64,000 bases of DNA from Candidatus Moraniibacteriota bacterium. GTDB taxonomy: Bacteria; Patescibacteriota; Minisyncoccia; Moranbacterales; GCA-2747515. The position numbers were made by a program, and so were the translations under genes. The notes under the pieces were generated by a model, which was given only the letters and a program-made list of their open reading frames with translations, had not been told where the DNA came from and did no database searches. The stretch spans positions 1,170,912 to 1,234,911 of the forward strand of contig CP175956.1 in the NCBI GenBank assembly GCA_046116545.1, in the 5' to 3' direction. Below, one piece after another: positions 1 to 64,000 of the stretch (the first letter of the stretch is position 1; the number at the start of each line of letters is the position of its first letter).

Positions 1-698
1 TTTGATATAATTCTAGGCAATGTTTCTTCTTCACCTATAATTTTTTTCATATGCCCTCGTAGATCAACTAAATCCTGACCATTTCTAACAAATGATAGTG
101 CCACAAAGTCTACACTGTGGGCTAATGCGAACTCCAAATCACGATAATCTTTTTGGGTTACTGTTGGTAATGGAATTGTTGCATCTGGTATATTTATTCC
201 TTTATGATTTTTTATAAGTCCACCATCTATCACATCTACAACTGCATATGTGTCCATCAAATCAACAACCCTTACACGCATTAATCCATCCTCAATTAAT
301 ACATCATGTCCAACGGAAAGTTCAGCTATCACTTTTGGGCAATCCAGCACAATAACCTTTGTATCTCCTGCTTGTTTTTTTATTTCATCTTCCTTTGTTG
401 CAACATCAAATAAATAAATGGTTTCTCCACTTTCAATTTCAAGCTCTTCTGCCATATGAGTTCGTACTCTGGGCCCTTGTAAATCAGCTAATACAGCAAC
501 TGGAACTCCTACATTTTTTGCAGCAGTTCTTACATTTTCCATAACTCTCTCATGCCATTCATATTCCCCATGCGAAAAATTAAATCTTGCCACATTAAGA
601 CCTGCTTTAATCATCTCTTCTAAAATCTCAACTGTTTCTGATGCAGGTCCAAGTGTTGCAACAATTTTTGTATGTTTTGTCATTATATCTTTTTTCAT
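1..698 (-). CDS. pyk: Pyruvate kinase, N-terminal part; gene runs off the window start
   Basis: Manual translation of the reverse complement from ATG at 698-696 gives MKKDIMTKHTKIVATLGPAS...NFSHGEYEWHERVMENVR...LADLQGPRVRT, matching the pyruvate kinase N-terminus; no stop before the window edge. Confidence 0.8.
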   Translation of the reverse strand, partial: MKKDIMTKHTKIVATLGPASETVEILEEMIKAGLNVARFNFSHGEYEWHERVMENVRTAAKNVGVPVAVLADLQGPRVRTHMAEELEIESGETIYLFDVATKEDEIKKQAGDTKVIVLDCPKVIAELSVGHDVLIEDGLMRVRVVDLMDTYAVVDVIDGGLIKNHKGINIPDATIPLPTVTQKDYRDLEFALAHSVDFVALSFVRNGQDLVDLRGHMKKIIGEEETLPRIIS

Positions 699-746
699 AT
701 TTTTATTTTCATAATTTTTATCTCATCTTTCAATTGTACCACAAAA

Positions 747-776
747 AACAAGCTGCAGTTAGCAGCTTGTTTTTTA
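747..776. terminator. Bidirectional intrinsic terminator hairpin between pyk start and the upstream minus-strand gene end
   Basis: Perfect 10-bp inverted repeat aacaagctgc/gcagcttgtt with a 5-nt loop, A-run before and T-run after. Confidence 0.5.
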
Positions 777-794
777 AAATAATATTTGCAAATA

Positions 795-1214
795 CTATTT
801 GTCCAAGATATGAATTCCTCCGATAAGAGGAGTTTCTTTCATTTCTCCCTTAGACGCGCTAATCATTCCCATGATAGCAAATATCATTGGTACTATAAGT
901 AGCATCCATCCCAAGAATGGTATGAAGCTCAAAATAATATATGCCAAAAATATAACAAATCCTTGATTCGCATGAAATCTTGCAAATGGACTGTCTTTTG
1001 CATCAGTTATTAACGGCAAGAAAAAAATCAAATACGCCAAAATACCCATTGTTTTGTTTTTTTCTACATCAGCAGGATCAGCTTGTTTTACAGCTTCTGC
1101 ATTAGCAGTAGGAGTTTCTTGTTGCATTTGTGGTTGTTCTTGTTGTTGAGTTTGCTGTGGTTGTTCTTGTGGTTGTTCTTGTGGTTGTTCTTGTTCATTT
1201 TGTTGATTTTCCAT
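795..1214 (-). CDS. Small membrane protein, DUF4870-like, with Q/P-rich N-terminus
   Basis: 139-aa ORF; the N-terminus is EQPQ-type low complexity encoded by 12-bp tandem repeats; the C-terminal half has two hydrophobic helices resembling DUF4870/YvbJ-type proteins. Confidence 0.4.
   Translation of the reverse strand: MENQQNEQEQPQEQPQEQPQQTQQQEQPQMQQETPTANAEAVKQADPADVEKNKTMGILAYLIFFLPLITDAKDSPFARFHANQGFVIFLAYIILSFIPFLGWMLLIVPMIFAIMGMISASKGEMKETPLIGGIHILDK
1132..1194. repeat. In-frame 12-bp tandem repeat (ggttgttcttgt, about 4 copies) encoding EQPQ repeats
   Basis: Read directly from the sequence: three perfect copies plus one upstream copy. Confidence 0.7.
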
Positions 1215-1281
1215 AGTTTGTCACCCACCTTTCTATTTAATATATAAAATTCTTATTCTATTTATTTCCAGTATACCAACG

Positions 1282-1698
1282 TTATGCAACTTCTGCAATC
1301 TCATCCAATATCTCCTCCGGCAATCCTTCGCCTGGCACAGTTTTTCCAGGATAACGCCAAGTACTTATTATTTTAATCTGTTTACTATTTTGAGAGTTAT
1401 CCATCAAGAATTTTTTCATTTTTTCATCCATTGTGTCATCAATCTTACTACTATTATTTTTCAACTGATACATTACCCATATTTCATTTGTCCAAGTTTT
1501 TTCACCATTCTCACCGCGACGAGTTGACTGCGGTTGCACAACAGCAACAGTATTGCCTGTTACTCCACCTTCTATTCTCATTGGACTTTTTATAACACGC
1601 GTTATTCGCTGTGCGCTAAGTCCATACTGACGCATTTTTATTTTGACATGCTCAGTCCAATAATATTTATCTGAATTTTTTGGTGATTTCCAATGCAT
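1282..1698 (-). CDS. Hypothetical protein
   Basis: 138-aa ORF in an operon-like arrangement with htpX; no recognisable motif. Confidence 0.4.
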   Translation of the reverse strand: MHWKSPKNSDKYYWTEHVKIKMRQYGLSAQRITRVIKSPMRIEGGVTGNTVAVVQPQSTRRGENGEKTWTNEIWVMYQLKNNSSKIDDTMDEKMKKFLMDNSQNSKQIKIISTWRYPGKTVPGEGLPEEILDEIAEVA

Positions 1699-1710
1699 TT
1701 CAATATCTTA

Positions 1711-2580
1711 TTAATTAGCGTCTGACTCCCTAAGTTTTGCAATTCGTTCTTCCACAGGTGGATGCGTCATGAACCATTTTGACACCTTATTCCCCTTGAG
1801 TGGATTTGCTATAAATAAATGTGCTGTTGTATTAGAAGCAGTTATAACAGGTCTGGCATCAGCACTAATTTTTTCTAATGCACTCGCAAGTCCTTCTGGA
1901 TATCTAGTAAGCATCGCACCAGATGCATCTGCTAAAAATTCTCTTTTTCTAGAAATAGCCAATTTTAACATTGTGGCAATAAGTGGTGCAAGAATAAGTA
2001 GAGCAAGTCCAACAATCATCATAACCGCTCCACCCCTGTCCCTTGAACCTCCTGAAAAAAACATAATCCGAGATATCATAGCAATAATACTAGTAAAAAT
2101 AACTGCAACAGTTCCAATTAAAATATCTCTATTTCCTATATGAGACATCTCATGTGCAGCGACGCCGCGAATTTCTTCCTCATTTAATTTCTCAAGCAGT
2201 CCTCTAGTAAATACAATAACACCATGTTCTGGATTACGCCCTGTTGCAAAAGCGTTAAGTGCTATATCATCAATTACATAAATTTTTGGAGTAGGTAATC
2301 CCGCTGTGATTGCTAAATTATCAACTATCTCATATAAATCTTTTAAATTTTCTCGAGAAACTTCCTTCGCATTTGTCATTTTTAAAACCATTTTATCAGA
2401 AAACCAATACGACCAAATACTCGTACCTATTGCAAAAAGTGATGCAAATACAAGTATTGCACCATTTTCAAATATCACCGACGTAACAAAGCCAATCGCA
2501 ATCATAAGTCCAAAAAACGCAGTCATAAGTAACCACGTTTTTAAAATATTTTTGGATTGATGTGTATATAAAGTAGTCAT
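1711..2580 (-). CDS. htpX: M48-family zinc metalloprotease HtpX
   Basis: HEMSH (HExxH) zinc motif, N-terminal transmembrane helices, about 290 aa as is typical for HtpX. Confidence 0.85.
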   Translation of the reverse strand: MTTLYTHQSKNILKTWLLMTAFFGLMIAIGFVTSVIFENGAILVFASLFAIGTSIWSYWFSDKMVLKMTNAKEVSRENLKDLYEIVDNLAITAGLPTPKIYVIDDIALNAFATGRNPEHGVIVFTRGLLEKLNEEEIRGVAAHEMSHIGNRDILIGTVAVIFTSIIAMISRIMFFSGGSRDRGGAVMMIVGLALLILAPLIATMLKLAISRKREFLADASGAMLTRYPEGLASALEKISADARPVITASNTTAHLFIANPLKGNKVSKWFMTHPPVEERIAKLRESDAN

Positions 2581-2606
2581 TCCTAGAATATACTAAAATG
2601 TATTAT

Positions 2607-3188
2607 TTAGAATTTCACTGAAACATTCTCTCGCTCTTTTTTATCCTCAATTTCGAAAAATTCTCGTAATGCAAATCCAAACATTCCAGCTATTATATTA
2701 CTAGGTACTGTTTGTACTTTTGTATTATAATCACGTACAGTTCCATTATAAAATCTTCTTGATGCTTGAATTTTATCTTCTGTATCTGTCAGATCATTTT
2801 GCAACTCTAAGAAATTTTGATTTGCTTTCAAGTCTGGATAATTTTCTGACACTGCAAACAATTTTCCAAGTGCTCCACTAAGACCCTCCTGAGCTCCTGC
2901 AAATGCAGCCATATCTTCTGCTGTTGCACTACCAGCATCTACATTTATTGCTGTTGCTTTTGACCTAGCTTCCATAACAGCTTCTAATGTTTCACTTTCA
3001 TGTTTAGCATATCCTTTTACAGTTTCAACAAGGTTTGGAATTAGATCATATCGTCTTTTCAACTGCACATCTATATCACTCCACCCTTCATCAACACGCA
3101 TTCGTAATTTCACAAGTGAGTTATAGATACCTATAACCATAACTACAAGAGCTATAAGTCCCCCAATAAAAATTAAGCCTATAATCAT
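2607..3188 (-). CDS. lemA: LemA family protein
   Basis: N-terminal TM followed by the conserved LemA core (YNSLVKLR...[20 protein letters not shown]); sits just upstream of htpX, a conserved LemA-M48 protease pairing. Confidence 0.8.
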
Positions 3189-3265
3189 AATTTATTTTTA
3201 AATTTATTATATTTAAAATATATCACAATTTTACTAAAAAATGAAATACCTGTTATACTGTAATC

Positions 3266-3718
3266 ATGCTAGAAATAATATTACACTATAAACTTTTTTT
3301 AATTCCAATTATTGTCATTGTCTTTGCTCAATTAGTAAAGTTCACAAGAATGTCTATACGACACGGAATTAACCTTGATAGTCTTTTTGATCCAGGGCAT
3401 TTCCCTAGTGCTCATAGCGCTTTTGTAACTTCATTAGTCATTACTATTGGCTACTTTGAAAGTGTTACATCTGGAGTTTTTGCAGTTGCTACCTGTTTTG
3501 CATTTATTACAATTTATGATGCTATGCGAGTTCGTATGCATATCGGATTGCAAGGAAAAACATTAAATAAATTAGTTGCTGAAATTGATGAGATTGATTC
3601 AAACAAATTTCCAAAGTTAAAAGAACATGTGGGTCACTATGCCAATGAGGTTGCTGGAGGTGTTATACTTGGAATATTTTTAACAATTTCACTTATTTGG
3701 ATTTTTACATTATTTTAA
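3266..3718 (+). CDS. Divergent PAP2 family membrane protein (acid phosphatase/vanadium haloperoxidase-related)
   Basis: 150 aa, polytopic; a PGHFPSAHSAFV-type motif and overall pattern resemble PF02681. Confidence 0.5.
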   Translation: MLEIILHYKLFLIPIIVIVFAQLVKFTRMSIRHGINLDSLFDPGHFPSAHSAFVTSLVITIGYFESVTSGVFAVATCFAFITIYDAMRVRMHIGLQGKTLNKLVAEIDEIDSNKFPKLKEHVGHYANEVAGGVILGIFLTISLIWIFTLF

Positions 3719-3734
3719 AAGGTATATCAAATTT

Positions 3735-3772
3735 AAAAACACTGCATAATTATTTATACAGTGTTTTGTTTT
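3735..3772. terminator. Bidirectional terminator between convergent genes
   Basis: Stem aaaacactg/cagtgtttt with A-run before and T-run after. Confidence 0.4.
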
Positions 3773-3775
3773 TTG

Positions 3776-4255
3776 CTATCGCATCCAAAACCCAATAGAT
3801 TTCATTTGTTTTGAATAATTATTAACATTTACAAACTTGATTGATATTGACTGATCATTATTTATTCTACAAATAACTCCCTCAACTTGAATTTCAGTCT
3901 TTTTTCCATCTGTTAATGAAAATGTAATCTCAACATTACCACCTATCTTCACAGATATATTCTTTTGATTTAATGAAAATTTTGCACCCTGACATGATAA
4001 ATCATGTATGACTATGCCAATATGCACATTTCTTCCAGCACTACTCAACAATTCTCCTTCAAGCTGTGTTTTTTTTCTAAAAAATTTTCTATTTTCAATA
4101 TAGAAACGTATAGAAAAAATTTGTTTACATTTAGGACATGAAGTAGTTACTGTTTTTACAGGCACTTTTATACCCTTCTTTCTCATACCACAAAGTGGAC
4201 ATTCAACAGATGCAATGCCATTAAATACTTGTATTGAAATTCGTTTCAATGACAT
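3776..4255 (-). CDS. Zinc-ribbon plus PilZ-domain protein (putative c-di-GMP receptor)
   Basis: CPLC...CPKC zinc-ribbon pairs; RKFFRKK (RxxxR-like) and DLSCQGAKF (DxSxxG) PilZ signatures. Confidence 0.45.
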   Translation of the reverse strand: MSLKRISIQVFNGIASVECPLCGMRKKGIKVPVKTVTTSCPKCKQIFSIRFYIENRKFFRKKTQLEGELLSSAGRNVHIGIVIHDLSCQGAKFSLNQKNISVKIGGNVEITFSLTDGKKTEIQVEGVICRINNDQSISIKFVNVNNYSKQMKSIGFWMR

Positions 4256-4361
4256 TGTTTTCCTCTTATTTCATGGTTATATTAAACTTTTCAAATAACT
4301 ATTATGTTTCACGTAACAAAAAATGATAACATTATATTTTTCAAATGTCAATTCAATAAAA

Positions 4362-5705
4362 TTAAAGATTTTTTAAAATTTTAATTACAGTTTTTCTATC
4401 ATCCCACGCAATCAATTCTCCATTAGCTACTGCAATGGCTTGTTCTGAACCTTTTCCTGTTATCAATATTACATCATTCTCATTTGCAAGTGATACTGCC
4501 TTTTCTATGGCTTCAAACCTATCTTCTATCAAAAACAAATTTTCTTCAACTACAGCACCTTTTTCAATAACTCCGCTAGCTACATCATGAATTATTTCCA
4601 TAGGATCATCATCATATGGGTCTTCATTTGTTACTATGATGAAATCAGCTTTAGCTCCAGCAATATTCCCAAGCTCTTTTCTCCTAGATACATCCCTTCC
4701 TCCACCAGTTGAGCCTAAAACATGTATTATTTTATTTGGCTCTAGTACTTCAATTGTGTTATACAACTCTGTCACAGCAACAGGTTCAAATGCATAATCA
4801 ACAATTACAGAAAAACCTTGTCCTTCATCTATTCTCTCTATCCTTCCTGGAAGCTGCGGTATTTTTTCGAGTCCTTTTTTAATAGAATGATTATTGACTC
4901 CAAGTGCTCTTCCTACACAGCCAGCAGCTGATGCATTAAGCGCATTAAATTTACCAAAAATATTCATCTGAATCTCCTCATTCTCAAAGGACAAGTTCAC
5001 ACCTATTTTATTTACACTATTATATTTATATAAAACTTTCTCTAAATTTTTATCAATAATTTTATTATTTTCATTTTGAGTAAATCCTATTTTTAAATCA
5101 GCATCATATCTGATAAAATCACTGGCATGACTATCATCCAGGTTAACAATAATAACTTTTTGATCTTTCCTGCTACACAATTTTTTTGTTTTACAATTAC
5201 CCACATGCTCAAATAATTTTTCTTTGGCAGCTTTATAATTTTCAAAACTTCCATGTGATTCGATATGTTCTGGATATAATCCTGTAAAAAGTACTATATC
5301 ATAATTTATAAAACGATGTCTGTACTGCACAATTCCTTCTGAAGTTGTCTCCACTATTGCAATATCACACCCATTGTCAACCATTCGCCTAAGCATTTTT
5401 TGCGTAAAGAACCGCCCCAACATTGTCATTTTTTTATCATTAAGCCATTCATTTTTACCATCAGAAAACATCGCCGTTGAAGTATATCCCACACGATATC
5501 CCGCATACTCAAGCAACCTTGCTGTCATAAATGTAACTGTTGTCTTACCCGTTGTTCCAGTAATTCCAACAACTGTCATTTTATTACTAGGAAAGCCATA
5601 TGCAGCTGCAGCAATGAAATTTAATATATAATGATAAATTGGCTGCAGAAAACCAAATAAACTTTTGGGGATAATTTTTTTTATATATACCAATATTTTA
5701 TTCAT
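4362..5705 (-). CDS. Mur ligase family protein (UDP-MurNAc-peptide ligase-like)
   Basis: GITGTTGKTT P-loop of the Mur ligase central domain; DYAFEP in place of the DYAHNP-like motif; 447 aa. Confidence 0.6.
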   Translation of the reverse strand: MNKILVYIKKIIPKSLFGFLQPIYHYILNFIAAAAYGFPSNKMTVVGITGTTGKTTVTFMTARLLEYAGYRVGYTSTAMFSDGKNEWLNDKKMTMLGRFFTQKMLRRMVDNGCDIAIVETTSEGIVQYRHRFINYDIVLFTGLYPEHIESHGSFENYKAAKEKLFEHVGNCKTKKLCSRKDQKVIIVNLDDSHASDFIRYDADLKIGFTQNENNKIIDKNLEKVLYKYNSVNKIGVNLSFENEEIQMNIFGKFNALNASAAGCVGRALGVNNHSIKKGLEKIPQLPGRIERIDEGQGFSVIVDYAFEPVAVTELYNTIEVLEPNKIIHVLGSTGGGRDVSRRKELGNIAGAKADFIIVTNEDPYDDDPMEIIHDVASGVIEKGAVVEENLFLIEDRFEAIEKAVSLANENDVILITGKGSEQAIAVANGELIAWDDRKTVIKILKNL

Positions 5706-5708
5706 GTT

Positions 5709-6644
5709 TTATTTCTTAATTTTTTGTAAAAATCTATATATTCTATATTTAAACCCCTTCAACACAACATCATATGAACCTAATGTTTTAAATATTTCTG
5801 TCTTTGGTGAAAATCCCATTTTAAATCTAGTTATTCCCTGCTTACCACCATCTATGCTATCTGGGAATACACCACCAAAATCATACCAATTAAAATCTCT
5901 TTCTTTTGCATCTTTTATTGCTTGCCATTGCAACAAAAATGGTGCCATCACATTTCTATTATTGTCAGATGTTGCACCATGTAGATATGTTGCAACTCCG
6001 CCATAAAATGAAATAATATTTGCAGCAATTATTTCACCCTCATATTCTGCAACATATAATTTAATTATATCACCTGGTATCTTTGTAATTATTTTTTCAT
6101 AATGTTCCCTATTATGAAAAGAAACATCCTTTCTATTTGCTGTCTTTTCCACTAAATCACAAAATGTTTTTATATGCTTTTTATCCAAGGTTGTAAAAAT
6201 TTTCACACCCTTCCTTTGAGCCAATCTAACATTATATCTTGTCTTACTTTTCATTTCAGACAATAAATCATCTTCTGACTTTGATATATCTATAATAAAA
6301 TTTTCTTTTGGCTGCATATCATGTGGTGCTTTTTTATATTTTAAGCCATTTGCCTCCACAATACTTAACAACTCATCACTGCACACATCTATTCGCATCC
6401 AACTAGCAGAACAAAGTTTTGTTTTTACCAACAGCTCATTAATTGTTTTATTATTGATATTGCAAGCTCTGGCAACATATGTATACATTCCTACAATTGG
6501 TAATGTATTTATAATACAATGAATTCCGTCATCACCTTCATCAGCAAGTGCTAGAACATCCTTCTTTTCAAAACGCAATAAATCAGCCCATTCACTAGAC
6601 TGCAATAACCCACCTTCTGGTTGTTTTATATTTTCTGTATTCAT
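5709..6644 (-). CDS. FemAB-family (FemX-like) peptidyl/aminoacyl transferase
   Basis: YLHGATSD...LLQWQAIKDAKERDF..YDFGGV...FKMGFS matches the FemAB-family conserved core. Confidence 0.55.
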   Translation of the reverse strand: MNTENIKQPEGGLLQSSEWADLLRFEKKDVLALADEGDDGIHCIINTLPIVGMYTYVARACNINNKTINELLVKTKLCSASWMRIDVCSDELLSIVEANGLKYKKAPHDMQPKENFIIDISKSEDDLLSEMKSKTRYNVRLAQRKGVKIFTTLDKKHIKTFCDLVEKTANRKDVSFHNREHYEKIITKIPGDIIKLYVAEYEGEIIAANIISFYGGVATYLHGATSDNNRNVMAPFLLQWQAIKDAKERDFNWYDFGGVFPDSIDGGKQGITRFKMGFSPKTEIFKTLGSYDVVLKGFKYRIYRFLQKIKK

Positions 6645-6661
6645 TCTTTCATTATAGCAAA

Positions 6662-7687
6662 CTATGAGATTTTTTTCTCCATTACATCACTGACAAAAAG
6701 TCCTATAGCTCCAGCAATTGGAACAGCTAAAAATATTCCTACAATTCCAGCAATTTTACCACCTATAAGAAGTGCCAGAATTATAAGTACTGGATTTAAC
6801 CCAACTGCTCTATTCATTATTTTTGGAATAAGAAAATGATTTTCTATCAAATTAACTACAAAATAAGCTACTGCAACCATTAACCCCGTAGCTGAGTCAC
6901 CTACAACAGTAGCAAAAAGAATAGCAGGAATAGCAGCTATAATAGGTCCAAAATATGGAATTATCTCCAGTAAGCCTCCTATAATTGCTAGTACTGGCGC
7001 ATAAGGGACTCCCAATAAAATCAAAACAATATAATACAAAACACCCACAAAAACCATGGTAATCACTTGTCCAACCATCCATCTTCCAAAATTTTCTTGG
7101 ATTCTATCAATAAGTGATGTTATATATTTAATATATTGCTTTGGTGTTACAAGTAATAATGATTTTTTCAAGCCATCTTCTTGTAGAGACATATAGAACG
7201 ACATTGAAATAACAGCAACAACAGAAATAACAGTTGTTAAAAACCCTACCGTCGTAGAAAATGGATTATTCATAAGTTCGACAACTTTTTGACTAACATC
7301 TCCAAATGAAATATCTTGAGGAATGGTAATGTTGTCAGATGAAAATTGCTCCATAATATGAGGTAATTCCTTACCCAATTCTTCAAATTGTTGTGAAAGA
7401 GTCGGCACCATTATAGCAATAAGCATTGCAAGAATTGTAAAAAATAAAATATAGACAGCAACAACAGAAGAATTCCTAGGTGCTTTCATCAATTTTTGTA
7501 CACTCTTTATAACAGGATTAAGTGCTGCTGTAATAATAATAGCAATAAGAAAAAGCCAAATAACATCCCTGATAACAAACAAAAACCACACTATCAAAAG
7601 TGTTATCATAACTTTCATTATAATCTGTGATGCAATATCGATTTCTCTAGTCATATTTATGCGTAATTTAACAATTTCTAATTTCAA
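6662..7687 (-). CDS. AI-2E family transporter (PerM/YhhT-like)
   Basis: 341 aa, about 8 TM; LLEIIPYFGPIIAAIPAILFA motif typical of the AI-2E/UPF0118 family. Confidence 0.7.
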   Translation of the reverse strand: MKLEIVKLRINMTREIDIASQIIMKVMITLLIVWFLFVIRDVIWLFLIAIIITAALNPVIKSVQKLMKAPRNSSVVAVYILFFTILAMLIAIMVPTLSQQFEELGKELPHIMEQFSSDNITIPQDISFGDVSQKVVELMNNPFSTTVGFLTTVISVVAVISMSFYMSLQEDGLKKSLLLVTPKQYIKYITSLIDRIQENFGRWMVGQVITMVFVGVLYYIVLILLGVPYAPVLAIIGGLLEIIPYFGPIIAAIPAILFATVVGDSATGLMVAVAYFVVNLIENHFLIPKIMNRAVGLNPVLIILALLIGGKIAGIVGIFLAVPIAGAIGLFVSDVMEKKIS

Positions 7688-7847
7688 TACACTGTATCAC
7701 ACAAATAAGCTAAAAACAACCTGGAATACCATATCAAAAAAGTCCAACCTAGATTGGACTTTTTTAAAATATCTTCAATTAACTTCTCCTCCTTTTTAAG
7801 GAGGAGACTGAGGGGTGGTTCTATCACATCATTAATTAGAACAGTTT

Positions 7848-9122
7848 TTAAAATTTTAAAATATCTTTAATTTCTTTTTCATTCTTTTTCTGTGGTCCAA
7901 TAATTGCACAATTCAAATTTTCATCCACAAAAATTTCTTTTGCCACCCTTTGAATATCTTTCCTGGAAACTTTTTGGATTCGCTTTAAAGATTCTGTTGG
8001 TACAACTATTTCATCACGCACAGCTTCTTGCTCTGCAAAATTACTTGCTATTGCATCTGAAGTTTCCAAGCTAAATGCAATTCTTCCCTGAAATCCACTT
8101 TGAGCTCTTTTAAATTCTTCTTCAGTTACACCTTTATCTGCAACTTTTTTCATTTCTTTAAGAGCTATCTTAACTGTTTCAATTAAATTTTCATGCTCTA
8201 CACCTGCCTTAACTACAAAAAAACCAGTTTCAGGATAAAAATCCACCAACGCCTGCACGCTATAAGCTAAACCTCTTTTTTCTCTTATCTCCTCCCAAAG
8301 CCTACTGCTCATACCACCACCTAAAATATTTGCTAATACTGACAAAACATATCTATCCTTATGTGCAAAGCCACCCGTGCGTACTCCCACCATAAAATGA
8401 GTTTGATCTGTTTTTTTATTCTTGATTTTCAATGCTGCTTTTTCTTGTTCTCCAGCAAATAATTCATGAGTTGGTTTATCACCTTCTCTCAACTGTCCAA
8501 AATCTTTTCTTATTTTTGCAAGAACTTTTCCTTGTGGAAAATTACCAGCAACACATACAACTGTATTTTTTGCTGTATAGCATCGTTCTAAATATTTCAT
8601 AAAATCATTTCGTTTAAATGATTTTACGTTTTCTTTTGTTCCAATAATTTCACGCCCCAAAGGATGGTCTTCTCCATAAAGCAATGTTTCAAAAATATCA
8701 TAAACAAGTCGTGAAGGCATATCTTCATACATATTTATCTCTTGTATAATTGTTCCAGATTCTTTCTTAATTTCAGTACTTTTGAAAGTAGAATTGTTAA
8801 ACAGATCATTTAAAATATCCATTGCATCCAAAATTTTATTTGATGGGACTTTTGTATAATACCCAGTCCTATCCTTTCCTGTATAAGCATTGTGATGTGA
8901 GCCAATTGCATCCAATTCCTTTGTTATGTTTCTAGTCTTCGGTCGTTTTTTAGTTCCTTTAAAAAACATATGCTCCAAAAAATGAGCAAGTCCATTTTCT
9001 TTTTCATCTTCAAATCTAGAACCTGTTCCCACACAAATAAGCGCTGTGGCTGTAGTCATTTCCTTCATCGGCACAAATACAACTCGTAGTCCATTTTTCA
9101 ATACATGTTTTTTGTATTCCAT
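7848..9122 (-). CDS. M16-family (insulinase/pitrilysin-like) zinc peptidase
   Basis: Inverted zincin motif HFLEH near the N-terminus; 424 aa. Confidence 0.8.
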   Translation of the reverse strand: MEYKKHVLKNGLRVVFVPMKEMTTATALICVGTGSRFEDEKENGLAHFLEHMFFKGTKKRPKTRNITKELDAIGSHHNAYTGKDRTGYYTKVPSNKILDAMDILNDLFNNSTFKSTEIKKESGTIIQEINMYEDMPSRLVYDIFETLLYGEDHPLGREIIGTKENVKSFKRNDFMKYLERCYTAKNTVVCVAGNFPQGKVLAKIRKDFGQLREGDKPTHELFAGEQEKAALKIKNKKTDQTHFMVGVRTGGFAHKDRYVLSVLANILGGGMSSRLWEEIREKRGLAYSVQALVDFYPETGFFVVKAGVEHENLIETVKIALKEMKKVADKGVTEEEFKRAQSGFQGRIAFSLETSDAIASNFAEQEAVRDEIVVPTESLKRIQKVSRKDIQRVAKEIFVDENLNCAIIGPQKKNEKEIKDILKF

Positions 9123-9225
9123 AGTTTTATAATTTTACAATTTAAATATTTTTCCTTACTAAAAATTTATTACATCTATTACTCAGTCTATTATTTATCT
9201 TTAAAATTGTAAAGTGAACGTCACA

Positions 9226-9296
9226 TGTCATTCCAAAAATGTTTATTTTTTCACGACTAGTTAGTAAATAATTAGAAATATCATTGTTCAAAATTT
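9226..9296. repeat. Degenerate copy of an intergenic palindromic repeat family (long form)
   Basis: tgtcattccaaaaatgtttattttttcacga... aligns at about 75% with the copy at 48827-48906. Confidence 0.45.
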
Positions 9297-9514
9297 TTCG
9301 AATATATTAATATTAACTATTACATTATAGTAAAATTCCTGCCTTCAACCCCAAGTGTCTATCTTTCGAACCAAGTTCAATTCACTTTGATACAAATTTT
9401 TCTGAAAAAATAACCGTAAAAAGAATACATAACAATAAAACAAGATTTCAATGTACTTGCATCTGTAACTACATTGAAAATATTATCTACTGATTAATAA
9501 ATACTTCACAATAC

Positions 9515-9545
9515 AAAAAAGACAAAATATTAATCTGTCTTTTTT
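9515..9545. terminator. AT-rich terminator hairpin downstream of the giant gene
   Basis: aaaaaagaca/tgtctttttt stem with an 11-nt loop, then a T-run. Confidence 0.35.
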
Positions 9546-9566
9546 GTAACTTTACTTAATATGAAT

Positions 9567-12500
9567 TTAATTGATTATAAACCAATCAACTTTCAAGTCT
9601 TCTAATCTTTCCTCCAACAACTTCACAACAAATGATTTTCCATCAATGATATCTTCTGCTGCCAAAGTTTGCTCAAGCGGAATTTTTGGACTAACAAACA
9701 CCCTACTATTCACATTAATAGACTCAGTTTCCACAATAACCTCAGTCTCACCAGCAACTATAGTAGCAGTTCCAATGGATGAAGCATTGATTTCGTTACC
9801 TTGTTCATCGTGTGTTGTTATATCGTCATTGATGTTCAATGTATTTGTTTCTATACTATTTACTTTTAAGTCATCTAATACAGTTAGACCTTCTATCGTG
9901 GTTATGAGTCTTGTAGTAGACATTGTATTATTATCTATTGTAAACAAGAATCTTTCATTTATGGCTAGAACTGTATCTGAATTTTTAGACACTGTACTTG
10001 CTAGATCTGACTGATATCCATCTAATTCATCCATTCTATCTTCTATTTCAGTTAGAGTTTCTGTTGCTAAAGTATTTGCATTTATTTGTAGTGACAGTAC
10101 CTCGTGCCTGTCATTAATTCCTCCTATGTCATCCTGAACTTGATTCAGGATCTCAGATGCATCATTTGTTTGTAATGACAAACCTAATTGTTTATCATTT
10201 AAATCTATAATTTGAGTATCAATTTCTGTTATCTTTTGTGGAGTTGGTAGGTTTGATATATCTATCAGATTTAGATTTGGTACTTCTTGTCCTGTTGTTA
10301 TATCTGTTATATATATTAGTTGTTGTCCTGTTAGTTTTTCTATCAATCTTACTGTTTTTGTCATATCTACATTTATTGATTTGTTGTCTTTTTCTGAGTA
10401 ATAGCTCCATGCTAATTCTTCACTTTCTCCTCCGGGTATAGTTGAGAAATTATGTGGAGATAGAGTTGTTGTATTTCCTGCTTCATCTCTTACTCTTAGT
10501 TCATGGGACCCACTTTGATCTACTGCAAACAGTTGTATCCCATTAACTATTGATGTTGTTGGAGCTATTGAGTTTGAGATTGTTAGGATATTATCTGCTG
10601 TTGTTCCGTAGTTACTTGATCCTATTCCTACGTTTCCTGATGTGTAGGCTATATTATTTCCTGTTTGGGTCCATGGAGAGTTTGTGGAGCCTCCTGAGGT
10701 TGAGCCTCGATCTAATTCTACCGCTTTAACACCTACAGAAAGACCTGCTGAATCTGCCTTCACCTGAGTTTTTTCTACAGGATGAAACCCTGTCTTATTA
10801 CCATAGTTAGTATTACTATTTGCTGTAAATAATTCATATGCAAATCCGTTTGCTGAAGGTGTACTATCATATGAGATACGCAAATAACCATTTGTACCAC
10901 CAAAGAGTACAGTTTCTGCTCGTGTTACTGGAATGATATTTGAATAATTTGGATAATTCCATGTTGTTGACATACTTGTTGTAAATAATGGACCTGTATC
11001 TTTTGCGAAATAAATTGTATCACCCTTCATTATAAATTGTTCAATATTACTTGAACTATCTGTTACTACATACCCAAGCCACCTATATGAAGTAAATCCA
11101 CTAGGTATATTTGTTGCATTTATATCTGTATCAAAACCTATGTCTGTTGTTCCATCATCTTTTTCTATTAGGAATACATAATACATTGTATCGTTTGCTA
11201 TTGTTCCACTGAATAGACCTCCTTGGTCATCTCCTTCTGAGAAGCTTGCATCTAATTGTTTTGTTAATCCTGTAGCTAATTCTAGATCTTTTAAATCTGT
11301 TTCATCTTTTGCGTATCCACTTGATACATATACATCATGGTCTGTATCTCCTGAGTCATTTGATAAGTTGAATCCGTATAGGAATCCTGGGGTGTACGAT
11401 GATGAGCTACTTCCTGATGATTCTTCTATTTTCCAGATTTTTAGGTCTGTGTATATTTCATATGGATTTCTATTAGAAGATCGTCCTTGTGCAGCAATAT
11501 TATCTGTGTAAAGAAGGAAATCAATTATTGTTTCTTCTGTAAAGGTTACTTTACCTGTAACAGTAGCATTATCATAATCAGCATATGTTGTACTTGCTGC
11601 TAAAAATGTGTTATCAATTTTTTGAATTTCTAAACGTGTTTTTCCTAAAGAACCAGTTCTAAAGGAAAGACCTGTACCTTCTAAATAATAGTCCCCCGCA
11701 GGTAGAGTGATTTGATTTGATGCAAGTGACGCACCTGCAATTTCATTTGTCATAACTGTATTTAATTGAAGTTGATTTTCACCCGTTGTAATTGTTTGTG
11801 GTGCAGTATTAGTTACTTTCTGATCCTGCACATGCATAAGATTCCAAGTTTGTCCTCCTCCAGATATACTTGAACTTCCACCTCCAATTAATGAACCAGA
11901 AAAGTTAGTCCAATAACCACCACTCATATTTTTATTTGCAGCATTATCATGATAAGCTCTTACTTCGAAATAATCTGTAGTTCCATTTGCATCAACAACA
12001 ACTGAAATTTTATTAGTACGATATGTACCCGTCAAATATCCATAATCACCTGTAACAACACTACCATTTTTATATATATACACTTGAGTTATATCACTAT
12101 CATTCAAATTTTCCCAACGAGTAGTAAAAGTTAATAAATATTTACCTTGAACTGTTGGAGTAAACTGCTCTGTTGTTAAATCAAAATCGTTATTTGTATC
12201 AAATTCCTCAGCATCCCAAGTTACTAAAGTATTTGTAGAACTTGGAATACTTTGGTCTACAGTGTTTTTATTTATACTAAATGATGAAGTGTTTCCAACT
12301 ACACCATCAGCACATTCCCAGTCACTACTCGCTTCATTATATGAAAGAGTTTGTCCATCTGTACATGTTGGTAATGATGATGATTCTGAACTTCCTGCGT
12401 ATTCGTATATTATAACTACACCATCGCTACCTGCTGATGCAGATCTAATGGTTGAACCATCATAACATCCTCCACCCCCACCAGAACCATAGCCTATACT

Positions 12501-15500
12501 TGTTTCAGCATTTTTTCCATTCTGTGCACTTTTAGCATTTTCAAATCCTAAAAATGATAATCCTCCATCTCCAGCTGGACAAGCTTGATAATTTGATAAT
12601 TCTTTTCCTCGTGAACCTGTGTTATTTATGTCACCACCGACTCCACTACCTGGAGCATCAGATACTGCCAATCTATTTCCTTTACCTCCACCAGTTGCTG
12701 ATACATGTGTATCAAATGATGTATCAGTACCACTAGTATTTACAACACCACCAGCACCTACAGTAACTGGAACACTTGTAATTGATGATACATCTATTAT
12801 TTTTTCTGCATAACCAGCACCACTACCTCCTCCACCTCCATAGTTTTCTTCATAGGCTTTTCCTCCTCCACCTCCACCAATAACCTGAACACGAATAGTT
12901 TCAATTCCTGCTGGTTTTGTCCATGTATGTGCTCCTGCTATATCAAATGTTTGGATTGACTTTATTCCACCTCCGCCTGAACTACTAACACCAGCACTAA
13001 CAATACTACTATCATCAGATGTAACTTCTGATATTCTTACACGTGTACTAAATTTTTCATCTGTTGTTCCACGACTTCCATTAATTAATAAAGTGCCATC
13101 ATATGATTTATGTCTGAATTTAAATTGAATATCAAAATCACCGGTTACACTACCTAATTCTGCACGTGTCATTCGTATCATTCCTGAATGTGTTTCTATG
13201 TCAGTAGCACCGTTAGACATCGCCAATTGATAACCAGAATTACCGATTGCAGTCCATGCACCACCATTAAGACTATACTCTAAATAAAGATATCCTCCAC
13301 CCCAACTAGTAGAAGCATTACGTGCAGGAATATTATAATCTAAATCAACATCAAAGCCATCACGAATTGTGACTGTATCCCATGTTTTACCATCAGTTAT
13401 TGCTGTGGTAAATGATCTATCAATATTATCATATTGCACAAATGAATGTGGAATTATACTTGTTCCACTTGAACTTCCTGTAGCAAAAGCTCCCCACTGC
13501 GTTCCATTACAAAACTCCATGACTTTTGTAGTGTCATTGTATCTCATTGCACCTTCTTTGTTTACATCACATGCATCTGTATCATTTGTTAGAGTTATTG
13601 ATCCTGTTAAGTTTATTGGTGTTGAAAACTCTATTTCATTTGATATTGTATTATATGATATTACTGCTTCATTTCCATCTTCTCCTATATGTAATGATGA
13701 TGGTCCTAGGTATAGATCTCTAAATCTATTTGTTGAAGATCCTAGGTCGTATGTATCATCTGTATCTGGTCCTATATGTCCTGCTACTTGTAGTGTGAAG
13801 TTATCTGGTGTTGTTGTTCCTATTCCTATATTTCCTGTGTCGTAGTATGCGTCTGAACCATTTGCTGTCCATAGGGATGAACTTGAACTTGATGAACCAC
13901 TTGATCCAACTGTTACATGTGCTGTACCTGTGAATACTGATGCTGCTAATGTATATTCATTTATATCATCTCCTGATGAACCTACTATAAATACTTTTGT
14001 TCCATCGTTGTTAAATGCTATTCCTGACACTACACCTTCTTGTGCTGATAAACTATATGTTCCTATATGACCTTCTGAATCTATATCAAATGGCCTTGCT
14101 AATGAATATTCATTAATTTCATCTCCATTTTGACCTACTATATACATTCTTTTTCCTCCTGGGCTAAATTCTATACCATTTGGATTTGCTTCTTCTACAC
14201 TAACTGATGATTGTTGTATAAAAGCTGCTGTTGTAACATCAAATGGTGTTGATAATGTGTATTCACCCACATCAATGCCAGTGCTACCAACAACAAACAT
14301 TTTTGTTCCATCATTATTAAATATCACATCATCTGGACCTGTGTCTTCTGTTGCTACTGAAAATCTGTCTGTATATGTAGCTGTTGATACATCAAATGCA
14401 GTTGACAATGTATATTGATTTACATCATCACCTGTGGTACCTATTACATACATGCTTGTTCCATCAGGATTAAATGTAAATCCCGTTGGAGATATTTCTT
14501 GTGTTGCAACTGAAAAACTATCTACAAAAGTTATTGTTGATGCGTCATATGGTGTTGATAGTGTATATTCATTTATATCATCACCTACACCTCCTAGAAT
14601 GAATAATTTTGTTCCATCATTGTTAAATTCTATATCTAATACAGTTGTATCTTGTGCTGTTAAACTCGTTGCATCCACAAAGCTCATAGTACTCAGATCA
14701 TACCCTGTTGCTACTGACTTTATGTCTAATGTAGTATTTGGAGCTATTACTCTTGTTATTTTATCTTTTGGATCTATATATTCTATTGTAATTCCGTCTT
14801 CTATTATTTCTATATGACCTTGAGTCATATCTGTTGTATCAATCATTACTGACATTGCCTCTGTTCCGTCTAAACTATCTAGTGCATTCCAAATTTCTGC
14901 TGTTGTAAAGATATGATTTATTCCTGAAGTCCCCCCAGAACTCCCAGCAGAAGAAGAACTTATTGTTACAGTTTGTGTTCCTGGTGATTTTTTAACTATT
15001 GTTAGAGTTTGATCTCCTAATCCTGTTGTTTGATATACAGTATAATCATCTGTTACATTTTTTTGTGCGTATCCTGTTGCATCAACACTAACATCTATTC
15101 TTTTTAGATTTGGGTTTTGTGTATCAGATGTTGAATAGAAAGTTGATGATAGATCAAAAGTTGTTTGATCTATTGCAAAGGATCCTGATGATTCCCAATC
15201 TGCATCAGATATTGATTCTAATGTTGTAGAGTTCATTTGATTCATTACTCCACTTTCTACTGCTTTTGATATTGCACTATTTGCATTATCTTCTATGCCT
15301 ACTGTACTCCAAGTATCTACGTTATCTCTGAAATACCAAGTTCCATCAGTTCCTCCATGAACTGATGCTTCTTTACTTGCAATGTATCTCCATGCTGAAC
15401 CAGTCCATACTTTGAAAGTATGTCTATTATTGAAACTTACCCCGTAGAATATTGATTGAGAGTTTAGGTTTTCTAATACACTTACTGAGTTTATATCTGT

Positions 15501-18500
15501 CCAATTTGCGCTATCTAAACCATCTTGGTTTGTTATTGTTGTTACGTATGCTCCTGTGTAGTTTCCTAGGGTTTTTTCGTAGAAGGTCATTTCTGAAATA
15601 TCTGTATAACTAGCATCACCATTATTTGCAGTAATATTTAATCTATAATATCTATATGCTGTATTATTAGTAAATCCTGAGTAATTTCTTTTTTCGTTAG
15701 ATAACCAATTCATTTCAGCTGAACGCACATCTAAAACAGTCCAAGTATTTGCATCATTACTTCCTTCAAATGTCCAATCTTTTGGTAATCTTGCTACAGT
15801 AATACCTTGAACAGAATACTCATAAACAATTGCTTCATTTCCTGATCCTAAATCATATTGAATGTGTGCAGCGCCACCCGGAGTACTTAACCATTGTGTT
15901 GAAGTGTTATCATCAAAGGCTCTACTTGGCACATAAGTAGCATAAGCTGAACTTGCCGTAGCAGCACCCCCAGTAGCAATATCACTAACATATTTAACAC
16001 TAGTAGCCTGTCCCAATGTATGAGCTGCATTACTTCCATCGAAGTATGTTCCATATATATTATCTACATCATATATTCCTAATTCTATTTCATTATCATT
16101 TGTGATATGTACTGATTCATTTGCTGTTCCATCTCCTGTTACATCTGTAATTGTGAACCACGCATCTTCCATTTTAAATCTTGATCCTACTCTTACTTTA
16201 TCTGCTGTATTTCCACTTCCTATTGATACTGCTGTATCTGATACGTCTTCGAAGTGTCCTTTGTTGTTGTGTTGGTCTGCGAAGAATTCTAATTCTGAAA
16301 TATCTGTATAACTAGCATCACCATTATTAGCAGTAATATTTAATCTGAAATATCTGTATGCCGTATCATTAATAAATCCTGAGTAATTTCTTTTTTCATT
16401 AGCTATCCAACCCATCTCAGCTGAACGCACATCTAATGCAGTCCAAGTATTTGCATCATTACTTCCTTCAAATGTCCAATCCTTTGGAGCTCTTGTTACA
16501 GAAGTGCTTCGAACAGAATATTCAGAAACAATAGCTTCATTTCCTGATCCTAAATCATATTGAATCTGTGCAGCGCCACCTGGAGTACTTAACCATTGAG
16601 TTGACGTATTATCATCAAAGGCTCTACTTGGTGGATAAGAAGCATGATGAGCACTTGATGTAACAGCCCCACCCGTAGCCAAATCAGGACCAGTACCTCC
16701 ACCAGTATCAACTAAGTCAACTTGAAATTGAGTTATGTTTTCTTTTAAATCTTCTTGTGTATAATTATCTTCTGAATTGTAATTTATGTTTTGTATTTTA
16801 TCAGTTTCTGTTTGTTCTTCTGTAATACTTACAATTGCTGAACCTGATACTGTTGTTGATTCTCCTTGTGCTAGAGTTACTTGAGTTTGAGTTACTCCAC
16901 TTCCTGATGTTCCTGTTGATAATCCTCCCCATATAGTTCCATTACAAAACTCCATGACTTTTGAAGTGTCATTGTATCTCATTGCACCTTCTTTTGTTAC
17001 GTCACAAGCTGATGCGTCATTATTGAGAGTTATACTTCCTCCTATAGCTAGATTGTTTCCATCGTATGTGAAGTTTGAGTTTTGAGTTATTGCATTTCCT
17101 GCACTATTTGTGAATTGTATTTGATTTGCACTTAGGCTTGCTGGTGTATCTGTTAGTCCTGTATATGTTGAAGTTCCTCCACTTGATGTTAGAGAGTTCC
17201 ATACTGAACCATCGTATCCTTCTAGATCTGTTCCACTCCATCTTATCATTCCTGCTACTGCATTTGTACTTGTTCCAAATACTGCTGCTTTATCAAAGTT
17301 GAAAGCTTCGTTTATTGTATCGTAACTTATTATTCCTTCATTTCCGTTTTCTCCTATATGTAGAGAGTTTGGTCCTAGGTATAGGTCTCTGAATCTATTT
17401 GTACTACTTCCTAGGTCGTATGTATCATCTGCATCTGGTCCTATATGTCCTGCTACTTGTAGTTTGAAGTTTGTTGGAGTATTTGTTCCTATTCCAATAT
17501 TACCGTTACTATTTAGAATAGTAAACAAACTAGATGAAAATAAATCAGTAGTACTTGCACCACCACCTCTAGTAATTACAAAATCATTCCCCAAAAGTCC
17601 TTGTTGCCAAGCAGTTTGACCGCCTCTATGAAAAGACAAGTATGGAACATTCCCATCATCAGTGGAACTATTTGAATAAATTTCTTGAAAAGCAAATGTA
17701 CCATTTCCAATTTGATTTTTCATTGTTGAACCTGAATATGCACTTTCTACTTCTAATTTACTATTTGGTACCATTGTTCCTATGCCAATACTTCCTGCAA
17801 AATAATTTTTTGCAGTACTATTTTTTTGATATACTCCATATTTATTTATAACATTTGCTCCACCATCTAGATTATCAAGAAAAATTGCATATGAATTTGT
17901 AATTGTTCCTGTCGGATTGATTGTATTAGAGCCCACTCTACTCCATATACCATACTGTTCATTTAGAGCTCCTTGAAAATTTGAATCATTCGTAAAACCT
18001 TGAACACCTAATCCAATTCTATATCCCGAGTCTAAAACACCTGCCGCTATTGGCAAATCATAACCTGTGATATCTACAACTTTATAATGATTTGTTCCAC
18101 TAGCTATAACATCTGGATATGTTTCACCTATGTCTAATGTATTTGCTATTGGAGGATTTACCGCTATCCCAATTGAATCATAACTTGCATCTATACTAAA
18201 TAGATTCAAAATGTTTTCTCCTTCAATTCTAAAGTTATTATCTCCACCTTCTTCATTAAAAATCGCACTTCCTCTAACATCCAACATTGCATTTGGACTA
18301 TCCGTCCCAATCCCAACTCTCCCATTAACAGTATCAACAAAAAAATCATTTGAATTAACTGTAAAGTCATCTCCCAGAGTTAATCCTCCAGTTTTATTTT
18401 GAATTGAGTTTGAAGTATTTAAATAGTAATCTTCTGTTTGTCCATTAAACCTATGTGAGTTTAAAGCAAAACCTGTTGGAGTTATTTTTCTTCTTGGAGT

Positions 18501-18872
18501 CATCTCTGAATTTGAGTTTATTGTTACTCCTAGGTAATAGTTTGAATCAAAAGTTATATCTAATACATTATCTCCACTTTCTCCTAGAGTTGTACTAAAT
18601 ATCCCATTTGTTATTGTTAAAGTTTTTGAAGTTGGAGTTCCACATGTTCCTCTACTAGTCCATAGACATGTTCCTCCTGATTCTGCATCATATATTGTTA
18701 ATGTGAAATCATAATCTCCATCTGATACTGCTACGTTATTAGTATCTGTTAGTTTTCCATGATATGTTAGTTCACTGTCTGGTGCAGCTTGTGTAATTGA
18801 AAAATTAAGAATTATTGCTAACGCAATTATTCCTAATATGTAAGTTAATTTGTTTTTGAAAGTTTTTTTCAT
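9567..18872 (-). CDS. Giant (3101 aa) secreted multidomain surface protein with phage tail-fibre-like motifs, two discoidin (F5/8 type C)-like domains, a Gly-rich domain and beta-propeller-like repeats
   Basis: Single uninterrupted 9.3-kb ORF; signal peptide; recurrent VGIGT..P..L.V.G and DLGSS.NRFRDLYLG motifs; duplicated SRAFDDNTSTQWLS...YRYFRLNITAN discoidin-like domains; GGGGGG-rich block; 6 tandem repeats of about 48 aa. Confidence 0.8.
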   Translation of the reverse strand: MKKTFKNKLTYILGIIALAIILNFSITQAAPDSELTYHGKLTDTNNVAVSDGDYDFTLTIYDAESGGTCLWTSRGTCGTPTSKTLTITNGIFSTTLGESGDNVLDITFDSNYYLGVTINSNSEMTPRRKITPTGFALNSHRFNGQTEDYYLNTSNSIQNKTGGLTLGDDFTVNSNDFFVDTVNGRVGIGTDSPNAMLDVRGSAIFNEEGGDNNFRIEGENILNLFSIDASYDSIGIAVNPPIANTLDIGETYPDVIASGTNHYKVVDITGYDLPIAAGVLDSGYRIGLGVQGFTNDSNFQGALNEQYGIWSRVGSNTINPTGTITNSYAIFLDNLDGGANVINKYGVYQKNSTAKNYFAGSIGIGTMVPNSKLEVESAYSGSTMKNQIGNGTFAFQEIYSNSSTDDGNVPYLSFHRGGQTAWQQGLLGNDFVITRGGGASTTDLFSSSLFTILNSNGNIGIGTNTPTNFKLQVAGHIGPDADDTYDLGSSTNRFRDLYLGPNSLHIGENGNEGIISYDTINEAFNFDKAAVFGTSTNAVAGMIRWSGTDLEGYDGSVWNSLTSSGGTSTYTGLTDTPASLSANQIQFTNSAGNAITQNSNFTYDGNNLAIGGSITLNNDASACDVTKEGAMRYNDTSKVMEFCNGTIWGGLSTGTSGSGVTQTQVTLAQGESTTVSGSAIVSITEEQTETDKIQNINYNSEDNYTQEDLKENITQFQVDLVDTGGGTGPDLATGGAVTSSAHHASYPPSRAFDDNTSTQWLSTPGGAAQIQYDLGSGNEAIVSEYSVRSTSVTRAPKDWTFEGSNDANTWTALDVRSAEMGWIANEKRNYSGFINDTAYRYFRLNITANNGDASYTDISELEFFADQHNNKGHFEDVSDTAVSIGSGNTADKVRVGSRFKMEDAWFTITDVTGDGTANESVHITNDNEIELGIYDVDNIYGTYFDGSNAAHTLGQATSVKYVSDIATGGAATASSAYATYVPSRAFDDNTSTQWLSTPGGAAHIQYDLGSGNEAIVYEYSVQGITVARLPKDWTFEGSNDANTWTVLDVRSAEMNWLSNEKRNYSGFTNNTAYRYYRLNITANNGDASYTDISEMTFYEKTLGNYTGAYVTTITNQDGLDSANWTDINSVSVLENLNSQSIFYGVSFNNRHTFKVWTGSAWRYIASKEASVHGGTDGTWYFRDNVDTWSTVGIEDNANSAISKAVESGVMNQMNSTTLESISDADWESSGSFAIDQTTFDLSSTFYSTSDTQNPNLKRIDVSVDATGYAQKNVTDDYTVYQTTGLGDQTLTIVKKSPGTQTVTISSSSAGSSGGTSGINHIFTTAEIWNALDSLDGTEAMSVMIDTTDMTQGHIEIIEDGITIEYIDPKDKITRVIAPNTTLDIKSVATGYDLSTMSFVDATSLTAQDTTVLDIEFNNDGTKLFILGGVGDDINEYTLSTPYDASTITFVDSFSVATQEISPTGFTFNPDGTSMYVIGTTGDDVNQYTLSTAFDVSTATYTDRFSVATEDTGPDDVIFNNDGTKMFVVGSTGIDVGEYTLSTPFDVTTAAFIQQSSVSVEEANPNGIEFSPGGKRMYIVGQNGDEINEYSLARPFDIDSEGHIGTYSLSAQEGVVSGIAFNNDGTKVFIVGSSGDDINEYTLAASVFTGTAHVTVGSSGSSSSSSSLWTANGSDAYYDTGNIGIGTTTPDNFTLQVAGHIGPDTDDTYDLGSSTNRFRDLYLGPSSLHIGEDGNEAVISYNTISNEIEFSTPINLTGSITLTNDTDACDVNKEGAMRYNDTTKVMEFCNGTQWGAFATGSSSGTSIIPHSFVQYDNIDRSFTTAITDGKTWDTVTIRDGFDVDLDYNIPARNASTSWGGGYLYLEYSLNGGAWTAIGNSGYQLAMSNGATDIETHSGMIRMTRAELGSVTGDFDIQFKFRHKSYDGTLLINGSRGTTDEKFSTRVRISEVTSDDSSIVSAGVSSSGGGGIKSIQTFDIAGAHTWTKPAGIETIRVQVIGGGGGGKAYEENYGGGGGSGAGYAEKIIDVSSITSVPVTVGAGGVVNTSGTDTSFDTHVSATGGGKGNRLAVSDAPGSGVGGDINNTGSRGKELSNYQACPAGDGGLSFLGFENAKSAQNGKNAETSIGYGSGGGGGCYDGSTIRSASAGSDGVVIIYEYAGSSESSSLPTCTDGQTLSYNEASSDWECADGVVGNTSSFSINKNTVDQSIPSSTNTLVTWDAEEFDTNNDFDLTTEQFTPTVQGKYLLTFTTRWENLNDSDITQVYIYKNGSVVTGDYGYLTGTYRTNKISVVVDANGTTDYFEVRAYHDNAANKNMSGGYWTNFSGSLIGGGSSSISGGGQTWNLMHVQDQKVTNTAPQTITTGENQLQLNTVMTNEIAGASLASNQITLPAGDYYLEGTGLSFRTGSLGKTRLEIQKIDNTFLAASTTYADYDNATVTGKVTFTEETIIDFLLYTDNIAAQGRSSNRNPYEIYTDLKIWKIEESSGSSSSSYTPGFLYGFNLSNDSGDTDHDVYVSSGYAKDETDLKDLELATGLTKQLDASFSEGDDQGGLFSGTIANDTMYYVFLIEKDDGTTDIGFDTDINATNIPSGFTSYRWLGYVVTDSSSNIEQFIMKGDTIYFAKDTGPLFTTSMSTTWNYPNYSNIIPVTRAETVLFGGTNGYLRISYDSTPSANGFAYELFTANSNTNYGNKTGFHPVEKTQVKADSAGLSVGVKAVELDRGSTSGGSTNSPWTQTGNNIAYTSGNVGIGSSNYGTTADNILTISNSIAPTTSIVNGIQLFAVDQSGSHELRVRDEAGNTTTLSPHNFSTIPGGESEELAWSYYSEKDNKSINVDMTKTVRLIEKLTGQQLIYITDITTGQEVPNLNLIDISNLPTPQKITEIDTQIIDLNDKQLGLSLQTNDASEILNQVQDDIGGINDRHEVLSLQINANTLATETLTEIEDRMDELDGYQSDLASTVSKNSDTVLAINERFLFTIDNNTMSTTRLITTIEGLTVLDDLKVNSIETNTLNINDDITTHDEQGNEINASSIGTATIVAGETEVIVETESINVNSRVFVSPKIPLEQTLAAEDIIDGKSFVVKLLEERLEDLKVDWFIIN
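13870..14770. repeat. Coding tandem repeats (about 144-nt period, 6 copies) inside the giant gene
   Basis: Encodes repeated FNNDGTK.F..G..GDDINEYTLS units. Confidence 0.6.
15595..15928. repeat. Direct repeat copy 1 (about 334 bp, about 90% identical to copy 2) inside the giant gene
   Basis: Nucleotide-level near-identity seen by eye; encodes a duplicated discoidin-like domain. Confidence 0.8.
16297..16631. repeat. Direct repeat copy 2 inside the giant gene
   Basis: See copy 1. Confidence 0.8.
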
Positions 18873-19102
18873 TTTTTGTGTTTATTGTATCCCCTGTTCT
18901 CTCGTATTTACTAAGTTTTTAGTGTTTTTTATTATTTTCTTTTGTTTGTTTATGTAGGGTTATTATATCATATTGTTTATTTCTTGTCTTGTTTTGTTTG
19001 TATGGGTTTTTAAAACTGTTTGTTTTATTGACAAAATAGCCAAAATGGTGTATAAAGTAGACAAGTCGCAATCATGTTTATTTTACAAAAAGGAGTTTTA
19101 AA

Positions 19103-19753
19103 TTGGAAAAAACTATTAAAGTTGGTGGAATAATTCAATTGACACTAGATGGCAGGCCCCCAAGGCAAGCTACTGGTAAAATGACAATTTTAAATGAGCT
19201 TATAGGTTACCTATATTGTTTTTTAGGTGGTAGCGTATACCCTGGTAATAAACCGCAAACAACCAAAACTCTTGCCAAGATGTTAGTAAATGCTCAATTA
19301 TATGATAATCACAATAATTTATGCTTTTCCTTTCCAAAAAAAATTAGGCAGAAATTTGATTTGAATCAATGTTATTCAATATCATTGATAAAAGGGGATG
19401 TTTTTGGATTTTATTGTAAAGATTTACTTCCAAAAGCAAAACTATCCTGCATGATAAAAATTGATGCTTTTGGAAAAGAACAAAAATATGCCTTTCGCCG
19501 TATTCAACGAATAATTGTGAATTCGGAGCATTTTCTTAAATCTGTCACCATACAAAGAATTGATGATGGATTTATAACGACAATTAAATCGAGAATGGAA
19601 GGCATAGACGATATAACCATTGAATCACAAAAAGATTTATTATCGGCTATATACGAATTACAAAAAATATTAATTCCACTTACAAAAGAGGAAAAAAAGC
19701 GCAAACAAGAACGTGAGGAAGCATTGAAGAAATTACATCCTCAAAAAAATTAA
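19103..19753 (+). CDS. Hypothetical protein with Lys/Glu-rich C-terminus
   Basis: 216-aa ORF followed by a strong terminator; no recognisable motif. Confidence 0.45.
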   Translation: MEKTIKVGGIIQLTLDGRPPRQATGKMTILNELIGYLYCFLGGSVYPGNKPQTTKTLAKMLVNAQLYDNHNNLCFSFPKKIRQKFDLNQCYSISLIKGDVFGFYCKDLLPKAKLSCMIKIDAFGKEQKYAFRRIQRIIVNSEHFLKSVTIQRIDDGFITTIKSRMEGIDDITIESQKDLLSAIYELQKILIPLTKEEKKRKQEREEALKKLHPQKN

Positions 19754-19774
19754 TTTGACGTAGCTATTTACCCA

Positions 19775-19806
19775 GGAACAGATGTATTCATCTGTTCCTT
19801 TTTTCT
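19775..19806 (+). terminator. Intrinsic terminator
   Basis: 10-bp stem ggaacagatg/catctgttcc, 4-nt loop, then ttttttctttt. Confidence 0.55.
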
Positions 19807-19842
19807 TTTACAAAATCACTTTTTGCATGTACAATCCAAATT

Positions 19843-20907
19843 ATGTTTTGGCTTATATTTCGTACAACCATATATTTATCACTTTTTGCACTCATTTGGT
19901 ATGGTGGTCAATTTTATATTTCCTCAGAATTAAACAAGGACTTACATAAAATGACACCTGATACAATTTTTGTAAATAAAAAGATTTTAGAAAATCAAGA
20001 TTATGCCATAGAGCAAGATGGATCGTATACATATCCCTTTGCAACCATAACGCAAGCACTTGAAGTTATCCAAAAAGATGACACTATAACAATCATCATT
20101 TCTGACGGCTCTTATGATGAAGAGTTAATACTTCCTGAAAATACTACTCTATACGGAGATGGTGCTGTAACGATTTCACAAGGAATTGATGTTCCCTCCA
20201 TTAGGACAATAACAACTGCCAATAATACAAAATTAATAAACTTAACTGTCACTGGAGGCAATCATACAATTTATATACCACACAATACTTCTTTGACATT
20301 ATTAAATTCTACTATAAGTGGAGCTGATGACTTTGGTATAAAAATGGATAAAAAAGAACGCGCTCCCGACTTTAAAGAAAGCACAACAAATCTTGTTTAT
20401 GAATTTTTCAACAAAACAAAAGAAGAAATAGAAGCTATGCCACTTGTACGAATCAGTAACTCAACTATTACAAAAAACGATAACCAAGGATTATATCTAC
20501 AAAATGGTCGTGTTGAAATATTAAACTCTCAAGTTATAGAAAATGGAGAGGAAGGCATTGATTTACATCCTCATATGCATACCACAATCAAAAATACAAA
20601 TGCATCTAATAATGGTGAGAGTGGTCTTGAGAGTGAAATTTATGACAACATTATAATTATAGAAAATTCTACGTTTAACAATAATATAAAAAATGGATTG
20701 GGATTTATAACTTCACATGGACTTGGCAATATCACAGTATCAAATAATACAATAAATGATAATCAAAAATTTGGTATAAGGTGTGCTGTACACAAAAGTA
20801 AACCAAAGCAACCGAGACCTTTTTTCTCTTCCATGATTACGAACATTAATAATACATTAGAAAATAATATTAAAGCAAATATAGATTCTACTTGCATTAC
20901 CTTTTAA
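19843..20907 (+). CDS. Right-handed parallel beta-helix repeat protein (pectin-lyase-fold-like), membrane-anchored or secreted
   Basis: N-terminal hydrophobic segment; multiple N..I..N-type beta-helix repeats (NSTITKNDNQGLYLQNG..., NSTFNNNIKNGLGF..., NNTINDNQKFGIRC). Confidence 0.5.
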   Translation: MFWLIFRTTIYLSLFALIWYGGQFYISSELNKDLHKMTPDTIFVNKKILENQDYAIEQDGSYTYPFATITQALEVIQKDDTITIIISDGSYDEELILPENTTLYGDGAVTISQGIDVPSIRTITTANNTKLINLTVTGGNHTIYIPHNTSLTLLNSTISGADDFGIKMDKKERAPDFKESTTNLVYEFFNKTKEEIEAMPLVRISNSTITKNDNQGLYLQNGRVEILNSQVIENGEEGIDLHPHMHTTIKNTNASNNGESGLESEIYDNIIIIENSTFNNNIKNGLGFITSHGLGNITVSNNTINDNQKFGIRCAVHKSKPKQPRPFFSSMITNINNTLENNIKANIDSTCITF

Positions 20908-20928
20908 TATACTACTGAAATTCCATAT

Positions 20929-20960
20929 AAAAAACCCACCTTTATTTTAGATGGGTTTTT
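20929..20960. terminator. Bidirectional terminator between convergent genes
   Basis: aaaaaaccca/tgggttttt stem with a 13-nt loop, then T-rich. Confidence 0.5.
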
Positions 20961-21005
20961 ATTATTTTATACTATATAAGAATAGATATCTTTAAACTCT
21001 AGAAA

Positions 21006-21614
21006 CTACTGAATCATTTTTTGATAATACAAATCCACATCTTGTATCCATTTAGCAGAACCTGCTCGTGCTGCCCCATTACAACTTCCACATTTCCATA
21101 TCACCATCTTTTGTGGGGTATCATAACCTTTATCTATTAAATCATCGATTCTGCGAGCAACTGTATTTACAGCATCTTTTGGTGAATCAAAACAAGTATG
21201 TCCTCCACTCCCCATTCGCTCTTGCTTCTTTCTAAAACCCCAATAATTATAACATTCTTGTCCATTTAATTTTGGAGTTCTCTTTCCCCATGCACTTTCT
21301 TTTTTTGCAATCGCAACCAAAAATGCTGCAACTTCCCTATTTTCTGTTGCAATATATGGCGCCATCTCAGCCATTGGATAACCTTCTAACATCCTTTCTA
21401 CGTCAACAAGAATCGTAGGGTTCGGCTGATTGAATAAATATCTTCCAGCGTTTAGTAAATTTGTATCAGTATTGATTTGATATATACAAAATAAAACAAT
21501 AAAAATAAAAATATTAAAAACCACTGCAAAAAATAGCAGTGGGTGTTTATGTTCATATCCTTTTGTAACTTTATGTGTAATTTTACAAAAAGTATTTTGT
21601 TTTTTGTTTTTCAT
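21006..21614 (-). CDS. Membrane-anchored GH73-like peptidoglycan hydrolase (glucosaminidase-like), tentative
   Basis: N-terminal TM; AIAKKESAWGK...NYWGFRKK resembles the GH73 catalytic ESxWG...NxFGIK region. Confidence 0.35.
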   Translation of the reverse strand: MKNKKQNTFCKITHKVTKGYEHKHPLLFFAVVFNIFIFIVLFCIYQINTDTNLLNAGRYLFNQPNPTILVDVERMLEGYPMAEMAPYIATENREVAAFLVAIAKKESAWGKRTPKLNGQECYNYWGFRKKQERMGSGGHTCFDSPKDAVNTVARRIDDLIDKGYDTPQKMVIWKCGSCNGAARAGSAKWIQDVDLYYQKMIQ

Positions 21615-21652
21615 AAAATGAATTATGAATTTATTTTGATGTTTTTATTATA

Positions 21653-23617
21653 TCACATTCTTTTTAATTCCCTAATCTCATCCCGTATCATTGCAGCTTC
21701 TTCAAAATTAAGTGCTTTCGCTGCTTTTTTCATATCACCCTCCCTTTGTTTTATATAACCTTCTATATTTTCAATACTCGCTAACTCTACAAATTCTTTT
21801 ACTCGCTTTTTTTCATTTTCTGCCTTCTTTTTTATAATTGATTTAATATTTTTTTGAATTGTTGTTGGTGTAATATCATTCTCTTTATTATACGTCTCTT
21901 GTAATTCACGACGACGCTCTGTTTCATCTATAGCTCTTTTAAGTGAACCTGTTATTTTATCCGCATACAAAAGCACACGACCTCCAGCATTTCTAGCAGC
22001 TCGTCCTATAGTTTGAATGAGTGAGACTTCACTTCTCAAAAATCCTTCTTTATCAGCATCTAAAATCGCCACCAGTGAAACCTCTGGTAGATCAAGTCCT
22101 TCCCGAAGTAAGTTTACACCTACAAGAACATCAAACTTCCCTTCTCGCAGTTCTTCTAATATCGTAATTCTATCTAATGTATCAACATCCGAATGGAGAT
22201 ATTGAGATTTGATTTCATTTTCATCTAAATACTCAGACAAATTTTCTGCCTGCTTTTTTGTGAGTGTAGTAATTAAAACTCTCTCACCTTTTTTAATAGT
22301 TTTTCCAATTTCTTTTATCACATCAGCTACTTGTCCACCTGTAGGACGAACAATTAACTTTGGATCAAGCAATCCTGTAGGACGAATGATTTGCTCTACA
22401 ATTTGCGAGCTATTATCTTTTTCGTATTGTGCTGGAGTTGCTGATACAAAAATAGTTTGTCCCATTCGCTCTTCAAATTCAGAAAAATTAAGTGGTCTAT
22501 TATCCATCGCACTAGGAAGCCTAAAGCCATGCTCAACAAGGTTGTGCTTACGCGCTTTATCACCATTATACATTCCACCAATTTGAGGCACACTAACATG
22601 TGACTCATCAATTATCAACGTATAATCATCTGGAAAATAATCTATGAGAGTATACGGCGCTTCTCCAGTTTTTCTACCCGTTAGATATACTGAATAATTT
22701 TCTATTCCATTGCAATAACCAAGTTCTTTCATCATCTCTATATCTTGCCTTGTTCGCATCTCCAATCTTTGAGCCTCTAACAATTTTCCTTCTTTTTGAA
22801 AATAATCCAGCCTATCTGTTAGATCTTTTTCAATATGAACTATAGACTTTTCCAAAACTGGTTCAGGTACAACAAAATGCTTAGCTGGATAAATAATTAC
22901 CGTTTCCATATCTGCTCGTTTTTCTCCACTAGTTAATTCTATCTCCATAATTCTAGCAATCCTATTGCCTTTCATGATAATTCTCACAACAGCCTCACGA
23001 CCAGCTGGTACTATATCAATAGTTGGTCCAACAGCTCGAAATTTTGCTCGAGATAAAATTTCATTTCTCTCATAGTATTGATCAATAAAATTTTTTAGAA
23101 GCTCTTCTCTATCAATTTCATCACCAACCGCAAGCGTTATCATGCTTTTTTTATAAAAATCAGGAGAACCTAACCCATAAATACACGATACACTAGCTAC
23201 CACTATTACATCTTTACGAGTCAACACTGCTGCAGTTGCCGCATGTCTTAACCTATCAATCTCTTCATTAATCTGTACCTCTTTATCAATAAAGGTATCC
23301 GATGAACGCACATAAGCTTCCGGTTGATAATAATCATAATACGACACAAAATATTCCACAGCATTCTGTGGAAAAAAAGTTCTAAACTCCTGCACTAACT
23401 GTGCAGCTAAAGTTTTATTATGTGCAATTACAAGTGTCGGCTTTTGTATTTGCTCAATCACATTTGCAACAGTAAAAGTTTTACCACTACCAGTCACACC
23501 CAAAAGCGTCTGAGCATCACTGCCCGATTTCATGCCACTGACCAATTCCTTTATAGCCTGTGGCTGATCTCCTGTTGGTTCAAATTGTTTATGAAGTTTA
23601 AATTTCTGCATATACAA
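21653..23617 (-). CDS. uvrB: Excinuclease ABC subunit B
   Basis: 654 aa; Walker A GVTGSGKT, helicase motifs, a beta-hairpin region and a C-terminal UvrB/UvrC interaction helix (EEAAMIRDEIRELK). Confidence 0.95.
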   Translation of the reverse strand: MYMQKFKLHKQFEPTGDQPQAIKELVSGMKSGSDAQTLLGVTGSGKTFTVANVIEQIQKPTLVIAHNKTLAAQLVQEFRTFFPQNAVEYFVSYYDYYQPEAYVRSSDTFIDKEVQINEEIDRLRHAATAAVLTRKDVIVVASVSCIYGLGSPDFYKKSMITLAVGDEIDREELLKNFIDQYYERNEILSRAKFRAVGPTIDIVPAGREAVVRIIMKGNRIARIMEIELTSGEKRADMETVIIYPAKHFVVPEPVLEKSIVHIEKDLTDRLDYFQKEGKLLEAQRLEMRTRQDIEMMKELGYCNGIENYSVYLTGRKTGEAPYTLIDYFPDDYTLIIDESHVSVPQIGGMYNGDKARKHNLVEHGFRLPSAMDNRPLNFSEFEERMGQTIFVSATPAQYEKDNSSQIVEQIIRPTGLLDPKLIVRPTGGQVADVIKEIGKTIKKGERVLITTLTKKQAENLSEYLDENEIKSQYLHSDVDTLDRITILEELREGKFDVLVGVNLLREGLDLPEVSLVAILDADKEGFLRSEVSLIQTIGRAARNAGGRVLLYADKITGSLKRAIDETERRRELQETYNKENDITPTTIQKNIKSIIKKKAENEKKRVKEFVELASIENIEGYIKQREGDMKKAAKALNFEEAAMIRDEIRELKRM

Positions 23618-23694
23618 AAATTGTTACACATTTACATACAAAAAACAATACAGTCAGTATACAAATAAGGTACTCTATTTTTAAATAATTCTAA

Positions 23695-23736
23695 TTAAAA
23701 AAGAAATGAGATTAAATCATCCCATTTCTTTTTTGT
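23695..23736. terminator. Possible terminator downstream of the 1485-aa gene
   Basis: 8-bp stem aagaaatg/catttctt flanked by an A-run and a T-run. Confidence 0.3.
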
Positions 23737-23755
23737 GTTTTTGGTTGGTTTTACT

Positions 23756-26700
23756 TTAAACTTTAATATCCTCCCTAACAAGACCTTTCCTAACATTGAT
23801 ATTACCTTGTTTTTCAAAAGGTTGTCCTGATATTGGTTGTCCTTTTACTTTCATATTGTAATCTCCATTTTCTGCTAGAAGATAATATCTTCCTATTGCA
23901 TCTGTTACAGCGAATCCTGTTTTTTGATTTGTTTCTTTGTTATGGAGTGATACTACTGCAAAAGGTACTGGGTTTTTATCATGTTTTGTTACTGTTCCAT
24001 ATTTCTTTTGTTTTATGAAGTTATCATAAATGAACAGTGCCATATATAGAGATAGGAATATGTAATTTAGAGTTGATGGGTACAGGTAAGTTATTGCTGC
24101 TGTAGCTATAAATCCTACGTAAAAAAGAATTATGAAGCTCCATTTCTTTATTGCTGAGAAAGTTCCTGTATAGCTTTTTACTTTTTTATCTGCATATTCA
24201 TTCCAGTTTATATTCAGGGCATTCATTGCAATATTTGTTGCTAGAACTTTGTTTTCTTCTATTGTTAATGCTTCTCCTGTATATACATCTCCGTATAGTG
24301 AATCATGGTTATGAGTTAGGTCTTCTTCATATTTTGGTTTTTCTGGATGTATCAGATATGTTCCATTTGTTGTTAAGAATCCAAATCTTCCATGTTGATC
24401 TGAGTATGTTGTTTCTATTTCAAAGCCCTCTATATCAGTTAGAACTAGTTTTACTCCAGGCAATGGTTGTTTTGTTGTTTGTTCAAACACTGTTCCCCAG
24501 TTTTGTTCATTTTTTCTTCTAGCTAATATTCCTAAGAAAGGCATTATGAATATATCTGTTGCTGCCATTGGGATTGTTGTGAATAGAGGGATTGTTGTTG
24601 AAGCTAGAGCTATTAGTGTTCCTGTTGTTAATCCTACTACTGCAGCTGCTTGATATTGTTTTTCTTTTTGTTGTTCCTTTGTTGGTTCTTGTACAGGAGG
24701 ATCTGTTACTTCTTGTGCTGGTGGTTCAGGATCACTTCCTCCTTGTACTACTGGAGGAGTTACTATTTCTTTTTCTTCTCTACTAGCGCTACATGTTATT
24801 TCTTCATCATCATTTGTACATGTCCATGAAGATGATTCTCCTTGATTTGGAAATTCTGGTATATTTAATACTTCTCCTGTTTGACAGAAGTCTCCTGTGA
24901 ATTCTGATTCATCTTCTGTATATGTTTTACTTGATTCTCCACATTCTGGATTTACTATTTCTTTTGTAGGTCCTAGAGTTGTTTTTTCTGTTGTTGCTGT
25001 TTTAGAATGTGGACAGTATTCGTAGCTATCATCTTCTTGATATGATACTTTGAACCTATATTGGGTATCTTCTTCTAGGTTATCTATCTCTAGAGTTACT
25101 CTTCCACTATCAGATGGTTTATCCGTTAGTTTTATTGTTTCTTTTTCATTTGTATATAGATTCTCTACTTCTACTTTGAATTTTATTTTCTCATCTGCGT
25201 ATTCTTCATCTACTTCTACTCTTAGAGTTACTGAATCTTTTGTTATTTCTTTTATATTGTCGGTTTTGCATTCTTTTTCTTCTTCTGGATCCTCTGGGTG
25301 TATTGGTGGGGTTACTGGAGAATCACATGATGGGTCTGGTTTTGTTTTGTATGTGAAGTCTGATCCTGTGTTGTCAGGTTGTGTTGTATATGCTATCTCC
25401 CATTTATCTAGTTTTGGAGTTATTTGGTTGTCTGTTGTTTCAAATGTGAATTTTAGACAAATTTCAATATTACTCGTACTAATTCCACTTAAATCAATGT
25501 TCCTATCTACTGTACTTGGAATTAATGTTGTTATACAATTTTTATCTAGTATTTCTGTTTCTAATATGGTATTGGCAACAGAATCAACTGTTATATTTAA
25601 ATTATTCCACTCTTTTACAAATCCAACTGTACTAACAATTGTCTTATATTCTCCAGTTGCACTATAAGCCAATGGATCATAGGTTCCATCTGTGTTATAT
25701 GCTGTAAAAAATACATCTTTATCTCCATTAGAGATATGTTCATCTGACCCACCCGTTCCATCAAAATTTACCATTTCTGAAAACATTCCAATAATTCTAA
25801 CATCTTCACCATGTACCCATGGTTTTATAGCATAATCGCCACCAACTCCACCAAACGTACGTGTCCATCCATATGTTCCATCTGCATTATATCTAGTCAA
25901 AAATGCATCTTCCATTCCGTTTGAAGCATGTTCATCTGTTCCACCGGTTCCATCAAAATTACCATCCTCCCAAAAATATCCAGATACATAAATATTATTA
26001 GCACCATCAACTGCAACACCATTTCCAGTACCAGCCCCAAATGTGCGTGTCCATTCATATGTTCCATTTGTAGCATATTTTGTTAAAAATACATCACTAG
26101 TTCCGTCTGCTACATGCACATCACTACCACCACCCGTATCAAAATTCACAGAATCAGAAAAAGTTCCCACAATAAGTATATCTCCATTTATATCTATTAC
26201 ATTACCAAATCCCCTATCTTGATTGGTAGCTCCAAATGTACGTGTCCATCCATATGTTCCATCTGCATTATATCTTGTTAAAAATACATCATTACTTCCA
26301 TTAGATGTATGATTATCTACGCTACCACTAGCATCAAAATCAAATACACCTGTAAAGGAACCCGTTGAAAATACACCACCAAAAGAATCAACTGCTAGAG
26401 AATTGGCACTTCCATCTTGCACGCCTCCAAATGTACGTGTCCATCCATATGTTCCATCTGCATTATATCTTGTTAAAAACATGTCACTTGTTCCACTACT
26501 TACCGTATGCATATCTGCTCCACCAGTATCATCAAAATTTACAGTAGCATGGAACACACCTACTATAAAAACATTTCCGCTAGCATCAATGCCAATATGC
26601 CCTGCTTCATCAGGTCCACAGTGCGTCATCATACAATCTGCACTACCTAGACCGATTACGCGTGTCCATCCATATGTTCCATCTGCATTATATTTTGTTA

Positions 26701-28213
26701 AAAATCCATCTGCACCTTCGTTATGATCATGCCGAATATCTGTTCCAATACCTGCATCAAAATCAACAGAGTTCTCAAATGATCCAGTCATGAATATATC
26801 TCCCGATGCATTAACAACAATTGAATCAGGGTGATCAAAACCACTTCCACCAAATGTACGTGTCCATCCGTATGAACCATCTGCATTATATTTTGTTAAA
26901 TATGCGTCTGCAAATCCACCATTAGACGTGTGAATATCAACTCCATCAGTAGCATCAAAGTCAACATCATTTGAAAAAGAACCTGTCAAAAAAGTATTAT
27001 CATTACTATCCATAGCCATAAAACTCCCAGAATCCCAACCAACACTACCAAAAGTACTAGCTCTCATAGTTCCCGGTACATAATCCAAAGCTACCATACC
27101 ATTTCCATCACTTACAACCTGCGTATTTGTTAAATCTCCTATGAACTCACTCTCAATATCTTCTTTTTTTGTAACTTTTTCTTGTGAAATCATTTTCAAT
27201 TCAGTAACATTACAATCCTTTCCTTCACTATCAGGGACTGGCGCATAATCCCAAGAAACTCTATTATTATTTGAATATAAAAATGAAGTTGTGTCTGGGT
27301 GTGTACTTTCTTCAGAACCTATTTCATAACACTCACATTCTGAAACTGTTTTTATTATTGTCGTATCCCCTGGTGCCGCAGCTCTATCTGCATTACAACT
27401 TTGAGTTTCACCGTTAGATAGACAATTCCAATGCACTATTTGTTCATAGTCTGGAAAAGCAGGAGCAACATCAACCACTCCAACGTTACAAAAAGTTCCA
27501 TCAAAAGCTGTTTCATTTGCTGTATATGTACGTGCTGCTATTCCACATTGTGGCACAATATCTTCAGCAAGAACCTCTAGCTCATTGATTTGAGGGTCAA
27601 CTGTACTTGTGGTAGTTGTAGTAGTTGTGGTTGTAGTTGTATAATAGTGAAAATTTTGATTTGTATAATAGTTAGTATAACACGTATATGTCCCTGACAT
27701 TGACGTGCACATAAAACCTGTATATGTAGTTGTAGTTATAGATTGATTTTGATTTTGATGTGGATTTTGATGTGGGTTTTGAAAACTACTTCCTCCATCA
27801 TGAAATTCAAACTTGATATACCTACCAGTTGCATCAAAAATGGGTGATTCTTGCCACGAGGCTAATGGATTCGGCTCCCAATTACTAATAACTGGAAATA
27901 TAGGAAAATTATCGGGATCCTCAGAAACAAAAATTTCAACAGTTGAAAGTCCTCCTGAATCATTAATATATAAACGAGCTTGAGTAATAGATTTTGATAT
28001 GCCAAGGTCATATATTGCACTAGCATTGGGAACCTCATGTAAATATTCATTCCCAGTTGATGTATTCTGATCGATTGTCAAATCAGCTGATCCCCAACTA
28101 CCATCAACATCGTATACAGAAACGGGAGTTTGCCATGCTGCACTTGCAGTATGAGTCACCGCCAAAGACACGCTAAAAAGAAAAATTAAACTACTTATTT
28201 TAATTTTATACAT
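23756..28213 (-). CDS. Large (1485 aa) secreted surface protein with eight SBBP-type beta-propeller repeats, a poly-Thr linker, an FN3-like region and C-terminal TM segments with CarboxypepD_reg-like domains
   Basis: Signal peptide; eight repeats of DGTYGWTRTFGG...; TTTTTTTTTTST tract; C-terminal hydrophobic helices. Confidence 0.75.
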   Translation of the reverse strand: MYKIKISSLIFLFSVSLAVTHTASAAWQTPVSVYDVDGSWGSADLTIDQNTSTGNEYLHEVPNASAIYDLGISKSITQARLYINDSGGLSTVEIFVSEDPDNFPIFPVISNWEPNPLASWQESPIFDATGRYIKFEFHDGGSSFQNPHQNPHQNQNQSITTTTYTGFMCTSMSGTYTCYTNYYTNQNFHYYTTTTTTTTTTTSTVDPQINELEVLAEDIVPQCGIAARTYTANETAFDGTFCNVGVVDVAPAFPDYEQIVHWNCLSNGETQSCNADRAAAPGDTTIIKTVSECECYEIGSEESTHPDTTSFLYSNNNRVSWDYAPVPDSEGKDCNVTELKMISQEKVTKKEDIESEFIGDLTNTQVVSDGNGMVALDYVPGTMRASTFGSVGWDSGSFMAMDSNDNTFLTGSFSNDVDFDATDGVDIHTSNGGFADAYLTKYNADGSYGWTRTFGGSGFDHPDSIVVNASGDIFMTGSFENSVDFDAGIGTDIRHDHNEGADGFLTKYNADGTYGWTRVIGLGSADCMMTHCGPDEAGHIGIDASGNVFIVGVFHATVNFDDTGGADMHTVSSGTSDMFLTRYNADGTYGWTRTFGGVQDGSANSLAVDSFGGVFSTGSFTGVFDFDASGSVDNHTSNGSNDVFLTRYNADGTYGWTRTFGATNQDRGFGNVIDINGDILIVGTFSDSVNFDTGGGSDVHVADGTSDVFLTKYATNGTYEWTRTFGAGTGNGVAVDGANNIYVSGYFWEDGNFDGTGGTDEHASNGMEDAFLTRYNADGTYGWTRTFGGVGGDYAIKPWVHGEDVRIIGMFSEMVNFDGTGGSDEHISNGDKDVFFTAYNTDGTYDPLAYSATGEYKTIVSTVGFVKEWNNLNITVDSVANTILETEILDKNCITTLIPSTVDRNIDLSGISTSNIEICLKFTFETTDNQITPKLDKWEIAYTTQPDNTGSDFTYKTKPDPSCDSPVTPPIHPEDPEEEKECKTDNIKEITKDSVTLRVEVDEEYADEKIKFKVEVENLYTNEKETIKLTDKPSDSGRVTLEIDNLEEDTQYRFKVSYQEDDSYEYCPHSKTATTEKTTLGPTKEIVNPECGESSKTYTEDESEFTGDFCQTGEVLNIPEFPNQGESSSWTCTNDDEEITCSASREEKEIVTPPVVQGGSDPEPPAQEVTDPPVQEPTKEQQKEKQYQAAAVVGLTTGTLIALASTTIPLFTTIPMAATDIFIMPFLGILARRKNEQNWGTVFEQTTKQPLPGVKLVLTDIEGFEIETTYSDQHGRFGFLTTNGTYLIHPEKPKYEEDLTHNHDSLYGDVYTGEALTIEENKVLATNIAMNALNINWNEYADKKVKSYTGTFSAIKKWSFIILFYVGFIATAAITYLYPSTLNYIFLSLYMALFIYDNFIKQKKYGTVTKHDKNPVPFAVVSLHNKETNQKTGFAVTDAIGRYYLLAENGDYNMKVKGQPISGQPFEKQGNINVRKGLVREDIKV
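25756..27031. repeat. Coding tandem repeats (SBBP units, about 8 copies) within the 1485-aa gene
   Basis: Recurrent nucleotide motif ccaaatgtacgtgtccatccatatgttccatctgcattatat. Confidence 0.7.
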
Positions 28214-28292
28214 TTTTTTTTGATTAAATTTATATTATTAATATTATAACATACAACTACAATTCGACCCAAATAAATCATACTTTTTCAAA

Positions 28293-29492
28293 TTATTTAG
28301 ATACAATCCCTATTGCAACAATAGTTCCCTTATTTAAAATTGTAACGGTGCCTAATTCATCTAACTCATCATATTTACTTACTGCAATTTTATTATCAAG
28401 TGCTACGATACCTTTAAAAAGATTACCCTTGTCTTTATTTTTTCTATTTTTATTTATATATAGCTCTTTTTGTAAAACTATCTGACAAGATGCTGCTTGT
28501 GTGGCAACATTTACATAATATTGCTTTGATTCATCATATTTTTCATCACCTGTCCATACAATATCCAAAGAAATTTTCTTCGTAGAATATACAATATCAC
28601 TCCCATCCATGAGAATATCACCTCTTTTTACATTTGCCTCGTCATTTAACTGTACCAATGCTAAATCGCCCCTATTGATCTCATTAATACAATCTCCCGA
28701 ATTATTTTTTATATTTATAATCTTATACTTTTCTTTATTAATTATATTTAGAACTTCATCTGAACCTTTATCCATACTACCCGACAGAACCTTCCCTGCA
28801 ATATATTTCACCCCACTTATTTCATATATATCTTGTACAGAAAACACAAAATCACTTCTAGAAGTCTCTTTCTCTATTTTCATACTTATCAATGACTCAA
28901 TGACTGACAAACCAGTATACCACTTACACAAGTTTTGATTTTTTACAACATTGATACCTTTTTGTGCTGAAATCGGAATAATATTATCAATATTAATCCT
29001 TAATTCTTTACAAATTTTATTGATTTGTTTTTCAATTTCAGAAAATTGCTCTTTACTACAATTAATCCTGTCCATTTTATTTATGACAACTGTAATATTC
29101 CTCACTTCAAACAAAGATAATATATTCAAATGATGTATCGTTTGTTCTTGTATCCCCTGTAATACATCAATGACTATAAGCGCATAATCAACTTTTGATA
29201 TACTAGTTATCATTCTATCTATATATTCAGCATGTCCTGGAACATCAAAAAAAATACAACTTCTATTGTTAATATCAACAGCAACCCGCATAGAATTAAT
29301 TGTTTTCCCCTGTTTTTGTTCTTGTTCAAATGAATCAAGGAGATATGCAAAATTTATATTATCCACAACATCAATATTTAATCCTTCTTTTTTACTTTTT
29401 GAAATATTATCTGTATCAAATAACAACCTGCCAAGTAACGTCGACTTGCCATGATCAATATGTCCAACAATCGCTATGTTTAATTCACTCAT
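28293..29492 (-). CDS. cysN: Sulfate adenylyltransferase subunit 1-like GTPase (CysN/NodQ-like)
   Basis: G1 [10 protein letters not shown]3 DVPGH and G4 NKMD motifs; lies immediately downstream of cysD with no gap. Confidence 0.6.
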
Positions 29493-30296
29493 TTACATAT
29501 AACCTAATGATCGTAATTTTTGCATTGCAAATTCTTTTTCCTTATCCTGTGCCCTACCATCCCTTTCATCTGTATTTTCATTTTTTAATTCCTCTATGAT
29601 CTCATCAATTGTTATCGCACTACTATTTATTGGATTTGTTATTTGTTGACATCCCAAACTACGATATCTTTTACCATTTTTTGCAAAATATAACTCATTT
29701 ACTGGCATATTTTCTTGTTTGATATATTCCCAAATTTCAACTTCAGTCCAGTTCAATATTGGATGTATACGAACATGTCCTCCATCTTCTATATTTTGAG
29801 TATAAACATCACCTACTTGTGTATCATGATTCATATAATCCCAAGAAAAATCTGATTTTCTAGGAGAAACTACTTGTTCTTTTGCACGAATTCCGTGTTC
29901 ATCAGCTCTAATACCTACAAATAATCCTTTAATTTCTTTTTCTTTAACTATATCTTGTAATGGTACTGTTTTTAAATTATGACATACTGTCACAGCATCA
30001 TGTGATTCATATGACATCCCTTCTTTTATAGCTCTTTCATTCGTTTTTATAATTAAATCTAATTCTAATTCATTAGCATAATAATCACGAAATTCATACA
30101 TTTCTGGAAATTTAAATGTTGTATCTATATGAATGACTGGAAATGGAATATTACCAAAAAATGCTTTTTTACAAAGCCAAAGTAATACAGTGGAATCTTT
30201 CCCCATACTCCAAAGTAATGCTAGATTTTTTTGTTGTGCATACATTTCACGGATGATATAAATACTTTCATCCTCACGCTCTTTCAAAATACTCAT
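29493..30296 (-). CDS. cysD: Sulfate adenylyltransferase subunit 2 (PAPS reductase/ATP sulfurylase small subunit family)
   Basis: LLWSMGKDSTVLLWL (SxGKDS PP-loop), HIDTTFKFPEMYEFRD, both CysD-like. Confidence 0.7.
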   Translation of the reverse strand: MSILKEREDESIYIIREMYAQQKNLALLWSMGKDSTVLLWLCKKAFFGNIPFPVIHIDTTFKFPEMYEFRDYYANELELDLIIKTNERAIKEGMSYESHDAVTVCHNLKTVPLQDIVKEKEIKGLFVGIRADEHGIRAKEQVVSPRKSDFSWDYMNHDTQVGDVYTQNIEDGGHVRIHPILNWTEVEIWEYIKQENMPVNELYFAKNGKRYRSLGCQQITNPINSSAITIDEIIEELKNENTDERDGRAQDKEKEFAMQKLRSLGYM

Positions 30297-32242
30297 AATA
30301 AACTTTCTCCATCAAAGTCATCTGATGGTTCTATATTTAAAATATTATAAATTGTTGGTACAATATCAACCTGCTCAATATTTGTCCGATTAATTTTTAA
30401 ATTTGTAAAAAATATACCGGGTACAAATTTCTTATCTACCATATGATCACCTGTCCACTGCTTTTCATTATCAGTTATTTCATCAACTGTAAATCCACCT
30501 ATAGCTGTTTTCCAATCAGTTCTATATCCCGGATAATAACCCAAAACAATATCTGGAGCATTATCTAATGCATCTCCATGCCATATTTCAGATGCTTTAT
30601 ATGCTTTATGAATAACTTTTTTTCCTGTTTTTTCATCAGTAATTTGCTCCAATTCTGAAATAATTTCTTCAATTAATTCTTCTTTGTCATCAACAATTCC
30701 ATTACTTTCTCTCCCAACTTGATTTATATATATTGCATTAAAGCCAATAGAATACGCCTTTGTTTTACTCCAATCAACGTATTCAAATAAAGACCCATCA
30801 TCTTTTTCTGTAATATCTTTATCTAATGTCATCAAATCATTATTTTTTAACCAAGTGTTTACATTTAACCCTCTTTCAAATGATGTAAAGCCATGATCTG
30901 ATAGAACCATCATTGCAGTATCCTCATCAATATTATTCATCACTTCTCCAATAAATTTATCTTTATTTACATAATATTGTTCTATAACATCATCATACTC
31001 AACTTTATCTGTAGAATTTTCTGCCAAAATAGTATCGGACCAATGCGTATGTTGCAACCTATCTGAAGAATCATATACAAAAGCTAATACTCCAGTATCT
31101 TTTTTTTGAAATTCATCGAATTCTCTCCAAAACATTTTATCACGCTCTTCCTCAATTTGTGCAATATGCTTCAAAAATCCATCTTCAGATAATGCTCCAT
31201 CCATAAGTCCATCAGTTTCCTCTGGCATGCCCAAGGTATAATAAAGTCCAATGTCTTTTGCTATATCAGTTGAATAATTATGCGGATAAGATATTTCAGT
31301 AATTGGATCTTCTGGATCAATTTGCATAGTTGTTACATACATCTGAAATGGTTCCATACTTTGCAAATAAGCTCTCCAAATACCACTTTTTTTACTAAAA
31401 AAATTAATATCAAATGAAGATTTCATCCAATCCGTCCATTCACCAATTGAAATTTCTTTTTCTATCTTTCCATTTATAATTTTAACTGTTTTATCATTTA
31501 CTTTTTCTAACGTTATTGGAGCTGTTATATCTTTTACTTCCCCACCCTGCATGCTTCTCGGACCATACACAATAGTATCAACAGTACCTTCTGACAAGTT
31601 TACTCTTATGATTTTATTAGACTCCTTTTCTGATTCAAACTCATTCTCGGTGTATAAAGAATACCCACTCAAAAATCCTTTTACATCTGGTACTCCTAAT
31701 CCTGCTAATGATTTGCCATTAAAATTTTCAGATGGAAATGTCATTGGCCACTTAACAACGGTTGAAGAAATACCTTTTTCTCCAATTTTTTTCCAAAAAG
31801 GCTCTTTTTTTATAAAAGAAGAGTATCTTGTTCCATTAAAAGTGTTTTCAGACTCAAATAATCCAAGAACCGGCATGTATGTATCGGGATTACGTCTGAT
31901 GAAGTCAAATATATTATGTTTTCCTGCATTTACTCCAGTGGCAATTGTAGTCCAAGCAACTGGACTCTGTGGTGGAAAAACTGTTTGCAATTCTGTACCC
32001 AATCCACTATCTGCCAATTTTTTAAAGTTTGGCATTTTGTCATCCTCCATAAGAGAATTAACTATTTTTGGATCCATTCCATCAATACCAATTAGTAAAA
32101 CTTTATTATATTCAGTATTTTTTACCATTTGTTTTTTGTTACAAAAATTTAAACATATAAATACTATACCAATCATAATAATAAATCCCATAAGAAAACT
32201 TATTATATGTGGTTTTTTTATTTTACTCATTCCATGAAACAT
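30293..32242 (-). CDS. Membrane-anchored type I phosphodiesterase/nucleotide pyrophosphatase family protein (alkaline phosphatase superfamily)
   Basis: N-terminal TM; LLIGIDGMDPKIV..MPNFKKLADSG core typical of PF01663; 4-nt overlap with cysD. Confidence 0.55.
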   Translation of the reverse strand: MFHGMSKIKKPHIISFLMGFIIMIGIVFICLNFCNKKQMVKNTEYNKVLLIGIDGMDPKIVNSLMEDDKMPNFKKLADSGLGTELQTVFPPQSPVAWTTIATGVNAGKHNIFDFIRRNPDTYMPVLGLFESENTFNGTRYSSFIKKEPFWKKIGEKGISSTVVKWPMTFPSENFNGKSLAGLGVPDVKGFLSGYSLYTENEFESEKESNKIIRVNLSEGTVDTIVYGPRSMQGGEVKDITAPITLEKVNDKTVKIINGKIEKEISIGEWTDWMKSSFDINFFSKKSGIWRAYLQSMEPFQMYVTTMQIDPEDPITEISYPHNYSTDIAKDIGLYYTLGMPEETDGLMDGALSEDGFLKHIAQIEEERDKMFWREFDEFQKKDTGVLAFVYDSSDRLQHTHWSDTILAENSTDKVEYDDVIEQYYVNKDKFIGEVMNNIDEDTAMMVLSDHGFTSFERGLNVNTWLKNNDLMTLDKDITEKDDGSLFEYVDWSKTKAYSIGFNAIYINQVGRESNGIVDDKEELIEEIISELEQITDEKTGKKVIHKAYKASEIWHGDALDNAPDIVLGYYPGYRTDWKTAIGGFTVDEITDNEKQWTGDHMVDKKFVPGIFFTNLKINRTNIEQVDIVPTIYNILNIEPSDDFDGESLL

Positions 32243-32251
32243 AATTCACAC

Positions 32252-32536
32252 CTATATAAAAAATGAAATACAAATCCATACAATACCAATTAAAACTAAT
32301 ACTGCTAATATAATTATTAATTTTCCAAATACATTCCAGTTCCAAAGTTTTTTAATTTTCATCAATGTTGCAACAGCAAGGCTCCCAAAAAATGCAAATA
32401 CCAATCCAATTCCAGCACCAAGTCCTCCAACAACACTCCCAGCTGTTCCAGGGTCAATGTAGGCATACACACTTTGTACTTGCACAGCAGTTACTATTAC
32501 CAACGATAAACACAGACTTATATACTTCATATTCAC
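32252..32536 (-). CDS. Small membrane protein (signal peptide plus Gly-zipper TM)
   Basis: 94 aa; GGLGAGIGLVFAFFG motif; lies in the operon between two AlkP-family genes. Confidence 0.4.
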   Translation of the reverse strand: MNMKYISLCLSLVIVTAVQVQSVYAYIDPGTAGSVVGGLGAGIGLVFAFFGSLAVATLMKIKKLWNWNVFGKLIIILAVLVLIGIVWICISFFI

Positions 32537-32544
32537 TTTTTATT

Positions 32545-33999
32545 TTATTTAAGATACCCTAATGACTTTAATATCTGGATTTCCTCTTCTGTTAATTTTA
32601 TCTCTTCATTTGTTATATTTCCAGCCTTAAGCATCAACTCTAACTGATCAATCATTGCAGTTGCTATTTCTGGATTTCCTTCTAAAACATTCTCATCTTC
32701 ACCATTATTCATATCATATAATACATACTCTATTTCTTCTACATCATTCACAGAATTCACAAATCGAATCAACTTCCATTCATCCGTTCGTAGTGTAGCT
32801 CGCAATCCCTTACCAAACTTCTTTTTGCCATTATTAATTTTCTGTTTTTTACCAGCTTTTGCCTCTACCAATTCATTTTCTACATATTTTAATATACTAA
32901 ATGTAAAATCATTTATTTTTGCAACTTCTCCATTTATAAGTGGCACTAAACTACTTCCCTCAACCTCTTTTGGTACATCTATACTTAACATATCCAAAAT
33001 TGTAGGTAAGATATCTATTGATTGAGTTAACTCCTCAACCTCTTCTCCAATATATTTATTTGCTGGATTATATATTACTAATGGAACATGTATTTCTTCA
33101 TCATAAACTGTCTGATAATGCCCTCTAGTTAATTGATTTGGTGTATTAGGTGCAAATAAACCTTTTTCATGTTCTCCAAAAGCTTCCCCGTGATCTGAAG
33201 TTATAACTATGATAGTTTTATCATCAATTTTCAACTCTCGCAATAGCTCAATTATACGGTTAAATTGATAGTCCACATGTTTAATTTCACCATCATAACG
33301 TCTTTGCATATACAAAAACTTATCAAATTCTTCTTCAGGACTATCTGGATAAACATATTCTGCAGGTGGCTTGTATGGATCATGAGGATCCCAATAATGA
33401 ATCCATGTAAAAAATTTACGCTCACTATTATCTTGTATCCATGTAATCGCCTTATCAGTTACTTCTTGTGCTGTATTATCCTTTCTCGCTGCAGGTGTTA
33501 AGTCAATCATATCGAACCCAGGCACCAAACTGTGTACCATTTTACTCCCCATAAATGCAATTGTTGCATAATGATTTTCTTTTAAGATTTTTGCAATAAA
33601 AGGCAAATCTGTATCATCCGGCCCACCATCTTCTATAGGTATTCCTGGAGAGTAATGTTTATGTGTATGAGGATATGTACCACTCATGATAGACCAATGC
33701 GATGTTGGTGTGTATGGCATCTGTACAAAATTATTTTTAAATAGAATGCCCTTTTTTGCTAATTTATCAATTAAAGTTGTCGTGTCCCTATCATAACCAT
33801 ACGAAGAAAAATGATCTGCTCTAGTTGTATCCATTGTAACTAAAATTACATTGCAATCTTCACATGACTCTCTCACAACGTCCATGATATCAGACTCTTT
33901 TTTTGGTAGCACCTCTCTACTATAAAAGATTACTACTGTGATTATTAATAAGATAACAACTGCAATAATTGATTTTTTTTCTTTTACTTGAATTTTCAT
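32545..33999 (-). CDS. Sulfatase-like hydrolase/transferase (alkaline phosphatase superfamily), membrane-anchored; probably not a formylglycine sulfatase
   Basis: N-terminal TM; metal-site motifs MDTTRADHF and SDHGE; no C/S-x-P-x-R sulfatase signature found. Confidence 0.6.
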   Translation of the reverse strand: MKIQVKEKKSIIAVVILLIITVVIFYSREVLPKKESDIMDVVRESCEDCNVILVTMDTTRADHFSSYGYDRDTTTLIDKLAKKGILFKNNFVQMPYTPTSHWSIMSGTYPHTHKHYSPGIPIEDGGPDDTDLPFIAKILKENHYATIAFMGSKMVHSLVPGFDMIDLTPAARKDNTAQEVTDKAITWIQDNSERKFFTWIHYWDPHDPYKPPAEYVYPDSPEEEFDKFLYMQRRYDGEIKHVDYQFNRIIELLRELKIDDKTIIVITSDHGEAFGEHEKGLFAPNTPNQLTRGHYQTVYDEEIHVPLVIYNPANKYIGEEVEELTQSIDILPTILDMLSIDVPKEVEGSSLVPLINGEVAKINDFTFSILKYVENELVEAKAGKKQKINNGKKKFGKGLRATLRTDEWKLIRFVNSVNDVEEIEYVLYDMNNGEDENVLEGNPEIATAMIDQLELMLKAGNITNEEIKLTEEEIQILKSLGYLK

Positions 34000-34085
34000 A
34001 TCGCTTCAAAAAATGTTTATTATTTTGTATTAATCAATGATACAGTCTGAATCTATATTTTACAAATAATTTTTAATATATGCCC

Positions 34086-35717
34086 TTATCGTGCACTACT
34101 CTGCTCTTCGTTTGCTACTTGTGGTCTACCAAATATGCTTATTATTATTTTTTTCTTTATAGTTTCAAATTCTTTCATTCCAAATACTGACGTTACTACC
34201 AAGTATGTAATTATTCCAAAACCTCCTGCTATCACTAATTGAACTATTACAGCCCACACAAATTTTAAAGGCAACAAATCTCCCAAAATATTTCTAGTAA
34301 AATATGTAACTATAAATACAACAAAAGTAGAAATAGCTATCTGCATAGCTGTTCTAAGTGTATTTCTATATTCACAATCTTCTACATGTCTATGTAATAT
34401 TACAAACAATAAAGTTGCATTCAAAATGGCAGTTGCTGAAAACGCAACCGCTATAGCATAAATGCCAATTTGTCGTATTAACACTGTTATTACAATTACA
34501 TTAAAAATTTGAGCCCCTATTGCTATATATAACGGTGTCTTTGTGTTTTGCATAGCATAAAAACCTCTTGCTAAAAGAGGGATTACACTCTGAGCAAATA
34601 AACTCACACAAAGTATTCCAAGGACTTGATAAGTTAACGTTGTATCATCTGCATCAAAATGTCCAGCTCCATATACAACCCTTACAATTTGCTCTCTAAG
34701 TACAAAAAATATAATACTGAGTGGCACTGCATAATATAATATCCTACGCAATGTTTGTGATAATATTCCTGCAAATGCTTTAAAGTCCTTTATGGCAAAT
34801 TTATTTGATAACACTGGAAATGCTGCAATTGCAAATGGAACTCCTACTAATCCTAGTACTACACTCTGGATATTTATTGCAAAAGTAAATACTGTAAGGC
34901 TTCCTGCAGCTAATAATGATGCGAAGAAAGTTATTAATAATAATGATATTTGACTTGAAGCACTGGAAAACATCCTCGGCAACATTAACCTTAATATTTT
35001 AATAACATCTTTATTTTTGTATGGATTTTGCTTTAATAACGTAATTTTTACATCAGTAAATCTCACAGCTATTATGTGTATCATAAAATGTAATAACGCT
35101 CCTAAAACAACACCATATGCCAATCCTATCAACCCCATCTTTGGTGCTATTATAGTTGCTCCAATTATTATTCCAATATTATAAAATATAGGAGCTGTTG
35201 AATATAATACAAATCTTCTAAAAGATACTAGCACTCCACCTAAAACTGCACTTGCTGCTAGAAAGATTGGACTTAAAAACATAATTCTTGCAAGATCTAC
35301 TGTCTCTGCCATTTTTTCAGCAGGAAATCCAGGAACAATTACATGCATAAGCGTTGGTGCAAATATTATCCCAATAATTGACATTACCACCATAGCAGAA
35401 ACAACTACAGCAAACACATCACTAACAGCTTTCCACGCTCTATCTTTATTATCTTCCGTTATAAGCTTGCTAAATACTGGTATAAAAGCAGCACCCAATG
35501 CACCCATAACTAATAGCTCAAATGTTAGATCAGGAAGCCTAAATGCAGCGTAATAAATATCCAAATCATCACCAGCACCATAATGAGATGCTAATATTCT
35601 ATCCCTCACAAGACCCAAAATTCTACTAATAATACCAAAAAACGCAACAACCAATGCTCCTGCAGCAATTGATTGTCTTGTTGACTTTGTAACAAATTGT
35701 TTTACATTAGCTATCAT
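34086..35717 (-). CDS. murJ: Lipid II flippase MurJ/MviN
   Basis: 543 aa, about 14 TM; N-terminal region with conserved Arg residues typical of MurJ (GLVRDRILASHYGAGDDLDIYYAAFRLPD). Confidence 0.85.
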   Translation of the reverse strand: MIANVKQFVTKSTRQSIAAGALVVAFFGIISRILGLVRDRILASHYGAGDDLDIYYAAFRLPDLTFELLVMGALGAAFIPVFSKLITEDNKDRAWKAVSDVFAVVVSAMVVMSIIGIIFAPTLMHVIVPGFPAEKMAETVDLARIMFLSPIFLAASAVLGGVLVSFRRFVLYSTAPIFYNIGIIIGATIIAPKMGLIGLAYGVVLGALLHFMIHIIAVRFTDVKITLLKQNPYKNKDVIKILRLMLPRMFSSASSQISLLLITFFASLLAAGSLTVFTFAINIQSVVLGLVGVPFAIAAFPVLSNKFAIKDFKAFAGILSQTLRRILYYAVPLSIIFFVLREQIVRVVYGAGHFDADDTTLTYQVLGILCVSLFAQSVIPLLARGFYAMQNTKTPLYIAIGAQIFNVIVITVLIRQIGIYAIAVAFSATAILNATLLFVILHRHVEDCEYRNTLRTAMQIAISTFVVFIVTYFTRNILGDLLPLKFVWAVIVQLVIAGGFGIITYLVVTSVFGMKEFETIKKKIIISIFGRPQVANEEQSSAR

Positions 35718-35778
35718 CTTTGATAATTCTATAATACTGTATAACTATATAGCGTTTTACCCACTAAATCAACCATTA

Positions 35779-38208
35779 TTAACCCTCTCTAAATACTACT
35801 CCGTGATATCTATCTATTTTCAAATCATTTTTCATAATATCATCATCACTTGAATTCCACACCTCTGCAAAACTATCATGTAATTTTACATTACTCTCAA
35901 TTATAGATCTCTCACTACCAGACTGTTTCTGAAATAGTACTGCATATGACCCAAATTTTCCAAATTCATCCGACTCAAAATCAACACGAAATGGCAATCT
36001 ATATTTATATGTTACTGTCACACTTTCCTGTGGAGATACATACACCCAATTAGCAAACACTGTTTTTCCATGTTCATCATAAATTCTAGTACCAGTTTCT
36101 TTATCTATATAGATACCATTTTCTTCTCTTTCTACATCAGGATCTCTTTCATAACCCAATTCATCATAATTTAATCGCTCCTCATTAATCTCCCTAGTGT
36201 GACCTTCCACTGATATAAATTCAGAACCTTTTGGAACATAAATTCTCATATAATTGGAATTAACAGCGTCCCACCAAGGAAATCCTGTTTTACCACCTTC
36301 ATGTACTCTACGCACTTGTACAGTATTTATAATATAACCATAACCATCTATCTCAGCTGTATGTTTAATTGTTTCATCTATAACCCCATCAGTTTTAAAC
36401 CCATTTATATTTGTATTTATCACACTCAAATAATCTTTATCTGTTTGTAAAATAGATCCACTCCAACCCTTATCTTCAATAATATTTTGCACCTCCTCAT
36501 CAGACATATAAATCATAATATGTCGCTCCTTTAATCCACTAGACACGGCTTCGATTAATTTTGATAAATTTTTTGGATTTTCTCTATTTGATAATTTTTC
36601 TATTAATATTGGCATTAAATCTGATAATACTTTCTTTGGCTGCTTTTGTGCTTCCTCATCTTCATTTAATTCATTGACTGAAATCTTTAAACTCTCATTT
36701 TCAATATCATCTACACTATCAACATTTACTTCTTTATTATTATCACTTTTTGATTTATAGTTTTCTTCATCCTCTACCTCATCTTGCATTACCTCCATAA
36801 AATTATTACTCGTCAAAATCATTTCATACTGTGGTAACGCTATTGGTCCTGTGATTTCTAAAAATTTTTCCATCATAACAGGTGTGATAGTTATAACACC
36901 ATCAACTGTTGGACCACCTGTTCTTTCATAAAAATCCATTGCTTTTTTTGCTGACAACGGAAAATCAACAAACCAGTTACTATCATGCATGCTCCAATTG
37001 GCTGATATTTTTTGTATTGGCAACGGGGGTACAATTCTATCCATCAATTGACCATCTGGATTGTATATATCATCAACTATAATCTTCTCTATATGACCAT
37101 TCTTCATTTTCAAAATGCCATAACTACCTATAAAACCTCCCGTGGCTCTCATCTCATGGTTATTTTGGAATAAAAATAAATATGTTTTTTGTCCATTTGC
37201 TCCCAATAATGTCTCTATTGCACCTCTAGATTCAACAGCTTCATTCAATGATTTTGCAACAATCGGTAATGTTTCTTTCATTTGCACAAATGTCTCTCTA
37301 TACTCACTTGGAACATCATCTAAATGAACTTGAGCTATATGTTCATTTGCTTTTGTAATATCATCATTAGCAATTTCCATCCTATCAGCCAGCATGCTAT
37401 ATAATTTCAAAAAAGAAATATGTGCACCATCAACAGATACAATTGGATTATCTGAGCCTATAACCTCTGGAATTACAGAATGAAAGGCTGTTGCAGTATG
37501 TGTCAAATATTTTCCAGCCTCTATTATATGATTTCCACTTGATAATTTTGAGGCTCCTGGTATAAACTGTGATATAAATGTCGCAAATCTATTTATTTTA
37601 TTCATTTCTTCGGATGCAAATAGAAATTCATCATGAGCATTTTTCAATTCTTCTCCAGAACTATCAAAATCACTAACACTTAACCCAGCTGCTGCTACCT
37701 TAATCGAATCTATAGCCCTCTTACCAGCTCCATCTATACGATTTTTTACAGCCCATGCTGTTCCAATGAATAAAAAACTACTCATAATAAAAACGAATGC
37801 TACTGCAACAATAGCAAATCGAGATGATATATATTTTGACATTATCACACTATTTTGTGAAAAAATTGGCAAATCTGACAAAGTAAATGTTGCGTATTTT
37901 TCTTCAGTTTCTTGATTATCTGACTCAAATTTAATTTGGTCATCTTCTTTGTTATCAATCTTTATGCTTTCATTCGCATAATTTTCTTCAGAATCCATTT
38001 CTGAATTTGCTCCCATTGCAACATCGTATTGCGTTGCCCCTATTGCACTATCTTCAAAATCATTTAAATGTTCAACATCATAACGCATCCCTAATTCATA
38101 CACATGATACTCATTATCTTTATTTTCTTGTGTGCCAAAATCAGATGACTGAACATCTTTATTAAAATTATTTTCAACTTTATTTTGTTTTGATACTACA
38201 CCATCCAT
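35779..38208 (-). CDS. DUF4012-like protein with acidic N-terminal region and TM anchor
   Basis: 809 aa; NNHEMRATGGFIGSYG core that I recall as the DUF4012 signature; this family often flanks glycosyltransferase loci. Confidence 0.55.
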   Translation of the reverse strand: MDGVVSKQNKVENNFNKDVQSSDFGTQENKDNEYHVYELGMRYDVEHLNDFEDSAIGATQYDVAMGANSEMDSEENYANESIKIDNKEDDQIKFESDNQETEEKYATFTLSDLPIFSQNSVIMSKYISSRFAIVAVAFVFIMSSFLFIGTAWAVKNRIDGAGKRAIDSIKVAAAGLSVSDFDSSGEELKNAHDEFLFASEEMNKINRFATFISQFIPGASKLSSGNHIIEAGKYLTHTATAFHSVIPEVIGSDNPIVSVDGAHISFLKLYSMLADRMEIANDDITKANEHIAQVHLDDVPSEYRETFVQMKETLPIVAKSLNEAVESRGAIETLLGANGQKTYLFLFQNNHEMRATGGFIGSYGILKMKNGHIEKIIVDDIYNPDGQLMDRIVPPLPIQKISANWSMHDSNWFVDFPLSAKKAMDFYERTGGPTVDGVITITPVMMEKFLEITGPIALPQYEMILTSNNFMEVMQDEVEDEENYKSKSDNNKEVNVDSVDDIENESLKISVNELNEDEEAQKQPKKVLSDLMPILIEKLSNRENPKNLSKLIEAVSSGLKERHIMIYMSDEEVQNIIEDKGWSGSILQTDKDYLSVINTNINGFKTDGVIDETIKHTAEIDGYGYIINTVQVRRVHEGGKTGFPWWDAVNSNYMRIYVPKGSEFISVEGHTREINEERLNYDELGYERDPDVEREENGIYIDKETGTRIYDEHGKTVFANWVYVSPQESVTVTYKYRLPFRVDFESDEFGKFGSYAVLFQKQSGSERSIIESNVKLHDSFAEVWNSSDDDIMKNDLKIDRYHGVVFREG

Positions 38209-38211
38209 ATT

Positions 38212-39336
38212 TTAAATTTTGTTTGTATATATATCATGTATTTCTTGTGCCATTTTTTGCCAAGAATATTTTTTTGCATTCTTATAACCATCTTGCACTA
38301 GTCTTTTTCTTAACTCATTATCATTAGAAATAGTTTTCATCGCATCTGCAAATTCTTCTACATTCTCCACATCACAATATAATGCACCATTATCAGATAA
38401 TATTTCTCTCATACATGCATGTTCTGATGAAAGAACTGGAACACTCAGCAACTGCGCTTCTAATGGAGGAAGTCCAAATCCTTCATACAACGAAGGAAAT
38501 ACAAAAAATTCAGATTCTTTGTATAAAGCAAATAGCATTTTGTCAGTAACTGTACTCAATATATTAACGCCTTTCACATCATATTTGTTAATATATAATT
38601 TTAATTCATTGTAAAAATAATCATTCTTACCCACTAAAATCAATTCTTTAACTGTACCACCAGATTTAACATATTTATCAAATGCATCTACTAATTTGTA
38701 CAGATTTTTATGAGGATACGCATTACCAACATAAAGCATGTACTTATTCATTATACCATACTTTTTTATAATACTCTCACTATCTTTTATATCAGTATCC
38801 ACAATTTCAGCAGATTCCTTCACTACGTCAATCTTGTCGCAAGCAAATTCATATTTATTGCAAATATCTGACTTTGTAAATTCTGATACAGCAATAATTC
38901 TGCTAGCTCTAGTAATTGCACTAAATATTACAAACCTATACATAATGTATTTAATCCAATATACAAATGCATTACGAGTTGATGCTTTTTTTGTATGATG
39001 ATACAACAATATAAGATCATGTATGGTAACCATAAATTTACCAAAATACAAAACCGGTACATTAAAATGCGGAAAATGTACAAAATCACATTTTTGTTTA
39101 TACAGTACAAATGGGAAAAATATTTGTTCAGCAAAAGAATACCACCGATAATCTGCTTTTACTTTTGTGAATTTTTTATTTTTAGGAACATATTCATCAA
39201 AATTATTTTCACGTAAAAAAATAACATATTCATTTTCACAATCAACGTCCTCTAAGTGTTCTATTAATTTTTGAGTATACCTACCAAGTCCCTTACTGTC
39301 AGGACCAAAGAAACGTGCATCTATTCCAATTTTCAT
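38212..39336 (-). CDS. GT4-family glycosyltransferase
   Basis: C-terminal EGFGLPPLEA motif (the E-x7-E-like region of GT-B/GT4). Confidence 0.75.
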   Translation of the reverse strand: MKIGIDARFFGPDSKGLGRYTQKLIEHLEDVDCENEYVIFLRENNFDEYVPKNKKFTKVKADYRWYSFAEQIFFPFVLYKQKCDFVHFPHFNVPVLYFGKFMVTIHDLILLYHHTKKASTRNAFVYWIKYIMYRFVIFSAITRASRIIAVSEFTKSDICNKYEFACDKIDVVKESAEIVDTDIKDSESIIKKYGIMNKYMLYVGNAYPHKNLYKLVDAFDKYVKSGGTVKELILVGKNDYFYNELKLYINKYDVKGVNILSTVTDKMLFALYKESEFFVFPSLYEGFGLPPLEAQLLSVPVLSSEHACMREILSDNGALYCDVENVEEFADAMKTISNDNELRKRLVQDGYKNAKKYSWQKMAQEIHDIYTNKI

Positions 39337-39362
39337 ATAATTAAATTATACCAAAATTATGA

Positions 39363-40502
39363 TTACATTTCCATACATTTCATAAATATAAATGAAGAAT
39401 CTTTCCATTGGGTTTCTCCTATTTGCTTTTCTCCAACATTTAAGACTTCACTTATTTTTTTATCTATGATTGAAAATTTCATAGCATCTTTTAGCTCATC
39501 TGGACGCATTGGGTTTATCATTATTGCGTTTTTACCAATGACTTCTGGTAAAGACGTTGTATTTGAAGCTATTACGGGTGTTCCACACGCCAATGATTCT
39601 AATGGCGGAAATCCAAAGCCTTCAAAAAATGAAGGATATATGAACAATGAAGCCAGAACATACAGTGATTCTTTTTCTTCTTCTGGCACATCTGTTATAA
39701 AAATAATATCATTAACATATTTTGATTTATTTGCTGTATCATATATATTTTCACTCTTCCAACCATTTGCTCCAGCTATCACCAATTTATGAGTAATTTG
39801 TTTATTCTCAAATCTCAATTTATCATACGCTCTTATGATATTTGCTATATTCTTTCGAGGCTCTATTGTTCCAAAATATAAAATAAATTTATACGGAAGA
39901 TTATATTTTTCTTTTACATCTATCATTTCTAAGGCATTTCTATCGATTTTTCCACTTATAAGTGATTGTCCATTTAGTGTTACACTGACCTTTTTTTTAT
40001 CAATGCCATATGTCTGACACACATCAACTTTAGTAGCTTCTGACACTACAAAAATATGCTCAGCACAACTAGCTATTAATCTGGAATTTACAAAAAAATG
40101 CCAAAAACTACGTTTCCACGAAAATGTAGTTTCAAAATGTTCAAATGACAAATCATGAATTGTAAGAAATAAGGGAACGCTACATGACACAGCATAAAAA
40201 TTGCTATTTGGCATAAAAAATCTATCAACACCACCGCATAGCTTATCCAACCTAGGATAATTCAGAAACCACATACTTAAATTTAATAACTTATTTGGAA
40301 TTGCATATTTTTTTACAGTTACATTCTCATATTTTGTTGCCCAAGAAAAATCAATATCAACATTTTTCCACGCATTAAAAAAAAGAATATATTCATTATT
40401 CCTATCAAGTTCAAAAATAGCAGTTAATGCTTTTTTTGAGTACTCTTCAATTCCTGTGTTTTTCCCTCTAGCAAAACACCTAACATCTATGCCTATGCGC
40501 AT
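39363..40502 (-). CDS. GT4-family glycosyltransferase
   Basis: EGFGFPPLESLACGTPVI motif. Confidence 0.75.
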   Translation of the reverse strand: MRIGIDVRCFARGKNTGIEEYSKKALTAIFELDRNNEYILFFNAWKNVDIDFSWATKYENVTVKKYAIPNKLLNLSMWFLNYPRLDKLCGGVDRFFMPNSNFYAVSCSVPLFLTIHDLSFEHFETTFSWKRSFWHFFVNSRLIASCAEHIFVVSEATKVDVCQTYGIDKKKVSVTLNGQSLISGKIDRNALEMIDVKEKYNLPYKFILYFGTIEPRKNIANIIRAYDKLRFENKQITHKLVIAGANGWKSENIYDTANKSKYVNDIIFITDVPEEEKESLYVLASLFIYPSFFEGFGFPPLESLACGTPVIASNTTSLPEVIGKNAIMINPMRPDELKDAMKFSIIDKKISEVLNVGEKQIGETQWKDSSFIFMKCMEM

Positions 40503-40505
40503 AAT

Positions 40506-41108
40506 TTATTTATCATCTATCATATAATGCCTTATCATAACAGCCCAAAATGCCACAAAAAATCCCAAAAATAAACTAACTCCAAAAATAAATATTAATG
40601 ACTTATTAGCATTCTCAGTTATTGGCTCACTACCCAAAATCACAAACCAATTTTCTTGATCCTGTTTTTGATTTAATTTTTGGGATTCCTCGTTTAATAA
40701 AATTACTAATTTTTTGGAAACGTTTTTTGCATCTTTTTTGGAAAAAGTTACAAATTCCACATTCACAACCTGTGATGAAAGTCTTTTAGCATCAAACTTC
40801 TTTTTATTAAAAAGCATGCTATTTGTATCAATTTCATCAAATACATTTACAATAATGTGCGGAGCTTGAATCCATCTAACTACAGTATCCGCAAATCGCT
40901 CATCCGCTTGCAATCTATAAAAATCATCATAAGAATATTCTTTTACTTTTACTGACACATCTCTAGTTATGTTCAATGTCAATATAGTTTTATAAGTTTG
41001 TGTTTGAGTAAAATAAAAAATACTTCCAATAATTAAGAAAATAGCTATTATACCAAAAAATAACTTCTTATGTATTTGAAACATTTTAAAAAATTCTTTT
41101 AACTCCAT
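40506..41108 (-). CDS. Small bitopic protein, Wzz/polysaccharide co-polymerase-like (tentative)
   Basis: TM near both the N- and C-terminus with a soluble middle; sits inside the glycosyltransferase cluster. Confidence 0.35.
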   Translation of the reverse strand: MELKEFFKMFQIHKKLFFGIIAIFLIIGSIFYFTQTQTYKTILTLNITRDVSVKVKEYSYDDFYRLQADERFADTVVRWIQAPHIIVNVFDEIDTNSMLFNKKKFDAKRLSSQVVNVEFVTFSKKDAKNVSKKLVILLNEESQKLNQKQDQENWFVILGSEPITENANKSLIFIFGVSLFLGFFVAFWAVMIRHYMIDDK

Positions 41109-41112
41109 AAAT

Positions 41113-42219
41113 CTATTTATTTATCATATGCTCATTAAACGCTTTTTCAACGTAGTCCTTTATTTTACCCTTGAAAATTTCTCTGTCAAATTTTTTAGCT
41201 TTATTTCTAATATAATTTGCATCAAAATCATACTCATCAAACTCCTTCATTACCGTATTCAAGGAACTTACCGATTGTGTATCAAAAAATAATCCTGTTT
41301 TTTCATCCTCTACATGCTCTACAATATCACCACCCTTATACGCAATAATTGGCCTTCCTGCAGACATTGCTTCTATGGCAACAATTCCAAAGTCTTCTTC
41401 TTGTGGAAATATAAATGCTTTTGCATTTTCATAATAATTAGCCAAATCATCATCTTCAACTCTCTCTAAAAATTCTATATTATCATTTGCTCTCTTTTTG
41501 AGCGCCTTCAATTCTGGTCCTCTTCCTATTATTTTAAGTGGCAAACCATTCTTATTAAAAGCATCTATTGCTATATCATGTTTTTTATATGCAATAAGTC
41601 TACCAACCATCAAAAAATAATCTTCAGATGCATTTTTATTTACATGAAAGTTATTAACATTAACAGGAGGATTAATTACAAAAGAATCCTTATCATAATA
41701 TTTCTTGATTCTTCGTGATACAAATTCTGAATTTGCTATATATTTATCAACTCTATCACTACTAACTCTATCCCAAATTCTGACTCCATTCATCATAAAT
41801 GGCACAGCCTTTTCCACAATCTTTGGCAATCCGAAATCTCTTGTGTACTTTTGACAATCATCCCAAGCATATCTCATAGGTGTATGTACATAAGAAATAT
41901 GAAGTGTTTCCGGTCTAGTTATTATACCCTTTGCAAAACTAGAAGAATCTGACAAAACAATATCAAATTTAGAAAAATCAAACTCTTCTATTGCCATAGG
42001 CATAAGAAGTGGAAATATTCTATGTCTCTTTTTTGAAAAAGGCATTTTTTGTAGAGATGACGTATGTATATTGCAATCAGAAAAAGTATCTCCCATAACA
42101 TCTTTGTCATAAATGAGAGTATAAATAGGTGCATCAGGAAACAATTCACAAAAACACTCCAAAACTTTTTCAGCACCACCATGCTGCACTAGATAATCAT
42201 GTACTAAAGCTATCTTCAT
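41113..42219 (-). CDS. GT4-family glycosyltransferase
   Basis: GIVAIEAMSAGRPIIAY GT-B C-terminal motif; its start overlaps the stop of the upstream gene. Confidence 0.75.
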   Translation of the reverse strand: MKIALVHDYLVQHGGAEKVLECFCELFPDAPIYTLIYDKDVMGDTFSDCNIHTSSLQKMPFSKKRHRIFPLLMPMAIEEFDFSKFDIVLSDSSSFAKGIITRPETLHISYVHTPMRYAWDDCQKYTRDFGLPKIVEKAVPFMMNGVRIWDRVSSDRVDKYIANSEFVSRRIKKYYDKDSFVINPPVNVNNFHVNKNASEDYFLMVGRLIAYKKHDIAIDAFNKNGLPLKIIGRGPELKALKKRANDNIEFLERVEDDDLANYYENAKAFIFPQEEDFGIVAIEAMSAGRPIIAYKGGDIVEHVEDEKTGLFFDTQSVSSLNTVMKEFDEYDFDANYIRNKAKKFDREIFKGKIKDYVEKAFNEHMINK

Positions 42220-42557
42220 TATTTAAGTATTGCGTCAGCAATCCAACCAACAACTGTAACAATTATAAGTCCCCATACTGCTGGCATAAATCCATCTATT
42301 GTCATACCTGGCACAAAAGTTATCAACCAAAAAACTAAAATATTTATCAAAAGCCCAAAAAGACCTAATGTCAAAAAAGTAATAGGCAGTGCAAATAATT
42401 TCAAAAGAGGTCTAACTGTAACACTCAAAACTCCAAATATAAATGCAGCCAATATTGCTGTCGGCCAAAAACTATCTACAGTGATCCCATCCACAAAGTG
42501 TTGTGCAAGCAATAATGATCCCGCTACAACCAAAAGTTTGATTATATATTTTATCAT
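42219..42557 (-). CDS. Phage holin family 4 / DUF360 four-TM membrane protein
   Basis: 112 aa; AILAAFIFGVLSVTVRPLLKLFALPITFLTLGLFGLLINILVFWL matches the PF04020 pattern. Confidence 0.65.
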   Translation of the reverse strand: MIKYIIKLLVVAGSLLLAQHFVDGITVDSFWPTAILAAFIFGVLSVTVRPLLKLFALPITFLTLGLFGLLINILVFWLITFVPGMTIDGFMPAVWGLIIVTVVGWIADAILK

Positions 42558-42687
42558 AATATGATAATAACAAATTACATTGTCATTATAGCATTAATTC
42601 TGTCATAAGAACAAAAACAATAAAAATGACCGCATTAAATCCAAATTTAAATAGGTAATTAATTATTTATTGTTTCAAGTTTGTTGT

Positions 42688-45255
42688 CTACTGATAAAAC
42701 CCACTAGCATCAGAGGTAGCAGTATAAGTAACAGAACCAGTATATATTCCTGAAGGTTGTGATGGTGATACATCAACTTTGTAACATACATCAGTTGTTG
42801 ATGAAGTTGAATTATATGCTGTGTGTGCTGCTACTGCTTGAGCTGTTTGTGGTACACCTGCGTATTGGGCATCATCTGATGTTGTTCCTTCTTCGCATAG
42901 GTTTCCTGAGGTTGTCCATACGTTATTAAACGTATTATTTGTTGTATCTGCTTGTGGAAATTGTATTACACTGAATCCTAGACCTTTTGTTGTTGGAGCG
43001 TTCCATGATTCTGTTACTTTTGTTGTTTCATTGAATTGTGTTAGGTCTGGTATTTCATCTGTATTATTTGAATGTACTAGAGTTGTATTTGAAGCTCCAT
43101 TATCATTTATCATTGACAGGTAGTAACCTTGGGTATCATTTGTTGTTACTATACAAGTTGATTGTCCTACTGCTGGAGTTCCTGCTATTACTATTCCTGG
43201 ATTTGCTATTGTTCCTAGTATTACATCGTAATCTCCTGTTACACCATCTTTATCGTAACAATCCATTGATAGGGTTGCATTTACTTCTACATTTAGGTTT
43301 AGGTCATCTATTCCTGATATTGTTCCATCTCCGTTTACAATATAAGTTGTTGCATGGTTTGTTGTGAATGTACATATTCCGTTTGTTACTGTACATGTTG
43401 TATGTAGGACTTCAGTTCCTTGTGCTGCTCCTTCCTCTCTCGAAAGTACATCCAATATCATTCCATTGTAAGCTTCGCTTACAGTTATTTCCATTGTTAT
43501 ATCATTAGTAAAGTCTAATGATATTCCTGGTACACCTATTCTTACTGCTCCTACTGCATTTGGTAGATTTACTTGTTCACTTGTTAATGTATTTTCTGTT
43601 ATGAAGTTTTCAAAGTTAAAGTTTCCATTTAAACTTTCGGTTATTACTGTATTATTTGGAAATATTGCATTTGTTGTATTTGATTGGAATGTTACTTGTA
43701 CTTGGGTTGTTGTTTGGGTTGTGTTATCTATTGTTCCGTTGTCTACTGTTATATATCCATTATCTACTGATTGTTGCATTTCTGAATTATTTGGGTCTGT
43801 GATTATCACTTCTTCTACTACATCATCTACTGATATTATTATTTGTTTTTCGAATTGTTCTTGTAATGATTTGTATATATTTGAATTTATATTCTTTGTT
43901 GCATCGTTATAAAAATTTGTAACAACTAGATAATTTTCCATTCCTATCATAAAGTATTCCCAACTTGTTGCACCACTTGTTGCGATTGATTGAAATTCTA
44001 CAAAAGTTGAACCGTTCCATTTGTAGATTTTTGAGTTTATATTATATGTTGAACCATTATAATTATTTGCAACAACTAAATAATGTTCTGTGTCTATTGT
44101 AAAGTATTCCCAGTCTGATGCACCATTTGTCGCAATAGACTGAAACTCCACAAAAGATGTTCCATTCCATTTGTAGATTTTTGAGTTTATATTTGTTGAG
44201 CCATTGGAATAATTTGCGACTACCAGATAATCATCTACACCTATTGTGAAATGCTTCCAACCCGATGCACCGCTTGTTGCGATTGATTGAAAATCTACAA
44301 AAGATGTTCCATTCCATTTGTAGATTTTTGAGTTTATATTATATGAACCACTATATGAATTTGCAAGTGCCAAATAGTTATCTGTACCAATTGTAAAGTA
44401 TTCCCAACTATTTGCGCCAGTCGTTGCAATTGATTGAAATTCTACAAAAGATGTTCCATTCCATTTGTAGATTTTTGAGTTTATATTTCTCGATGAACCA
44501 TTATAATAATTTGTAACAGCTAGATAATCATCTATACCTATTCTGAAATGTTCCCAATTTCTTGCACCATTTGTTGCAATTGATTGAAGCACTCCAAAAG
44601 ATGTGCCGTTCCATTTGTAGATTTTTGAGCTTATGTTATATGTTGAACCATTATAATAATTTGTAACAGCCAAATAATCATCGGTACCTATCGTAAAGTG
44701 TTCCCAGTCTGATGCACCGCTTGTTGCGATTGATTGAAAATCTACAAAAGATGTTCCATTCCATTTGTAGATTTTTGAGTTTATATTATATGTTGAGTTA
44801 TTATGATAATTTGCAACAACCAGATAATCATCTGTGCCTATTGTGAAATATTCCAAGTCTTGTGCTCCATTCGTTAAAATGCCTTGTTCCAATACAAAAT
44901 CAGAATATGAATCAGTTGTTTTCACTCTTGTTGAATAGTTATTATCGCCAGGAGTACCTCCTAGGTCTTCTGGATTTTCATAATCTGGTGTAAAGTTTAG
45001 ATTTAGATTATCTCCATCTATTGTGAATTTGGAATTATCTTCGTCTCCTATTCCATTTATTAATTCATATGTGTATGGAGAATTTCCTCCTGTTGTAGTT
45101 AAAGTTCCTGAAGTTGTTCCACTTGGTGTATTTTCATCTATACTATCTGAACTTCCTCCATCTATTTGTATATCTGTTATTGCTGCTTGTGTTGTCTGTG
45201 TTAAAAAAAGTATAACAATCAATGTTATTGGGAATAGTAATATATATTTTTTCAT
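42688..45255 (-). CDS. Secreted 855-aa protein: N-terminal cadherin-like domain plus eight EAR/EPTP-like beta-propeller repeats plus a C-terminal region
   Basis: Signal peptide; IDENTPSGTTSGTL...YTYELI...FTIDGDNL cadherin-like pattern; 8 repeats SKIYKWNGTSFVDFQSIATSGASDWEHFTIGTDDYLAVTNYYNGS resembling LGI1/ADGRV1 EPTP repeats (IYKWNG, YLVVAN). Confidence 0.7.
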   Translation of the reverse strand: MKKYILLFPITLIVILFLTQTTQAAITDIQIDGGSSDSIDENTPSGTTSGTLTTTGGNSPYTYELINGIGDEDNSKFTIDGDNLNLNFTPDYENPEDLGGTPGDNNYSTRVKTTDSYSDFVLEQGILTNGAQDLEYFTIGTDDYLVVANYHNNSTYNINSKIYKWNGTSFVDFQSIATSGASDWEHFTIGTDDYLAVTNYYNGSTYNISSKIYKWNGTSFGVLQSIATNGARNWEHFRIGIDDYLAVTNYYNGSSRNINSKIYKWNGTSFVEFQSIATTGANSWEYFTIGTDNYLALANSYSGSYNINSKIYKWNGTSFVDFQSIATSGASGWKHFTIGVDDYLVVANYSNGSTNINSKIYKWNGTSFVEFQSIATNGASDWEYFTIDTEHYLVVANNYNGSTYNINSKIYKWNGSTFVEFQSIATSGATSWEYFMIGMENYLVVTNFYNDATKNINSNIYKSLQEQFEKQIIISVDDVVEEVIITDPNNSEMQQSVDNGYITVDNGTIDNTTQTTTQVQVTFQSNTTNAIFPNNTVITESLNGNFNFENFITENTLTSEQVNLPNAVGAVRIGVPGISLDFTNDITMEITVSEAYNGMILDVLSREEGAAQGTEVLHTTCTVTNGICTFTTNHATTYIVNGDGTISGIDDLNLNVEVNATLSMDCYDKDGVTGDYDVILGTIANPGIVIAGTPAVGQSTCIVTTNDTQGYYLSMINDNGASNTTLVHSNNTDEIPDLTQFNETTKVTESWNAPTTKGLGFSVIQFPQADTTNNTFNNVWTTSGNLCEEGTTSDDAQYAGVPQTAQAVAAHTAYNSTSSTTDVCYKVDVSPSQPSGIYTGSVTYTATSDASGFYQ
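43905..44930. repeat. Coding tandem repeats (about 147-nt period, 8 copies) for the EAR/EPTP-like blades
   Basis: ccatttgtagatttttgagtttatatt recurs at a regular period. Confidence 0.75.
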
Positions 45256-45340
45256 ATTTATTTTTATTTTATATCATCATGTATTAGGACATGCTGTCAT
45301 TTAGTATATCATCAATTATCATTTTCACAAAAAATAAGTA

Positions 45341-46762
45341 CTAGTTTTTTCTTACACGTAAAACTGCCCAAGGTGTTTTGAGTAATATTTTAGCATCAAG
45401 CAATAATGACCAATTTTCTATATAATAAACATCTAGACGATATTCATCTTCGAAATCTAAATCACTCCGCCCTGAAATCTGTGCCATACCTGTTATACCT
45501 GGTTTTATAGTTAACAATCTCCTATGGTATTCCCGATATTTGTCTACTTCTCTTTGTTGATGTGGTCTCGGACCAACTAAGCTCATATCCCCTTTCCAGA
45601 CATTGAAAAACTGTGGGAATTCATCTATAGAAAATCTTTCCAAAAATTTACCAATCCAAGACTTACGAGGGTCATTTTCTATTTTATAAATCGGACCAAC
45701 TCTAACTGACTGATTTTTAATTAATTCTTTTTCATATTTTACAGCTTCTTTGTAATTTGGGTTTTTCTCAGTTGTACACCATTTCCATTTAAAATATCTA
45801 AATTTATACACATAAAACTCTTTTCCATTTGATCCAATTCGTGCATTTTTAAATACTATCGGAGCATGTATATCTTCAAGCTTTACTAAAATTGCGGCTA
45901 CTATAAGTATGGGGCTTGTAAGTATAATCAAAATACTAGAAATTATTACATCTACAATTCTTTTGAGAATTTTTCCCCATCCATCCAACGGTGTATGCAT
46001 AACCTCTATAATTGGCTCACCCTCAAATATCATCATTTCAAATTTAGTTGTTTGAAGTGAAGCTGGTATAAATTTATAGGTTATATTGTTTATTGCACAG
46101 TAATCATGTAATTTCATTAGCAAATCATCTGGCATGGCTGATTCATGTACAATTACCTCATCAATACCATCCCTTTCTTGAATTTTTTTAATCTGACGAA
46201 TATTAATGTAATCAACATGATCCACTATTTTATAGCCTAACCGCTTCTGCGTTCGTATAACCTGACACAAATATTTAATTTTATCATTTGAGCCAATCAG
46301 CAAAACACGATGAACGCCAATTTCATTTCTCACTAAAAGAAATTTTTGAAAAGCATGCATCATCACCCTGCCAATTGATACTCCAGCTATCGCCATGAAC
46401 CATGCAGCTACAATTATAAATCGTGAAGAAAACCATTCTCGTTGCAAAAAGAAACCAATCATAACTAAAACAAGTACAATCGTCATGCCTTTTGTAACAT
46501 AATAAGTTTCTTTCCAAAATTTCCTAGTGGACCTGATATTATAAAGTCCTTCAAATGCAAAAATTATAATTGCAACAACTGCTATAAGAATTGTAAAGTT
46601 TAAATATTGATCAAAAGACACATTATAGATTCCTTCTTTATTTATAATTGATTGGACTTCTGCAGTATGTCTTAACTTATAAGCAAATAAAGATGCTCCG
46701 ATTATCAATATAAAATCAACAAAAACTTGTATAAAACTAAAAAATAACTCTGATTTTTTCAT
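45341..46762 (-). CDS. Polyprenyl glycosylphosphotransferase (WbaP/bacterial sugar transferase family), the priming enzyme
   Basis: 473 aa; N-terminal TM helices; C-terminal PRPHQQREVDKY...IKPGITGMAQISGRSDLDFEDEYRLDVYYIENWSLLLD, the hallmark of the bacterial sugar transferase domain. Confidence 0.8.
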   Translation of the reverse strand: MKKSELFFSFIQVFVDFILIIGASLFAYKLRHTAEVQSIINKEGIYNVSFDQYLNFTILIAVVAIIIFAFEGLYNIRSTRKFWKETYYVTKGMTIVLVLVMIGFFLQREWFSSRFIIVAAWFMAIAGVSIGRVMMHAFQKFLLVRNEIGVHRVLLIGSNDKIKYLCQVIRTQKRLGYKIVDHVDYINIRQIKKIQERDGIDEVIVHESAMPDDLLMKLHDYCAINNITYKFIPASLQTTKFEMMIFEGEPIIEVMHTPLDGWGKILKRIVDVIISSILIILTSPILIVAAILVKLEDIHAPIVFKNARIGSNGKEFYVYKFRYFKWKWCTTEKNPNYKEAVKYEKELIKNQSVRVGPIYKIENDPRKSWIGKFLERFSIDEFPQFFNVWKGDMSLVGPRPHQQREVDKYREYHRRLLTIKPGITGMAQISGRSDLDFEDEYRLDVYYIENWSLLLDAKILLKTPWAVLRVRKN

Positions 46763-46789
46763 AAAAAAATATAATAATAACTTTCATGT

Positions 46790-47157
46790 ATATTATTGGA
46801 AGACAGTTAATAAGCCGGATTCTGTCAAAAAATAAATTTTGGATGACAATCTATCTTGTTTATATGTTGCCATATAAATCCTTGCGACTCTTTCCAATTA
46901 CTTGGAATACGGTCTTGCACTTCAGTAAGGATTTAGCCGTTTCACTCTCTGTGTTACCACAAAGCATTATCCAAATAAATTTGGATAGTTTTTTACTTGC
47001 GCAAAAAACCGTCACTGCTCGCACCTCGTAGATTACTCTAGACGGGTATTACCCGCTACCGTTTTTTTGGTCATAAAGACCAAACTAGTGTCCGGACTTT
47101 CCTCTCCGAAATAAATTTCAAGAGCTGTCATCAAACGGTCTCCCAATAATATAAATG
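46790..47157 (-). ncRNA. rnpB: RNase P RNA (bacterial)
   Basis: Both conserved P4 strands are present on the minus strand: GAGGAAAGTCCGGAC (reverse complement of 47090-47108) and ACAGAATCCGGCTTAT (reverse complement of 46805-46826); terminal P1 pairing GGGAGAC/GTCTTCC; length about 370 nt. The + strand ORF 46786-47031 is spurious. Confidence 0.8.
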
Positions 47158-47159
47158 AA

Positions 47160-47190
47160 CTTCAATATTCTTATTATACACCAAAAACTT
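47160..47190 (-). promoter_or_regulatory. Putative rnpB promoter (-10 TATAAT at 47178-47173 on the minus strand)
   Basis: TATAAT hexamer a few nucleotides upstream of the P1 5' strand; -35 not clear. Confidence 0.25.
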
Positions 47191-47225
47191 CCAAATAAAA
47201 AACCTACACAAATCGCATAGGTTTT
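47191..47225 (-). terminator. Intrinsic terminator downstream of the SdrD-B-like gene
   Basis: aaaaccta/taggtttt stem with an 11-nt loop; T-run on the minus strand. Confidence 0.5.
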
Positions 47226-47248
47226 CTATTTATAAAGTACCTTGAAAC

Positions 47249-47803
47249 TTATTTTCTCAAAGCTGTTTTTTTGCTTTGTCTTTTGTAAACAAACATTGCT
47301 CCACCAGCAGCCATCGCAATTGCTATAATAGCAATCATTGTGCTTGGACCAGTTACAGGAGAACTTTGTCCTACTGCAACATAACTAGTTGCTGGACAAT
47401 GATATCCAAAGTCTGCATGAGTATAATAGTCATCACCACCTACCCATTTGTCTTCATACTTACCATCTTTATTCCAATCACGGTCATATGTATTGTAACA
47501 ACCTTCTGGAAGAGTTTCTTGTGCAACTACAATGTCGTAGCTACCATCATCAAGATCCTTAAACTTATAACGACCTTGAGAGTTTGTCTTATCTGTCTCA
47601 ACATCATTTCCATTGTAAAGTTTTATCTTTACCCCAGAAATACCTTCTTCTCCAGCGTCTTGAACGCCATTTGCATTGCGGTCATTCCATACAGTATTAC
47701 CAATTGACGCAGCGCTAACATTAGCAGCAACACCCATAATAGTAATAGCACATAGTGCCACAATTGCCATTTGCATTTTCTTCATAAAATATGCTTTTAA
47801 CAA
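47249..47803 (-). CDS. Secreted protein with SdrD B-like / Cna-B-type beta-sandwich domain and C-terminal TM anchor
   Basis: Signal peptide; NTVWNDRNANGVQDAGEEGISGVKIKLYNGNDVETDKTNSQGRYKFKDLDDGSYDIVV pattern; hydrophobic C-terminus followed by KRQSKK. Confidence 0.5.
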   Translation of the reverse strand: MLKAYFMKKMQMAIVALCAITIMGVAANVSAASIGNTVWNDRNANGVQDAGEEGISGVKIKLYNGNDVETDKTNSQGRYKFKDLDDGSYDIVVAQETLPEGCYNTYDRDWNKDGKYEDKWVGGDDYYTHADFGYHCPATSYVAVGQSSPVTGPSTMIAIIAIAMAAGGAMFVYKRQSKKTALRK

Positions 47804-47942
47804 TTAAATGTCTCCACCGCACACGATTTTTGCAACAAACCACGTACGCTTGGATAACGTATAAATATAGCATTTTTTACTAATTTTGTCAATGAAAAAG
47901 CCACAATAATAATTTTATATTATTGTGGCTACTTACCACTGC

Positions 47943-48701
47943 TTATTCACCTATTTTGAGTGTAATATTGGAAATAGACTTTATTTCACTACCCTTTATT
48001 GAAGCAACTAACGGACCTTGTCCATATAGCCAGGTACCCTCTTCAATTTTCTCATTTTTGCTTACATATGGCTTTTCTTCCATGAAAATTTCCCGTACGA
48101 CATCGGCATTTTGAAATAATTCATCTATCCCAAAATCGATTGCTGACATTGAATATCTGTCATTTGACTGCGCCATGTAATCTCCTGGGGCATGCATACT
48201 AAGACAAATTGATTCAGTTGCAATTACACTCATCGTATCACCATCTTGTGAATCATCGCTGTATTCCCATACAGCAGCTTCTAATTGATAAAACTTATCA
48301 TTCAGTTCTACAATATTATTTGCGAGATAGGTTATCCGATCATTAAAAATATCTTCATTTTCTTTACTAAAATATCTTCCAAGCTCCTTTGAAACTGCAA
48401 TTTGCATAGCTCTCGACATATGTCCTGCATAATCAATATTTGCAAGTTTGTCACTTAAGTCTGCTATTATTTCTTGCCTTACTGCACGTTCACTTTTTGT
48501 AACTAACAATTCTTGTTTTGCAACTAACAGTTCTTTTTGCAACATTTCAATTTGAATAGATTGTTCCAAAACAACATCCGTCTGCATATTATCTACAAAA
48601 TATGCAGACAATGGAAAAAATGTTTCAAACAAAAATGAAACTGGTGTAACCATGGCAATAAACTTTATTGACCAAAACACTAACTCAGTGATGACGCTCA
48701 T
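47943..48701 (-). CDS. Hypothetical membrane-anchored coiled-coil protein
   Basis: N-terminal TM; heptad-like LQKELLVAKQELLVTK segment. Confidence 0.4.
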   Translation of the reverse strand: MSVITELVFWSIKFIAMVTPVSFLFETFFPLSAYFVDNMQTDVVLEQSIQIEMLQKELLVAKQELLVTKSERAVRQEIIADLSDKLANIDYAGHMSRAMQIAVSKELGRYFSKENEDIFNDRITYLANNIVELNDKFYQLEAAVWEYSDDSQDGDTMSVIATESICLSMHAPGDYMAQSNDRYSMSAIDFGIDELFQNADVVREIFMEEKPYVSKNEKIEEGTWLYGQGPLVASIKGSEIKSISNITLKIGE

Positions 48702-48826
48702 GACTTCCTCCTTTTATTTTTAAAAAACAACATACATCCATCAAACTGAAAAATTATACTAACATGACTCAATAAAAAAATCAATAGAAAAAGCAGTAAC
48801 TATTTACCTTTATCTAATGAAAATAA

Positions 48827-48906
48827 CCTGTCATTCCGGAAATGTTTATTTCTTCACGAACGATTAGTGAGTGATTGGAAATAACATTATCCGGAATCTC
48901 TAGAAC
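48827..48906. repeat. Intergenic palindromic repeat, long form (MITE/REP-like), with TTCCGGAA core at both ends
   Basis: cctgtcattccggaaatgttt...aacattatccggaatctctag; the ends are inverted copies of each other; related copies at 9226, 53170, 63127 and 48937. Confidence 0.6.
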
Positions 48907-48936
48907 ACATCAAGAAAAATTCGTGTATTACAATAA

Positions 48937-48963
48937 GATTCCTGCCTGCGCAGGAATGACATT
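48937..48963. repeat. Short hairpin form of the same repeat family, in inverse orientation
   Basis: gattcctgcctgcgcaggaatgacatt; its reverse complement gtcattcctgcgcaggcaggaatc parallels the 63127 copy. Confidence 0.5.
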
Positions 48964-49074
48964 AGAAAAATCTGAATAATTACAAAAAGCACCCTCCATA
49001 AATATAAGCTACTGCATGCTTGTAACTTGTAAAAGGCATAATCCTTACTAACAATATTATTCAACTCTAAAATA

Positions 49075-49108
49075 AAAACTGTTTGCAAAATTCTTTGCAA
49101 ACAGTTTT
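49075..49108 (-). terminator. Intrinsic terminator of the 49130-49642 gene
   Basis: 13-bp perfect stem aaaactgtttgca/tgcaaacagtttt with an 8-nt loop; T-rich on the minus strand. Confidence 0.55.
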
Positions 49109-49129
49109 ATATTGTTCTTGAAAAAATAT

Positions 49130-49642
49130 TCAAAGACTAAATATACCTTTAACTATATCAGTAACGATTTTCTCTGGTTTTTGATATATCGCTAAATATA
49201 CCAGTACCAGACTTTCTCGCTCAATAGCTATTGAGTGTGTAGTATTCTGTGACTTATTTATGATATTCATCTTGAACCATTCTTTGCCTTTCTCATGAAA
49301 TACAGATAAGTTTGTAGTATACCACCTCTGTGTATTCATGGTGATGTCCATATCTTTATATTCAAACTTACCACCTTTAACAAATGCCATCCAAGAGCCA
49401 CGTATGTCTTCTCGATTGATAACATATGATTGTGTATTCGTTCCATCAGTCACAACCATATCAATGAACTCTGTCGATTCCCCACCTTTTTCTTTGAAGG
49501 AATTTATTACCCTTTGAGCTGTCCATTCTTTCCCATTAATTCTTATGCGCAAATGTTGCGCAATATCTTCTGGAGAAAGCTTACTATTTCCATTACTCAT
49601 ACAATTTACCTCCTTATAAAAAGGAAAGGGCACACCGGTCAT
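49130..49642 (-). CDS. Hypothetical protein
   Basis: 170-aa ORF with its own terminator; no recognisable motif. Confidence 0.45.
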   Translation of the reverse strand: MTGVPFPFYKEVNCMSNGNSKLSPEDIAQHLRIRINGKEWTAQRVINSFKEKGGESTEFIDMVVTDGTNTQSYVINREDIRGSWMAFVKGGKFEYKDMDITMNTQRWYTTNLSVFHEKGKEWFKMNIINKSQNTTHSIAIERESLVLVYLAIYQKPEKIVTDIVKGIFSL

Positions 49643-49673
49643 TAACCAACATGCCCCTTATAACACAATAATC

Positions 49674-50333
49674 TTATTTGTCAGGATCTGACATTGAATC
49701 CGAATCTGTTAAGTCCTCATCCTTAGATTCAACAGAAGAGACTTCATTAATCGGCTCAGACTGTTCACGTTTCGGCTCATCGACAACATCAGAGCTATCG
49801 TCATCTTCTGACTCCAACACTTCCTCATCAGCTTCTTGAAGACCATCGTCTTCTTTCTCATGATCAGACTTATCAGCAGAATGCCCCACACTAACACCAG
49901 CAGCAACCGCTGCTACTTCCGGAGATACCGAGCCTGACTTCTCCTTTTCAACTTCTGTAGAAGCATCATCTTTTTTCTTATGGTCAGACTTATCATTAGC
50001 ATGAGCAGCAGCAATACCTCCCTCAGGTTTTACTCTTGACTTAGGATTGCTTTTCTTCGCCAACTGCATTTTTTTCACAACGAAATAGAAAACTCCAAAC
50101 ATAATACCAAGCACTATGGCATCGCCATACCAAGCAGCGGGAAGACATAAGATGGCCCCCGCAGCCATAATTGGCCAACCAAAAAACATTACCTTAATAT
50201 CACTTAAGTAATCTGGGCCAACTTTGTCATTCAAAAATTTTTGTCCCCTTGGATGCCTTTTTGCAACCTCAGCAATAATACCTATGATTATACAAACAAT
50301 ACCCACTAAATTCTCTTGCCAAAATAAAGTCAT
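49674..50333 (-). CDS. Membrane protein (3 TM) with a long acidic, internally duplicated C-terminal tail
   Basis: Hydrophobic N-terminal half; the tail repeats AAHANDKSDHKKKDDAS and VGHSADKSDHEKEDDGL; D/E/S-rich. Confidence 0.45.
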   Translation of the reverse strand: MTLFWQENLVGIVCIIIGIIAEVAKRHPRGQKFLNDKVGPDYLSDIKVMFFGWPIMAAGAILCLPAAWYGDAIVLGIMFGVFYFVVKKMQLAKKSNPKSRVKPEGGIAAAHANDKSDHKKKDDASTEVEKEKSGSVSPEVAAVAAGVSVGHSADKSDHEKEDDGLQEADEEVLESEDDDSSDVVDEPKREQSEPINEVSSVESKDEDLTDSDSMSDPDK

Positions 50334-50446
50334 ACCTTCTACCTCTTCGCTAAATTTATGTTAAACAACTTTACTATACCCGCAATTACGGACTTTTAAA
50401 TCTATCACAAAATCAAAATTAAATCAAGCATTCGCGTACTTGATTT

Positions 50447-50488
50447 TAAAAATAAAAATTGCTTCGTAGAATTTATCTACGAAGCAAT
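50447..50488 (-). terminator. Intrinsic terminator of the 50512-51711 gene, with a second weaker hairpin at about 50423-50449
   Basis: 13-bp perfect stem attgcttcgtaga/tctacgaagcaat with a 5-nt loop; T-run on the minus strand. Confidence 0.55.
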
Positions 50489-50511
50489 TATACTTCCCTA
50501 CAGACTTACGA

Positions 50512-51711
50512 CTATGTCGTAACTTCTGCAGTTATTTCTTCACTCTTTTCTTCTTCATCTCCCTTAAGAATGTCGATATCCTTCTTGAACGCTATAATTA
50601 GAGATACTAAGAAAGCTACCAGAAATGGTCCCACCAACGCACCCTTGAGACCGTATGCATTCATCCCTGCAATCATGCAAAGCATCAATGCAACAGCTGA
50701 TAATGTTGCTTCCTCGCCACCTAAGACTTTGAACTTGATCCAGTTATCACATGTTGCAACAAGAACTGTTGCAACAAGTAAAACACCTGTTGCTATATAA
50801 TGACCTTGCACTGCACTAATAACAACTAACCCGATTACTACTGGGGTTGCTACAAGCGGAAGTCCACAAGCAGATGTCGCAATAGCCAGTATGGCAATAA
50901 CCAAAAGCACAGCTATGTCTACAGGCATATACATAAAACAATATATCCCCACAATAAGCGTAGCCAAACCTCCCTGTCCCAAGCCAACTGCTACCATACT
51001 TTTTACAAGACTATTCATAACCTTCTGGACATCCAGGAGGATTTGTCTCGTATCCTCTTTTCCAAAAAAGGCGATATGCGGAAGCAGCCACTCTATCATC
51101 TTTTTACCTCTCAAAAGAAAAATAATTACGGCTACTACAGTTATGCTTATATCAACAAAGATCTTCCACACTTTTGCTAAAGTACCTGTAACTGCTCCGA
51201 GAACTGATTTACTTAATTTGCCAATCATACCACCACCCTGAAGTAGGACAGTGACACTGCCAAAATTTGAATCAGCTATCTCTATAGCCTTGTCCACAAA
51301 CATTGTTGACCATTCATGTTTTTTCTTTACTTTTACAAGCAAGTCCACAGCCTCTTCCTGAAATTCCGTAACCATAGTACTTCCATCCTTCACAGCCTCA
51401 ATTCCAGTATCAATCTTGTTGATACCATATACCCCAAAGCCCACCATCACAATAAAACACATGCCAATAAATGACATTATCATTATTGCTATAGCCGTCT
51501 TTGCTCTTCCTCCCAAAAACTCACTGAGAGGCTGATATACCGTTGGATACAACGCCGATGCTAATACTGCACCAATAAAAAATTGTGATACAAATGGTGT
51601 TATCATGGGCATAGTCACCCACATCATAAAAGCAACAAAAACTGCCCCTGCTACTTTCATTACTACTACCTTGTCTTTGGCTGTGTACCTGATATTTGGT
51701 CGTGTTTTCAC
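50512..51711 (-). CDS. Polytopic membrane protein, possibly AI-2E family transporter-like
   Basis: 399 aa, about 8-9 TM with a soluble loop after TM3; C-terminal GLKGALVGPFLVAFLV region resembles the AI-2E end motif; the assignment is weak. Confidence 0.4.
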   Translation of the reverse strand: MKTRPNIRYTAKDKVVVMKVAGAVFVAFMMWVTMPMITPFVSQFFIGAVLASALYPTVYQPLSEFLGGRAKTAIAIMIMSFIGMCFIVMVGFGVYGINKIDTGIEAVKDGSTMVTEFQEEAVDLLVKVKKKHEWSTMFVDKAIEIADSNFGSVTVLLQGGGMIGKLSKSVLGAVTGTLAKVWKIFVDISITVVAVIIFLLRGKKMIEWLLPHIAFFGKEDTRQILLDVQKVMNSLVKSMVAVGLGQGGLATLIVGIYCFMYMPVDIAVLLVIAILAIATSACGLPLVATPVVIGLVVISAVQGHYIATGVLLVATVLVATCDNWIKFKVLGGEEATLSAVALMLCMIAGMNAYGLKGALVGPFLVAFLVSLIIAFKKDIDILKGDEEEKSEEITAEVTT

Positions 51712-51824
51712 TTTTTATCTCCCAAAATAAATTGATTTTAAAAAACCAACAAAGCAATTTCGTGCTTTCATCGATGTTTCTTCAGTTGATATATAAGACA
51801 TGATTGCCTTACATGATTGTATGA

Positions 51825-53000
51825 CTATACTGCATGTTCTTGAGATATTTTATCCCATTTGATCATGCCCTCCTTAAATCGTTTTGATCGAAGATACTCA
51901 ATGAACATTCCCGCTTCAATACAACGTGATTTTGGTGGATTAACTTCAAGCTTGCCACCAGCTTTGTGACCTGCTGCAATTGCATCTGCTTTATTATTTC
52001 CTGACTTGAAAAATCTCTTCAAATCATCCCAACTACATCCGTCGAAATCCTCCGGAACTTGCAAACGATATTTTGTTTGTCCATCAGCATCTATCATATC
52101 CATCATGGTATACGATGATCCTGGATCCTGTATGCACCTAGCAATTAGCTCAGGCATACTAGTTGGAACAGGCTCGATGTTTTCCCCAAGAAGTTTAACA
52201 ACAGGAGCATTTTCATGCATTACGTCAAACGCAACTACAATATGAGCCTTTGGATTTACATTTCTCATAATGATACATAATGCGATGTTATAATTATCAT
52301 CACCTGTATCAATCAAAATTCTAGCAGCATCTGCGATACGTGCCTCTTTGAGAAATTTGTCAGACTTAAATCCTGTCTTGGTGCTTTTGCCACTGACAAT
52401 TCCACTCATTGGGTTTTTGTCATACCTCTCCTTATCAAAGCATAACAATAATTGTCGTTTTTCTCTACGAGTGTCGGCCAAAATATTATCAATGATAATA
52501 TTTGTTCTATTTCGTTGAAACGAAATAATTGGTATATGATCTTTTATACTCACAATGATATCTCCATGATATATTTTGTACGAAATTTTCCAAAAATCTT
52601 TAACCAACATTGCACCATAAGCAACTAAAAAGGCCGGGTAAAAATTGAATGAAAATGCAGAAACTAGCCTACCCATTTCTGACACAGGAGCCACATCTCC
52701 AAGTCCAACTGTTGAACTCAAAGCACTGACAAAATATAAATAATTTATCCAATTAGTTATATCGTTGTCAACAGGCTCAAATGAAATAAATATTCCCCAA
52801 TTAAAAAGAAAATATGACACCCAAATTATGACGGGCCACTTTGACTTAAATAGCTCTTTTTCTATTTCTAGAAAAATAAACGCTGCAGTAGCCGACTGTG
52901 ACTCCAGTCTCCCATATACAAACCCACGTACTTTTTTTGCAATACTTAGCAAATTAGCACGTATACCTGATAATATATTTTTTGACTTATTCACATTCAA
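51825..53000 (-). CDS. Two-TM potassium-channel-like protein with a noncanonical TVGLGD pore motif and a C-terminal cytoplasmic domain
   Basis: TM1, then pore helix plus STVGLGDVAP, then TM2 (KcsA-like layout); the C-terminal ~250 aa are not clearly RCK (no GxGxxG). Confidence 0.5.
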   Translation of the reverse strand: MNVNKSKNILSGIRANLLSIAKKVRGFVYGRLESQSATAAFIFLEIEKELFKSKWPVIIWVSYFLFNWGIFISFEPVDNDITNWINYLYFVSALSSTVGLGDVAPVSEMGRLVSAFSFNFYPAFLVAYGAMLVKDFWKISYKIYHGDIIVSIKDHIPIISFQRNRTNIIIDNILADTRREKRQLLLCFDKERYDKNPMSGIVSGKSTKTGFKSDKFLKEARIADAARILIDTGDDNYNIALCIIMRNVNPKAHIVVAFDVMHENAPVVKLLGENIEPVPTSMPELIARCIQDPGSSYTMMDMIDADGQTKYRLQVPEDFDGCSWDDLKRFFKSGNNKADAIAAGHKAGGKLEVNPPKSRCIEAGMFIEYLRSKRFKEGMIKWDKISQEHAV

Positions 53001-53169
53001 TCCCCCTCCTTTTCATCACAGTTTTCTGATATATTTTGTTAAAAAAACTAAAATCTAACACAATTTACACATTATAAATTGACTCATCAGATTAGCATAA
53101 ATTACAAAAGAAATCAAGTATAGTATCTTACATCCCACCTTCAACCTTAATCACAAATAAATATAAAAG

Positions 53170-53246
53170 CCTGTCATTCCGGAAGATATTATTTGTATCA
53201 GAGCGGTTAGCGATGATAACCAAATAAATCTGTCCGGAATCTATAC
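53170..53246. repeat. Intergenic palindromic repeat, long form
   Basis: cctgtcattccggaag...tctgtccggaatctatac; same termini as 48827-48906. Confidence 0.55.
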
Positions 53247-53410
53247 TGTGACATTAAAGGTCAGCTTTCGTACAAGTGATTTTTTGATGGATGGACAGGC
53301 ACAAGGCACTGTCCCTACTAAAAATCTATTTTACGAAATGACAGAAATTCAATATTTTTGTTGATTGAAATTTGAATTAGAATTCAGGAGTAAATGATAC
53401 TATCCCTACA

Positions 53411-53452
53411 AAAAATAAAAAGCTGCAGAAACATTATATAATGTTTCTGCAG
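53411..53452 (-). terminator. Intrinsic terminator of the 53461-54447 gene
   Basis: 13-bp perfect stem ctgcagaaacatt/aatgtttctgcag with a 4-nt loop; A-run upstream on +, so a T-run on the minus strand. Confidence 0.6.
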
Positions 53453-53460
53453 TTAACTAC

Positions 53461-54447
53461 TTATTGTTCTTTTTTTGGGAGATCTAGCCTAGACTCCTCA
53501 TCAGGTTCCCAGTCTAGTTCAAAAGCATCATCAATTTCTTCTTCCTCAACTTCAAAACCAATTTCGCCTTCATCAATATCCAACAATGAAAGTTCCCGAT
53601 CATCATCAAGTTCCGAATCTCCTCCATCTTCTATATCAAATATTCCTAAATCCAAATCATCCTCTTCATCATCAAGAAAAGTAGATGATACAGACTCATC
53701 CTCAATTTCATCTTCTTGTGTATCTGTCATTACTGGTTCAGTATCCAATATTGATATAGTGCCTATCTCTGAATTCATTGCGGTTAGTTTGTCAGATAAT
53801 TCACCCAATTCTGCTGTAACAACCTGCTGTAACATGTTGATTAAACCACTGAAATGATCTACTAAATGATCATTATTTTCACCTACCTGTTGTAATAAAT
53901 TGGCAACAATAGTATCAATAGCCAGCTCTCCAGTTTGAGTGCCACTATGCTTATAAAACTTTTGCAATGATGCGTCCATGGCAGTGCTCAATCGTGTAAC
54001 CTCTCTTCCTTCGACATCACGCATTTCAGTGAGTTCTTCACGTAATTCATCACCCTCTTTACGCAATGCTACAATCATTTGTTGTGCCTCTGCCTCACCT
54101 TCCTGCAATCGTTTACGTTCTTTTTCAACTAACTCAAGAGTCTTTTTCACACCTCCCAACTCACTAACACGCTCATAGAGAGCATCAGCCTTGTCTTCTT
54201 CCTTCACTAATCGCTTATTAAATTGAAATGCAAGTCTACTAAACCCTGCTACCATGAAAGCCAGTGCTACAATACAAATTGTAGCCCCAGCATTCATGCC
54301 CATCCATGCTAACAACTCGCTTGATGAATCTGCAATATTTGTAGTTAAATAACTCCAAGATACTTGTGCTGACTCTCGTAAAGTTTCAATCATTTTTCCC
54401 ATCTCCAAGTTATAATTTTGTATTGTAAAACAACAATTAATTTGCAA
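53461..54447 (-). CDS. Single-pass membrane protein with a coiled-coil domain and a highly acidic C-terminal tail
   Basis: TM (ATICIVALAFMVAGF), a long Glu/Lys-rich helical region, and a C-terminal DDEEDDLDLGIFDIEDGGDSELDDD tail; the real start is probably an internal Met. Confidence 0.45.
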   Translation of the reverse strand: MQINCCFTIQNYNLEMGKMIETLRESAQVSWSYLTTNIADSSSELLAWMGMNAGATICIVALAFMVAGFSRLAFQFNKRLVKEEDKADALYERVSELGGVKKTLELVEKERKRLQEGEAEAQQMIVALRKEGDELREELTEMRDVEGREVTRLSTAMDASLQKFYKHSGTQTGELAIDTIVANLLQQVGENNDHLVDHFSGLINMLQQVVTAELGELSDKLTAMNSEIGTISILDTEPVMTDTQEDEIEDESVSSTFLDDEEDDLDLGIFDIEDGGDSELDDDRELSLLDIDEGEIGFEVEEEEIDDAFELDWEPDEESRLDLPKKEQ

Positions 54448-54499
54448 TCAAATAAATTTGATATATAACTATATCACTGATACTACATTTGGTCAATTA

Positions 54500-54542
54500 T
54501 AAATAAAAAGCTGCTACGATATTTTGTAATATCGTAGCAGCT
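54500..54542 (-). terminator. Intrinsic terminator of the 54563-55783 gene
   Basis: 14-bp perfect stem agctgctacgatat/atatcgtagcagct with a 6-nt loop; T-run on the minus strand. Confidence 0.6.
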
Positions 54543-54562
54543 ATACTGTACCTCACACGCAA

Positions 54563-55783
54563 TTATTTATTGCGCTGTGCTTTTTCAAAATCTCCAACAG
54601 TTTGTAAATCATCTTCATCAATAGAATCCTCTGTCATATCCACTTCAGAAAGATACACAAATGTATTCAACTTTTTAAGCATGAGCGCAGCCATCTCCAA
54701 TAAGTCAATTGGATCTGTAGAGTCATTGATATCTACAACTGGCTTTGTTGATACCATTTTTGGAATTAACTCAAGTCCTTCAACACTCTTTTCAAGTTGC
54801 TTCATCAACGCCTGTCGATCACCTGCAAGCAATCTTGTGATCAGATCCTCATCAACTGATTTATTCACAATAATTACTTTTTTCTTAATAGTGTCAAGTT
54901 GGTTACTGGATTCTGCATTCAATTCTGCAACAGTCCATGTGTGAATGCCTGAACGTTCACTCTGTATAGCAGTGAGACGCTTATCTATATCAACTTGATA
55001 TTGCTTGATAGCTTTTTCAACAAGCTTATCAAGATCAACTTCCGGTGCACTCTTAGCATCCTCAAGCTTCTTCACCAGACCGTCAGTAAGAGTTTCCAGT
55101 GACTTATTAATTGAATCACTTCCGTCTCCAAGTTGTTTCTTTACAAAATCATGCAATTCCTGCATCGGAACTTTCATCTCTGCGGCCACATTTTCAGCCA
55201 GCGCTTTACCATTATCATCAGGACCGATAGTAATCACTGCACCAATGACTTCAGCCATTTCTTTGAGATTAGTCAGGACCTCTTTGTTAAAAATTGGCAC
55301 AGAAATTGGATTTTCATCAACTCCTGATGATTGTTTCAATTCACCCACAGGACTTACCTCAAGTTCCTTGAAAAAATCAACCCCATAAAACTCACGCAAG
55401 GCTTCTAAATTACTCAACTTACGTCGACCAATTTTATCAGCTATTTCTTGCTCAAGCTTTTGCTTGTCTTGTGTCAGCTTTTTAACATCATTCTCTGACT
55501 TCTTGATGATTTTATCTAACACCTTTATTTGATCTTGACTTGCTAAGTCATATTTTTTCAATCGCGCAATTTTTTTCAATCGCTTTTTAGTGGCACGTTT
55601 CTGTGCCCAAATCACCGCACACAGTACGATAAATAGAATCCCAACTCCTCCAATTGCAATAGCAAACGGAGAATTTGTCAAAAATTCTTCCCCAAAATTT
55701 GTCATTACATTCTTAACAGACTCAATAATTTCGCCTACTTCAACTCTAATGTTGCCATCAGTTACACTTATCACACTTGCCAT
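54563..55783 (-). CDS. Single-pass membrane protein with coiled-coil domains and an acidic C-terminus (paralogous architecture to 53461-54447)
   Basis: TM (FAIAIGGVGILFIVLCAVIW), then KRATKKRLKK, then coiled-coil segments, then a C-terminal EDSIDEDD. Confidence 0.45.
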   Translation of the reverse strand: MASVISVTDGNIRVEVGEIIESVKNVMTNFGEEFLTNSPFAIAIGGVGILFIVLCAVIWAQKRATKKRLKKIARLKKYDLASQDQIKVLDKIIKKSENDVKKLTQDKQKLEQEIADKIGRRKLSNLEALREFYGVDFFKELEVSPVGELKQSSGVDENPISVPIFNKEVLTNLKEMAEVIGAVITIGPDDNGKALAENVAAEMKVPMQELHDFVKKQLGDGSDSINKSLETLTDGLVKKLEDAKSAPEVDLDKLVEKAIKQYQVDIDKRLTAIQSERSGIHTWTVAELNAESSNQLDTIKKKVIIVNKSVDEDLITRLLAGDRQALMKQLEKSVEGLELIPKMVSTKPVVDINDSTDPIDLLEMAALMLKKLNTFVYLSEVDMTEDSIDEDDLQTVGDFEKAQRNK

Positions 55784-55868
55784 AATCTTTTCCTCTCCAA
55801 AAATGAGATATTTCGTTTAGCTAATTACTTTTTACACAAATAACTAACCTATTTTATACTTCCAATTT

Positions 55869-55967
55869 CTACTCCAATTTAAAAATCCAACGCACAAAAA
55901 TACTAAATGATATAACTGCCACAACAATTGCACCCAAAAGTGCACTTGCATGTATCCAATTATCCAT
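55869..55967 (-). CDS. Unannotated 32-aa hydrophobic mini-protein (MDNWIHASALLGAIVVAVISFSIFVRWIFKLE)
   Basis: Manual translation; one TM; its start overlaps the stop of the 55960-56223 ORF by 8 nt. Confidence 0.25.
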   Translation of the reverse strand: MDNWIHASALLGAIVVAVISFSIFVRWIFKLE

Positions 55968-56223
55968 AACCTATCACCCTCCCAAATCTAAATGTGGTAC
56001 TACAGCCTCGCTTCCTTTGTAACCATAAAAAATATACAAAAACAAATAAAGCAATACACAATATCAACATAGCTCGAATAGATTCCATCACAAGGGCTGC
56101 TGTTCGATATACAGTAATACTGATTAATCTAAATGGCATCACAAGAAATATTATCCAAATAAGTTTAGACATATCACTCACCTTCTTGAAATTATTTTTC
56201 AAATTTTCTGTCTTTAGGCACAA
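55960..56223 (-). CDS. Small two-TM membrane protein (possibly starting at the internal Met, about 56175)
   Basis: 87-aa ORF; two hydrophobic helices; its 5' end overlaps the 46-aa mini-ORF. Confidence 0.35.
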   Translation of the reverse strand: MCLKTENLKNNFKKVSDMSKLIWIIFLVMPFRLISITVYRTAALVMESIRAMLILCIALFVFVYFLWLQRKRGCSTTFRFGRVIGYG

Positions 56224-56332
56224 AAATAATACAAGCTATAAAACTTGTAACAATCACTGATACAATAATAATCGTCTCAATGTTATTTGCAATAACTGGT
56301 ACTGACTGCAATAAATCCTGAATCATTATCAT
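56192..56332 (-). CDS. Unannotated 46-aa single-TM mini-protein (MIMIQDLLQSVPVIANNIETIIIVSVIVTSFIACIIFVPKDRKFEK)
   Basis: Manual translation of the minus strand; ATG at 56332; TAA stop at 56194-56192. Confidence 0.25.
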   Translation of the reverse strand: MIMIQDLLQSVPVIANNIETIIIVSVIVTSFIACIIFVPKDRKFEK

Positions 56333-56490
56333 GCTATTTTCTCCTCAATATTCAATTATTAAATTACATCTGAAAAATATACCTATACTTTTCACAATTA
56401 TATTTACAAAAAATAAATACTGTTGTAAAAACTATTGTGCTTTGAGTATTGATATCAATACTCAAAGCACGCTCCTTTAAATTGTTGAAT

Positions 56491-58263
56491 TTATAATGTC
56501 ACAACCTGATCTTCATCCATAGGCTCTGCCTTTTGGATAGTTGCCCATGGCATTTTGGATATTGCTGTCATAATGTTTCTCTGAGCATACATTCCCATGC
56601 CCATGCCTACATGTACAGCTGATCCCAAGACCTTGCCAGATGCATTGATGACGCTTTGACCTGTTGCCTGCAATGCCTGCAACTTTCCACCATCAATACT
56701 AATTTGACGTAAGCGTCTAGCCTCTTTTCTACTATCTTTATTGATAAGCATTACGAGACGATTATTGCCGATTACAAATCGACCTATCTTCCACTTACGA
56801 AACATGTACATACGATGTTTCCCACCTAGTGACATCTTGCCAAAAAATGTTTTTGCTAATATTACAGAAATGAATTCAAAGACTTTGTTCACACCAAGTT
56901 TTCTCAAACCTGCTCCAAACAATCCCATCACAGTCCTGAAACCAGCAAAAATTTTAATGAGAACGCCCTTTGGAAAAAGTGGATAAATAAAATCAGCAGA
57001 ACCACCCATCAACCAAATTGCTGTCATGCCAATAATGCACCAAAACATCTGTCTGGGAAATGATAATGATTTATAATGAGTCACTGCTCTATCTTTGTAT
57101 TTACCAAAGAATAACTTCGCCCACATAACTTTTTCATTTTTTAACGCTCTTGCTTTCTTATTCGCAAAAAATTGCGTAATAGCAAGTGCAATGCCTAACT
57201 TAATAGCACCTCTTGCGCTCACCTTTTGTGCTGCAAAGACTCCAAAATTTTTGGCCTGTGCCCATGAAAGAGTAGTTATCAAAGTAATGCCACGTCCCCA
57301 CCACAGTTTTGTAAAACTGATGATGTAACCTGTGTACAAAATTGCTTTACTCTTTATGAAAATAAGCACTTTTAATATGATACTTCTCCAAACAATGGTT
57401 ACAGCAGCAAAAAAGTGTACATCCCACACCAATTGGCAAATGAGAATAATTATACTGAGTATGATACATAACCATATTACAGGACAAATCTGTCTTTTAA
57501 CCTTTACAGTAAGCCTGCTCCATATACGCCACATTATCGTAGTTCCCATAATTGCAGCAACTTCGATAACAAACATAGCTTTGGAGATGGTCAATCTATA
57601 ACACACCCACTTCACTGCAAATGTAACAACTCCTACTTCCCCACAAAAAAATAAAATATTGCGAGCTTTCTGAGTCATTGATTCAAATACAGCATTCAAA
57701 TTATGCAATATACATAATATTGGCAATGTAATTGTCACCAAAATACCAAACGGTACAATTGATTTGCATACCAGCTTATGTACATTCACAACAGTGGCCA
57801 TAAAAATATCCTGTGCCAATTTCTGACTGAAATTCACAATGGAATGCCACAAAATTATTGCATCTTGCAGAGACCTTACATCACCCTTGTTATGTAACAA
57901 GGCCAAGGCAAATGCCCAAACAGGCACCCATCTCAATAAAACACGAATTGACTCTTTTTTTTCATCTGACAATCTCGGCCATATAAATGACCATGTGGAC
58001 CACGTCAATACTAACGTAAACCAGATTGTAGCAAATACAACGATACTACCGTGTTGCCAATGTGACCCTCCAAAGATTGCTATTGCCATCTGCAATATAA
58101 CTGCATACTCCAAGAAAAAAATAAATACACTTTTCACACGTGAATGTACTACTTGTTGCAATAAATTTCCTTGATGCAATAACATACATGGTCTCATCAA
58201 TAGCACGATAGCAAAGATGGACCACAGGTCATGCCTTGTAATACCAAGCGCTGTAATATCCAT
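56491..58263 (-). CDS. Large (590 aa) polytopic membrane protein, Trp/Lys/Cys-rich, unknown family
   Basis: At least 10 hydrophobic segments; no transporter-like G/A-rich motifs; first gene of a tightly packed four-gene minus-strand operon. Confidence 0.5.
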   Translation of the reverse strand: MDITALGITRHDLWSIFAIVLLMRPCMLLHQGNLLQQVVHSRVKSVFIFFLEYAVILQMAIAIFGGSHWQHGSIVVFATIWFTLVLTWSTWSFIWPRLSDEKKESIRVLLRWVPVWAFALALLHNKGDVRSLQDAIILWHSIVNFSQKLAQDIFMATVVNVHKLVCKSIVPFGILVTITLPILCILHNLNAVFESMTQKARNILFFCGEVGVVTFAVKWVCYRLTISKAMFVIEVAAIMGTTIMWRIWSRLTVKVKRQICPVIWLCIILSIIILICQLVWDVHFFAAVTIVWRSIILKVLIFIKSKAILYTGYIISFTKLWWGRGITLITTLSWAQAKNFGVFAAQKVSARGAIKLGIALAITQFFANKKARALKNEKVMWAKLFFGKYKDRAVTHYKSLSFPRQMFWCIIGMTAIWLMGGSADFIYPLFPKGVLIKIFAGFRTVMGLFGAGLRKLGVNKVFEFISVILAKTFFGKMSLGGKHRMYMFRKWKIGRFVIGNNRLVMLINKDSRKEARRLRQISIDGGKLQALQATGQSVINASGKVLGSAVHVGMGMGMYAQRNIMTAISKMPWATIQKAEPMDEDQVVTL

Positions 58264-58278
58264 CTAAATTGCCTCCAA

Positions 58279-58569
58279 TTACTTTTTCATTTCAATCACA
58301 CGATTACTGTACGGCGCATCTGATTTATTTTTTTCGATTATTGCCTGATTAAGCAATATCGCAATAATAATTACCCATGCCAAAATGCCAAGGATAAAAT
58401 TACGCGTCGCTCTAACAGCACATTCACGAATAAACTTAATTGGTTTCTCTTTGATTTCCTCAATCGTGTACATAGACATCTCCTCAAAAAAAGAAAAGTG
58501 ACCACCACGACGATATCGTAGTGGCCACAAGAATATTTCATCTGTCACATTAATTATTATCCACTTCAT
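58279..58569 (-). CDS. Small single-TM protein
   Basis: 96 aa; 20-nt overlap with the upstream gene. Confidence 0.35.
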   Translation of the reverse strand: MKWIIINVTDEIFLWPLRYRRGGHFSFFEEMSMYTIEEIKEKPIKFIRECAVRATRNFILGILAWVIIIAILLNQAIIEKNKSDAPYSNRVIEMKK

Positions 58570-59074
58570 CAGTAGACATTTGTCCAGATAATCTTCTAAT
58601 CAAGATTCCCGTAGCCATCCCAACAGCAAACAGAATCGAAATGATAAATGTAGTATACCATTGCGCCTCACTTGCCTTTGTTAAATCAAGGTAACCATGA
58701 TCAATTAAGAACCACGTGGCCAAACCTGAAATGCCAAACATTGCAATAAGCCCAACTGTACCAAGTGCTTTCTTTGCCAGAAAGGCAAAAATTCCCCACA
58801 CAATAACAGCAGCTCCCACAGCAAGTGCTTTGGAACTCATAGCTGCATCAGATGTTTGTACCCATTTATATAAGCAGTACTGTGTGGGATTATATGTAGC
58901 CCACACAACAACCAAAGCATAAACCAACCTGGTATATAGAACTTCTACAAAATTTTGATTCTTGAATGATTTGAAAAAACTCGTAAATGCGAATTTCAAC
59001 ATTCCCTTTCCAGCAGCCTTTCCATGTTTAGTCGCAACAGCTTTTGCATTTTCCATCTTTTGCCTTACCTCCAT
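58550..59074 (-). CDS. Four-TM membrane protein, unknown family
   Basis: 174 aa; contiguous with the 59075-59371 gene. Confidence 0.45.
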   Translation of the reverse strand: MEVRQKMENAKAVATKHGKAAGKGMLKFAFTSFFKSFKNQNFVEVLYTRLVYALVVVWATYNPTQYCLYKWVQTSDAAMSSKALAVGAAVIVWGIFAFLAKKALGTVGLIAMFGISGLATWFLIDHGYLDLTKASEAQWYTTFIISILFAVGMATGILIRRLSGQMSTDEVDNN

Positions 59075-59371
59075 CTAAATTGATTTGAAAATATCGAGAG
59101 CATCATCATAGAGCTCATCAGATATTTGAAAACATTTTTCACCTGTATCAACAACATATGTAGTAGTTGTATCTGTCACATCAACAACAGCTACTGCCAT
59201 TGAACATGTGGTGCACATAGCTATATTAGCCTGTACCTCTGGTGGCATTTTTTTGCAAAATGCATGCCATCCATATGAAGTACTCACTATTATCACAGTT
59301 GGAATAAAAAATAAATACAATATTTTTTCCTTCCATGTAAATCTCCAGGCTATACTGAACCAATCCAACAT
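59075..59371 (-). CDS. Small N-terminally anchored protein with Cys-rich and Thr-rich segment
   Basis: 98 aa; TM followed by CKK...CTTCS...TDTTTTYVVDTG. Confidence 0.35.
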   Translation of the reverse strand: MLDWFSIAWRFTWKEKILYLFFIPTVIIVSTSYGWHAFCKKMPPEVQANIAMCTTCSMAVAVVDVTDTTTTYVVDTGEKCFQISDELYDDALDIFKSI

Positions 59372-59562
59372 AATTTCTCCTCCTGAATTATAAATTCAAC
59401 AATTGTTAAAATACTTTTTTGAAACATATTTATGTCACAAAATTTTATATACTATCTACAAATAATCTACAAAATTCTGTACATAACGCCTTAAAACTTC
59501 CAAAATGTTAATAAAATGACACGACCACTTATTATACATAATATTTTAAATTTGTCAATAAA

Positions 59563-59594
59563 AATTCCCACTGATGAATTCATCAGTGGGAATT
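59563..59594. terminator. Perfect 32-bp palindrome (aattcccactgatgaattcatcagtgggaatt) acting as a terminator for the 59641-60564 gene
   Basis: Read directly; it contains GAATTC at its centre; A-run upstream on +, so a T-run on the minus strand. Confidence 0.5.
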
Positions 59595-59640
59595 AGATCT
59601 ATCTGGATTTCCAGACTATATTTACTATATTGCTCAATGA

Positions 59641-60564
59641 TTAAATTTGAGCTTTTAATTCTTCAAACTTTACAAGTCCCTGACTCTTCCAGCCCTTAAT
59701 CTTGAGCCATGCTTTCTGAGTCCATGTGGGCTGTGGTGAAAAGTCTTCCGAAGACATTCCTTTTAAGATATCTTTGGTAGCATCAACCATTTCAGCAACA
59801 TCTACTGAATACTGAGCTGATGAATCAAACACAGCAACTACAGGCATCATAACAGTTGATACTTCTCCGAATCCAGGAATAGTAACCTTTCCAGCTTTGA
59901 GACCCTCTTTAATCAAAGAGCGCGACAATACACCGGTAACCTTCAGTTTTTCCTTGTCAATTGCCTGCATCAGCTTGGAATACGGATTAGGATATCGCGA
60001 TACAAACCCAACCATATTAGGATTGGACTTCAGAGCGTTTAAAAAATCAGCTTCTGATGTAAAGCTTTGAATGCGTGATTTATCCAATCCATGCGAAATG
60101 GCAAAAGAGGCTTCTCCACTATCCATCCCACCCAGGACTGCCAATCTCAGTCGCTTCATGTTCAAGAGTGTTTCCCATGTGCGAAGTTTTGACTTGGATC
60201 CAAGAAATGTAATAGTTTTTTCCTGTCCGACAAGCAACATAGCCTCTGAAAATGGTGCTATCATCACATCATTCATGCCTTCTGCTTCGGCAACTTTTTG
60301 CATTGCCCAGCCAAAATGAAGATTTCCAGCTTTTACATTATCACAATTAAATTTACTTCCACCTGGGGAACCCACTTCAATTGGGATCAGTTGTTCTTCA
60401 GCCTTCTGCTTGAGAATATTGGCGGTTCGATAAAACTCACCAGTTTCTCCACCTGAACCAAAACAAACAACTCCATCAGGACAAGCTGCCATAGCCATTG
60501 AAGCCGCTGTAAATACAAACGCCACTGCTGTGACCGCCACTGTCTTTAATAAGTCTCTTTTCAT
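59641..60564 (-). CDS. Periplasmic solute-binding protein, TAXI-family TRAP receptor-like
   Basis: Lipoprotein-like signal (AMAAC); CFGSGGETGEFY resembles the TAXI GGTGGTYY motif; strong GGAGG Shine-Dalgarno 9 nt upstream. Confidence 0.4.
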   Translation of the reverse strand: MKRDLLKTVAVTAVAFVFTAASMAMAACPDGVVCFGSGGETGEFYRTANILKQKAEEQLIPIEVGSPGGSKFNCDNVKAGNLHFGWAMQKVAEAEGMNDVMIAPFSEAMLLVGQEKTITFLGSKSKLRTWETLLNMKRLRLAVLGGMDSGEASFAISHGLDKSRIQSFTSEADFLNALKSNPNMVGFVSRYPNPYSKLMQAIDKEKLKVTGVLSRSLIKEGLKAGKVTIPGFGEVSTVMMPVVAVFDSSAQYSVDVAEMVDATKDILKGMSSEDFSPQPTWTQKAWLKIKGWKSQGLVKFEELKAQI

Positions 60565-60827
60565 CTTTTCAAACCTCCAGTTTGAGAATAATGTTTATTG
60601 ACACAATGCCAACATAAAAAATTGTAAAATCTACTTTATCGAATTATGAAATTTCTTCACATCGAAATATTATCCTAGTATACTTTACTTTTCTTGTCAA
60701 GTATTTTTTATAGATTTTCTTATATAAATTAATTTTTATTTTTCATCCTACTGCAATAAAAAAAGCAAGAAGAAAAATTTCTCCTTGCCTCAATATTGTG
60801 CGAATTATTCGCTTTTCATTATCTTTT

Positions 60828-61544
60828 TTAAACAGGTGTAGCTGAGATAACCTTTGGATATACTCCGAAAGCTCTAAGCCATCTTATCCCATAAACTCTA
60901 ATTTTCAATCTTCTGTCTTGGGTAAATTCATCCCAAAGCAATGTACGCTCAAATCTTAAAGCAAAAACTTCAACTTCCCGCAACTTCACTGTAAATTTTT
61001 TGCCATCGTCAGGTTTCACGGTTACGTTAAACTTAGACCCCGTATCTTCTGGCTTACCCACCGTCACATCATATTCATAATAAAATACATGTATAGCAAG
61101 TGGTTGCCATAATACAGCAGCAGCAAGAAGTACTATTAAAACCGTTTTAGTTTTCTTGTATTTCTGCAGTCTGTCTATTGATCCATACAACATAACAGCA
61201 ACTGTTAATACTGCTACAGGAACAGTCCAAGCTGGTTCAAAATAAAACATCATCAGTAAAAAACCCATGAGTACTACAGTAGCTGTAGTCTGAAATCTAT
61301 ATTCAGCTAAACTCTCAATTGCGTAAGGCAATATCACAGCTGCCAATACAATCGTAACTAAAGATGCTATGATTGGATACATCATTGCTACAGCAATCAA
61401 TGCACCTACAATGGCAAGTATTACTATCCATTGCTTTTTACTAAGCGATTTCACTGAATCCCATAGTTCTCCACCCTTTACTTGTGCCGAACTAGCAAAA
61501 GTAACTGCCCTAGCCTTACTTCCTTCAAACCAACTATTTTGCAT
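60828..61544 (-). CDS. Polytopic membrane protein, unknown
   Basis: 238 aa; about 4-5 TM, then a soluble C-terminal domain. Confidence 0.45.
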   Translation of the reverse strand: MQNSWFEGSKARAVTFASSAQVKGGELWDSVKSLSKKQWIVILAIVGALIAVAMMYPIIASLVTIVLAAVILPYAIESLAEYRFQTTATVVLMGFLLMMFYFEPAWTVPVAVLTVAVMLYGSIDRLQKYKKTKTVLIVLLAAAVLWQPLAIHVFYYEYDVTVGKPEDTGSKFNVTVKPDDGKKFTVKLREVEVFALRFERTLLWDEFTQDRRLKIRVYGIRWLRAFGVYPKVISATPV

Positions 61545-61870
61545 AGCGTCTCCTTTCTCCCTTTTATATTTCTTATGAGTACTACCCTACATTAACTATA
61601 TGTTAAATGACTTTGCAACATCAATCTATCGCAATAACAAATCGACAGATAACCATATCATGTAATACCCACTTAGTCAATATACTTTATCACCAACTGA
61701 AAAACTTTAGGAATTTAATAAGTAAAAAAATCTACTAGACAATTCTTGCATCTCCTTTTACAAAATGATTGAGAATTCTTTACTTTACATACCATGGATT
61801 AAAAAAATTAATCACTCTTTTAAAGAGTAATTAATTAAAAAAATGATAATACTACATTTTTTTGATATAA

Positions 61871-62170
61871 CTATGCTATAAATATATCCTGAACAATTCC
61901 TTCTTTTTCTTCAAAATCAACACCCCGCGTATTAAGTGCCTCAATCATCTTATCACCAAATTTACCTGCGATAATTTTATCAACTGACTTATCTGCTAGC
62001 ATTTTAGCAACTCCCAATCCTGCACCTCCCCCTCCTGTGCTAAATGGATTTTTTATTGTTTCAAGTAAAGTTCCATTTTCATCAAAAATTAAAAAGAATG
62101 GTGCACGTCCTGCTTGTGAAGATACTGTGGAATCTATATTTTTATCCATTGATCCAACTGCAATTTTCAT
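61871..62170 (-). CDS. NifB/NifX-family (dinitrogenase FeMo-cofactor-binding-like, MTH1175-like) small protein
   Basis: 99 aa; MKIAV.S...LD..V....GRAP.F.IFD.......E..KN pattern and a central GGGAG loop. Confidence 0.55.
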   Translation of the reverse strand: MKIAVGSMDKNIDSTVSSQAGRAPFFLIFDENGTLLETIKNPFSTGGGGAGLGVAKMLADKSVDKIIAGKFGDKMIEALNTRGVDFEEKEGIVQDIFIA

Positions 62171-62694
62171 ACTTTATTCGCCTCCTCTCCTTTTTTCAAT
62201 ATTTGCCTTACAACAATGCCATTAATAACTGAAAATATAATAATATATATACTTAATACTACTGTAAAAGCAAGTCCAAAATAATAAATCATCATTGGCA
62301 AAAGTGGTAATTTAATAGACCTACTATAAAGAAATGCTGCTAAAAAAGAATCTTTCACTCCTTTTTCTTTCAAATCTGAAAGAAGTGGAAACCACATATA
62401 AATCGGACCAGATGATATAATACCACTTACAATTGCGATAACCCAACCACGTATTTTTTTACTATGGCCTAAATGCGTAACTAACATATCTGTTGTTACA
62501 AATATATTAAATATAAACATCAAACCAAAAACAATAATTACTGTTGGCATAATTTGCTTAAATGTTTGCCAAAAAAATGTAAGTGATTCCTGAAATAGCA
62601 TCATATCTACAAAAGCAAGTCCACCATAAAGGCAAGCTACAAAAATAAGTAGCCACCACTTTCCCTCCACATTGTGTATTAATGCACGAATCAT
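62167..62694 (-). CDS. Membrane permease subunit (second half of a split DUF318/ArsP-like permease), tentative
   Basis: 175 aa, about 5 TM; 4-nt overlaps with both neighbouring genes. Confidence 0.35.
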   Translation of the reverse strand: MIRALIHNVEGKWWLLIFVACLYGGLAFVDMMLFQESLTFFWQTFKQIMPTVIIVFGLMFIFNIFVTTDMLVTHLGHSKKIRGWVIAIVSGIISSGPIYMWFPLLSDLKEKGVKDSFLAAFLYSRSIKLPLLPMMIYYFGLAFTVVLSIYIIIFSVINGIVVRQILKKGEEANKV

Positions 62695-63116
62695 AGTAAA
62701 TTAAGAGTAATAACAGTTAAAAAAGAAATAATAATTGCACTCACAAAACTAGCAATATTACGTGTCCAAGTGAATCTCTTACCCATCATGACAATCTCAG
62801 CTGGAATCTGCACCGTACCCACTGTAACCCAAGTCAAAATAAACGCTGTAACAGCAATCAAACTTACACCATTATTCAAAAGCTCACCACCTATAACATA
62901 ACTAGTCATGGGATTACCCGCAGCAATACTTCCCACAGCAGCTCCCAAAAATGCATCAACAACCTTATTTCCAATAAAAAACTGCGTATACATATCATCA
63001 GGCACCACAGTAATTATAAAACTAGTCAACAACAAAATACCAACCAAAGTCGGAAACGACATCTTAATTGCACCAAATGTTTGCTTTGCAGCTTTTTTAA
63101 CTCTCACTTTTTTCAT
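62691..63116 (-). CDS. Membrane permease subunit (first half of a split DUF318/ArsP-like permease), tentative
   Basis: 141 aa, about 4 TM; VGSIAAGNPMTSYVIGGELLNNG resembles the DUF318 loop but without the Cys residues. Confidence 0.35.
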   Translation of the reverse strand: MKKVRVKKAAKQTFGAIKMSFPTLVGILLLTSFIITVVPDDMYTQFFIGNKVVDAFLGAAVGSIAAGNPMTSYVIGGELLNNGVSLIAVTAFILTWVTVGTVQIPAEIVMMGKRFTWTRNIASFVSAIIISFLTVITLNLL

Positions 63117-63126
63117 AAATATACAT

Positions 63127-63154
63127 TGTCATTCCCGCGTAGGCGGGAATCTAG
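63127..63154. repeat. Short hairpin form of the palindromic repeat family
   Basis: tgtcattcccgcgtaggcgggaatctag; 9-bp GC-rich stem. Confidence 0.5.
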
Positions 63155-63189
63155 GACATTATAAATAATTTACAAATATTTCACTACAG

Positions 63190-63996
63190 TTATTGTTTAT
63201 TTCTTATCCAATACCTTTTAATAAAAGGTAACGATAATGTAGATAAAAGATATCCACCCGTCGGTACAAGTGCATTTAAATATGCATCATCCACACCAAT
63301 GCTCCACATAAACCAAACTGCAATTAAATATGTAACACCAGCAATAAAACCACGTCTCATAAAACTTGTTTCCCACGCTTTATTTAATTCTACTCTTTCA
63401 TTCCTTTCTTGTACATCAGCTAATTGTTCTTGAATATTATCCATATTTTTTATATTTAATATTTTATACAAATCGTTTTTTACTTGTTCACTGTTTTCAA
63501 ATATAATACCCTTCATGCCTACACTCTTTGCTCCATCTATAAATTCAGATTTATCATCAATAAAAACACTCTCCTCAGGCAAAATATCCATTCTATTACA
63601 AATCATTTGATAAATTTCTCTATCTGGCTTTGCAATGCGCTCTACACATGAAAAAACCTTCTCATCAAAATATTTTTCATAATTATTCTTTTTCCAATAT
63701 TCTACTGCCGGCATTTCAGTATTTGAAAGAAATCCGATTTTATAACCTTGTTCTTTCAATCTTTCTATTAACTCAAACATCTCTACCTTCTCATTAAAGA
63801 CTTCTTCCACAGCATCACCCCACAATGAATCTACACTTGGCATATCAATATCCAATTCACTACATACTATCTGCCAAAATTCATATTCTGTAATATCACC
63901 ACGAGCAAAATCATCAAAACCTTTTTGACGTGCAACATTATAATTTTCAACTTTCACATCCAAAACATCTGCACAATACTTGTCCATCTTCCCCAA
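63190..63996 (-). CDS. HAD-superfamily hydrolase-like domain fused to a C-terminal two-TM region; probably 5'-truncated by the window edge
   Basis: LSNTEMPAVEYW...VFIDDKSEFIDGAKSVGMKG resembles HAD motifs II-IV; the N-terminal DxD motif I is absent, which suggests the true start lies beyond position 64000. Confidence 0.45.
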   Translation of the reverse strand: MGKMDKYCADVLDVKVENYNVARQKGFDDFARGDITEYEFWQIVCSELDIDMPSVDSLWGDAVEEVFNEKVEMFELIERLKEQGYKIGFLSNTEMPAVEYWKKNNYEKYFDEKVFSCVERIAKPDREIYQMICNRMDILPEESVFIDDKSEFIDGAKSVGMKGIIFENSEQVKNDLYKILNIKNMDNIQEQLADVQERNERVELNKAWETSFMRRGFIAGVTYLIAVWFMWSIGVDDAYLNALVPTGGYLLSTLSLPFIKRYWIRNKQ

Positions 63997-64000
63997 AGTT

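Follow-up and report, generated by a model that had tools for sequence, protein, structure and literature searches.

A stretch of about 14 kb in the chromosome (about 1.3 Mb) of a Candidatus Moraniibacteriota (CPR) bacterium looks foreign to its host. We propose with moderate confidence, as the best explanation of the data, that it is an island, gained horizontally or by recombination, that carries a membrane transport and ion-homeostasis cassette. The stretch lies in a window of 64,000 nt, the whole of the DNA analysed, to which all coordinates refer. A preliminary description had read a block at 49130-61544 as an envelope module, acquired horizontally or specific to the lineage, and as a candidate for a system not yet described. 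The acquired or lineage-specific module and the candidate system gained support, from a distinct composition, from an empty site in a relative (locus L010) and from a core gene order that recurs in at least eight other lineages. Comparison with L010 placed the true limits slightly wider, at 47,876-61,882. An envelope role is conjectural, since the block encodes proteins of the cytoplasmic membrane and a single binding protein that resembles a lipoprotein. The features, with TM for transmembrane, are as follows.

47876..61882, no strand: island (window-specific segment), without counterpart at the syntenic site of L010
60828..61544, minus: 238-aa membrane protein, 4-5 predicted TM segments and a C-terminal soluble part, orphan; terminator 60762-60791
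59641..60564, minus: TAXI-family-like solute-binding protein, signal peptide, AMAAC lipobox-like Cys; monocistronic, terminator 59563-59594
59075..59371, minus: 98-aa single-TM protein, operon gene 1; orthologs in L006, L015 and L016
58550..59074, minus: DUF6524 four-TM membrane protein, acidic C-terminal tail, 174 aa; PF20134, E=6e-27
58279..58569, minus: 96-aa protein, single TM segment; 20-nt overlap with the DUF6524 gene
56491..58263, minus: 590-aa polytopic membrane protein of an undescribed family; terminator 56437-56470
55960..56332, minus: two small TM proteins, 46 aa and 70 aa; gene calls of the JGI contig (L001), coordinates converted
54563..55783, minus: 406-aa protein, N-terminal TM anchor and cytoplasmic coiled coil; terminator 54509-54542
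53461..54447, minus: TM-anchored coiled-coil protein, 328 aa (313 aa in the JGI call); terminator 53423-53452
53129..53384, minus: structured non-coding segment, 256 nt, holding a ~75-nt long-hairpin repeat (53170-53247)
51825..53000, minus: MthK-like K+ channel, two-TM pore, TVGLGD filter, RCK/TrkA_N domain
50512..51711, minus: divergent AI-2E-family transporter; PF01594, E=1.4e-16; terminator 50457-50489
49674..50333, minus: membrane protein of 219 aa, accessory orphan; acidic tail built of repeats (internal 77-nt repeat)
49130..49642, minus: 170-aa soluble orphan; bidirectional terminator 49075-49108
48826..48905, minus: second copy of the ~75-nt hairpin repeat; short related palindrome at 48938-48962
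47943..48701, minus: 252-aa TM-anchored acidic coiled-coil protein, last island gene; terminator 47899-47930

The sequence had been said to turn GC-richer from about 49 kb, and this was confirmed: the GC content was 0.365 at 49130-61544 versus 0.325 at 1-49129 and 0.317 at 61545-64000. The GC3 of all 12 block genes fell between 0.261 and 0.352 (length-weighted mean 0.315), versus 0.145-0.282 (length-weighted mean 0.187) for the 32 other genes of the window (Mann-Whitney p = 3.4e-7). Far from being indistinguishable from the rest, the block is clearly distinct in GC3 and codon usage, which are unlike those of the host, as expected of a genomic island. The difference was largely synonymous. Its main component was a shift from A-ending to G-ending codons, with AAG at 0.43 in the block versus 0.20 in the rest and CAG at 0.40 versus 0.20; C was commoner at four-fold sites, and two-fold pyrimidine codons were nearly unchanged. 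The codon string quoted earlier, gcagcagcaaccgctgc, was found at 49897, but with one mismatch. Native membrane proteins of the window lack the shift (GC3 of 0.18 for MurJ and 0.205 for the native AI-2E protein). The 252-aa gene is borderline, with a GC3 of 0.253, and lies inside the segment absent from L010.

L010, a related MAG (Moraniibacteriota GMC4_bin_51), has both island flanks contiguous: the HAD-ArsP-NifX-like genes on one side and, on the other, SdrD_B, RNase P RNA and a sugar transferase. By blastn, L010 620-2714 corresponds to window 64000-61883 and L010 5105-7671 to window 47875-45340, and the flank proteins are 68-93% identical (tblastn). The segment is therefore absent from the orthologous site of a relative, the comparison being with a single genus-level relative whose flanks are ~77-82% identical at the nucleotide level (about 80%). 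The site is filled there by a different, 2.1-kb insert that encodes a 609-aa SdrD_B surface protein, and loss of the block in L010 is formally possible. The block also appears in independent assemblies, namely a 90-kb contig and four other samples from JGI and a 1.29-Mb contig from NCBI. The EPTP gene is variable too, being missing in L010, yet it has a native composition.

The earlier view that the block ORFs have no recognisable role proved too strong, as four genes match AI-2E, a K+ channel with RCK, DUF6524 and a TAXI-like binding protein. For the last of these, the single sequence matched TIGR02122 (TRAP_TAXI, E=1.3e-6) and NMT1_3 (E=3e-4), both under the curated cut-offs (27.5 bits versus 84 and 20.7 bits versus 27, respectively). 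A profile of seven orthologs, however, placed the protein in the TAXI family, matching TAXI proteins of the PDB with E=3.5e-13 over the N-terminal lobe only. The protein is 72% identical to its L022 ortholog and only 26% identical to that of L006.

Next to the binding-protein gene lies an operon of four tightly packed genes, the translation of which is probably coupled. Neighbouring genes in the window either overlap or stand 0-15 nt apart, and L006, L015 and L018 show much the same spacing. A perfect TTGACA-16-TATAAT promoter precedes the 98-aa gene (59558-59531), which abuts the DUF6524 gene with zero gap. The DUF6524 protein gave a full-length match to PF20134 (94.4 bits versus a 27-bit cut-off). 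It has orthologs in L006, L009 and L018, and six other loci have in the equivalent position a possibly homologous family whose profile is weakly similar (hhalign E=0.0017, probability 15%). We found no mention of DUF6524 in the literature searched. The 96-aa protein belongs to a small-TM orthogroup with members in L006, L009, L016 and L022. The last gene encodes the 590-aa protein, the C-terminal half of which is strongly basic (net charge +47). This protein founds an undescribed family, absent from Pfam: twelve representatives were recovered with E<1e-3 among 1.84e9 proteins, and their alignment shows conserved motifs. Neither the single sequence nor the family profile matched Pfam or the PDB. 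The AF2 model of the 590-aa protein is all-helical and of low confidence, the AF2 models being poor (pLDDT 57), and Foldseek gave no matches.

The K+ channel combines a TVGYGD-type filter with an RCK/TrkA_N domain, as MthK-like channels do. Ion_trans_2 (E=1e-7) and TrkA_N (E=1.4e-5) both scored over the Pfam cut-offs, and MthK in the PDB was matched across residues 83-367 (E=2e-4). The orthologous channels carry TVGYGD, TLGYGD or TVGFGD where the window has TVGLGD. The channel gene is probably co-transcribed with that of the AI-2E transporter, and the two overlap in L015 and L019. The transporter matched PF01594 with 61 bits versus a 34.3-bit cut-off, its residues 25-374 corresponding to positions 6-325 of the 327 in the model. 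Its closest non-self relatives are 90% identical and the next 27%, and the closest AI-2E protein from outside the module is 27% identical. Since the window encodes a canonical, compositionally native AI-2E paralog at 6662-7687, the block copy is an extra one.

Around these genes lie accessory ones. The 406-aa protein has an ortholog in L015 (E=5e-13), and its C-terminus should be cytoplasmic, given a K/R-rich stretch after the TM segment. In L017 and L018, the gene downstream of the 590-family gene encodes an analogous acidic coiled-coil protein with a TM anchor. The 46- and 70-aa proteins are weakly similar to small TM ORFs upstream of the L014 K channel. For five of about 16 genes, those for the 238-, 328-, 219-, 170- and 252-aa proteins, the other module loci contain no homolog. 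Among them, the 328-aa protein, the tail of which is extremely acidic (net charge -53), had no homolog outside the host genome among the loci examined; the 238-aa protein had no match in Pfam, NCBIfam, PHROG, PADLOC or the PDB, and the 170-aa protein none in any of the libraries or the PDB.

The block was also described as rich in strong stem terminators and flanked by palindromic repeats; the first description stood and the second did not. Each of the five hairpins cited was confirmed on the coding strand, here the minus strand (49075-49108, 50457-50489, 53423-53452, 54509-54542 and 59563-59594), and three more were found at 47899-47930, 56437-56470 and 60762-60791. These eight predicted Rho-independent terminators, each a hairpin with a T run, sit after ORF ends on the coding strand. 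Between 46 and 64 kb there are 30 terminator-like sites versus 8.1 +/- 3.3 in shuffles, and perfect stems of at least 10 bp with a T run number six in 47.9-59.6 kb versus two in the first 47 kb. One more perfect stem with a T run, at 52481, lies within the K-channel ORF on the opposite strand. The pattern suggests that the block genes may be transcribed independently and strongly. As to the repeats, the copies placed at 48.8 and 53.2 kb are real, exact TTCCGGAA occurring at 48834 and 53177 only, but the 63.1-kb site is a different short palindrome, GTCATTCCCGCGTAGGCGGGAATC. The TTCCGGAA repeats do not flank the block, because copies sit within it and a degenerate copy lies far outside, at 9224-9300; they are a dispersed hairpin family and not block-specific. 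The structured segment that holds one copy (53129..53384) is 81.6% identical to L010 4819-5076 and has a folding z-score of -4.75.

Orthogroups of the module genes were set by phmmer and jackhmmer. Instead of being scattered singly in other genomes, homologs of the core genes keep one shared order across at least eight further uncultured lineages, at 20-35% identity in the 590 family. The check for conserved synteny that had been proposed for this block was positive. The shared order is TAXI-type binding protein, ~90-aa TM protein, DUF6524(-like) protein, ~60-aa TM protein and 590-family protein, with a divergent AI-2E transporter last; between the latter two there is often an acidic coiled-coil anchor and often an MthK-like K+ channel. 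This order is kept around every 590-family member recovered (L006/L014, L015, L016, L017, L018, L019/L020, L021 and L022/L023), and the AI-2E gene was found in each of the nine module loci with a contig long enough to include its position. Its recurrence in these lineages indicates that the cassette is a real module. Compared with L022, the window is a mosaic, with 72% identity in the binding protein and 67% in the RCK part, and 23% in the 590-family protein and 30% in the AI-2E protein. By these identities the parts of the cassette have different histories, and values of 72% and 23% within one cassette require exchange between lineages.

The above findings suggest that the cassette is probably a binding-protein-linked membrane transport and ion-homeostasis complex. 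Its conserved core comprises an extracytoplasmic TAXI-type solute-binding (lipo)protein; the four-gene operon, whose products are a TM protein of ~90 aa, the four-TM DUF6524 protein, a further TM protein of ~60-96 aa and a polytopic member of the 590 family that is very basic in its cytoplasmic half; the divergent AI-2E-family transporter; and, in most lineages, an MthK-like RCK-gated K+ channel with a membrane-anchored acidic cytoplasmic coiled-coil protein. The four operon proteins may form one heteromeric inner-membrane complex that, with the binding protein, would take up or sense a small solute, perhaps of the carboxylate or amino-acid type. Its layout would resemble that of TRAP P-Q-M with unrelated membrane subunits, and the K+ channel and AI-2E carrier could handle the accompanying cation and charge balance. 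A bolder reading, to which we give rather little weight, is that the operon represents a new class of membrane machinery partnering TAXI proteins, a transporter or receptor unrelated to ABC, TRAP (DctQM) and TTT systems, limited to a few CPR lineages, exchanged among them and coupled to the AI-2E carrier and the K+ channel.

The cassette could instead be a sensor or signalling device, in which the TAXI protein senses a ligand and the membrane complex relays this to a Ser/Thr kinase-PP2C pair and the gated K+ channel. An RCK-gated channel is indeed a signalling-type effector, and in L015, L016 and L022 the binding-protein gene has PP2C and kinase-like genes upstream of it, with SLOG/LSDAT as well in L022. 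We consider this unlikely, as the window, L019 and L021 contain no kinase or PP2C gene, the AI-2E carrier accompanies the 590 family more constantly than any other partner, and neither the 590 family nor DUF6524 has a recognisable signalling domain. That there is no functional unit at all, the block being a mere collection of unrelated and rapidly evolving membrane ORFs of a kind common in CPR genomes, would agree with the orphan genes, the lack of functional annotation and the poor AF2 models. It is nevertheless most improbable, given that an order of five to eight genes is conserved over at least nine lineages, even where protein identity falls to 20-30%, and that the gene overlaps fit translational coupling.

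As to its origin, we suggest that the segment at 47.9-61.9 kb entered the chromosome by horizontal transfer or recombination and forms a flexible genomic island, whose cargo would be the conserved, undescribed membrane cassette together with lineage-specific accessory genes. The source may have been other low-GC, probably CPR, lineages, this direction of transfer being presumed. The mobility signatures of an island were not among its traits, as searches for tRNA, integrase or transposase domains and flanking direct repeats found none. This would agree with a native, lineage-specific block that the relative lost or replaced by a surface-protein gene, its GC3, promoters and terminators reflecting selection, for example for high or insulated expression. 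Strong single-gene promoters and terminators are present, and module genes exceed their own flanks in GC3 by ~0.05-0.1 in L019 and L021 as well, so the bias could be gene-intrinsic. However, an A-to-G shift with C at four-fold sites and nearly flat two-fold pyrimidines is not typical of translational selection, ribosomal protein S20 in L019 does not have the GC3 of the module, and the inter-lineage exchange required by the identities above speaks against a native origin. Because the EPTP gene is variable with native composition, variability alone does not yield the GC3 shift. We regard a native block as improbable.

A decayed prophage, integrative element or plasmid insertion that carries membrane-protein genes by chance would also account for the foreign composition and the empty site. 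The gene for RNase P RNA, a structured-RNA locus, lies 0.8 kb beyond the island border, and an IS30-type HTH_38 gene adjoins the truncated module in L009. This origin is very unlikely, though. No capsid, terminase, relaxase or integrase gene was found in the block; PHROGs gave weak coiled-coil noise only; IMG/VR held no relatives for five block queries; the phage tblastn search was negative; and the 590 family was unmatched in plasmid and phage collections. There are thus neither phage genes nor viral-contig relatives, and the module of L019 and L021 has housekeeping genes around it. Nor does the block resemble anti-phage defence, PADLOC yielding marginal coiled-coil matches only (E of 2e-4 or weaker).

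The genomes of CPR bacteria are tiny and the organisms rely on hosts, yet much of their membrane proteome is unannotated. Here a string of hypothetical proteins has become testable, as a recurrent cassette with clear borders, a family absent from Pfam and a context for DUF6524. Should the cassette prove to serve transport or ion homeostasis, it would reveal how CPR organisms acquire solutes, and such capacities would move between CPR lineages as islands. If it does not, the locus still offers a clean case, in a CPR genome, of a replacement island set apart by its composition.

With known genomic and flexible replacement islands the block shares atypical composition, a relative without it, a replaced surface gene and mosaic histories. 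It differs from typical ones in lacking an integrase, a tRNA target and direct repeats, in its CPR host with a ~1.3-Mb genome, and in its cargo, a conserved cassette where known islands carry fitness, virulence or defence genes.

The likeness to TAXI-TRAP lies in the placing of a binding protein beside a small four-TM and a large polytopic protein, the same P/small/large layout. TAXI-TRAP has a fused DctQ-DctM protein, whereas DUF6524 and the 590 family resemble neither part in Pfam or the PDB. DctQ/DctM-type membrane components were matched by no block protein, none of the 12 members of the 590 family and not by the family profile against the PDB, so the TRAP analogy is one of layout alone, and the block offers a TAXI binding protein without a canonical TRAP partner beside its gene. 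Unlike TAXI-TRAP, the cassette has two extra single-TM subunits and always an AI-2E carrier, and the long basic cytoplasmic half of the 590-family protein is unlike an elevator-type carrier. In a distant genome of 60% GC, the DUF6524 member is a solitary 131-aa gene beside secG, pyrG and purA, unlike the block protein with its 45-aa N-terminal extension and its place within a four-gene operon. The block channel shares the two-TM pore, TVG[YLF]GD filter and RCK domain of MthK-type channels, and the carrier passes the Pfam gathering score of AI-2E (PerM/TqsA/YdiK) transporters. A pairing of the two was not found in the literature searched. Both proteins are highly divergent from MthK and the known AI-2E proteins and are embedded in a cassette, and, unlike known MthK and AI-2E systems, they are translationally coupled in several lineages.

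The locus is a replacement island with a distinct base composition. Its cargo is a membrane cassette that has not been described before but recurs in other lineages, made up of a binding-protein gene, a four-gene operon, a K+ channel and an AI-2E gene. Using the flanking HAD protein as a query against species-representative genomes, we retrieved four Moraniibacteriota contigs. One of these, L010 (isolate GMC4_bin_51), shows the site without the cassette: its genes run HAD, ArsP, ArsP, NifX-like, a 609-aa SdrD_B-domain protein, a 256-nt segment, a 178-aa SdrD_B protein, RNase P RNA, a sugar transferase and glycosyltransferases. Nucleotide homology between the window and L010 ends at 61883 and restarts at 47875, which puts the window-specific segment at 47,876-61,882 (14.0 kb); in its place L010 carries a 2.1-kb surface-protein gene. 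The preliminary description had set the block at 49130-61544, and by comparison with L010 this extent was too narrow. Flank proteins share 68-93% identity between the two, which makes L010 a genus-level relative and not a sister strain. On contig L013 (CAZHQB010000017.1), recorded as 'uncultured Micavibrio sp.', there is a HAD gene whose product shares 83% identity with its Moraniibacteriota counterpart; L013 is probably a mis-binned CPR contig.

GC content was 0.365 in 49130-61544 versus 0.325 before and 0.317 after, a difference that is unconvincing on total GC alone because other stretches of the window also reach 0.35-0.37. GC3, on the other hand, ranged from 0.261 to 0.352 in the 12 block genes versus 0.145-0.282 in the 32 remaining genes of the window, with length-weighted means of 0.315 and 0.187 (Mann-Whitney p = 3.4e-7). 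The compositional signal is thus at synonymous sites. A-ending codons were depleted in the block and G-ending codons enriched (AAG 0.43 vs 0.20, CAG 0.40 vs 0.20, GAG 0.37 vs 0.24); C was commoner at four-fold sites, and two-fold pyrimidine codons were nearly unchanged. GC3 and codon usage together bear out the earlier impression of a compositionally distinct block. Native membrane-protein genes, namely MurJ, the ArsP halves and the AI-2E gene at 6662-7687, have ordinary GC3, so the amino-acid composition of membrane proteins is not the cause. The gene at 6662-7687 (minus strand) encodes a second, canonical AI-2E transporter (E=4e-57) of native composition (GC3 0.205), which makes the block AI-2E an additional, highly divergent paralog.

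Judged from its protein matches, the window is chromosomal DNA of a CPR/Patescibacteria bacterium. The 590-aa, DUF6524 and AI-2E proteins match, with 100% identity over 96-100% of their length, proteins of an NCBI Candidatus Moraniibacteriota bacterium MAG that includes a 1.29-Mb contig. The DUF6524 protein (174 aa) is also encoded, without a single difference, on JGI metagenome contig Ga0675942_0001429 (90 kb) and in four other samples from JGI. The upstream neighbour of the block is a cell-envelope polysaccharide cluster (glycosyltransferases, MurJ, sulfatase, sugar transferase), and no tRNA genes were found within the window. Other features of the setting are as follows.

9567-18872, minus strand: giant ORF of 3101 aa, GC3 0.145
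23756-28213, minus strand: giant ORF of 1485 aa, GC3 0.162
28293-33999, minus strand, within the glycosyltransferase cluster: GTP_EFTU/eEF1A_C-like protein beside a 267-aa gene, two phosphodiesterase-family proteins and a sulfatase
42688-45255, minus strand: EPTP-repeat gene of 855 aa with seven EPTP repeats (Pfam PF03736, E=1.3e-96)
46795-47143: bacterial RNase P RNA gene

Both giant ORFs have high GC2 and probably encode large surface proteins, and the genes at 28293-33999 may form a putative CysN/CysD-like pathway for a sulfated or phosphorylated envelope polymer. The EPTP domain is known chiefly from animal proteins such as LGI1. This gene is also missing from L010, yet has native GC3 (0.179), showing that presence/absence variation alone does not bring a compositional signal.

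The palindromic repeats had been proposed to flank the block. Within the window, exact TTCCGGAA was found at 48834 and 53177 only, both copies forming the stem of a long hairpin of about 75 nt that reads AGATTCCGGA...TCCGGAATGACAGG on the minus strand and has conserved ends. Each copy precedes the start of a minus-strand gene by 100-170 nt; the locations are as follows.

48826-48905: hairpin repeat
53170-53247: hairpin repeat, inside 53129-53384
9224-9300: degenerate copy, far outside the block

The 256-nt segment 53129-53384, which holds the 53-kb copy, shares 81.6% identity with intergenic L010 sequence (4819-5076) and folds with z = -4.75 relative to shuffled sequence. Possible identities of the hairpin repeat are a MITE, an insulator/terminator and a regulatory site. 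The 63.1-kb element is a different one. It belongs with the short perfect palindromes at 48938-48962 and 63128-63151, which have only the GTCATTCC/GGAATC ends in common and take the form GTCATTCC-stem-loop-stem-GGAATC (e.g. GTCATTCCCGCGTAGGCGGGAATC); they may be similar to dRS3/REP-type repeats known from other bacteria. Copies occur both within the block and away from it: the repeats form an intergenic family that is dispersed and gives no indication of where the island begins or ends. A role of the TTCCGGAA repeats as att sites was rejected on the same grounds.

Searches of Pfam, NCBIfam and PDB matched four genes to families: AI-2E, an MthK-like K+ channel (TVGLGD filter and RCK), DUF6524 and a TAXI-like binding protein. 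NCBIfam gave no additional family for the block proteins, and searching the 170-aa, 238-aa and AI-2E proteins against PDB sequences yielded nothing informative. The 590-aa polytopic membrane protein (56491-58263, minus strand) had no Pfam match when each family member was scanned and no PDB match when the family profile was compared with PDB sequences; an exhaustive HMMER search recovered 12 family sequences with E<1e-3 among 1.84 billion representatives. Two scans of a metagenome-contig collection, which does not seem to cover these samples, gave no match to 590-family alignments. AlphaFold2 models of this protein (12-sequence alignment; pLDDT 56.8, pTM 0.27) and of DUF6524 (7 sequences; pLDDT 56.7) were too poor to interpret, and Foldseek found no PDB match below E=6 for the low-confidence 590-aa model. 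Literature searches on DUF6524, PF20134 and combinations of the components returned nothing relevant. For the cassette and the 590-aa family there is neither a Pfam model nor a solved structure, and the literature searched did not mention them. Five window genes (238, 328, 219, 170 and 252 aa), three of which encode TM-anchored, very acidic proteins, have no counterpart in other module loci and look like lineage-specific accessories.

Neighbourhoods were compared on the contigs of 8 of the 12 590-family representatives and of P0002, P0005 and P0011, with neighbouring gene products grouped by phmmer and jackhmmer. The recurring order is binding protein, a TM protein of about 90 aa, DUF6524 or a positional equivalent, a TM protein of about 60 aa and the 590 family, followed by AI-2E; between the last two, an acidic TM-anchored coiled coil and the K+ channel are often present. 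The 590 family occurs in all module loci, AI-2E in all nine whose contig extends that far, the binding protein in all seven with upstream coverage, and the K+ channel in six lineages. Identity to the window 590-aa protein is 82% in the SRR28925091 relative and 23-33% in the others, so gene order has been kept over long divergence. The operon genes adjoin or overlap in the window, and the K+-channel and AI-2E genes overlap in loci L015 and L019. Housekeeping genes, among them those for RuvA, S20, a Mur ligase and UvrA, surround the cassette in L019 and L021.

Several loci carry further genes. A PP2C phosphatase and a kinase-like protein of about 575 aa lie directly upstream of the cassette in L015 (2552-5353), L016 (3-734) and L022 (2306-6655), the last also with two SLOG/LSDAT_prok proteins upstream; none of these genes was found within the window. 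In L014 (SRR28925091, the closest cassette-bearing relative), the genes after AI-2E (3629-6830) are unlike those of the window: their products are a three-TM protein of 445 aa, a LemA-like protein of 173 aa, two members of the DsrC family and a protein of 134 aa that L015 and L022 also have. The K+ channel of L022 (12293-13239) is split into a pore ORF of 127 aa and an RCK ORF of 176 aa, representing either a pseudogene or a two-part channel.

The five terminators cited in the preliminary description were all found on the coding (minus) strand, along with three further ones. If only perfect stems of 10 bp or more with a T run behind them are counted, there are six in 47.9-59.6 kb and two in the first 47 kb; one more, at 52481, lies within the K+-channel ORF on the opposite strand. 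A perfect TTGACA-16-TATAAT promoter (59558-59531) precedes the 98/DUF6524/96/590 operon (genes named by product length in aa). Nine transcription units are predicted: 238; the binding-protein gene; the 98/DUF6524/96/590 operon; the small TM genes; 406; 328; K+ channel with AI-2E; 219 with 170; and 252. A 14-pair hairpin with a T run inside the operon (58498-58528, minus strand), where the DUF6524 and 96-aa genes overlap, may act as an internal attenuator or be coincidental. Rfam, run over the block at a permissive threshold, gave a chance-level Qrr match and no other non-coding RNA.

CPR genomes commonly contain membrane genes that lack annotation. The suggestion that this block is an acquired or lineage-specific module stands, given its distinct composition, its absence from L010 and the recurrence of its gene order in other lineages. 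Between the window and L022, identity is 72% for the binding protein and 67% for the RCK half of the channel, versus 23% for the 590-family protein and 30% for AI-2E. The pattern is opposite with L006/L014 (binding protein 26%, others 82-91%), and the parts of the cassette therefore differ in their history, which speaks for exchange between lineages. With GC3 of 0.37-0.57, the versions in L022 and L015 are richer in GC, a pattern compatible with amelioration after import from a donor of higher GC. Module-gene GC3 also exceeds that of the flanks in L019 and L021, a rise not shared by ribosomal protein S20 in L019; this fits repeated transfer, but may also reflect an intrinsic bias of the module genes. 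As to the vehicle, neither an integrase nor flanking direct repeats were found at the block, and PHROGs and PADLOC gave no phage or defence signal for its proteins. IMG/VR scans with the 590-aa, 406-aa, K+-channel, AI-2E and DUF6524 queries were all negative, as was tblastn of the 590-aa protein against plasmid and phage collections. A magnetosome-like or gas-vesicle-like organelle cluster was rejected, the marker families being absent.

The tightness of the four-gene operon suggests that its products would form one heteromeric inner-membrane complex. The N-terminal half of the 590-aa protein is hydrophobic and its C-terminal half very basic (net charge +47). K/R clusters follow the TM segments of the 406-aa and 328-aa proteins, so that their acidic coiled coils would be cytoplasmic and could dock on this basic half. 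The binding protein carries a signal peptide with a lipobox-like Cys. For the function, our best guess is that a solute is taken up or sensed with the help of the binding protein, in coupling with K+/cation fluxes via the channel and the AI-2E carrier. The main functional rival is a signalling role, in favour of which three lineages have genes for PP2C and a kinase upstream. The layout of the cassette, with a binding protein, a small four-TM protein and a large polytopic protein, mimics the P-Q-M arrangement of TRAP transporters; however, its proteins have no similarity to DctQ or DctM in Pfam or in the comparison of the 590-family profile with PDB.

Follow-up and report, generated by a model that had tools for sequence, protein, structure and literature searches.

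The gene analysed here encodes a channel of the MthK-type class, in which a two-transmembrane (two-TM) pore is followed by a single cytosolic RCK domain, and we consider its product probably to be an RCK-gated, K+-permeable tetrameric channel that takes part in cation and pH homeostasis together with the AI-2E-family transporter encoded next to it. The gene lies in a 64,000-nt stretch of DNA from a Candidatus Moraniibacteriota bacterium (hereafter, the window; all positions are those of the window). Its selectivity filter carries leucine where tyrosine is usual. The features of the gene and of its immediate surroundings are as follows.

53423..53452, minus strand: terminator-like hairpin and T-run, which ends the gene upstream of the channel gene
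51825..53000, minus strand: channel gene, 391 aa from the TTG at 53000
53005..53010, minus strand: Shine-Dalgarno-like AGGAGG, separated from the TTG by 4 nt and from an alternative GTG by 10 nt, read directly
52845..53000, minus strand: N-terminal extension, aa 1-52, with two predicted amphipathic helices (pLDDT 60-70)
52779..52841, minus strand: TM1, the outer helix, aa 54-74, from hydropathy and AlphaFold
52713..52751, minus strand: pore helix, aa 84-96 (WINYLYFVSALSS), from the MthK alignment and AlphaFold
52695..52712, minus strand: filter signature TVGLGD, aa 97-102, with the Leu100 codon CTT at 52701-52703
52596..52679, minus strand: TM2, the inner helix, aa 108-135, with Pro122 where relatives have a glycine hinge
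52551..52565, minus strand: possible internal start, consisting of GGAG (52562-52565), 8 nt, and GTG for Val150 (52551-52553)
51846..52553, minus strand: RCK (TrkA_N-type) domain with C-terminal subdomain, aa 150-385, from Pfam, the MthK alignment, the model and Foldseek
50512..51711, minus strand: divergent AI-2E-family transporter gene, 113 nt downstream of the channel gene and on the same strand
50457..50489, minus strand: terminator-like hairpin and T-run after the AI-2E gene

The alternative GTG start (52992-52994), two codons past the TTG, would give a product of 389 aa. The gene has a GC content of 36%, and the protein is 100% identical to a 389-aa JGI metagenome sequence (P0001) labelled 'Ion channel/TrkA-N domain'. 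Its first ~34 aa are without counterpart in the ~350-aa proteobacterial relatives described below.

Hydropathy analysis placed two hydrophobic helices on either side of the STVGLGDVAP motif (aa 96-105, positions 52686-52715), and the AlphaFold model has helices at residues 54-74, 84-96 and 108-144 (the last comprising TM2 and the linker), with the filter loop at residues 97-107. The Ion_trans_2 profile (PF07885) matched aa 59-116 with a score of 32 bits (E 1.1e-7), the cut-off being 22.5; scores with this profile were 29-32 bits here, compared with 44-50 bits in relatives with a GYG filter. When all PDB sequences were searched with phmmer, aa 83-367 fell on MthK residues 45-318 in one alignment, with TVGLGD on TVGYGD and Leu100 exactly on the Tyr of the MthK filter. 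At this position the protein has the K+ channel signature T-x-V-G-(Y/F/L)-G, as defined with Y, F or L in PMC12332018, but not the strict GYG form, and T97, V98, G99, G101, D102 and P105 are all retained. The preliminary description had read the gene product as a two-TM K+-channel-type protein with Leu replacing the filter Tyr. Both parts of that reading hold: the motif is positionally equivalent to the filter, column for column with MthK, and the layout of TM1, pore helix, filter and TM2 was recovered by hydropathy, AlphaFold, Ion_trans_2 (above its gathering score) and Foldseek. The supposition that the motif only resembles a filter by chance, and that the protein is no channel at all, has the modest Pfam score of 32 bits and nothing more in its favour; we rejected it as having a negligible chance of being correct, with the sequence, profile, secondary-structure and fold evidence all in agreement.

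The preliminary description had further proposed that gating would depend on an unknown domain, and this part of it must be given up, for the C-terminal 240 aa constitute an RCK domain. Pfam TrkA_N matched there with 25.9 bits (cut-off 23.8), and the MthK alignment spans the whole RCK domain, including the C-terminal subdomain, to MthK residue 318. The AlphaFold2 model, a monomer built on a 120-sequence alignment with a mean pLDDT of 81.7, shows a Rossmann-type beta-alpha-beta alternation after TM2 and then a small beta-rich subdomain. The best Foldseek match to this model in the PDB was full-length MthK (8djb_A, E 3.4e-13, probability 1.00), and the next matches were Slo1/BK channels, Slo1 likewise at probability 1.00, and isolated MthK RCK domains. 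The GxGxxG motif is absent from aa 140-391, where a direct reading agreed with the preliminary description; the beta1-alphaA loop is IISFQRNRT (aa 158-166). The missing motif is no argument against an RCK domain because MthK has CGWSES at the same loop, and at the sequence level it argues only against binding of the NAD type. MthK-type Ca2+ gating was also considered and rejected on the ground that the acidic triad is not conserved: D184, E210 and E212 of MthK Ca2+ site 1 correspond to D231, A257 and V260, and D231 is acidic in our protein but not conserved across the family. A motif typical of the family, QDPGSS, occupies aa 291-296.

In MthK, an internal start at Met107 yields a soluble RCK domain, copies of which complete an octameric ring, and it is possible, by analogy, that the internal GTG at Val150 would give a similar product here. 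In each of the five loci of the low-GC subfamily described below, an in-frame start codon (GTG in two, ATG in three) precedes the beta1 His by 2-6 codons, and a purine-rich motif (GGAG, GGGGGA or GGAGAGG) stands 4-8 nt before it in four of the five, the Gly-Asp codons that form GGAG being also constrained as protein.

MthK, the Ca2+-gated K+ channel of Methanothermobacter (PDB 1lnq, 3rbz, 8djb), is the known system most like the one described here. Both have the same 2TM pore followed by one RCK domain with a C-terminal subdomain, neither has GxGxxG, and in both genes an in-frame start codon stands just before the RCK domain. The two proteins differ in that their identity is only 13-17%, the MthK filter is GYG whereas ours is GLG, the glycine of the TM2 hinge is replaced by Pro122, a 50-aa N-terminal extension is present in the window protein, and of the residues at the MthK Ca2+ triad only that at the D184 position is acidic. 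A group of ~350-aa proteins from Endozoicomonas, Rhodospirillales, Myxococcota and others (P0003-P0120) are full-length homologues, the closest members giving E <= 1e-36 with the single sequence and values down to 1e-176 with a profile. H155, D235, F258, E276, R288, D292-P-G-S, K332, N354, R374 and W382 are invariant between this group and the window protein; however, identity is 22-31%, and the group has GWHGSR in the RCK loop and PGG at the TM2 hinge. The nucleotide-binding KTN/RCK proteins (TrkA, KtrA) are distinguished by a GxGxxG loop, in place of which our protein has IISFQRNRT. The NaK and CNG-type channels share the pore fold and have a non-aromatic residue at the Tyr position, the NaK filter being TVGDGN; in contrast, TVGLGDVAP keeps Asp after the second Gly and then Pro, and it is not a filter of the NaK type. 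The P2 loops of TWIK-type K2P channels and some chlorella-virus Kcv channels have a signature that is canonical except for Leu at the Tyr position, and they are reported to be functional. Their architecture is nevertheless unrelated, with four-TM tandem pores or minimal viral pores that lack an RCK domain, and Leu is present in two of the four filter strands of K2P channels as opposed to all four in a homotetramer of the window protein.

The preliminary description expected the Tyr-to-Leu change to weaken K+ selectivity and suggested a non-selective cation channel. Loss of selectivity is not implied by Leu alone, because the natural K+ signatures number three and include GLG; weakened selectivity is nevertheless possible, given the relaxed or shifted constraint on the pore that the sequence comparisons below suggest. 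Reviews of functional K+ channels, K2P and Kcv among them, give GLG as a natural signature alongside GYG and GFG (PMC12332018, PMC3369850, PMC8616229). In GIRK2, however, the GYG-to-GLG substitution produced a non-functional, dominant-negative subunit (PMC2232885), and according to a recent study of K2P channels, Na+ permeability can follow from atypical residues in the filter, the effects of variants not being predictable in silico (PMC11513965).

How unusual the filter is among relatives was apparent from the database searches. A single-sequence search of 5.8 billion proteins found only five relatives of the channel protein, whereas the profile made from these relatives gave 377 matches, with E values down to 1e-176, most of them ~350-aa proteins annotated as 'potassium channel family protein' (Endozoicomonas, Rhodospirillales and similar). 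GYG was present in 118 of the 120 best profile matches, the exceptions being the window protein with GLG and P0002, 61% identical to it, with GSG; T97, G99, G101, D102 and P105 were invariant across the 120 aligned sequences. With phmmer, 1.84 billion cluster representatives were searched exhaustively, and 420 of them matched at E <= 0.001. The filter census covered 149 proteins among the matches listed, with P0002 left out: GYG was found in 121, GFG in 17, GLG in one and a completely degenerate filter in two, and eight were fragments without a pore. The preliminary description had suggested looking for the GLG variant in homologues, and the one other example among these 149 matches, P0224, is independent of the clade of the window protein. 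The two degenerate cases, P0172 and P0199, are full-length relatives with unrecognisable filters (ILRGGYADYTP and VLRGVESGYAP), and therefore loss of the K+ signature is recurrent in the RCK-channel family. More members of the narrow clade were sought in JGI metagenomes, and none was found with patterns from a two-sequence alignment or with a degenerate PIISFQRNRT pattern. A pore-only homologue search for other prokaryotic GLG pores gave one candidate and no match.

Contig look-ups of the nearest relatives defined a subfamily of five loci, namely the window and those designated L004, L086, L087 and L088. The locus DNA is 35-39% GC and at least partly from Patescibacteria, and the channels are of ~375-393 aa with an N-terminal extension. 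Their filters form a series, TVGYGD in L088, TVGFGE in L087, TVGLGD in the window and TVGSGD in L004, and in L086 a 1-nt deletion lies within GTTGGGCTGGAGAT. The L086 orthologue (L086 4001-4947; GCA_027023225.1, JALVWU010000023.1) is split into P0180 and P0121 by this deletion and a second 1-nt deletion near aa 305, and the repaired filter would be either GLG or GAG, according to the G-run from which the base is missing. The L086 gene is possibly a genuine pseudogene, but the breaks may also have arisen in assembly. The broken ORFs are present on three contigs, and the AI-2E neighbour in L086 is intact and 72% identical to that of L004. The channel ORF is intact in both the window and L004. 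The Leu codon CTT and the Ser codon TCT are each one step from the Phe codon TTT, which fits a GFG ancestor of the GLG and GSG filters. To our knowledge, there is no functional K+-selective precedent for GSG.

The pore was found to evolve much faster than the RCK domain in this clade. When the three close relatives are compared, identity is 33-46% over the pore module (aa 55-135) but 70-80% over the RCK domain (aa 150-385), and the resulting pore/RCK identity ratio of 0.42-0.65 in the narrow clade falls below that of all 6,903 pairs of other family members (mean 0.89-0.95, minimum 0.69). The pore dN was 0.68 against 0.19 for the RCK domain, a 3.6-fold higher value; dS was saturated at ~2, so that dN/dS could not be used and the comparison is limited to dN in the pore against dN in the RCK domain. 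The pore dN is far below dS and, therefore, the pore appears still to be under purifying selection, with a constraint much weaker than that on the RCK domain. In the narrow clade the glycine hinge of TM2 has also become Pro122, and the RCK loop has changed from GDRGSR/GERGER of deeper members to SFQRNR/TFQRNR, with loss of the residual glycines. A functional shift is plausible when the Leu is considered together with the Ser of the sister gene and the rapid evolution of the pore. The occurrence of GYG, GFG, GLG, GSG and a frameshift on one conserved scaffold would offer a test bed for the role of the filter aromatic in the selectivity and stability of a homotetramer.

The second element of the system is the AI-2E transporter gene. 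An AI-2E_transport gene was found directly downstream of the channel gene and on the same strand in all five subfamily loci, and these AI-2E genes are mutually homologous; it was absent at the one proteobacterial locus examined. When the window was scanned for terminator-like sites, none appeared in the interval between the channel and AI-2E genes, a result that suggests a two-gene operon. The 64-kb window contains a second, canonical AI-2E gene (6662-7687, minus strand), which scored 194 bits compared with 61 bits for the channel-linked copy. Some AI-2E proteins export AI-2, and others are Na+(Li+)/H+ antiporters (PMC7221264). No publication connecting AI-2E with RCK channels came up in a literature search. 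We know of no case of an RCK domain that regulates an AI-2E transporter. The GLG variant and RCK gating are each known already; what is new here is the pairing of the channel with AI-2E together with the eroding filter series, which is of modest interest. The pair is conserved in bacteria of the candidate phyla radiation, a group in which ion homeostasis has received very little study, and few AI-2E-family transporters have a known substrate.

Synteny upstream of the channel gene is partly kept in the subfamily and comprises a ~580-aa protein, a ~400-aa protein and a small Cys-rich membrane protein, the last of which is missing from the window. Syntenic homologues of the 406-aa and 590-aa upstream proteins of the window were observed in L088, and of the 590-aa protein also in L086. 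The proteins encoded on either side of the pair (53461-54447, 54563-55783 and 49674-50333, all on the minus strand) each have a single TM and a long tail that is highly acidic and of coiled-coil or low-complexity type, and no convincing Pfam match was obtained for them.

By analogy with MthK, four subunits would assemble to form the pore, and their RCK domains, possibly joined by soluble copies made from the internal start, would build the gating ring. Binding of a cytosolic ligand to the ring would then open the inner helices, and this ligand is expected to act neither as an NAD-type ligand through GxGxxG nor as Ca2+ at a D184/E210/E212 site. In the KcsA structure the side chain at the filter Tyr position points away from the ion path and makes no ion contact. 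K+ passage through the Leu100 pore is expected because this side chain would point off the ion path and because T97, V98, G99, G101, D102 and P105 are kept; such a pore would still pass K+, as do the natural GLG filters of K2P and Kcv, though K+/Na+ selectivity may be reduced. The channel and the AI-2E protein would probably act jointly in cation and pH homeostasis, as might be envisaged from the Na+(Li+)/H+ antiporters among AI-2E proteins.

Several observations stand against the K+-channel reading, namely the dead GLG mutant of GIRK2, the GSG relative, the frameshifts of L086, the pore/RCK identity ratio, the low Ion_trans_2 score and the Pro at the hinge, and they can be accommodated in more than one way. 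One could envisage that without a packed aromatic the upper ion sites collapse or widen, and that Na+ and K+ both pass through a non-selective, RCK-gated cation channel, as they do through filters of the NaK or CNG type. The replacement of Tyr by Leu here and by Ser in a 61%-identical relative, where 118 of the 120 best family members keep GYG, would be in keeping with such a channel, as would the alteration of near-invariant Thr residues of the pore helix (SALSSTVGLGD in the window for the consensus ATTATTVGYGD), a pore module that evolves faster than in any other pair of the family, and the Na+ permeability that atypical filter residues can confer on K2P (PMC11513965). T-V-G-x-G-D and P105 are intact, however, unlike in NaK, the natural GLG filters of K2P P2 loops and Kcv are K+-selective, and the side chain at the Tyr position does not contact ions; we regard a non-selective channel as unlikely.

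The same rapid divergence of the pore could also mean that channel function is being lost, and that the membrane part of a decaying or non-conducting pore serves mainly to anchor a still functional RCK domain, which might, for instance, regulate the neighbouring AI-2E protein. Besides the difference in identity and the 3.6-fold higher dN, the two 1-nt deletions of L086, one of them inside the filter and both beside an intact AI-2E gene, the unrecognisable filters of the distant relatives P0172 and P0199 and the non-functional GIRK2-GLG would agree with this. It is rendered improbable by the conservation of the filter glycines, Thr, Asp and Pro in the window and L004, by a pore dN still far below dS, and by the lack of a known case, or of any in our literature search, of RCK regulation of AI-2E; moreover, the L086 frameshifts could be errors of assembly in a low-coverage metagenome-assembled genome. 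A broader reading, which we hold to be rather doubtful, takes the changes as those of one Patescibacteria lineage in which the filter aromatic was lost stepwise (from GYG through GFG to GLG or GSG, and finally a frameshift), the hinge Gly became Pro and the RCK glycine loop disappeared, with the RCK domain highly conserved throughout and the gene still linked to a divergent AI-2E gene. Selective K+ conduction would then no longer be the conserved function; the membrane-anchored RCK module would make up a two-component system with the AI-2E transporter, either regulating it or allowing a non-selective leak of cations that is coupled to an antiporter. The RCK-gated, K+-permeable channel remains the reading that we prefer.

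The gene upstream of the channel gene ends in a terminator-like hairpin and, therefore, the channel gene is probably transcribed from a promoter of its own within the 460-nt spacer that follows. This non-coding spacer (53001-53460) is unusually long and holds a GGGACAG...CTGTCC hairpin. A riboswitch, such as a c-di-AMP or other K+-linked element, was considered for the spacer and rejected, as no Rfam family came near its gathering score, folding gave a z of only -2.15, and the spacer is missing from the related loci. Where the window has the spacer, three related loci have a gene for a ~120-aa one-TM Cys-rich protein with CxxC motifs, of which tblastn of the window found no trace.

The window as a whole is ~33% GC. 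Its UvrB shows 85-89% identity to the top four genome matches, of which three are metagenome-assembled genomes labelled Candidatus Moraniibacteriota, and the window is assigned to that group accordingly. A phage origin was rejected: megablast gave no match to the phage collection, and UvrB, MurJ, Mur ligase, FemAB and RNase P RNA mark the window, which also carries glycosyltransferase genes, as bacterial chromosome. The RNase P RNA is of bacterial class A (46795-47143, minus strand) and scored 109 bits, the gathering score being 100. An 855-aa protein encoded at 42688-45255 (minus strand) has seven EPTP repeats (PF03736, 317 bits); this repeat is known mainly from the LGI/epitempin proteins of animals and is unexpected in a candidate-phyla-radiation bacterium. 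A giant ORF of 3,101 aa at 9567-18872 (minus strand) has domains of the F5/8 type C (discoidin) and glycine-rich kinds, besides matching a C1q-like domain weakly, and its product is probably a surface or adhesion protein.

Follow-up and report, generated by a model that had tools for sequence, protein, structure and literature searches.

We report the analysis of two adjacent minus-strand genes, here called A and B, that lie in a 64,000-nucleotide stretch of DNA (the window) from Candidatus Moraniibacteriota, a very small and uncultured CPR bacterium, and that, in the reading which we tentatively prefer, encode two unrelated bitopic adaptors tethered to the cytoplasmic face of the membrane, B as an accessory of a rare membrane module and A as a tethered polyanion. 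B stands beside a gene for a K+ channel here and in one other distant genome, which we regard as a modest lead, and A is a membrane-anchored, helical orphan of this species only. Of the roles proposed in an earlier first-pass annotation of the same DNA, that of a membrane-tethered scaffold is still the most reasonable generic reading, and the results given below correct part of the detail that surrounded it.

Both open reading frames (ORFs) are real genes. Given the base composition of the window, the chance of ORFs as long as A and B is about 1e-12 and 2e-16, respectively, and the two neighbouring minus-strand ORFs that had been called are confirmed (Table 1). The length of 406 aa given for B stands, but the 328 aa given for A becomes 310 aa, because the TTG at 54447 that opens the longer frame has no ribosome-binding site (RBS) and lies about 14 nt past a promoter-like site, whereas the ATG is preceded by GGAG. 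The TTG start is an over-extension, and the NCBI annotation of A (ACKUBY_05900) also has 310 aa. Apart from this shortening the frames are unchanged on re-examination; they do not merge, and no clear match to a known family emerged for either product. Five contigs of the same species show 1 base difference in 3.2 kb. We found no hidden paralogue of A or B elsewhere in the window and no riboswitch or RNA leader near the channel gene or the A/B pair.

Table 1. Features of the A/B locus and its neighbours, in window coordinates (TM, transmembrane)
Feature	Position	Strand	Length	Remarks
590-aa polytopic membrane protein	56491..58263	-	590 aa	pI 10.4, net charge +47; own terminator 56470..56437
Two small single-/double-TM ORFs	55960..56172, 56192..56332	-	70 aa, 46 aa	gene calls of L001 mapped onto the window
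Gene B	54563..55783	-	406 aa	ORF; RBS GGAGAGG 8 nt 5' of ATG
TM helix of B (aa 39-60)	55604..55669	-		KD19 = 2.89
N-module of B (aa 61-135)	55379..55603	-		polybasic stretch, zipper-like coiled coil, KLSxLxxLxEFxGxD; common to P0003
Helical C-terminal module of B (aa 143-404)	54572..55357	-		common to P0004
Terminator of B	54509..54542	-		15-bp perfect stem, 4-nt loop, T-run; -22.8 kcal/mol, z -7.65
Promoter-like site of A	54468..54496	-		TTGACC, 17-nt spacer, TGnTATAGT (extended -10); consensus match only
Gene A	53461..54393	-	310 aa	ORF; ATG at 54393, GGAG 9 nt upstream
Polyacidic tail of A (aa 214-300)	53494..53754	-		42 D/E, 1 K/R, 25 hydrophobic residues
Terminator of A	53423..53452	-		13-bp perfect stem, 4-nt loop, T-run; -18.1 kcal/mol, z -6.47
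K+ channel	51825..53000	-		Pfam Ion_trans_2 pore + TrkA_N/RCK domain; selectivity filter TVGLGD
AI-2E family transporter	50512..51711	-	399 aa	Pfam PF01594, E = 1.4e-16; terminator 50489..50457

The two proteins had been described as sharing one architecture, a likeness that proves to be superficial. Pairwise BLASTP gives E = 2.8 and hhalign a probability of 1.7%, on which grounds paralogy is rejected, and a significant acidic tail and a long heptad-rich stretch are found in A only. The single TM helix ascribed to each protein is upheld, there being one strong hydrophobic segment in A (KD19 2.0) and one in B (2.9). The long coiled coils ascribed to both hold for A, in which 50 heptad-like windows compare with 6 +/- 7 in shuffled sequences (the best of 200 shuffles giving 42), but not for B, where the count is 24 against 8.6 +/- 8.9 and falls mainly within residues 81-120; B has a single zipper, about 40-50 aa long, and after it a helical domain of some 240 aa. 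Since the heptad occupancy in a single register is only 0.5-0.67, canonical coiled coils are not proven. AF2 models built from single-sequence input are of low confidence (pLDDT 39 and 53); the model of A has helices at residues 2-31, 36-150 and 153-213 and leaves 214-298 unstructured, that of B is all-helical, and Foldseek with both models found nothing in the PDB (E > 0.5, TM-score < 0.2), where matches would in any case be meaningless because of the low confidence of the models.

B begins with an acidic segment (residues 1-38), followed by the TM helix and a polybasic juxtamembrane stretch (61-78, net +9 per 20 aa), and continues through a zipper-like coiled coil (approximately 80-135) and a Pro/Gly linker to the all-helical C-terminal module, in which the motif TIGPDDNGKALAENV is conserved. 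An exhaustive HMMER scan of 1.84e9 representatives returned as its only relatives P0004, over the full length (phmmer E = 1.3e-5; pairwise BLASTP E = 8e-16 over 266 aa), and P0003, which lacks most of the helical C-module and aligns to residues 32-163 of B with 35% identity (E = 5.7e-10). B found only itself in a word-seeded search of 5.8e9 proteins, to which a profile re-search added only P0004, and to judge from these searches the family would be very rare, with three lineages found. The N-module common to all three members comprises an acidic N-tail, the TM helix, a polybasic stretch, the zipper and the motif K-L-S-x-L-x-x-L-x-E-F-x-G-x-D, and the C-modules of B and P0004 have in common the element TIGP(D/E)D(N/D)G-x-ALA-x-N and a C-terminal block ending (D/E)F-x-x-x-QR. 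Generic coiled-coil matches in the PDB cover residues 67-129 of B. The acidic tail that had been attributed to B (EDSIDEDD) is not significant, as 588 of 2000 shuffles of B itself attain its charge of -9 per 30 aa, and it is equalled in several unrelated proteins of the window.

A word-seeded search of 5.8 billion proteins returned no relative of A, only A itself. The protein consists of an acidic N-terminal segment (residues 1-32), the TM helix (approximately 33-55), a charged heptad-rich helix (59-137), a second helical segment (157-219), the polyacidic tail and a short basic end, LPKKEQ. Here the acidic C-terminus that had been remarked upon is borne out: the net charge of -39 over 80 aa is matched by none of 2000 shuffles, and no other protein of the window is as acidic as A. 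The hydrophobic residues of the tail are gathered in about five small islands (FL, LGIF, LSLL, IGF and AFELDW). No tandem repeat was found in the DNA beneath it, and acidity of the whole proteome of the halophile type was rejected as its cause, the pI values in the window being mixed. A Ser-rich ORF of 138 aa antisense to the tail (53441..53857, plus strand) arises incidentally from the GAx codons of A.

The charges that flank the TM helices point to an orientation opposite to the one first proposed. No K or R is present in the 15 aa before the helix, and after it there are 6-7 in the B family (7 in B itself, with P0004 and P0003 in the same range) and 4 in A; the N-tails of A and of the B family are acidic, no longer than 50 aa and devoid of a signal-peptide-like basic n-region. 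Because the positive charge falls after the helix, the positive-inside rule predicts from the sequences that A and B are inserted N-out/C-in, with their helical bodies and the acidic tail of A in the cytoplasm, and the cytoplasmic N-terminus given to both in the first-pass annotation is probably reversed.

B lies between a gene of the 590-aa family and an RCK K+ channel gene in the window and in L006/L007, which makes two informative genomes only. The order in L006 (567-aa protein, full-length B homologue, 122-aa protein, channel, AI-2E transporter) is that of the window, with identities of 33% between the 590-aa protein and the 567-aa protein, whose gene directly precedes that of the B homologue (E = 5e-106), 26% for B, 31% for the channel (E = 4e-58) and 25% for the AI-2E transporter, which is matched by an N-terminal fragment at the same position (E = 4e-4); the outer flanks differ, and the GC content is 39.8% in L006 against 33.2% in the window. 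The punctuation is conserved along with the order, in that terminators also follow the 567-aa gene and the B homologue in L006 and a comparable TTGACC-17-TACTAT site is found 5' of the gene in the variable slot. Conserved, too, is a complementarity of net charge, with +47 and +31 in the 590-aa family and -12 and -19 in the B family. The variable slot is that of A, which in L006 is occupied by an unrelated protein of 122 aa, basic and rich in Cys, and the acidic tail is therefore not required by the cluster; the 420-nt gap at our locus has no trace of the 122-aa gene.

The remaining neighbours add to this picture as follows. The 590-aa protein has no match in Pfam, NCBIfam, PADLOC or the PDB, and the alignment of its family matched nothing in GTDB genomes and, in metagenomes, only L010, from the same organism as L006. 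The pore of the K+ channel matches Lmo2059, KcsA and BK in the PDB, and the channel alignment gave no match in GTDB genomes; a literature search on DUF6524, on Moranbacteria/Moraniibacteriota and on Patescibacteria with potassium channels found nothing relevant. P0003 is found on contigs of only 2.4 kb beside genes for DUF5320, DUF134 and IF-2, with no channel nearby, and so the N-module of B does not depend on the channel as a neighbour. The 70-aa and 46-aa ORFs, which have no counterpart in L006, are situated after the terminator of the 590-aa gene and before gene B; no minus-strand promoter-like site scoring at least 9/12 was found between them and B, with which they may be co-transcribed.

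Each gene of the pair does have a hairpin terminator of its own, with a perfect stem and a T-run, as had been observed. The high expression that was read from these terminators does not follow from them: long-stem terminators stand after most genes between 47.9 and 61.8 kb, so that the A/B pair is not singled out and the terminators are uninformative on the level of expression. Since every gene is separately terminated, the genes of the cluster do not form one operon.

We suggest the following mechanism for the preferred reading, that of two membrane-tethered adaptors. B would most likely dimerise through the zipper encoded 3' of its polybasic, lipid-facing juxtamembrane stretch, and its C-module, some 240 aa long, would serve as adaptor or regulatory subunit in a co-conserved membrane module, the partners in which would be the basic 590-aa polytopic protein, the RCK-type K+ channel and the AI-2E transporter. 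A would be composed of a membrane-anchored helical stalk and a disordered, polyanionic tail of 87 residues dotted with small hydrophobic islands, the tail being most likely a tethered multivalent arm for electrostatic binding; its target may be a basic partner, for which the 590-aa neighbour is the obvious candidate, or cations at the inner face of the membrane. A more specific form of this proposal, and one that we consider unlikely, is that the 590-aa protein, B, the RCK channel and the AI-2E transporter make up an undescribed and very rare ion-handling module, with B as its cytoplasmic, zipper-dimerised regulatory subunit and A as a species-specific addition; the membrane-tethered polyanionic tail of A would then serve the RCK ring of the channel or the polybasic partner in trans, by binding cations or by modulating the gate.

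With the synteny resting on two genomes, shared ancestry rather than selection could account for the gene order, and it is conceivable, though on balance doubtful, that A and B are fast-evolving, lineage-restricted proteins with no functional link to their neighbours, A perhaps being young or near-neutral and its tail having no specific partner. The failure of A to find relatives in the searches run and the two relatives of B among 1.84e9 representatives are in keeping with this, as is the setting, since numerous membrane ORFs of no assigned family, each with a terminator of its own, crowd the stretch between 47.9 and 61.8 kb, including two further TM-plus-acidic or heptad proteins of 219 and 252 aa. 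Against it, an order of four genes has been kept at 25-33% protein identity between outer flanks that differ, and the positions of the terminators have been kept as well; moreover, A is an ORF of 310 codons with a good RBS, a promoter-like site and a terminator, and so organised an arrangement of TM helix, heptad helix and clustered tail would hardly be expected of a neutral ORF.

The predicted N-out topology also matches that of EzrA and ZipA, and A and B could on this account be tethers of the division apparatus or cytoskeleton that recruit cytosolic partners such as FtsZ or FtsA to the membrane, a role to which the weak matches of P0004 to ZapB- and YabA-type coiled coils and the short hydrophobic motifs set in the acid runs of the A tail, a common format for docking peptides, would lend themselves. 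We nevertheless judge this improbable, given that EzrA and ZipA are absent among the Pfam matches at E <= 0.1, that the adjoining genes encode transport proteins and include none for division or the cell wall, and that a core role in division would call for a far commoner family than that of B.

The periplasmic spacer of the first-pass annotation, here taken broadly as an extracytoplasmic spacer or scaffold of the TolA, MotB or FtsB/L kind, inserted N-in with coiled coil and tail outside, fares worse, and we think it very unlikely, despite the N-terminal TM helix and long charged helix that also make up the TolA layout and a polyacidic tail to which, in principle, cations or an S-layer might bind on the exterior of the cell. 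The positive-inside rule gives the opposite orientation, conserved in all three members of the B family, and the acidic N-tails have no basic n-region. No TolA model appears for A or B among the Pfam and NCBIfam matches at E <= 0.1, no OmpA, MotB or DivIC/FtsB family match was reported from the same two collections, and tolQ/tolR (MotA/ExbB- and ExbD-type), exbBD and motA are absent among the scanned ORFs of the window. Furthermore, CPR bacteria are regarded as having no outer membrane, and hence there would be no periplasm to span. Finally, it is scarcely credible that A and B derive from a mobile element, whether as a spanin- or holin-like lysis cassette or as anti-phage defence with a Zorya ZorA-like tail, since the weak matches that suggest it (Rz-like spanin, LysB and ZorA1 for B, JetC and ZorA2 for A) all lie far under the cut-offs and on coiled-coil or TM segments, the ZorA match is not common to P0004, no match came from 50,697 phage records searched by tblastn with A and B or from viral contigs searched with the alignment of B, and integrase, endolysin and defence genes are absent among the scanned ORFs.

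Should the link to the neighbourhood hold, B would represent a new type of accessory subunit for prokaryotic RCK K+ channels, alongside an uncharacterised, polybasic protein of the membrane, which would offer a small and concrete way into the extensive uncharted membrane proteome of CPR bacteria, and A would exemplify in nature a disordered polyanionic arm tethered to the membrane. At present, A and B are hypothetical proteins whose architecture is generic, orphans of this sort abound in their lineage, and the results have no bearing on any long-standing open question.

It is instructive to set A and B beside the known systems that they resemble. Neither has a significant match in Pfam, NCBIfam, PHROGs, PADLOC or the PDB, where only sub-threshold noise from coiled-coil and TM segments was seen; the sub-threshold matches are of the coiled-coil type (for example SYNZIP2, Abraxas, HALZ, ZapB and ATP-synt_B), and PDB sequence searches with the single proteins and with the B-family profile returned only SYNZIP, Abraxas and similar coiled coils. 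The statement that neither protein resembles the TolA, MotB or divisome families thus held up, and extends to every other curated family. The b and b' subunits of ATP synthase (PF00430) resemble the pair in their N-terminal TM anchor, long cytoplasmic dimeric helix and tandem genes, but subunit b has only a half to a third of the length of A and B, of which A has its polyacidic tail and B the 240-aa C-module; the match to residues 101-141 of A (E = 0.01, 16.3 bits) is well under the 28-bit cut-off, no atp genes are among the scanned ORFs, and the identity is rejected. PilN and PilO of type IV pili, which are common in CPR bacteria, are likewise tandem single-TM proteins with a coiled-coil segment, but their orientation is N-in, their coiled coil is extracellular and their core is alpha/beta, where A and B are predicted to be N-out and all-helical; this identity, too, is rejected, with no family match and no pilM, pilB or pilC seen among the scanned neighbours. 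The same applies to an Rz-like spanin or phage lysis protein, for which the matches to B are sub-threshold (PHROG, E = 0.022; NCBIfam LysB, E = 0.085, 13 bits against a cut-off of 92.75 bits) and no endolysin is found among the scanned ORFs, and to ZorA of Zorya, which has a multi-TM domain of the MotA/ExbB type, a long tail and ZorB/C/D as neighbours, whereas B has a single TM helix and its PADLOC match to ZorA1 is local (residues 168-246, E = 2e-4, 17.9 bits) and not found in P0004; the JetC and ZorA2 matches of A are weak.

Among the membrane-spanning scaffolds, TolA is like A and B in that one N-terminal TM helix precedes a long charged helix (its domain II), but it is inserted N-in and its helix spans the periplasm, whereas A and B are predicted N-out in a host presumed to have a single membrane. 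MotB and OmpA-like stators have an OmpA-like, peptidoglycan-binding C-domain, a plug and a conserved TM Asp, whereas Asp is absent from the TM helices of A and B and their C-parts are all-helical. FtsB, FtsL and DivIC are N-in proteins of about 100-130 aa with an extracytoplasmic leucine zipper, in contrast to the 310 and 406 aa and the opposite predicted topology of A and B. A comparison with the auxiliaries of RCK K+ channels (KtrA/TrkA rings, KefF/G, KhtS/T) is invited by the gene of B, which adjoins an RCK channel gene in two distant genomes, and the dense acidic cluster of A near such a gene loosely resembles the acidic, Ca2+-binding poly-Asp 'calcium bowl' of the BK gating rings; these proteins have no sequence relation to A or B and none is a bitopic coiled-coil protein, and the analogy is one of gene neighbourhood. 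The spectrin-like repeats that make up EzrA and the globular FtsZ-binding domain at the end of ZipA could not be demonstrated in A or B. EzrA and ZipA nevertheless have what is predicted for A and B, namely a short N-terminus on the outside, one TM helix and a helical or charged body in the cytoplasm, and this likeness in predicted topology suggests a role for A and B as membrane adaptors.

The 406-aa gene product B and its 310-aa neighbour A are, by sequence comparison, unrelated proteins, and B is a two-module member of a very rare family. The single architecture that the first-pass annotation ascribed to both is not borne out: their BLASTP E value is 2.8, and when A is compared with a profile of the B family, hhalign returns a probability of 1.7% over an alignment that spans generic coiled coil only. 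Searches of curated libraries (Pfam, PHROGs, NCBIfam, PADLOC and PDB sequences, by single protein and profile) gave no significant match to A or B, only sub-threshold coiled-coil or TM noise (ATP-synt_B, Spc7, Rz-like spanin, ZorA, JetC, SYNZIP2, Abraxas), and in a word-seeded search of 5.8e9 proteins each matched itself alone. An exhaustive HMMER scan of 1.84e9 cluster representatives, applied to B only (A was searched by the word-seeded method), revealed two relatives: a full-length homologue of 397 aa (P0004) and a 178-aa protein (P0003; 35% identity, E = 5.7e-10) that has in common with B only an N-module of TM helix, polybasic stretch, zipper and KLSxLxxLxEFxGxD motif. It is because these two are the only relatives found, one full-length and one restricted to the N-module, that we describe the family in this way. 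P0003 adjoins DUF5320, DUF134 and IF-2 genes, and no channel, on contigs of only 2.4 kb; PF02579 proteins, one of which is encoded in the window, often co-occur with genes of these same DUF134 and DUF5320 families. No relative of A was detected in the word-seeded protein search, the phage records or the loci examined.

Both ORFs are real, at the coordinates first given, and lie on the minus strand; the chance of ORFs this long at the window's base composition is about 1e-12 and 2e-16. The start codon of B is an ATG, with GGAGAGG located 8 nt upstream of it. A, proposed earlier to have 328 aa, is shorter: the TTG at 54447 that would begin the longer version is without an RBS and falls some 14 nt past a promoter-like TTGACC-17-TGnTATAGT (54496..54468, minus strand), while the ATG at 54393, with GGAG 9 nt upstream, yields the 310 aa also annotated by NCBI (ACKUBY_05900). 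Each gene does have its own perfect hairpin and T-run, but the high expression suggested on that basis does not follow. Since long-stem terminators trail most genes from 47.9 to 61.8 kb (at 47930, 49659, 50489, 53452, 54542, 56470, 60791 and 61836), such a terminator is a regional habit which neither singles out the pair nor indicates high expression. An unusually long non-coding gap of about 420 nt (53001..53422) separates the A terminator from the start of the K+ channel gene and contains neither an Rfam match nor a remnant of the 122-aa gene found at the position of A in contig L006. A 138-aa Ser-rich ORF antisense to the acidic tail of A (53441..53857, plus strand) arises from the richness of the coding strand in GAT and GAA and is not a gene.

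As the first-pass annotation had it, each protein carries one strong hydrophobic helix (A, about 33-55; B, 39-60). Its acidic tails survive for A only. Residues 214-300 of A hold 42 D/E and a single K/R, a net charge of -39 per 80 aa that was reached in 0 of 2000 shuffles; the tail is real and extreme, is punctuated by about five hydrophobic islands (FL, LGIF, LSLL, IGF and AFELDW), and belongs to the most acidic protein of the window (net -53, pI 4.05). The EDSIDEDD tail of B (net -9 per 30 aa), by comparison, was equalled in 588 of 2000 shuffles of B itself and is matched in acidity by several unrelated proteins of the window. It is not a free tail, because its counterpart in P0004 sits within a conserved block ending in a basic (D/E)F-x-x-x-QR motif. 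Long coiled coils were likewise upheld for A, with 50 heptad-like 28-residue windows against 6 +/- 7 in shuffles (residues 59-137 and 157-219), whereas the enrichment in B (24 against 8.6 +/- 8.9) is local, mainly at residues 81-120. As single-register a/d occupancy is only 0.5-0.67, the coiled coil is likely but not canonical. AF2 single-sequence models are of low confidence (pLDDT 39 and 53) and serve for secondary structure only, in which B is all-helical and A forms helices over residues 2-31, 36-150 and 153-213 and then a tail devoid of structure; Foldseek with these models gave no match, as expected.

The short N-terminus had been taken as cytoplasmic, and the charge distribution reverses this. 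B and both its relatives have no K/R among the 15 residues that precede the TM helix and 6-7 among the 15 that follow; for A the counts are 0 and 4. All the N-tails are acidic and only 10-50 aa long, none with a signal-peptide-like basic n-region. By the well-established positive-inside rule, both A and B are predicted to be N-out/C-in, with the helical bodies and the acidic tail of A in the cytoplasm.

The window (33% GC) has nearly all its genes on the minus strand and carries ordinary cellular genes (UvrB, MurJ, glycosyltransferases, a CysH-like PAPS reductase, a sulfatase and RNase P RNA) but no tRNA genes. Exact protein matches assign it to a complete genome of 1.29 Mb, annotated as Candidatus Moraniibacteriota bacterium, of the CPR/Patescibacteria lineage. 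Animal LGI and VLGR1 proteins are the best-known carriers of the EPTP repeat, which makes its occurrence in a CPR bacterium unusual. A theme of TM helix, helix and acidic segment recurs around A and B; a membrane protein of L006 likewise has an acidic tail.

Features of the window and their counterparts on metagenome contig L006
Feature	Coordinates	Strand	Properties	L006 counterpart
Giant acidic ORF, 3101 aa; probably cell-surface	9567..18872	-	net -221	
Giant acidic ORF, 1485 aa; probably cell-surface	23756..28213	-	net -122; CarboxypepD_reg and SBBP beta-propeller repeats	
855-aa protein	42688..45255	-	seven EPTP (epitempin) repeats, Pfam E = 1.3e-96	
Bacterial RNase P RNA, class A	46795..47143	-	Rfam RF00010, 109 bits, E = 1.6e-32; between sugar-transferase and SdrD_B-domain genes	
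252-aa protein	47943..48701	-	N-terminal TM helix, heptad-rich segment	
219-aa protein	49674..50333	-	3 TM helices; long acidic Ser/Asp/Glu tail (net -16 per 30 aa)	
AI-2E transporter, 399 aa	50512..51711	-		N-terminal fragment; 25% identity, E = 4e-4
Ion_trans_2 + TrkA_N (RCK) K+ channel, 391 aa	51825..53000	-		393 aa; 31% identity, E = 4e-58
A, 310 aa (variable slot)	53461..54393	-		122 aa, Cys-rich, basic; unrelated
A terminator	downstream of A	-	perfect hairpin + T-run; 13-bp stem, -18.1 kcal/mol, z -6.5	
B, 406 aa	54563..55783	-		397 aa (P0004); 26% identity, BLASTP E = 8e-16 over 266 aa
B terminator	downstream of B	-	perfect hairpin + T-run; 15-bp stem, -22.8 kcal/mol, z -7.7	
Polytopic membrane protein, 590 aa	56491..58263	-	pI 10.4, net +47, Trp-rich; NCBI ACKUBY_05915, 564 aa	567 aa; 33% identity, E = 5e-106
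96-aa called ORF; probably starts at a downstream Met or is not real	58279..58569	-	overlaps strong terminator hairpin 58528..58498 downstream of DUF6524 gene (58550..59074)	
ArsP-like permease, split, then Nitro_FeMo-Co (PF02579) protein	61871..63116	-	two overlapping ORFs (141 and 175 aa), then 99 aa	
188-aa membrane protein of L006	7326..7892 (L006)		acidic C-terminal tail EGLDEIDGDEAIDDGDE	

The full-length homologue of B lies on L006 (16.5 kb, GC 39.8%), where the genes around it follow one another as they do in the window. The punctuation is also conserved, with perfect-stem terminators of 14 bp after the 567-aa gene and 12 bp after the B homologue, and a TTGACC-17-TACTAT site precedes the slot gene. 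Outside the block the flanks are unlike, being PP2C phosphatase and Ser/Thr kinase genes in L006 and the ArsP-like permease, Nitro_FeMo-Co protein and a HAD hydrolase in the window. Both members of the 590-aa family are strongly basic (L006, +31), with conserved basic patches such as residues 369-398 and 490-519, and B and its L006 homologue are both acidic (-12 and -19). The 590-aa family has no match in Pfam, NCBIfam, PADLOC or PDB. As a new family of membrane proteins it is arguably of greater interest than either A or B. The K+ channel of the window has the selectivity filter TVGLGD, with GLG replacing the canonical GYG; its L006 orthologue reads TVGYGD.

The architecture of A and B is well supported; the partners proposed for them, and a connection with ion handling, we infer purely from gene neighbourhood. 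Tentatively, we favour a reading in which B would be a cytoplasmic adaptor tethered to the membrane: its polybasic juxtamembrane stretch would rest on the inner leaflet, the adjacent zipper would dimerise it, and its 240-aa helical module may engage products of neighbouring genes, for which the polybasic 590-aa protein is the leading candidate, ahead of the K+ channel with its RCK ring. A, in a slot whose genes differ between lineages, would be a helical stalk bearing an 87-residue polyanionic disordered arm with its hydrophobic islands, a format that would suit multivalent docking to basic partners through electrostatic contacts, or the local binding of cations.

Profile searches of GTDB genomes, metagenomes and viral contigs found no further genome with the cluster, so the evidence for it comes from two genomes. 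A less likely account is one of shared ancestry without functional coupling, A being a young gene with no specific partner. An EzrA/ZipA-like cytoskeletal tether agrees with the predicted topology and is nonetheless improbable, there being no sequence match and no division-gene context, and the family being far too rare. The periplasmic or extracytoplasmic spacer of TolA, MotB or divisome type suggested at first is more doubtful still: the charge asymmetry contradicts it, CPR cells are not known to have an outer membrane, tolQR and motA partner genes were not found among the ORFs scanned, and no family match was reported, just as the first reading had seen no similarity to these families. A phage lysis cassette or defence component is scarcely credible, with noise-level matches only and no similar phage record.

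What is new is the rare B family and its conserved place next to two genes, one for an uncharacterised membrane protein of polybasic character and one for an RCK K+ channel. This lead is modest, though testable; it will not surprise the specialist and unlocks no open question. The architecture itself is generic: a bitopic protein, helical or coiled-coil, anchored in the membrane and, in one of the pair, ending in an acidic disordered tail. Orphan proteins of this sort are very common in CPR genomes.

Follow-up and report, generated by a model that had tools for sequence, protein, structure and literature searches.

A four-gene membrane-protein operon beside a TAXI-like binding-protein gene in Candidatus Moraniibacteriota: a candidate for an undescribed membrane complex

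Genes and signals of the operon

The window, that is, the whole stretch of DNA analysed, comprises 64,000 nucleotides from a Candidatus Moraniibacteriota bacterium. On its minus strand a transcription unit runs from 59558 to 56437, between a consensus promoter and a strong terminator, and carries four membrane-protein genes (Table 1). In the 5' to 3' direction these are s98, the gene of a 168-aa DUF6524 protein, s64, and the gene of a 590-aa protein, here called Big, with a terminator-like hairpin preceding s64.

Table 1. Features of the operon and its surroundings, in the direction of transcription
Feature	Coordinates	Strand	Characteristics
Probable TAXI-type solute-binding protein, 307 aa	59641..60564	-	signal peptide, lipobox-like MAAC; separate transcription unit directly upstream of operon
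TAXI gene's intrinsic terminator	59563..59594	-	14-bp stem and T-run
Operon promoter	59531..59558	-	TTGACA-16-TATAAT, 12/12 matches
5' leader, ~160 nt	59372..59530	-	two AATTTTGT(A/G) repeats
s98, 98 aa	59075..59371	-	one TM, N-in/C-out, Cys-bearing external tail; SD AGGAGG; GenBank XLQ20089.1
DUF6524 protein, 168 aa	58550..59056	-	SD GGAGGT; PF20134; GenBank start gives the 168-aa form
Intra-operon terminator-like hairpin and U-run	58488..58528	-	14 bp, 7 GC, z = -4.4; abuts SD of s64
s64, 64 aa	58279..58473	-	single-pass; ATG 58473, SD GAGGAG 6 nt upstream
Big, 590 aa	56491..58263	-	polytopic; SD GGAGG
Operon terminator	56437..56470	-	15-bp stem, z = -7.1 on folding
m46, 46 aa	56192..56332	-	single-TM; SD GAGGAG; GenBank XLQ20085.1
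m70, 70 aa	55960..56172	-	two-TM; ATG 56172, SD AGGTGA; listed from NCBI and JGI/IMG
m32, 32 aa	55869..55967	-	single-TM; SD GGAGG; listed from JGI/IMG only
cc406	54563..55783	-	N-out single-pass, cytoplasmic coiled coil, acidic C-terminus; followed by terminator 54542-54509
ac328	53461..54447	-	single-pass coiled-coil, very acidic tail; found in this genome only
K+ channel-like protein	51825..53000	-	Ion_trans_2 and TrkA_N; conserved block
AI-2E family transporter	50512..51711	-	PF01594, 1.4e-16; conserved block

The related locus L001 has the identical consensus promoter, and the stretch of terminator, promoter and leader is 84% identical between it and the window. The 5' leader has no match in Rfam. 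At the other end of the unit, a strong hairpin is present 3' of the large gene in all six loci folded.

All the ORFs listed in the original prediction are present on the minus strand at the coordinates it gave. The abutment and overlaps that it described, and read as a sign of translational coupling, are mostly start-codon artefacts of longest-ORF calling, and largely disappear once SD-led starts are used. The first ATG of the 174-aa ORF, said to abut s98 at 59075/59074, lacks an SD. GGAGGT precedes the ATG at 59056 by 10 nt; this start agrees with both the start of the relative with 82% identity and the GenBank call, and the true spacer is 18 nt. Likewise, the reported overlap at 58550-58569 depended on a 96-aa ORF, the first 32 codons of which cross the GC-rich hairpin and its U-run (58528-58498), have no SD, and fall in a stretch that L001 reads in a different frame; the conserved protein begins at ATG 58473 and is 64 aa long.

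At the position equivalent to that of the internal hairpin, 10 of 11 loci have a hairpin with a U-run, the stems being unrelated in sequence. In the window there is no room for a promoter between its U-run and the SD of s64. Since the hairpin abuts this SD, s64 and Big should be made from read-through transcripts only, and therefore at lower amounts than s98 and the DUF6524 protein; the conservation of the intra-operon terminator implies a fixed unequal dosage of the subunits. Homologues of s98 are found in L001, L002, and L003, and those of s64 in L001 and L003. The other loci have positional equivalents of s64 of 40-68 aa, some of them missed by annotators, and the gap between s64 and the Big gene is 15-25 nt in the loci listed.

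The 590-aa protein

Big has about 11-13 hydrophobic helices and two long basic cytoplasmic regions, with a net charge of +47 (family range, +28 to +52). The start chosen in GenBank (564 aa) probably lies 26 codons too far downstream. The original prediction singled it out as rich in Trp, Lys, and Cys. The Trp content is indeed high (3.9%, against 1.3% in the window's proteins), and so it is throughout the family (2.6-4.4%); Cys is raised in Big (1.5% against 0.8%) but not family-wide, and Lys is ordinary (7.1% against 6.5%). What stands out most is the net charge. An internal two-helix duplication is evident at residues ~45-110 and ~202-263 (hhalign 96%, E 2.8e-9), and family members have between one and three N-terminal hairpin repeats. 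Most of the invariant positions are Arg, Trp, or Pro located in loops or cytoplasmic segments, rather than polar residues within helices.

The family has 12 representatives among 1.84 billion proteins and is confined to one rare lineage. The original prediction recognised no known machine here, and Big had no match in Pfam, NCBIfam, PADLOC, PHROG, or the PDB, and the family profile had none among PDB sequences. Even at E ≤ 1, Pfam returned zero families for Big and three chance-level single matches for its 11 relatives. An O-antigen polymerase had been named as a family that might explain the cluster; no Wzy_C or related Pfam domain occurs in Big or the 11 relatives, so that this explanation of the cluster finds no support. 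No match to Big was obtained in phage or plasmid records with tblastn, and the anti-phage and phage models (PADLOC, PHROG) matched weakly two coiled-coil neighbours only, which is read as coiled-coil noise. AlphaFold single-chain models were too poor to use (pLDDT 55.6 and 50.2).

The DUF6524 protein

The 168-aa protein scores above the gathering threshold of PF20134 (94.4 bits, cut-off 27, model positions 3-130 of 131), and GenBank names it a DUF6524 family protein. It consists of a basic N-terminus, about four TM helices, a C-terminal RRLSG, and then an acidic tail, which is present in all the DUF6524-like proteins compared. DUF6524 was the sole Pfam match of these proteins, with no DctQ, and their profile had no match in the PDB. 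The DUF6524-like gene adjoins the large-protein gene in every locus covering that position.

Outside the lineage a single DUF6524 context was found, on plasmid pAB510b of Azospirillum sp. B510. Here a tandem pair encodes 134-aa proteins without the basic N-terminus and adjoins MlaA and MlaFE-like (lipid-trafficking) genes and a Mic60-C-like gene; neither a Big nor a TAXI gene is nearby.

The small ORFs downstream

The region downstream of the operon contains three ORFs that reach 30 aa or more and have both a TM-like segment and an SD of 5 nt or longer. In composition-matched random sequence, 0.02 such ORFs are expected on average, and none of 3000 simulations gave two or more. They are probably real small membrane proteins. 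The 46-aa ORF, reported as unannotated, is carried by GenBank. The small two-TM ORF had been taken as an 87-aa TTG ORF (55960-56223) overlapped by both of the other two. It is replaced here by the 70-aa ORF that starts at an SD-led ATG, so that m46 does not overlap it (a 19-nt spacer lies between), while the overlap of m32 (8 nt, ATGgaTAA) stands.

The original prediction placed these ORFs in the operon, from which they are separated by the 15-bp terminator. Searches of nine other loci and of the rest of the window gave no counterpart of any of the three: at the equivalent position, eight of these loci have only 160-240 nt and no TM-like ORF, and L016 has one unrelated 63-aa ORF. The three are probably strain-specific additions in the next transcription unit, and not core subunits.

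Conservation of the block

The order of the genes, with the hairpin in its place, is seen in the window and in L001-L006, L016, L017, and L019. The order DUF6524-like gene, small one-TM gene, large-protein gene is kept in all 11 distinct related loci, although the large protein is only 22-36% identical to its relatives, apart from the one close relative in L001 (82%). The idea that small membrane subunits are co-expressed with a large core is supported for the upstream genes, but not for the downstream ORFs.

A cc406 homologue lies directly 3' of the large gene in L002, and positional equivalents are found in L004 and L005; this coiled-coil partner is absent in L003, L006, L016, and L019. The K+ channel has homologues within the equivalent block in L002, L006, L016, L017, and L019. 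The AI-2E gene occurs in each of the nine loci with contig on the downstream side, and its order relative to the K+ channel gene varies (AI-2E is first in L016). A terminator hairpin follows nearly every gene in the stretch.

The flanking TAXI-like gene

The gene directly upstream of the operon, overlooked in the original prediction, is the sole lead to function. Its terminator is kept in L001, with changes on both arms of the stem. The encoded protein matches TIGR02122 TRAP_TAXI (1.3e-6, 27.5 bits) below the curated cut-off of 84.35, and PF16868 NMT1_3 (3.4e-4, 20.7 bits) below the cut-off of 27. A profile of five positional orthologues matches solved TAXI binding proteins at 1.4e-12, over the N-terminal ~65 residues only.

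In each of the nine loci with enough contig on that side, a TAXI-like gene lies immediately next to the unit, and the genes beyond it differ between loci. Between the window and L017 the TAXI proteins are 72% identical and the Big proteins 23%; between the window and L001 the corresponding values are 26% and 82%. Such discordance indicates that the TAXI gene has been replaced in situ, and yet stays beside the module. To judge from these identities, then, it is swapped between lineages while its adjacency is kept. No TRAP or TTT permease is found among the ORFs of at least 400 aa in the 64-kb window or in the precomputed Pfam lists of the longer loci, and Pfam shows no GltS-type domain in the genes on either side of the TAXI gene, in the window or related loci.

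Possible functions

The constant position of the operon beside a binding-protein gene in this rare uncultured group points to a probably undescribed membrane complex, perhaps a nutrient importer. In the reading that we favour, with a probability of roughly 0.4, s98, the DUF6524 protein, s64, and Big would form a hetero-oligomeric membrane complex of a kind not yet described, working with the TAXI-type protein. The putative association of the four products draws on conserved gene order and shared transcription signals. On the outer side of the cell, the lipid-anchored TAXI-type protein would pick up a small solute and then dock on the complex, of which Big would be the translocating or gating core, the DUF6524 protein a four-helix accessory, as are DctQ and TctB, and the single-pass s98 and s64 small subunits. 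The system would then serve binding-protein-dependent uptake or sensing with a non-TRAP membrane component, like the proposed TAXI-GltS pairing.

In favour of this reading, besides the anatomy of the operon, the conserved gene order, the TAXI-like gene kept beside the unit despite its replacement, and the lack of a TRAP or TTT permease in the sequences searched, the combination of a binding protein with a small protein of about four TM helices and a large polytopic one parallels TRAP and TTT. Against it, neither sequence nor fold connects Big or DUF6524 with any transporter, the Pfam, NCBIfam, and PDB profile searches being empty, and Big is odd for a carrier in its charge, variable repeats, and invariant residues mostly outside the helices. 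Moreover, the TAXI gene is a separate transcription unit, TAXI 'orphans' are known, and in Azospirillum DUF6524 occurs beside Mla-like genes, without Big or TAXI. The AI-2E transporter of the conserved block could instead be the partner of the binding protein.

Several of these features would fit a complex that is specific to the lineage and, instead of transporting, serves as an architectural element or scaffold in the cytoplasmic membrane; the TAXI protein would then be an unrelated or merely co-located surface lipoprotein. We regard this as rather unlikely. Big would use its very cationic cytoplasmic regions to bind either anionic lipids or the acidic tails of the DUF6524 protein, cc406, and ac328, and would in this way organise or shape the membrane, perhaps where the cell divides or touches a host, or at a pole. 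The positive charge throughout the family agrees with this, as do the high Trp content, expected for interfacial helices, the varying number of TM hairpins, the acidic tails of all the DUF6524-like proteins, the acidic-ended coiled-coil single-pass protein directly after Big in the window, L002, L004, and L005, and the Mla-like and Mic60-C-like neighbours in Azospirillum. However, the retention of the TAXI gene beside the unit through several gene replacements would be left unexplained, the coiled-coil partner is missing from four loci, and there is no homology to known membrane-shaping families.

It is distinctly improbable that the locus is an ion-homeostasis island, in which Big, with its small subunits, would be or control an ion channel or a conduit of mechanosensitive type and act together with the RCK-type K+ channel and the AI-2E transporter encoded downstream. 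The genes of these last two stay linked to the unit in most loci despite changed order, and Big recalls the pattern of MscS-like channel families, in which a variable number of N-terminal helices precedes a conserved C-terminal core. Nevertheless, Big has no sequence similarity to channel families, and in hhalign comparisons neither Big nor DUF6524 is related to the AI-2E and K+ channel families encoded nearby. A Foldseek match to AtMSL10 (E = 2.2) is, like the other Foldseek matches, meaningless with a query model of pLDDT 55.

There is still less to recommend the view that the genes have no joint function, their order reflecting common descent in a small lineage that rearranges slowly and the hairpins being ordinary single-gene terminators. 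The terminators after nearly every gene and the confinement of the Big family to one rare lineage are compatible with it. On the other hand, the order persists where the proteins are only 22-36% identical and genes beyond the block differ between loci, the internal hairpin leaves no promoter room before s64, and s64 and Big are closely spaced. It is equally improbable that the 46-, 70-, and 32-aa peptides are extra subunits of the same machine, as first proposed: they are very probably translated (gene callers also find them), and such proteins are known on large transporters, but a strong terminator sets them apart and no locus has a homologue.

If the favoured reading is correct, the findings bear on a recent question. 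Before 2025, TRAP and TTT were the only secondary transporters known to use a soluble binding protein; the report of TAXI-GltS adds a third class, and asks for more examples so that the need for an elevator mechanism can be tested (PMC12344293). Such an example would be provided by a TAXI protein retained next to a membrane complex in which no relation to any carrier can be detected, and a nutrient-uptake route would be found in bacteria labelled Candidate Phyla Radiation (CPR), thought to depend on scavenging. A bolder version, which must be considered unlikely, is that the DUF6524 protein, small subunit, and Big are the membrane part of a further, hitherto unknown class of secondary transporter that depends on a binding protein, has no sequence relationship with TRAP, TTT, or GltS, and is confined to the rare lineage labelled Candidatus Moraniibacteriota, the TAXI receptor being a cassette whose exchange would reset the substrate specificity. 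Genomes of this kind commonly contain membrane operons that are still uncharacterised, and the functional role proposed here is inferred from sequence. Even if the transport reading is wrong, a new protein family (Big) is defined, DUF6524 gains its first conserved genomic partners, and a conserved intra-operon terminator, implying fixed unequal subunit dosage, is shown.

Comparison with known systems

The locus resembles TRAP systems of the TAXI type (TCDB 2.A.56; TAXI binding protein with fused DctQM) in its adjacent, co-oriented gene for a probable TAXI-type binding protein and in the pairing of a small protein of about four TM helices with a large polytopic one, a single-pass protein being encoded exactly between them. 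In fused QM permeases, a linker helix joins the Q and M parts. In contrast to TRAP, the membrane genes are separate here and no DctQ or DctM homology was seen at any threshold tried (for DctM-type domains, no real Pfam or NCBIfam match at E ≤ 1 in Big or any of 12 family members); Big is highly cationic with a variable repeat number, and the binding protein has its own transcript. TTT systems (TctC binding protein, small 4-TM TctB, large TctA) share the three-part logic and similar subunit sizes, but the binding protein here is TAXI-like and not of the Bug/TctC type. No TctA or TctC match was obtained, and TctB matched below threshold only, in the DUF6524-like protein of L006 (E 0.078) and in an unrelated 238-aa neighbour (E 0.18).

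Several well-known small membrane proteins bind to large transporters, among them KdpF, AcrZ, and CydX. Together with MgtS, these resemble the small proteins here in having 30-70 aa and one or two TM helices and in being encoded beside a large polytopic protein. There is no sequence relation, and the association here is putative; the upstream small genes are positionally conserved, whereas the downstream ones are not.

A further parallel is offered by TAXI-GltS of Bordetella pertussis (Jaques et al. 2025, PMC12344293), in which a TAXI gene also stands beside a non-TRAP membrane gene with no TRAP permease nearby. Genome context and gene fusions indicate there that a TAXI binding protein partners the non-TRAP carrier GltS, and further classes are called for (PMC12344293). 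That partner is a recognisable Na+/glutamate symporter linked by translational coupling and gene fusions (PMC12344293), while the partner here belongs to no known family and the genes are linked by conserved adjacency alone. For the uncharacterised Pfam family DUF6524 (PF20134), the relation is direct: the 168-aa protein is a clear member (94 bits).

Gene order in related loci

For ten members of the family of the 590-aa polytopic protein (Big), the surrounding contig was recovered. The window, L001-L006, L016, L017 and L019 share one order: a DUF6524-like gene, a hairpin with a U-run, a Shine-Dalgarno (SD) sequence, a small gene encoding one transmembrane (TM) segment, Big and a terminator. 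The small genes, unannotated in L004 and L016, were found there at the expected place. In L021 the order of small gene and Big is kept, with a TAXI-like gene and a DUF6524-like gene (275 aa) just downstream, directly 3' of Big, so that a second tandem module may begin here. Big is 22-36% identical between lineages, and the genes outside the conserved block differ between loci. Given this divergence, mere residual synteny is an unlikely explanation of the order.

A secreted protein of 307-344 aa adjoins the unit in all nine loci that reach far enough, and is predicted to be a divergent TAXI-type solute-binding protein (SBP); its single-sequence matches are below threshold, and its profile matches solved TAXI SBPs at 1.4e-12. 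Lipobox-like signal peptides are present in the TAXI proteins of the window and L017. Between these two loci the TAXI proteins are 72% identical and the Big proteins 23%, while between the window and its close relative L001 the values are 26% and 82%, respectively. Moreover, the TAXI protein of L016 groups with those of L019 and L021, and its Big with that of L017. Because identity among the TAXI proteins is discordant with that among the Big proteins, the binding-protein gene has, on more than one occasion, been replaced at its site, with its neighbours not exchanged and its position beside the unit retained. This repeated replacement with retained position is the strongest pointer to a functional link.

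Anatomy of the operon

The listed open reading frames are all present in the window. The original prediction of contiguous or overlapping genes, however, was overstated, since the starts move downstream once SD sequences, the relative and the GenBank calls are considered. The DUF6524 gene, placed at 59074, starts at 59056, where GGAGGT lies 10 nt upstream and the 82% relative has the equivalent codon; GenBank likewise gives 168 aa. The first 32 codons of the supposed 96-aa ORF cross a 14-bp hairpin and U-run (58528-58498) and have no SD, and L001 is open in a different frame there; the conserved small protein behind it (s64) starts at 58473 and has 64 aa. With these corrections the spacers in the operon are 18, 76 and 15 nt.

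The perfect promoter and both flanking hairpins are retained in L001, and the upstream region (terminator, promoter and a leader of ~160 nt) is 84% identical between the two. The leader carries two AATTTTGT(A/G) repeats, a candidate operator. It matches no Rfam family, and a riboswitch or other known RNA was rejected, the sole match being a sub-threshold hammerhead (E 0.59). The terminators after Big in the window and L004 have an identical 12-nt stem arm (GTGCTTTGAGTA / TACTCAAAGCAC), despite an identity of only about 27% between the two Big proteins.

Coordinates of features in the window and in related loci
Feature	Locus	Position	Strand	Remark
TAXI gene	window	59641-60564		307 aa
TAXI gene	L001	1585-2535
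TAXI gene	L017	7768-8694
Operon promoter, TTGACA-16-TATAAT	window	59558-59531	minus	just past upstream gene's terminator
Upstream region	window	59372-59530
Upstream region	L001	2633-2807
DUF6524 C-terminal motif	window	58550-58600
Internal hairpin, 14 bp, with U-run	window	58488-58528		abuts SD of s64
Two small one-TM ORFs	L001	3668-4032		60 + 60 aa, ATGA overlap
Big	window	56491-58263		590 aa
Operon terminator, 15 bp	window	56470-56437	minus	operon end
Terminator after Big	L004	~2818-2851
46-aa mini-ORF	window	56192-56332
70-aa mini-ORF	window	55960-56172
32-aa mini-ORF	window	55869-55967
Coiled-coil proteins	window	53461-55783		406 + 328 aa, after mini-ORFs
TAXI-like and DUF6524-like genes	L021	469-3770
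Tandem DUF6524 genes	L015	45488-46313		NC_013856.1
Split ArsP_1 gene	window	62167-63116		141 + 175 aa, 4-nt overlap
855-aa ORF	window	42688-45255
3101-aa ORF	window	9567-18872

A terminator-like hairpin with a U-run (z-scores -1.6 to -5.6) occupies the position before the small gene in 10 of the 11 loci. Its stem sequences are wholly different between lineages, and the retention of position with unrelated stems suggests that the structure is under selection. The U-run reaches right up to the SD of s64 and leaves no room for a promoter, which implies that s64 and Big are expressed by read-through, at a lower level. The internal terminator would thus give the first small protein (s98) and the DUF6524 protein a higher dose than s64 and Big. 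A leader peptide across the hairpin was rejected, as the open frames differ between the window and L001.

Downstream mini-ORFs

The three mini-ORFs, originally counted as part of the operon, sit past its terminator. Of the overlaps described among them, that of the 32-aa ORF with the stop of the 70-aa ORF is real (8 nt); the two-TM ORF, however, has 70 aa when read from its SD-led ATG at 56172, and is clear of the 46-aa ORF. Nor are they wholly unannotated, as the 46-aa ORF is in GenBank, and NCBI and JGI/IMG list the 70-aa sequence and JGI/IMG the 32-aa one.

All three mini-ORFs encode a TM-like segment and are preceded, at normal spacing, by an SD of 5-6 nt. A comparable SD is found before only some 8% of ATGs taken at random in the window, and a composition-matched simulation of the 653-nt region gives an expectation of 0.02 such ORFs against the three observed, with no simulation giving two or more. 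Given this rarity they are probably genuine small membrane proteins. Conservation in related loci was not borne out: no homologue was found elsewhere in the window or in any related locus, the contig of the closest relative, L001, ending 49 nt past Big. In eight of nine other loci just 160-240 nt follow Big, with no TM-like ORF, and in L016 one unrelated 63-aa ORF does. Fragments of a decayed DUF6524 paralogue or other gene were rejected, there being no similarity anywhere in the window or loci, as was a repeat or mobile element, the region having no repeats except its own terminator.

Proteins of the unit and their relatives

The s98 protein (98 aa), detectable in four loci, has basic residues ahead of its one N-terminal TM helix, and four Cys in its external tail. 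The 168-aa protein belongs to DUF6524 and has a basic N-terminus, about four helices, a C-terminal R-R-x-S/T-G motif and an acidic tail; motif and tail recur in all its positional equivalents. The motif resembles a basophilic Ser/Thr-kinase site. In L002 and L017 a gene for a PP2C phosphatase and, after it, one of ~575 aa lie about 4-7 kb upstream, the latter with a weak Pkinase match in L002 only. The s64 protein is single-pass. At the position of the window's single small one-TM ORF, L001 has a pair, and the DNA similarity between the two loci breaks exactly there; therefore small-subunit content varies even among close relatives.

Big has about 11-13 hydrophobic helices. GenBank probably starts it 26 codons too late (564 aa), judging by the SD and by 'MD...DLWSI', a conserved motif at the N-terminus. 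A two-helix unit is duplicated within Big (residues ~45-110 and ~202-263; hhalign 96%, E 2.8e-9), of which short homologues apparently have one copy and P0010 apparently three. R351, P431, W491, R512, R516 and R519 are invariant. Of the compositional bias first noted, the Trp enrichment is real and family-wide, the Lys content is ordinary, and the Cys enrichment is not family-wide.

No known family was found for Big: neither the single sequence nor the 12-member set matches Pfam, NCBIfam, PADLOC, PHROGs or PDB sequences, and plasmid and phage records hold no match to it. When 1.84 billion representatives were searched exhaustively with HMMER, a family of 12 proteins emerged. A word-index protein search returned just two proteins, the source protein (100% identical, from a 'Candidatus Moraniibacteriota' MAG) and an 82% relative, as did its profile repeat, and only four close relatives for DUF6524. 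No relative of Big came up in pattern scans of JGI metagenome contigs or of 185,579 GTDB species genomes. The AlphaFold2 models are all-helical and unreliable (Big, pLDDT 55.6, pTM 0.29; DUF6524, pLDDT 50.2), so the fold search, in which a low-confidence model gave only noise (E > 2) in Foldseek against PDB, is uninformative. Among the papers searched, none mentions DUF6524 or describes the cluster. The sole DUF6524 match in the plasmid collection is on plasmid pAB510b of Azospirillum sp. B510 (L015), where two tandem 134-aa genes are divergent from MlaFE-like ABC, Mic60-C-like and MlaA genes, with no Big or TAXI gene in the vicinity.

Chromosomal setting

The window is a bacterial chromosome segment of low GC (~33%) with nearly every gene on the minus strand, and it also encodes RNase P RNA, UvrB, a Mur ligase, MurJ and glycosyltransferases. 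JGI contigs with these genes, which come from seven samples, match it at 99.97% identity or more and therefore represent the same strain. Of two further large ORFs, the 855-aa protein has seven EPTP repeats (1.3e-96), a mostly eukaryotic domain, and the 3101-aa ORF has F5/8 type C and glycine-rich domains. Two adjacent ORFs each match one half of the ArsP_1 permease model, and thus form a split permease gene; a 99-aa protein with a Nitro_FeMo-Co (NifX/NifB-like) domain follows.

Functional interpretation

The reading tentatively preferred, with a probability of about 0.4, is that the unit is a hetero-oligomeric membrane complex to which the adjacent lipid-anchored TAXI protein would hand a solute, or which it would gate. 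All functional steps of this reading are ones that we infer. Caution is called for by Big's charge, by the variability of its repeats and by the absence of conserved polar residues inside the membrane.

The outstanding feature of Big is a net charge of +47. On a positive-inside reading, residues ~304-405 and ~450-590 would be cytoplasmic, and they jointly hold 39 Lys/Arg and 9 Asp/Glu. Big may instead act as a cationic scaffold, with acidic tails or anionic lipids as its ligands, a reading that we consider rather unlikely; such tails occur in the DUF6524 proteins, and loci often have, inserted after Big, a single-pass protein with a coiled coil and an acidic end. The window has two, with acidic C-termini; the 406-aa one is conserved in L002, with positional equivalents in L004 and L005, and the 328-aa one is unique to this genome.

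An AI-2E transporter gene lies downstream in all nine loci and an RCK-type K+ channel gene in seven, in either order. An ion-conducting module tied to these genes is improbable. A distant paralogous relation of Big or DUF6524 to the neighbouring AI-2E or K+ channel proteins was ruled out.

Least probable is that the genes have no joint function, against which stands the order conserved despite low protein identity.

For the TAXI-linked complex, the conserved anatomy and the swapped gene are notable, and the function is a proposed one. Coupling of a TAXI SBP gene to a non-TRAP carrier gene has been reported, with fusion of the two in some genomes, a functional coupling stated there as still needing experimental verification (PMC12344293). 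The unit is outside TRAP, TTT, TAXI-GltS and Wzy (O-antigen polymerase, originally named as a family that could explain the cluster), because their defining membrane domains were tested for and not found. The honest alternative to a carrier-like reading is simply an uncharacterised lineage-specific complex. The layout mirrors that of TRAP and TTT, with a binding protein, a small four-helix protein and a large polytopic protein, and the closest likeness in working, if the unit is a carrier at all, is to a tripartite binding-protein-dependent carrier.
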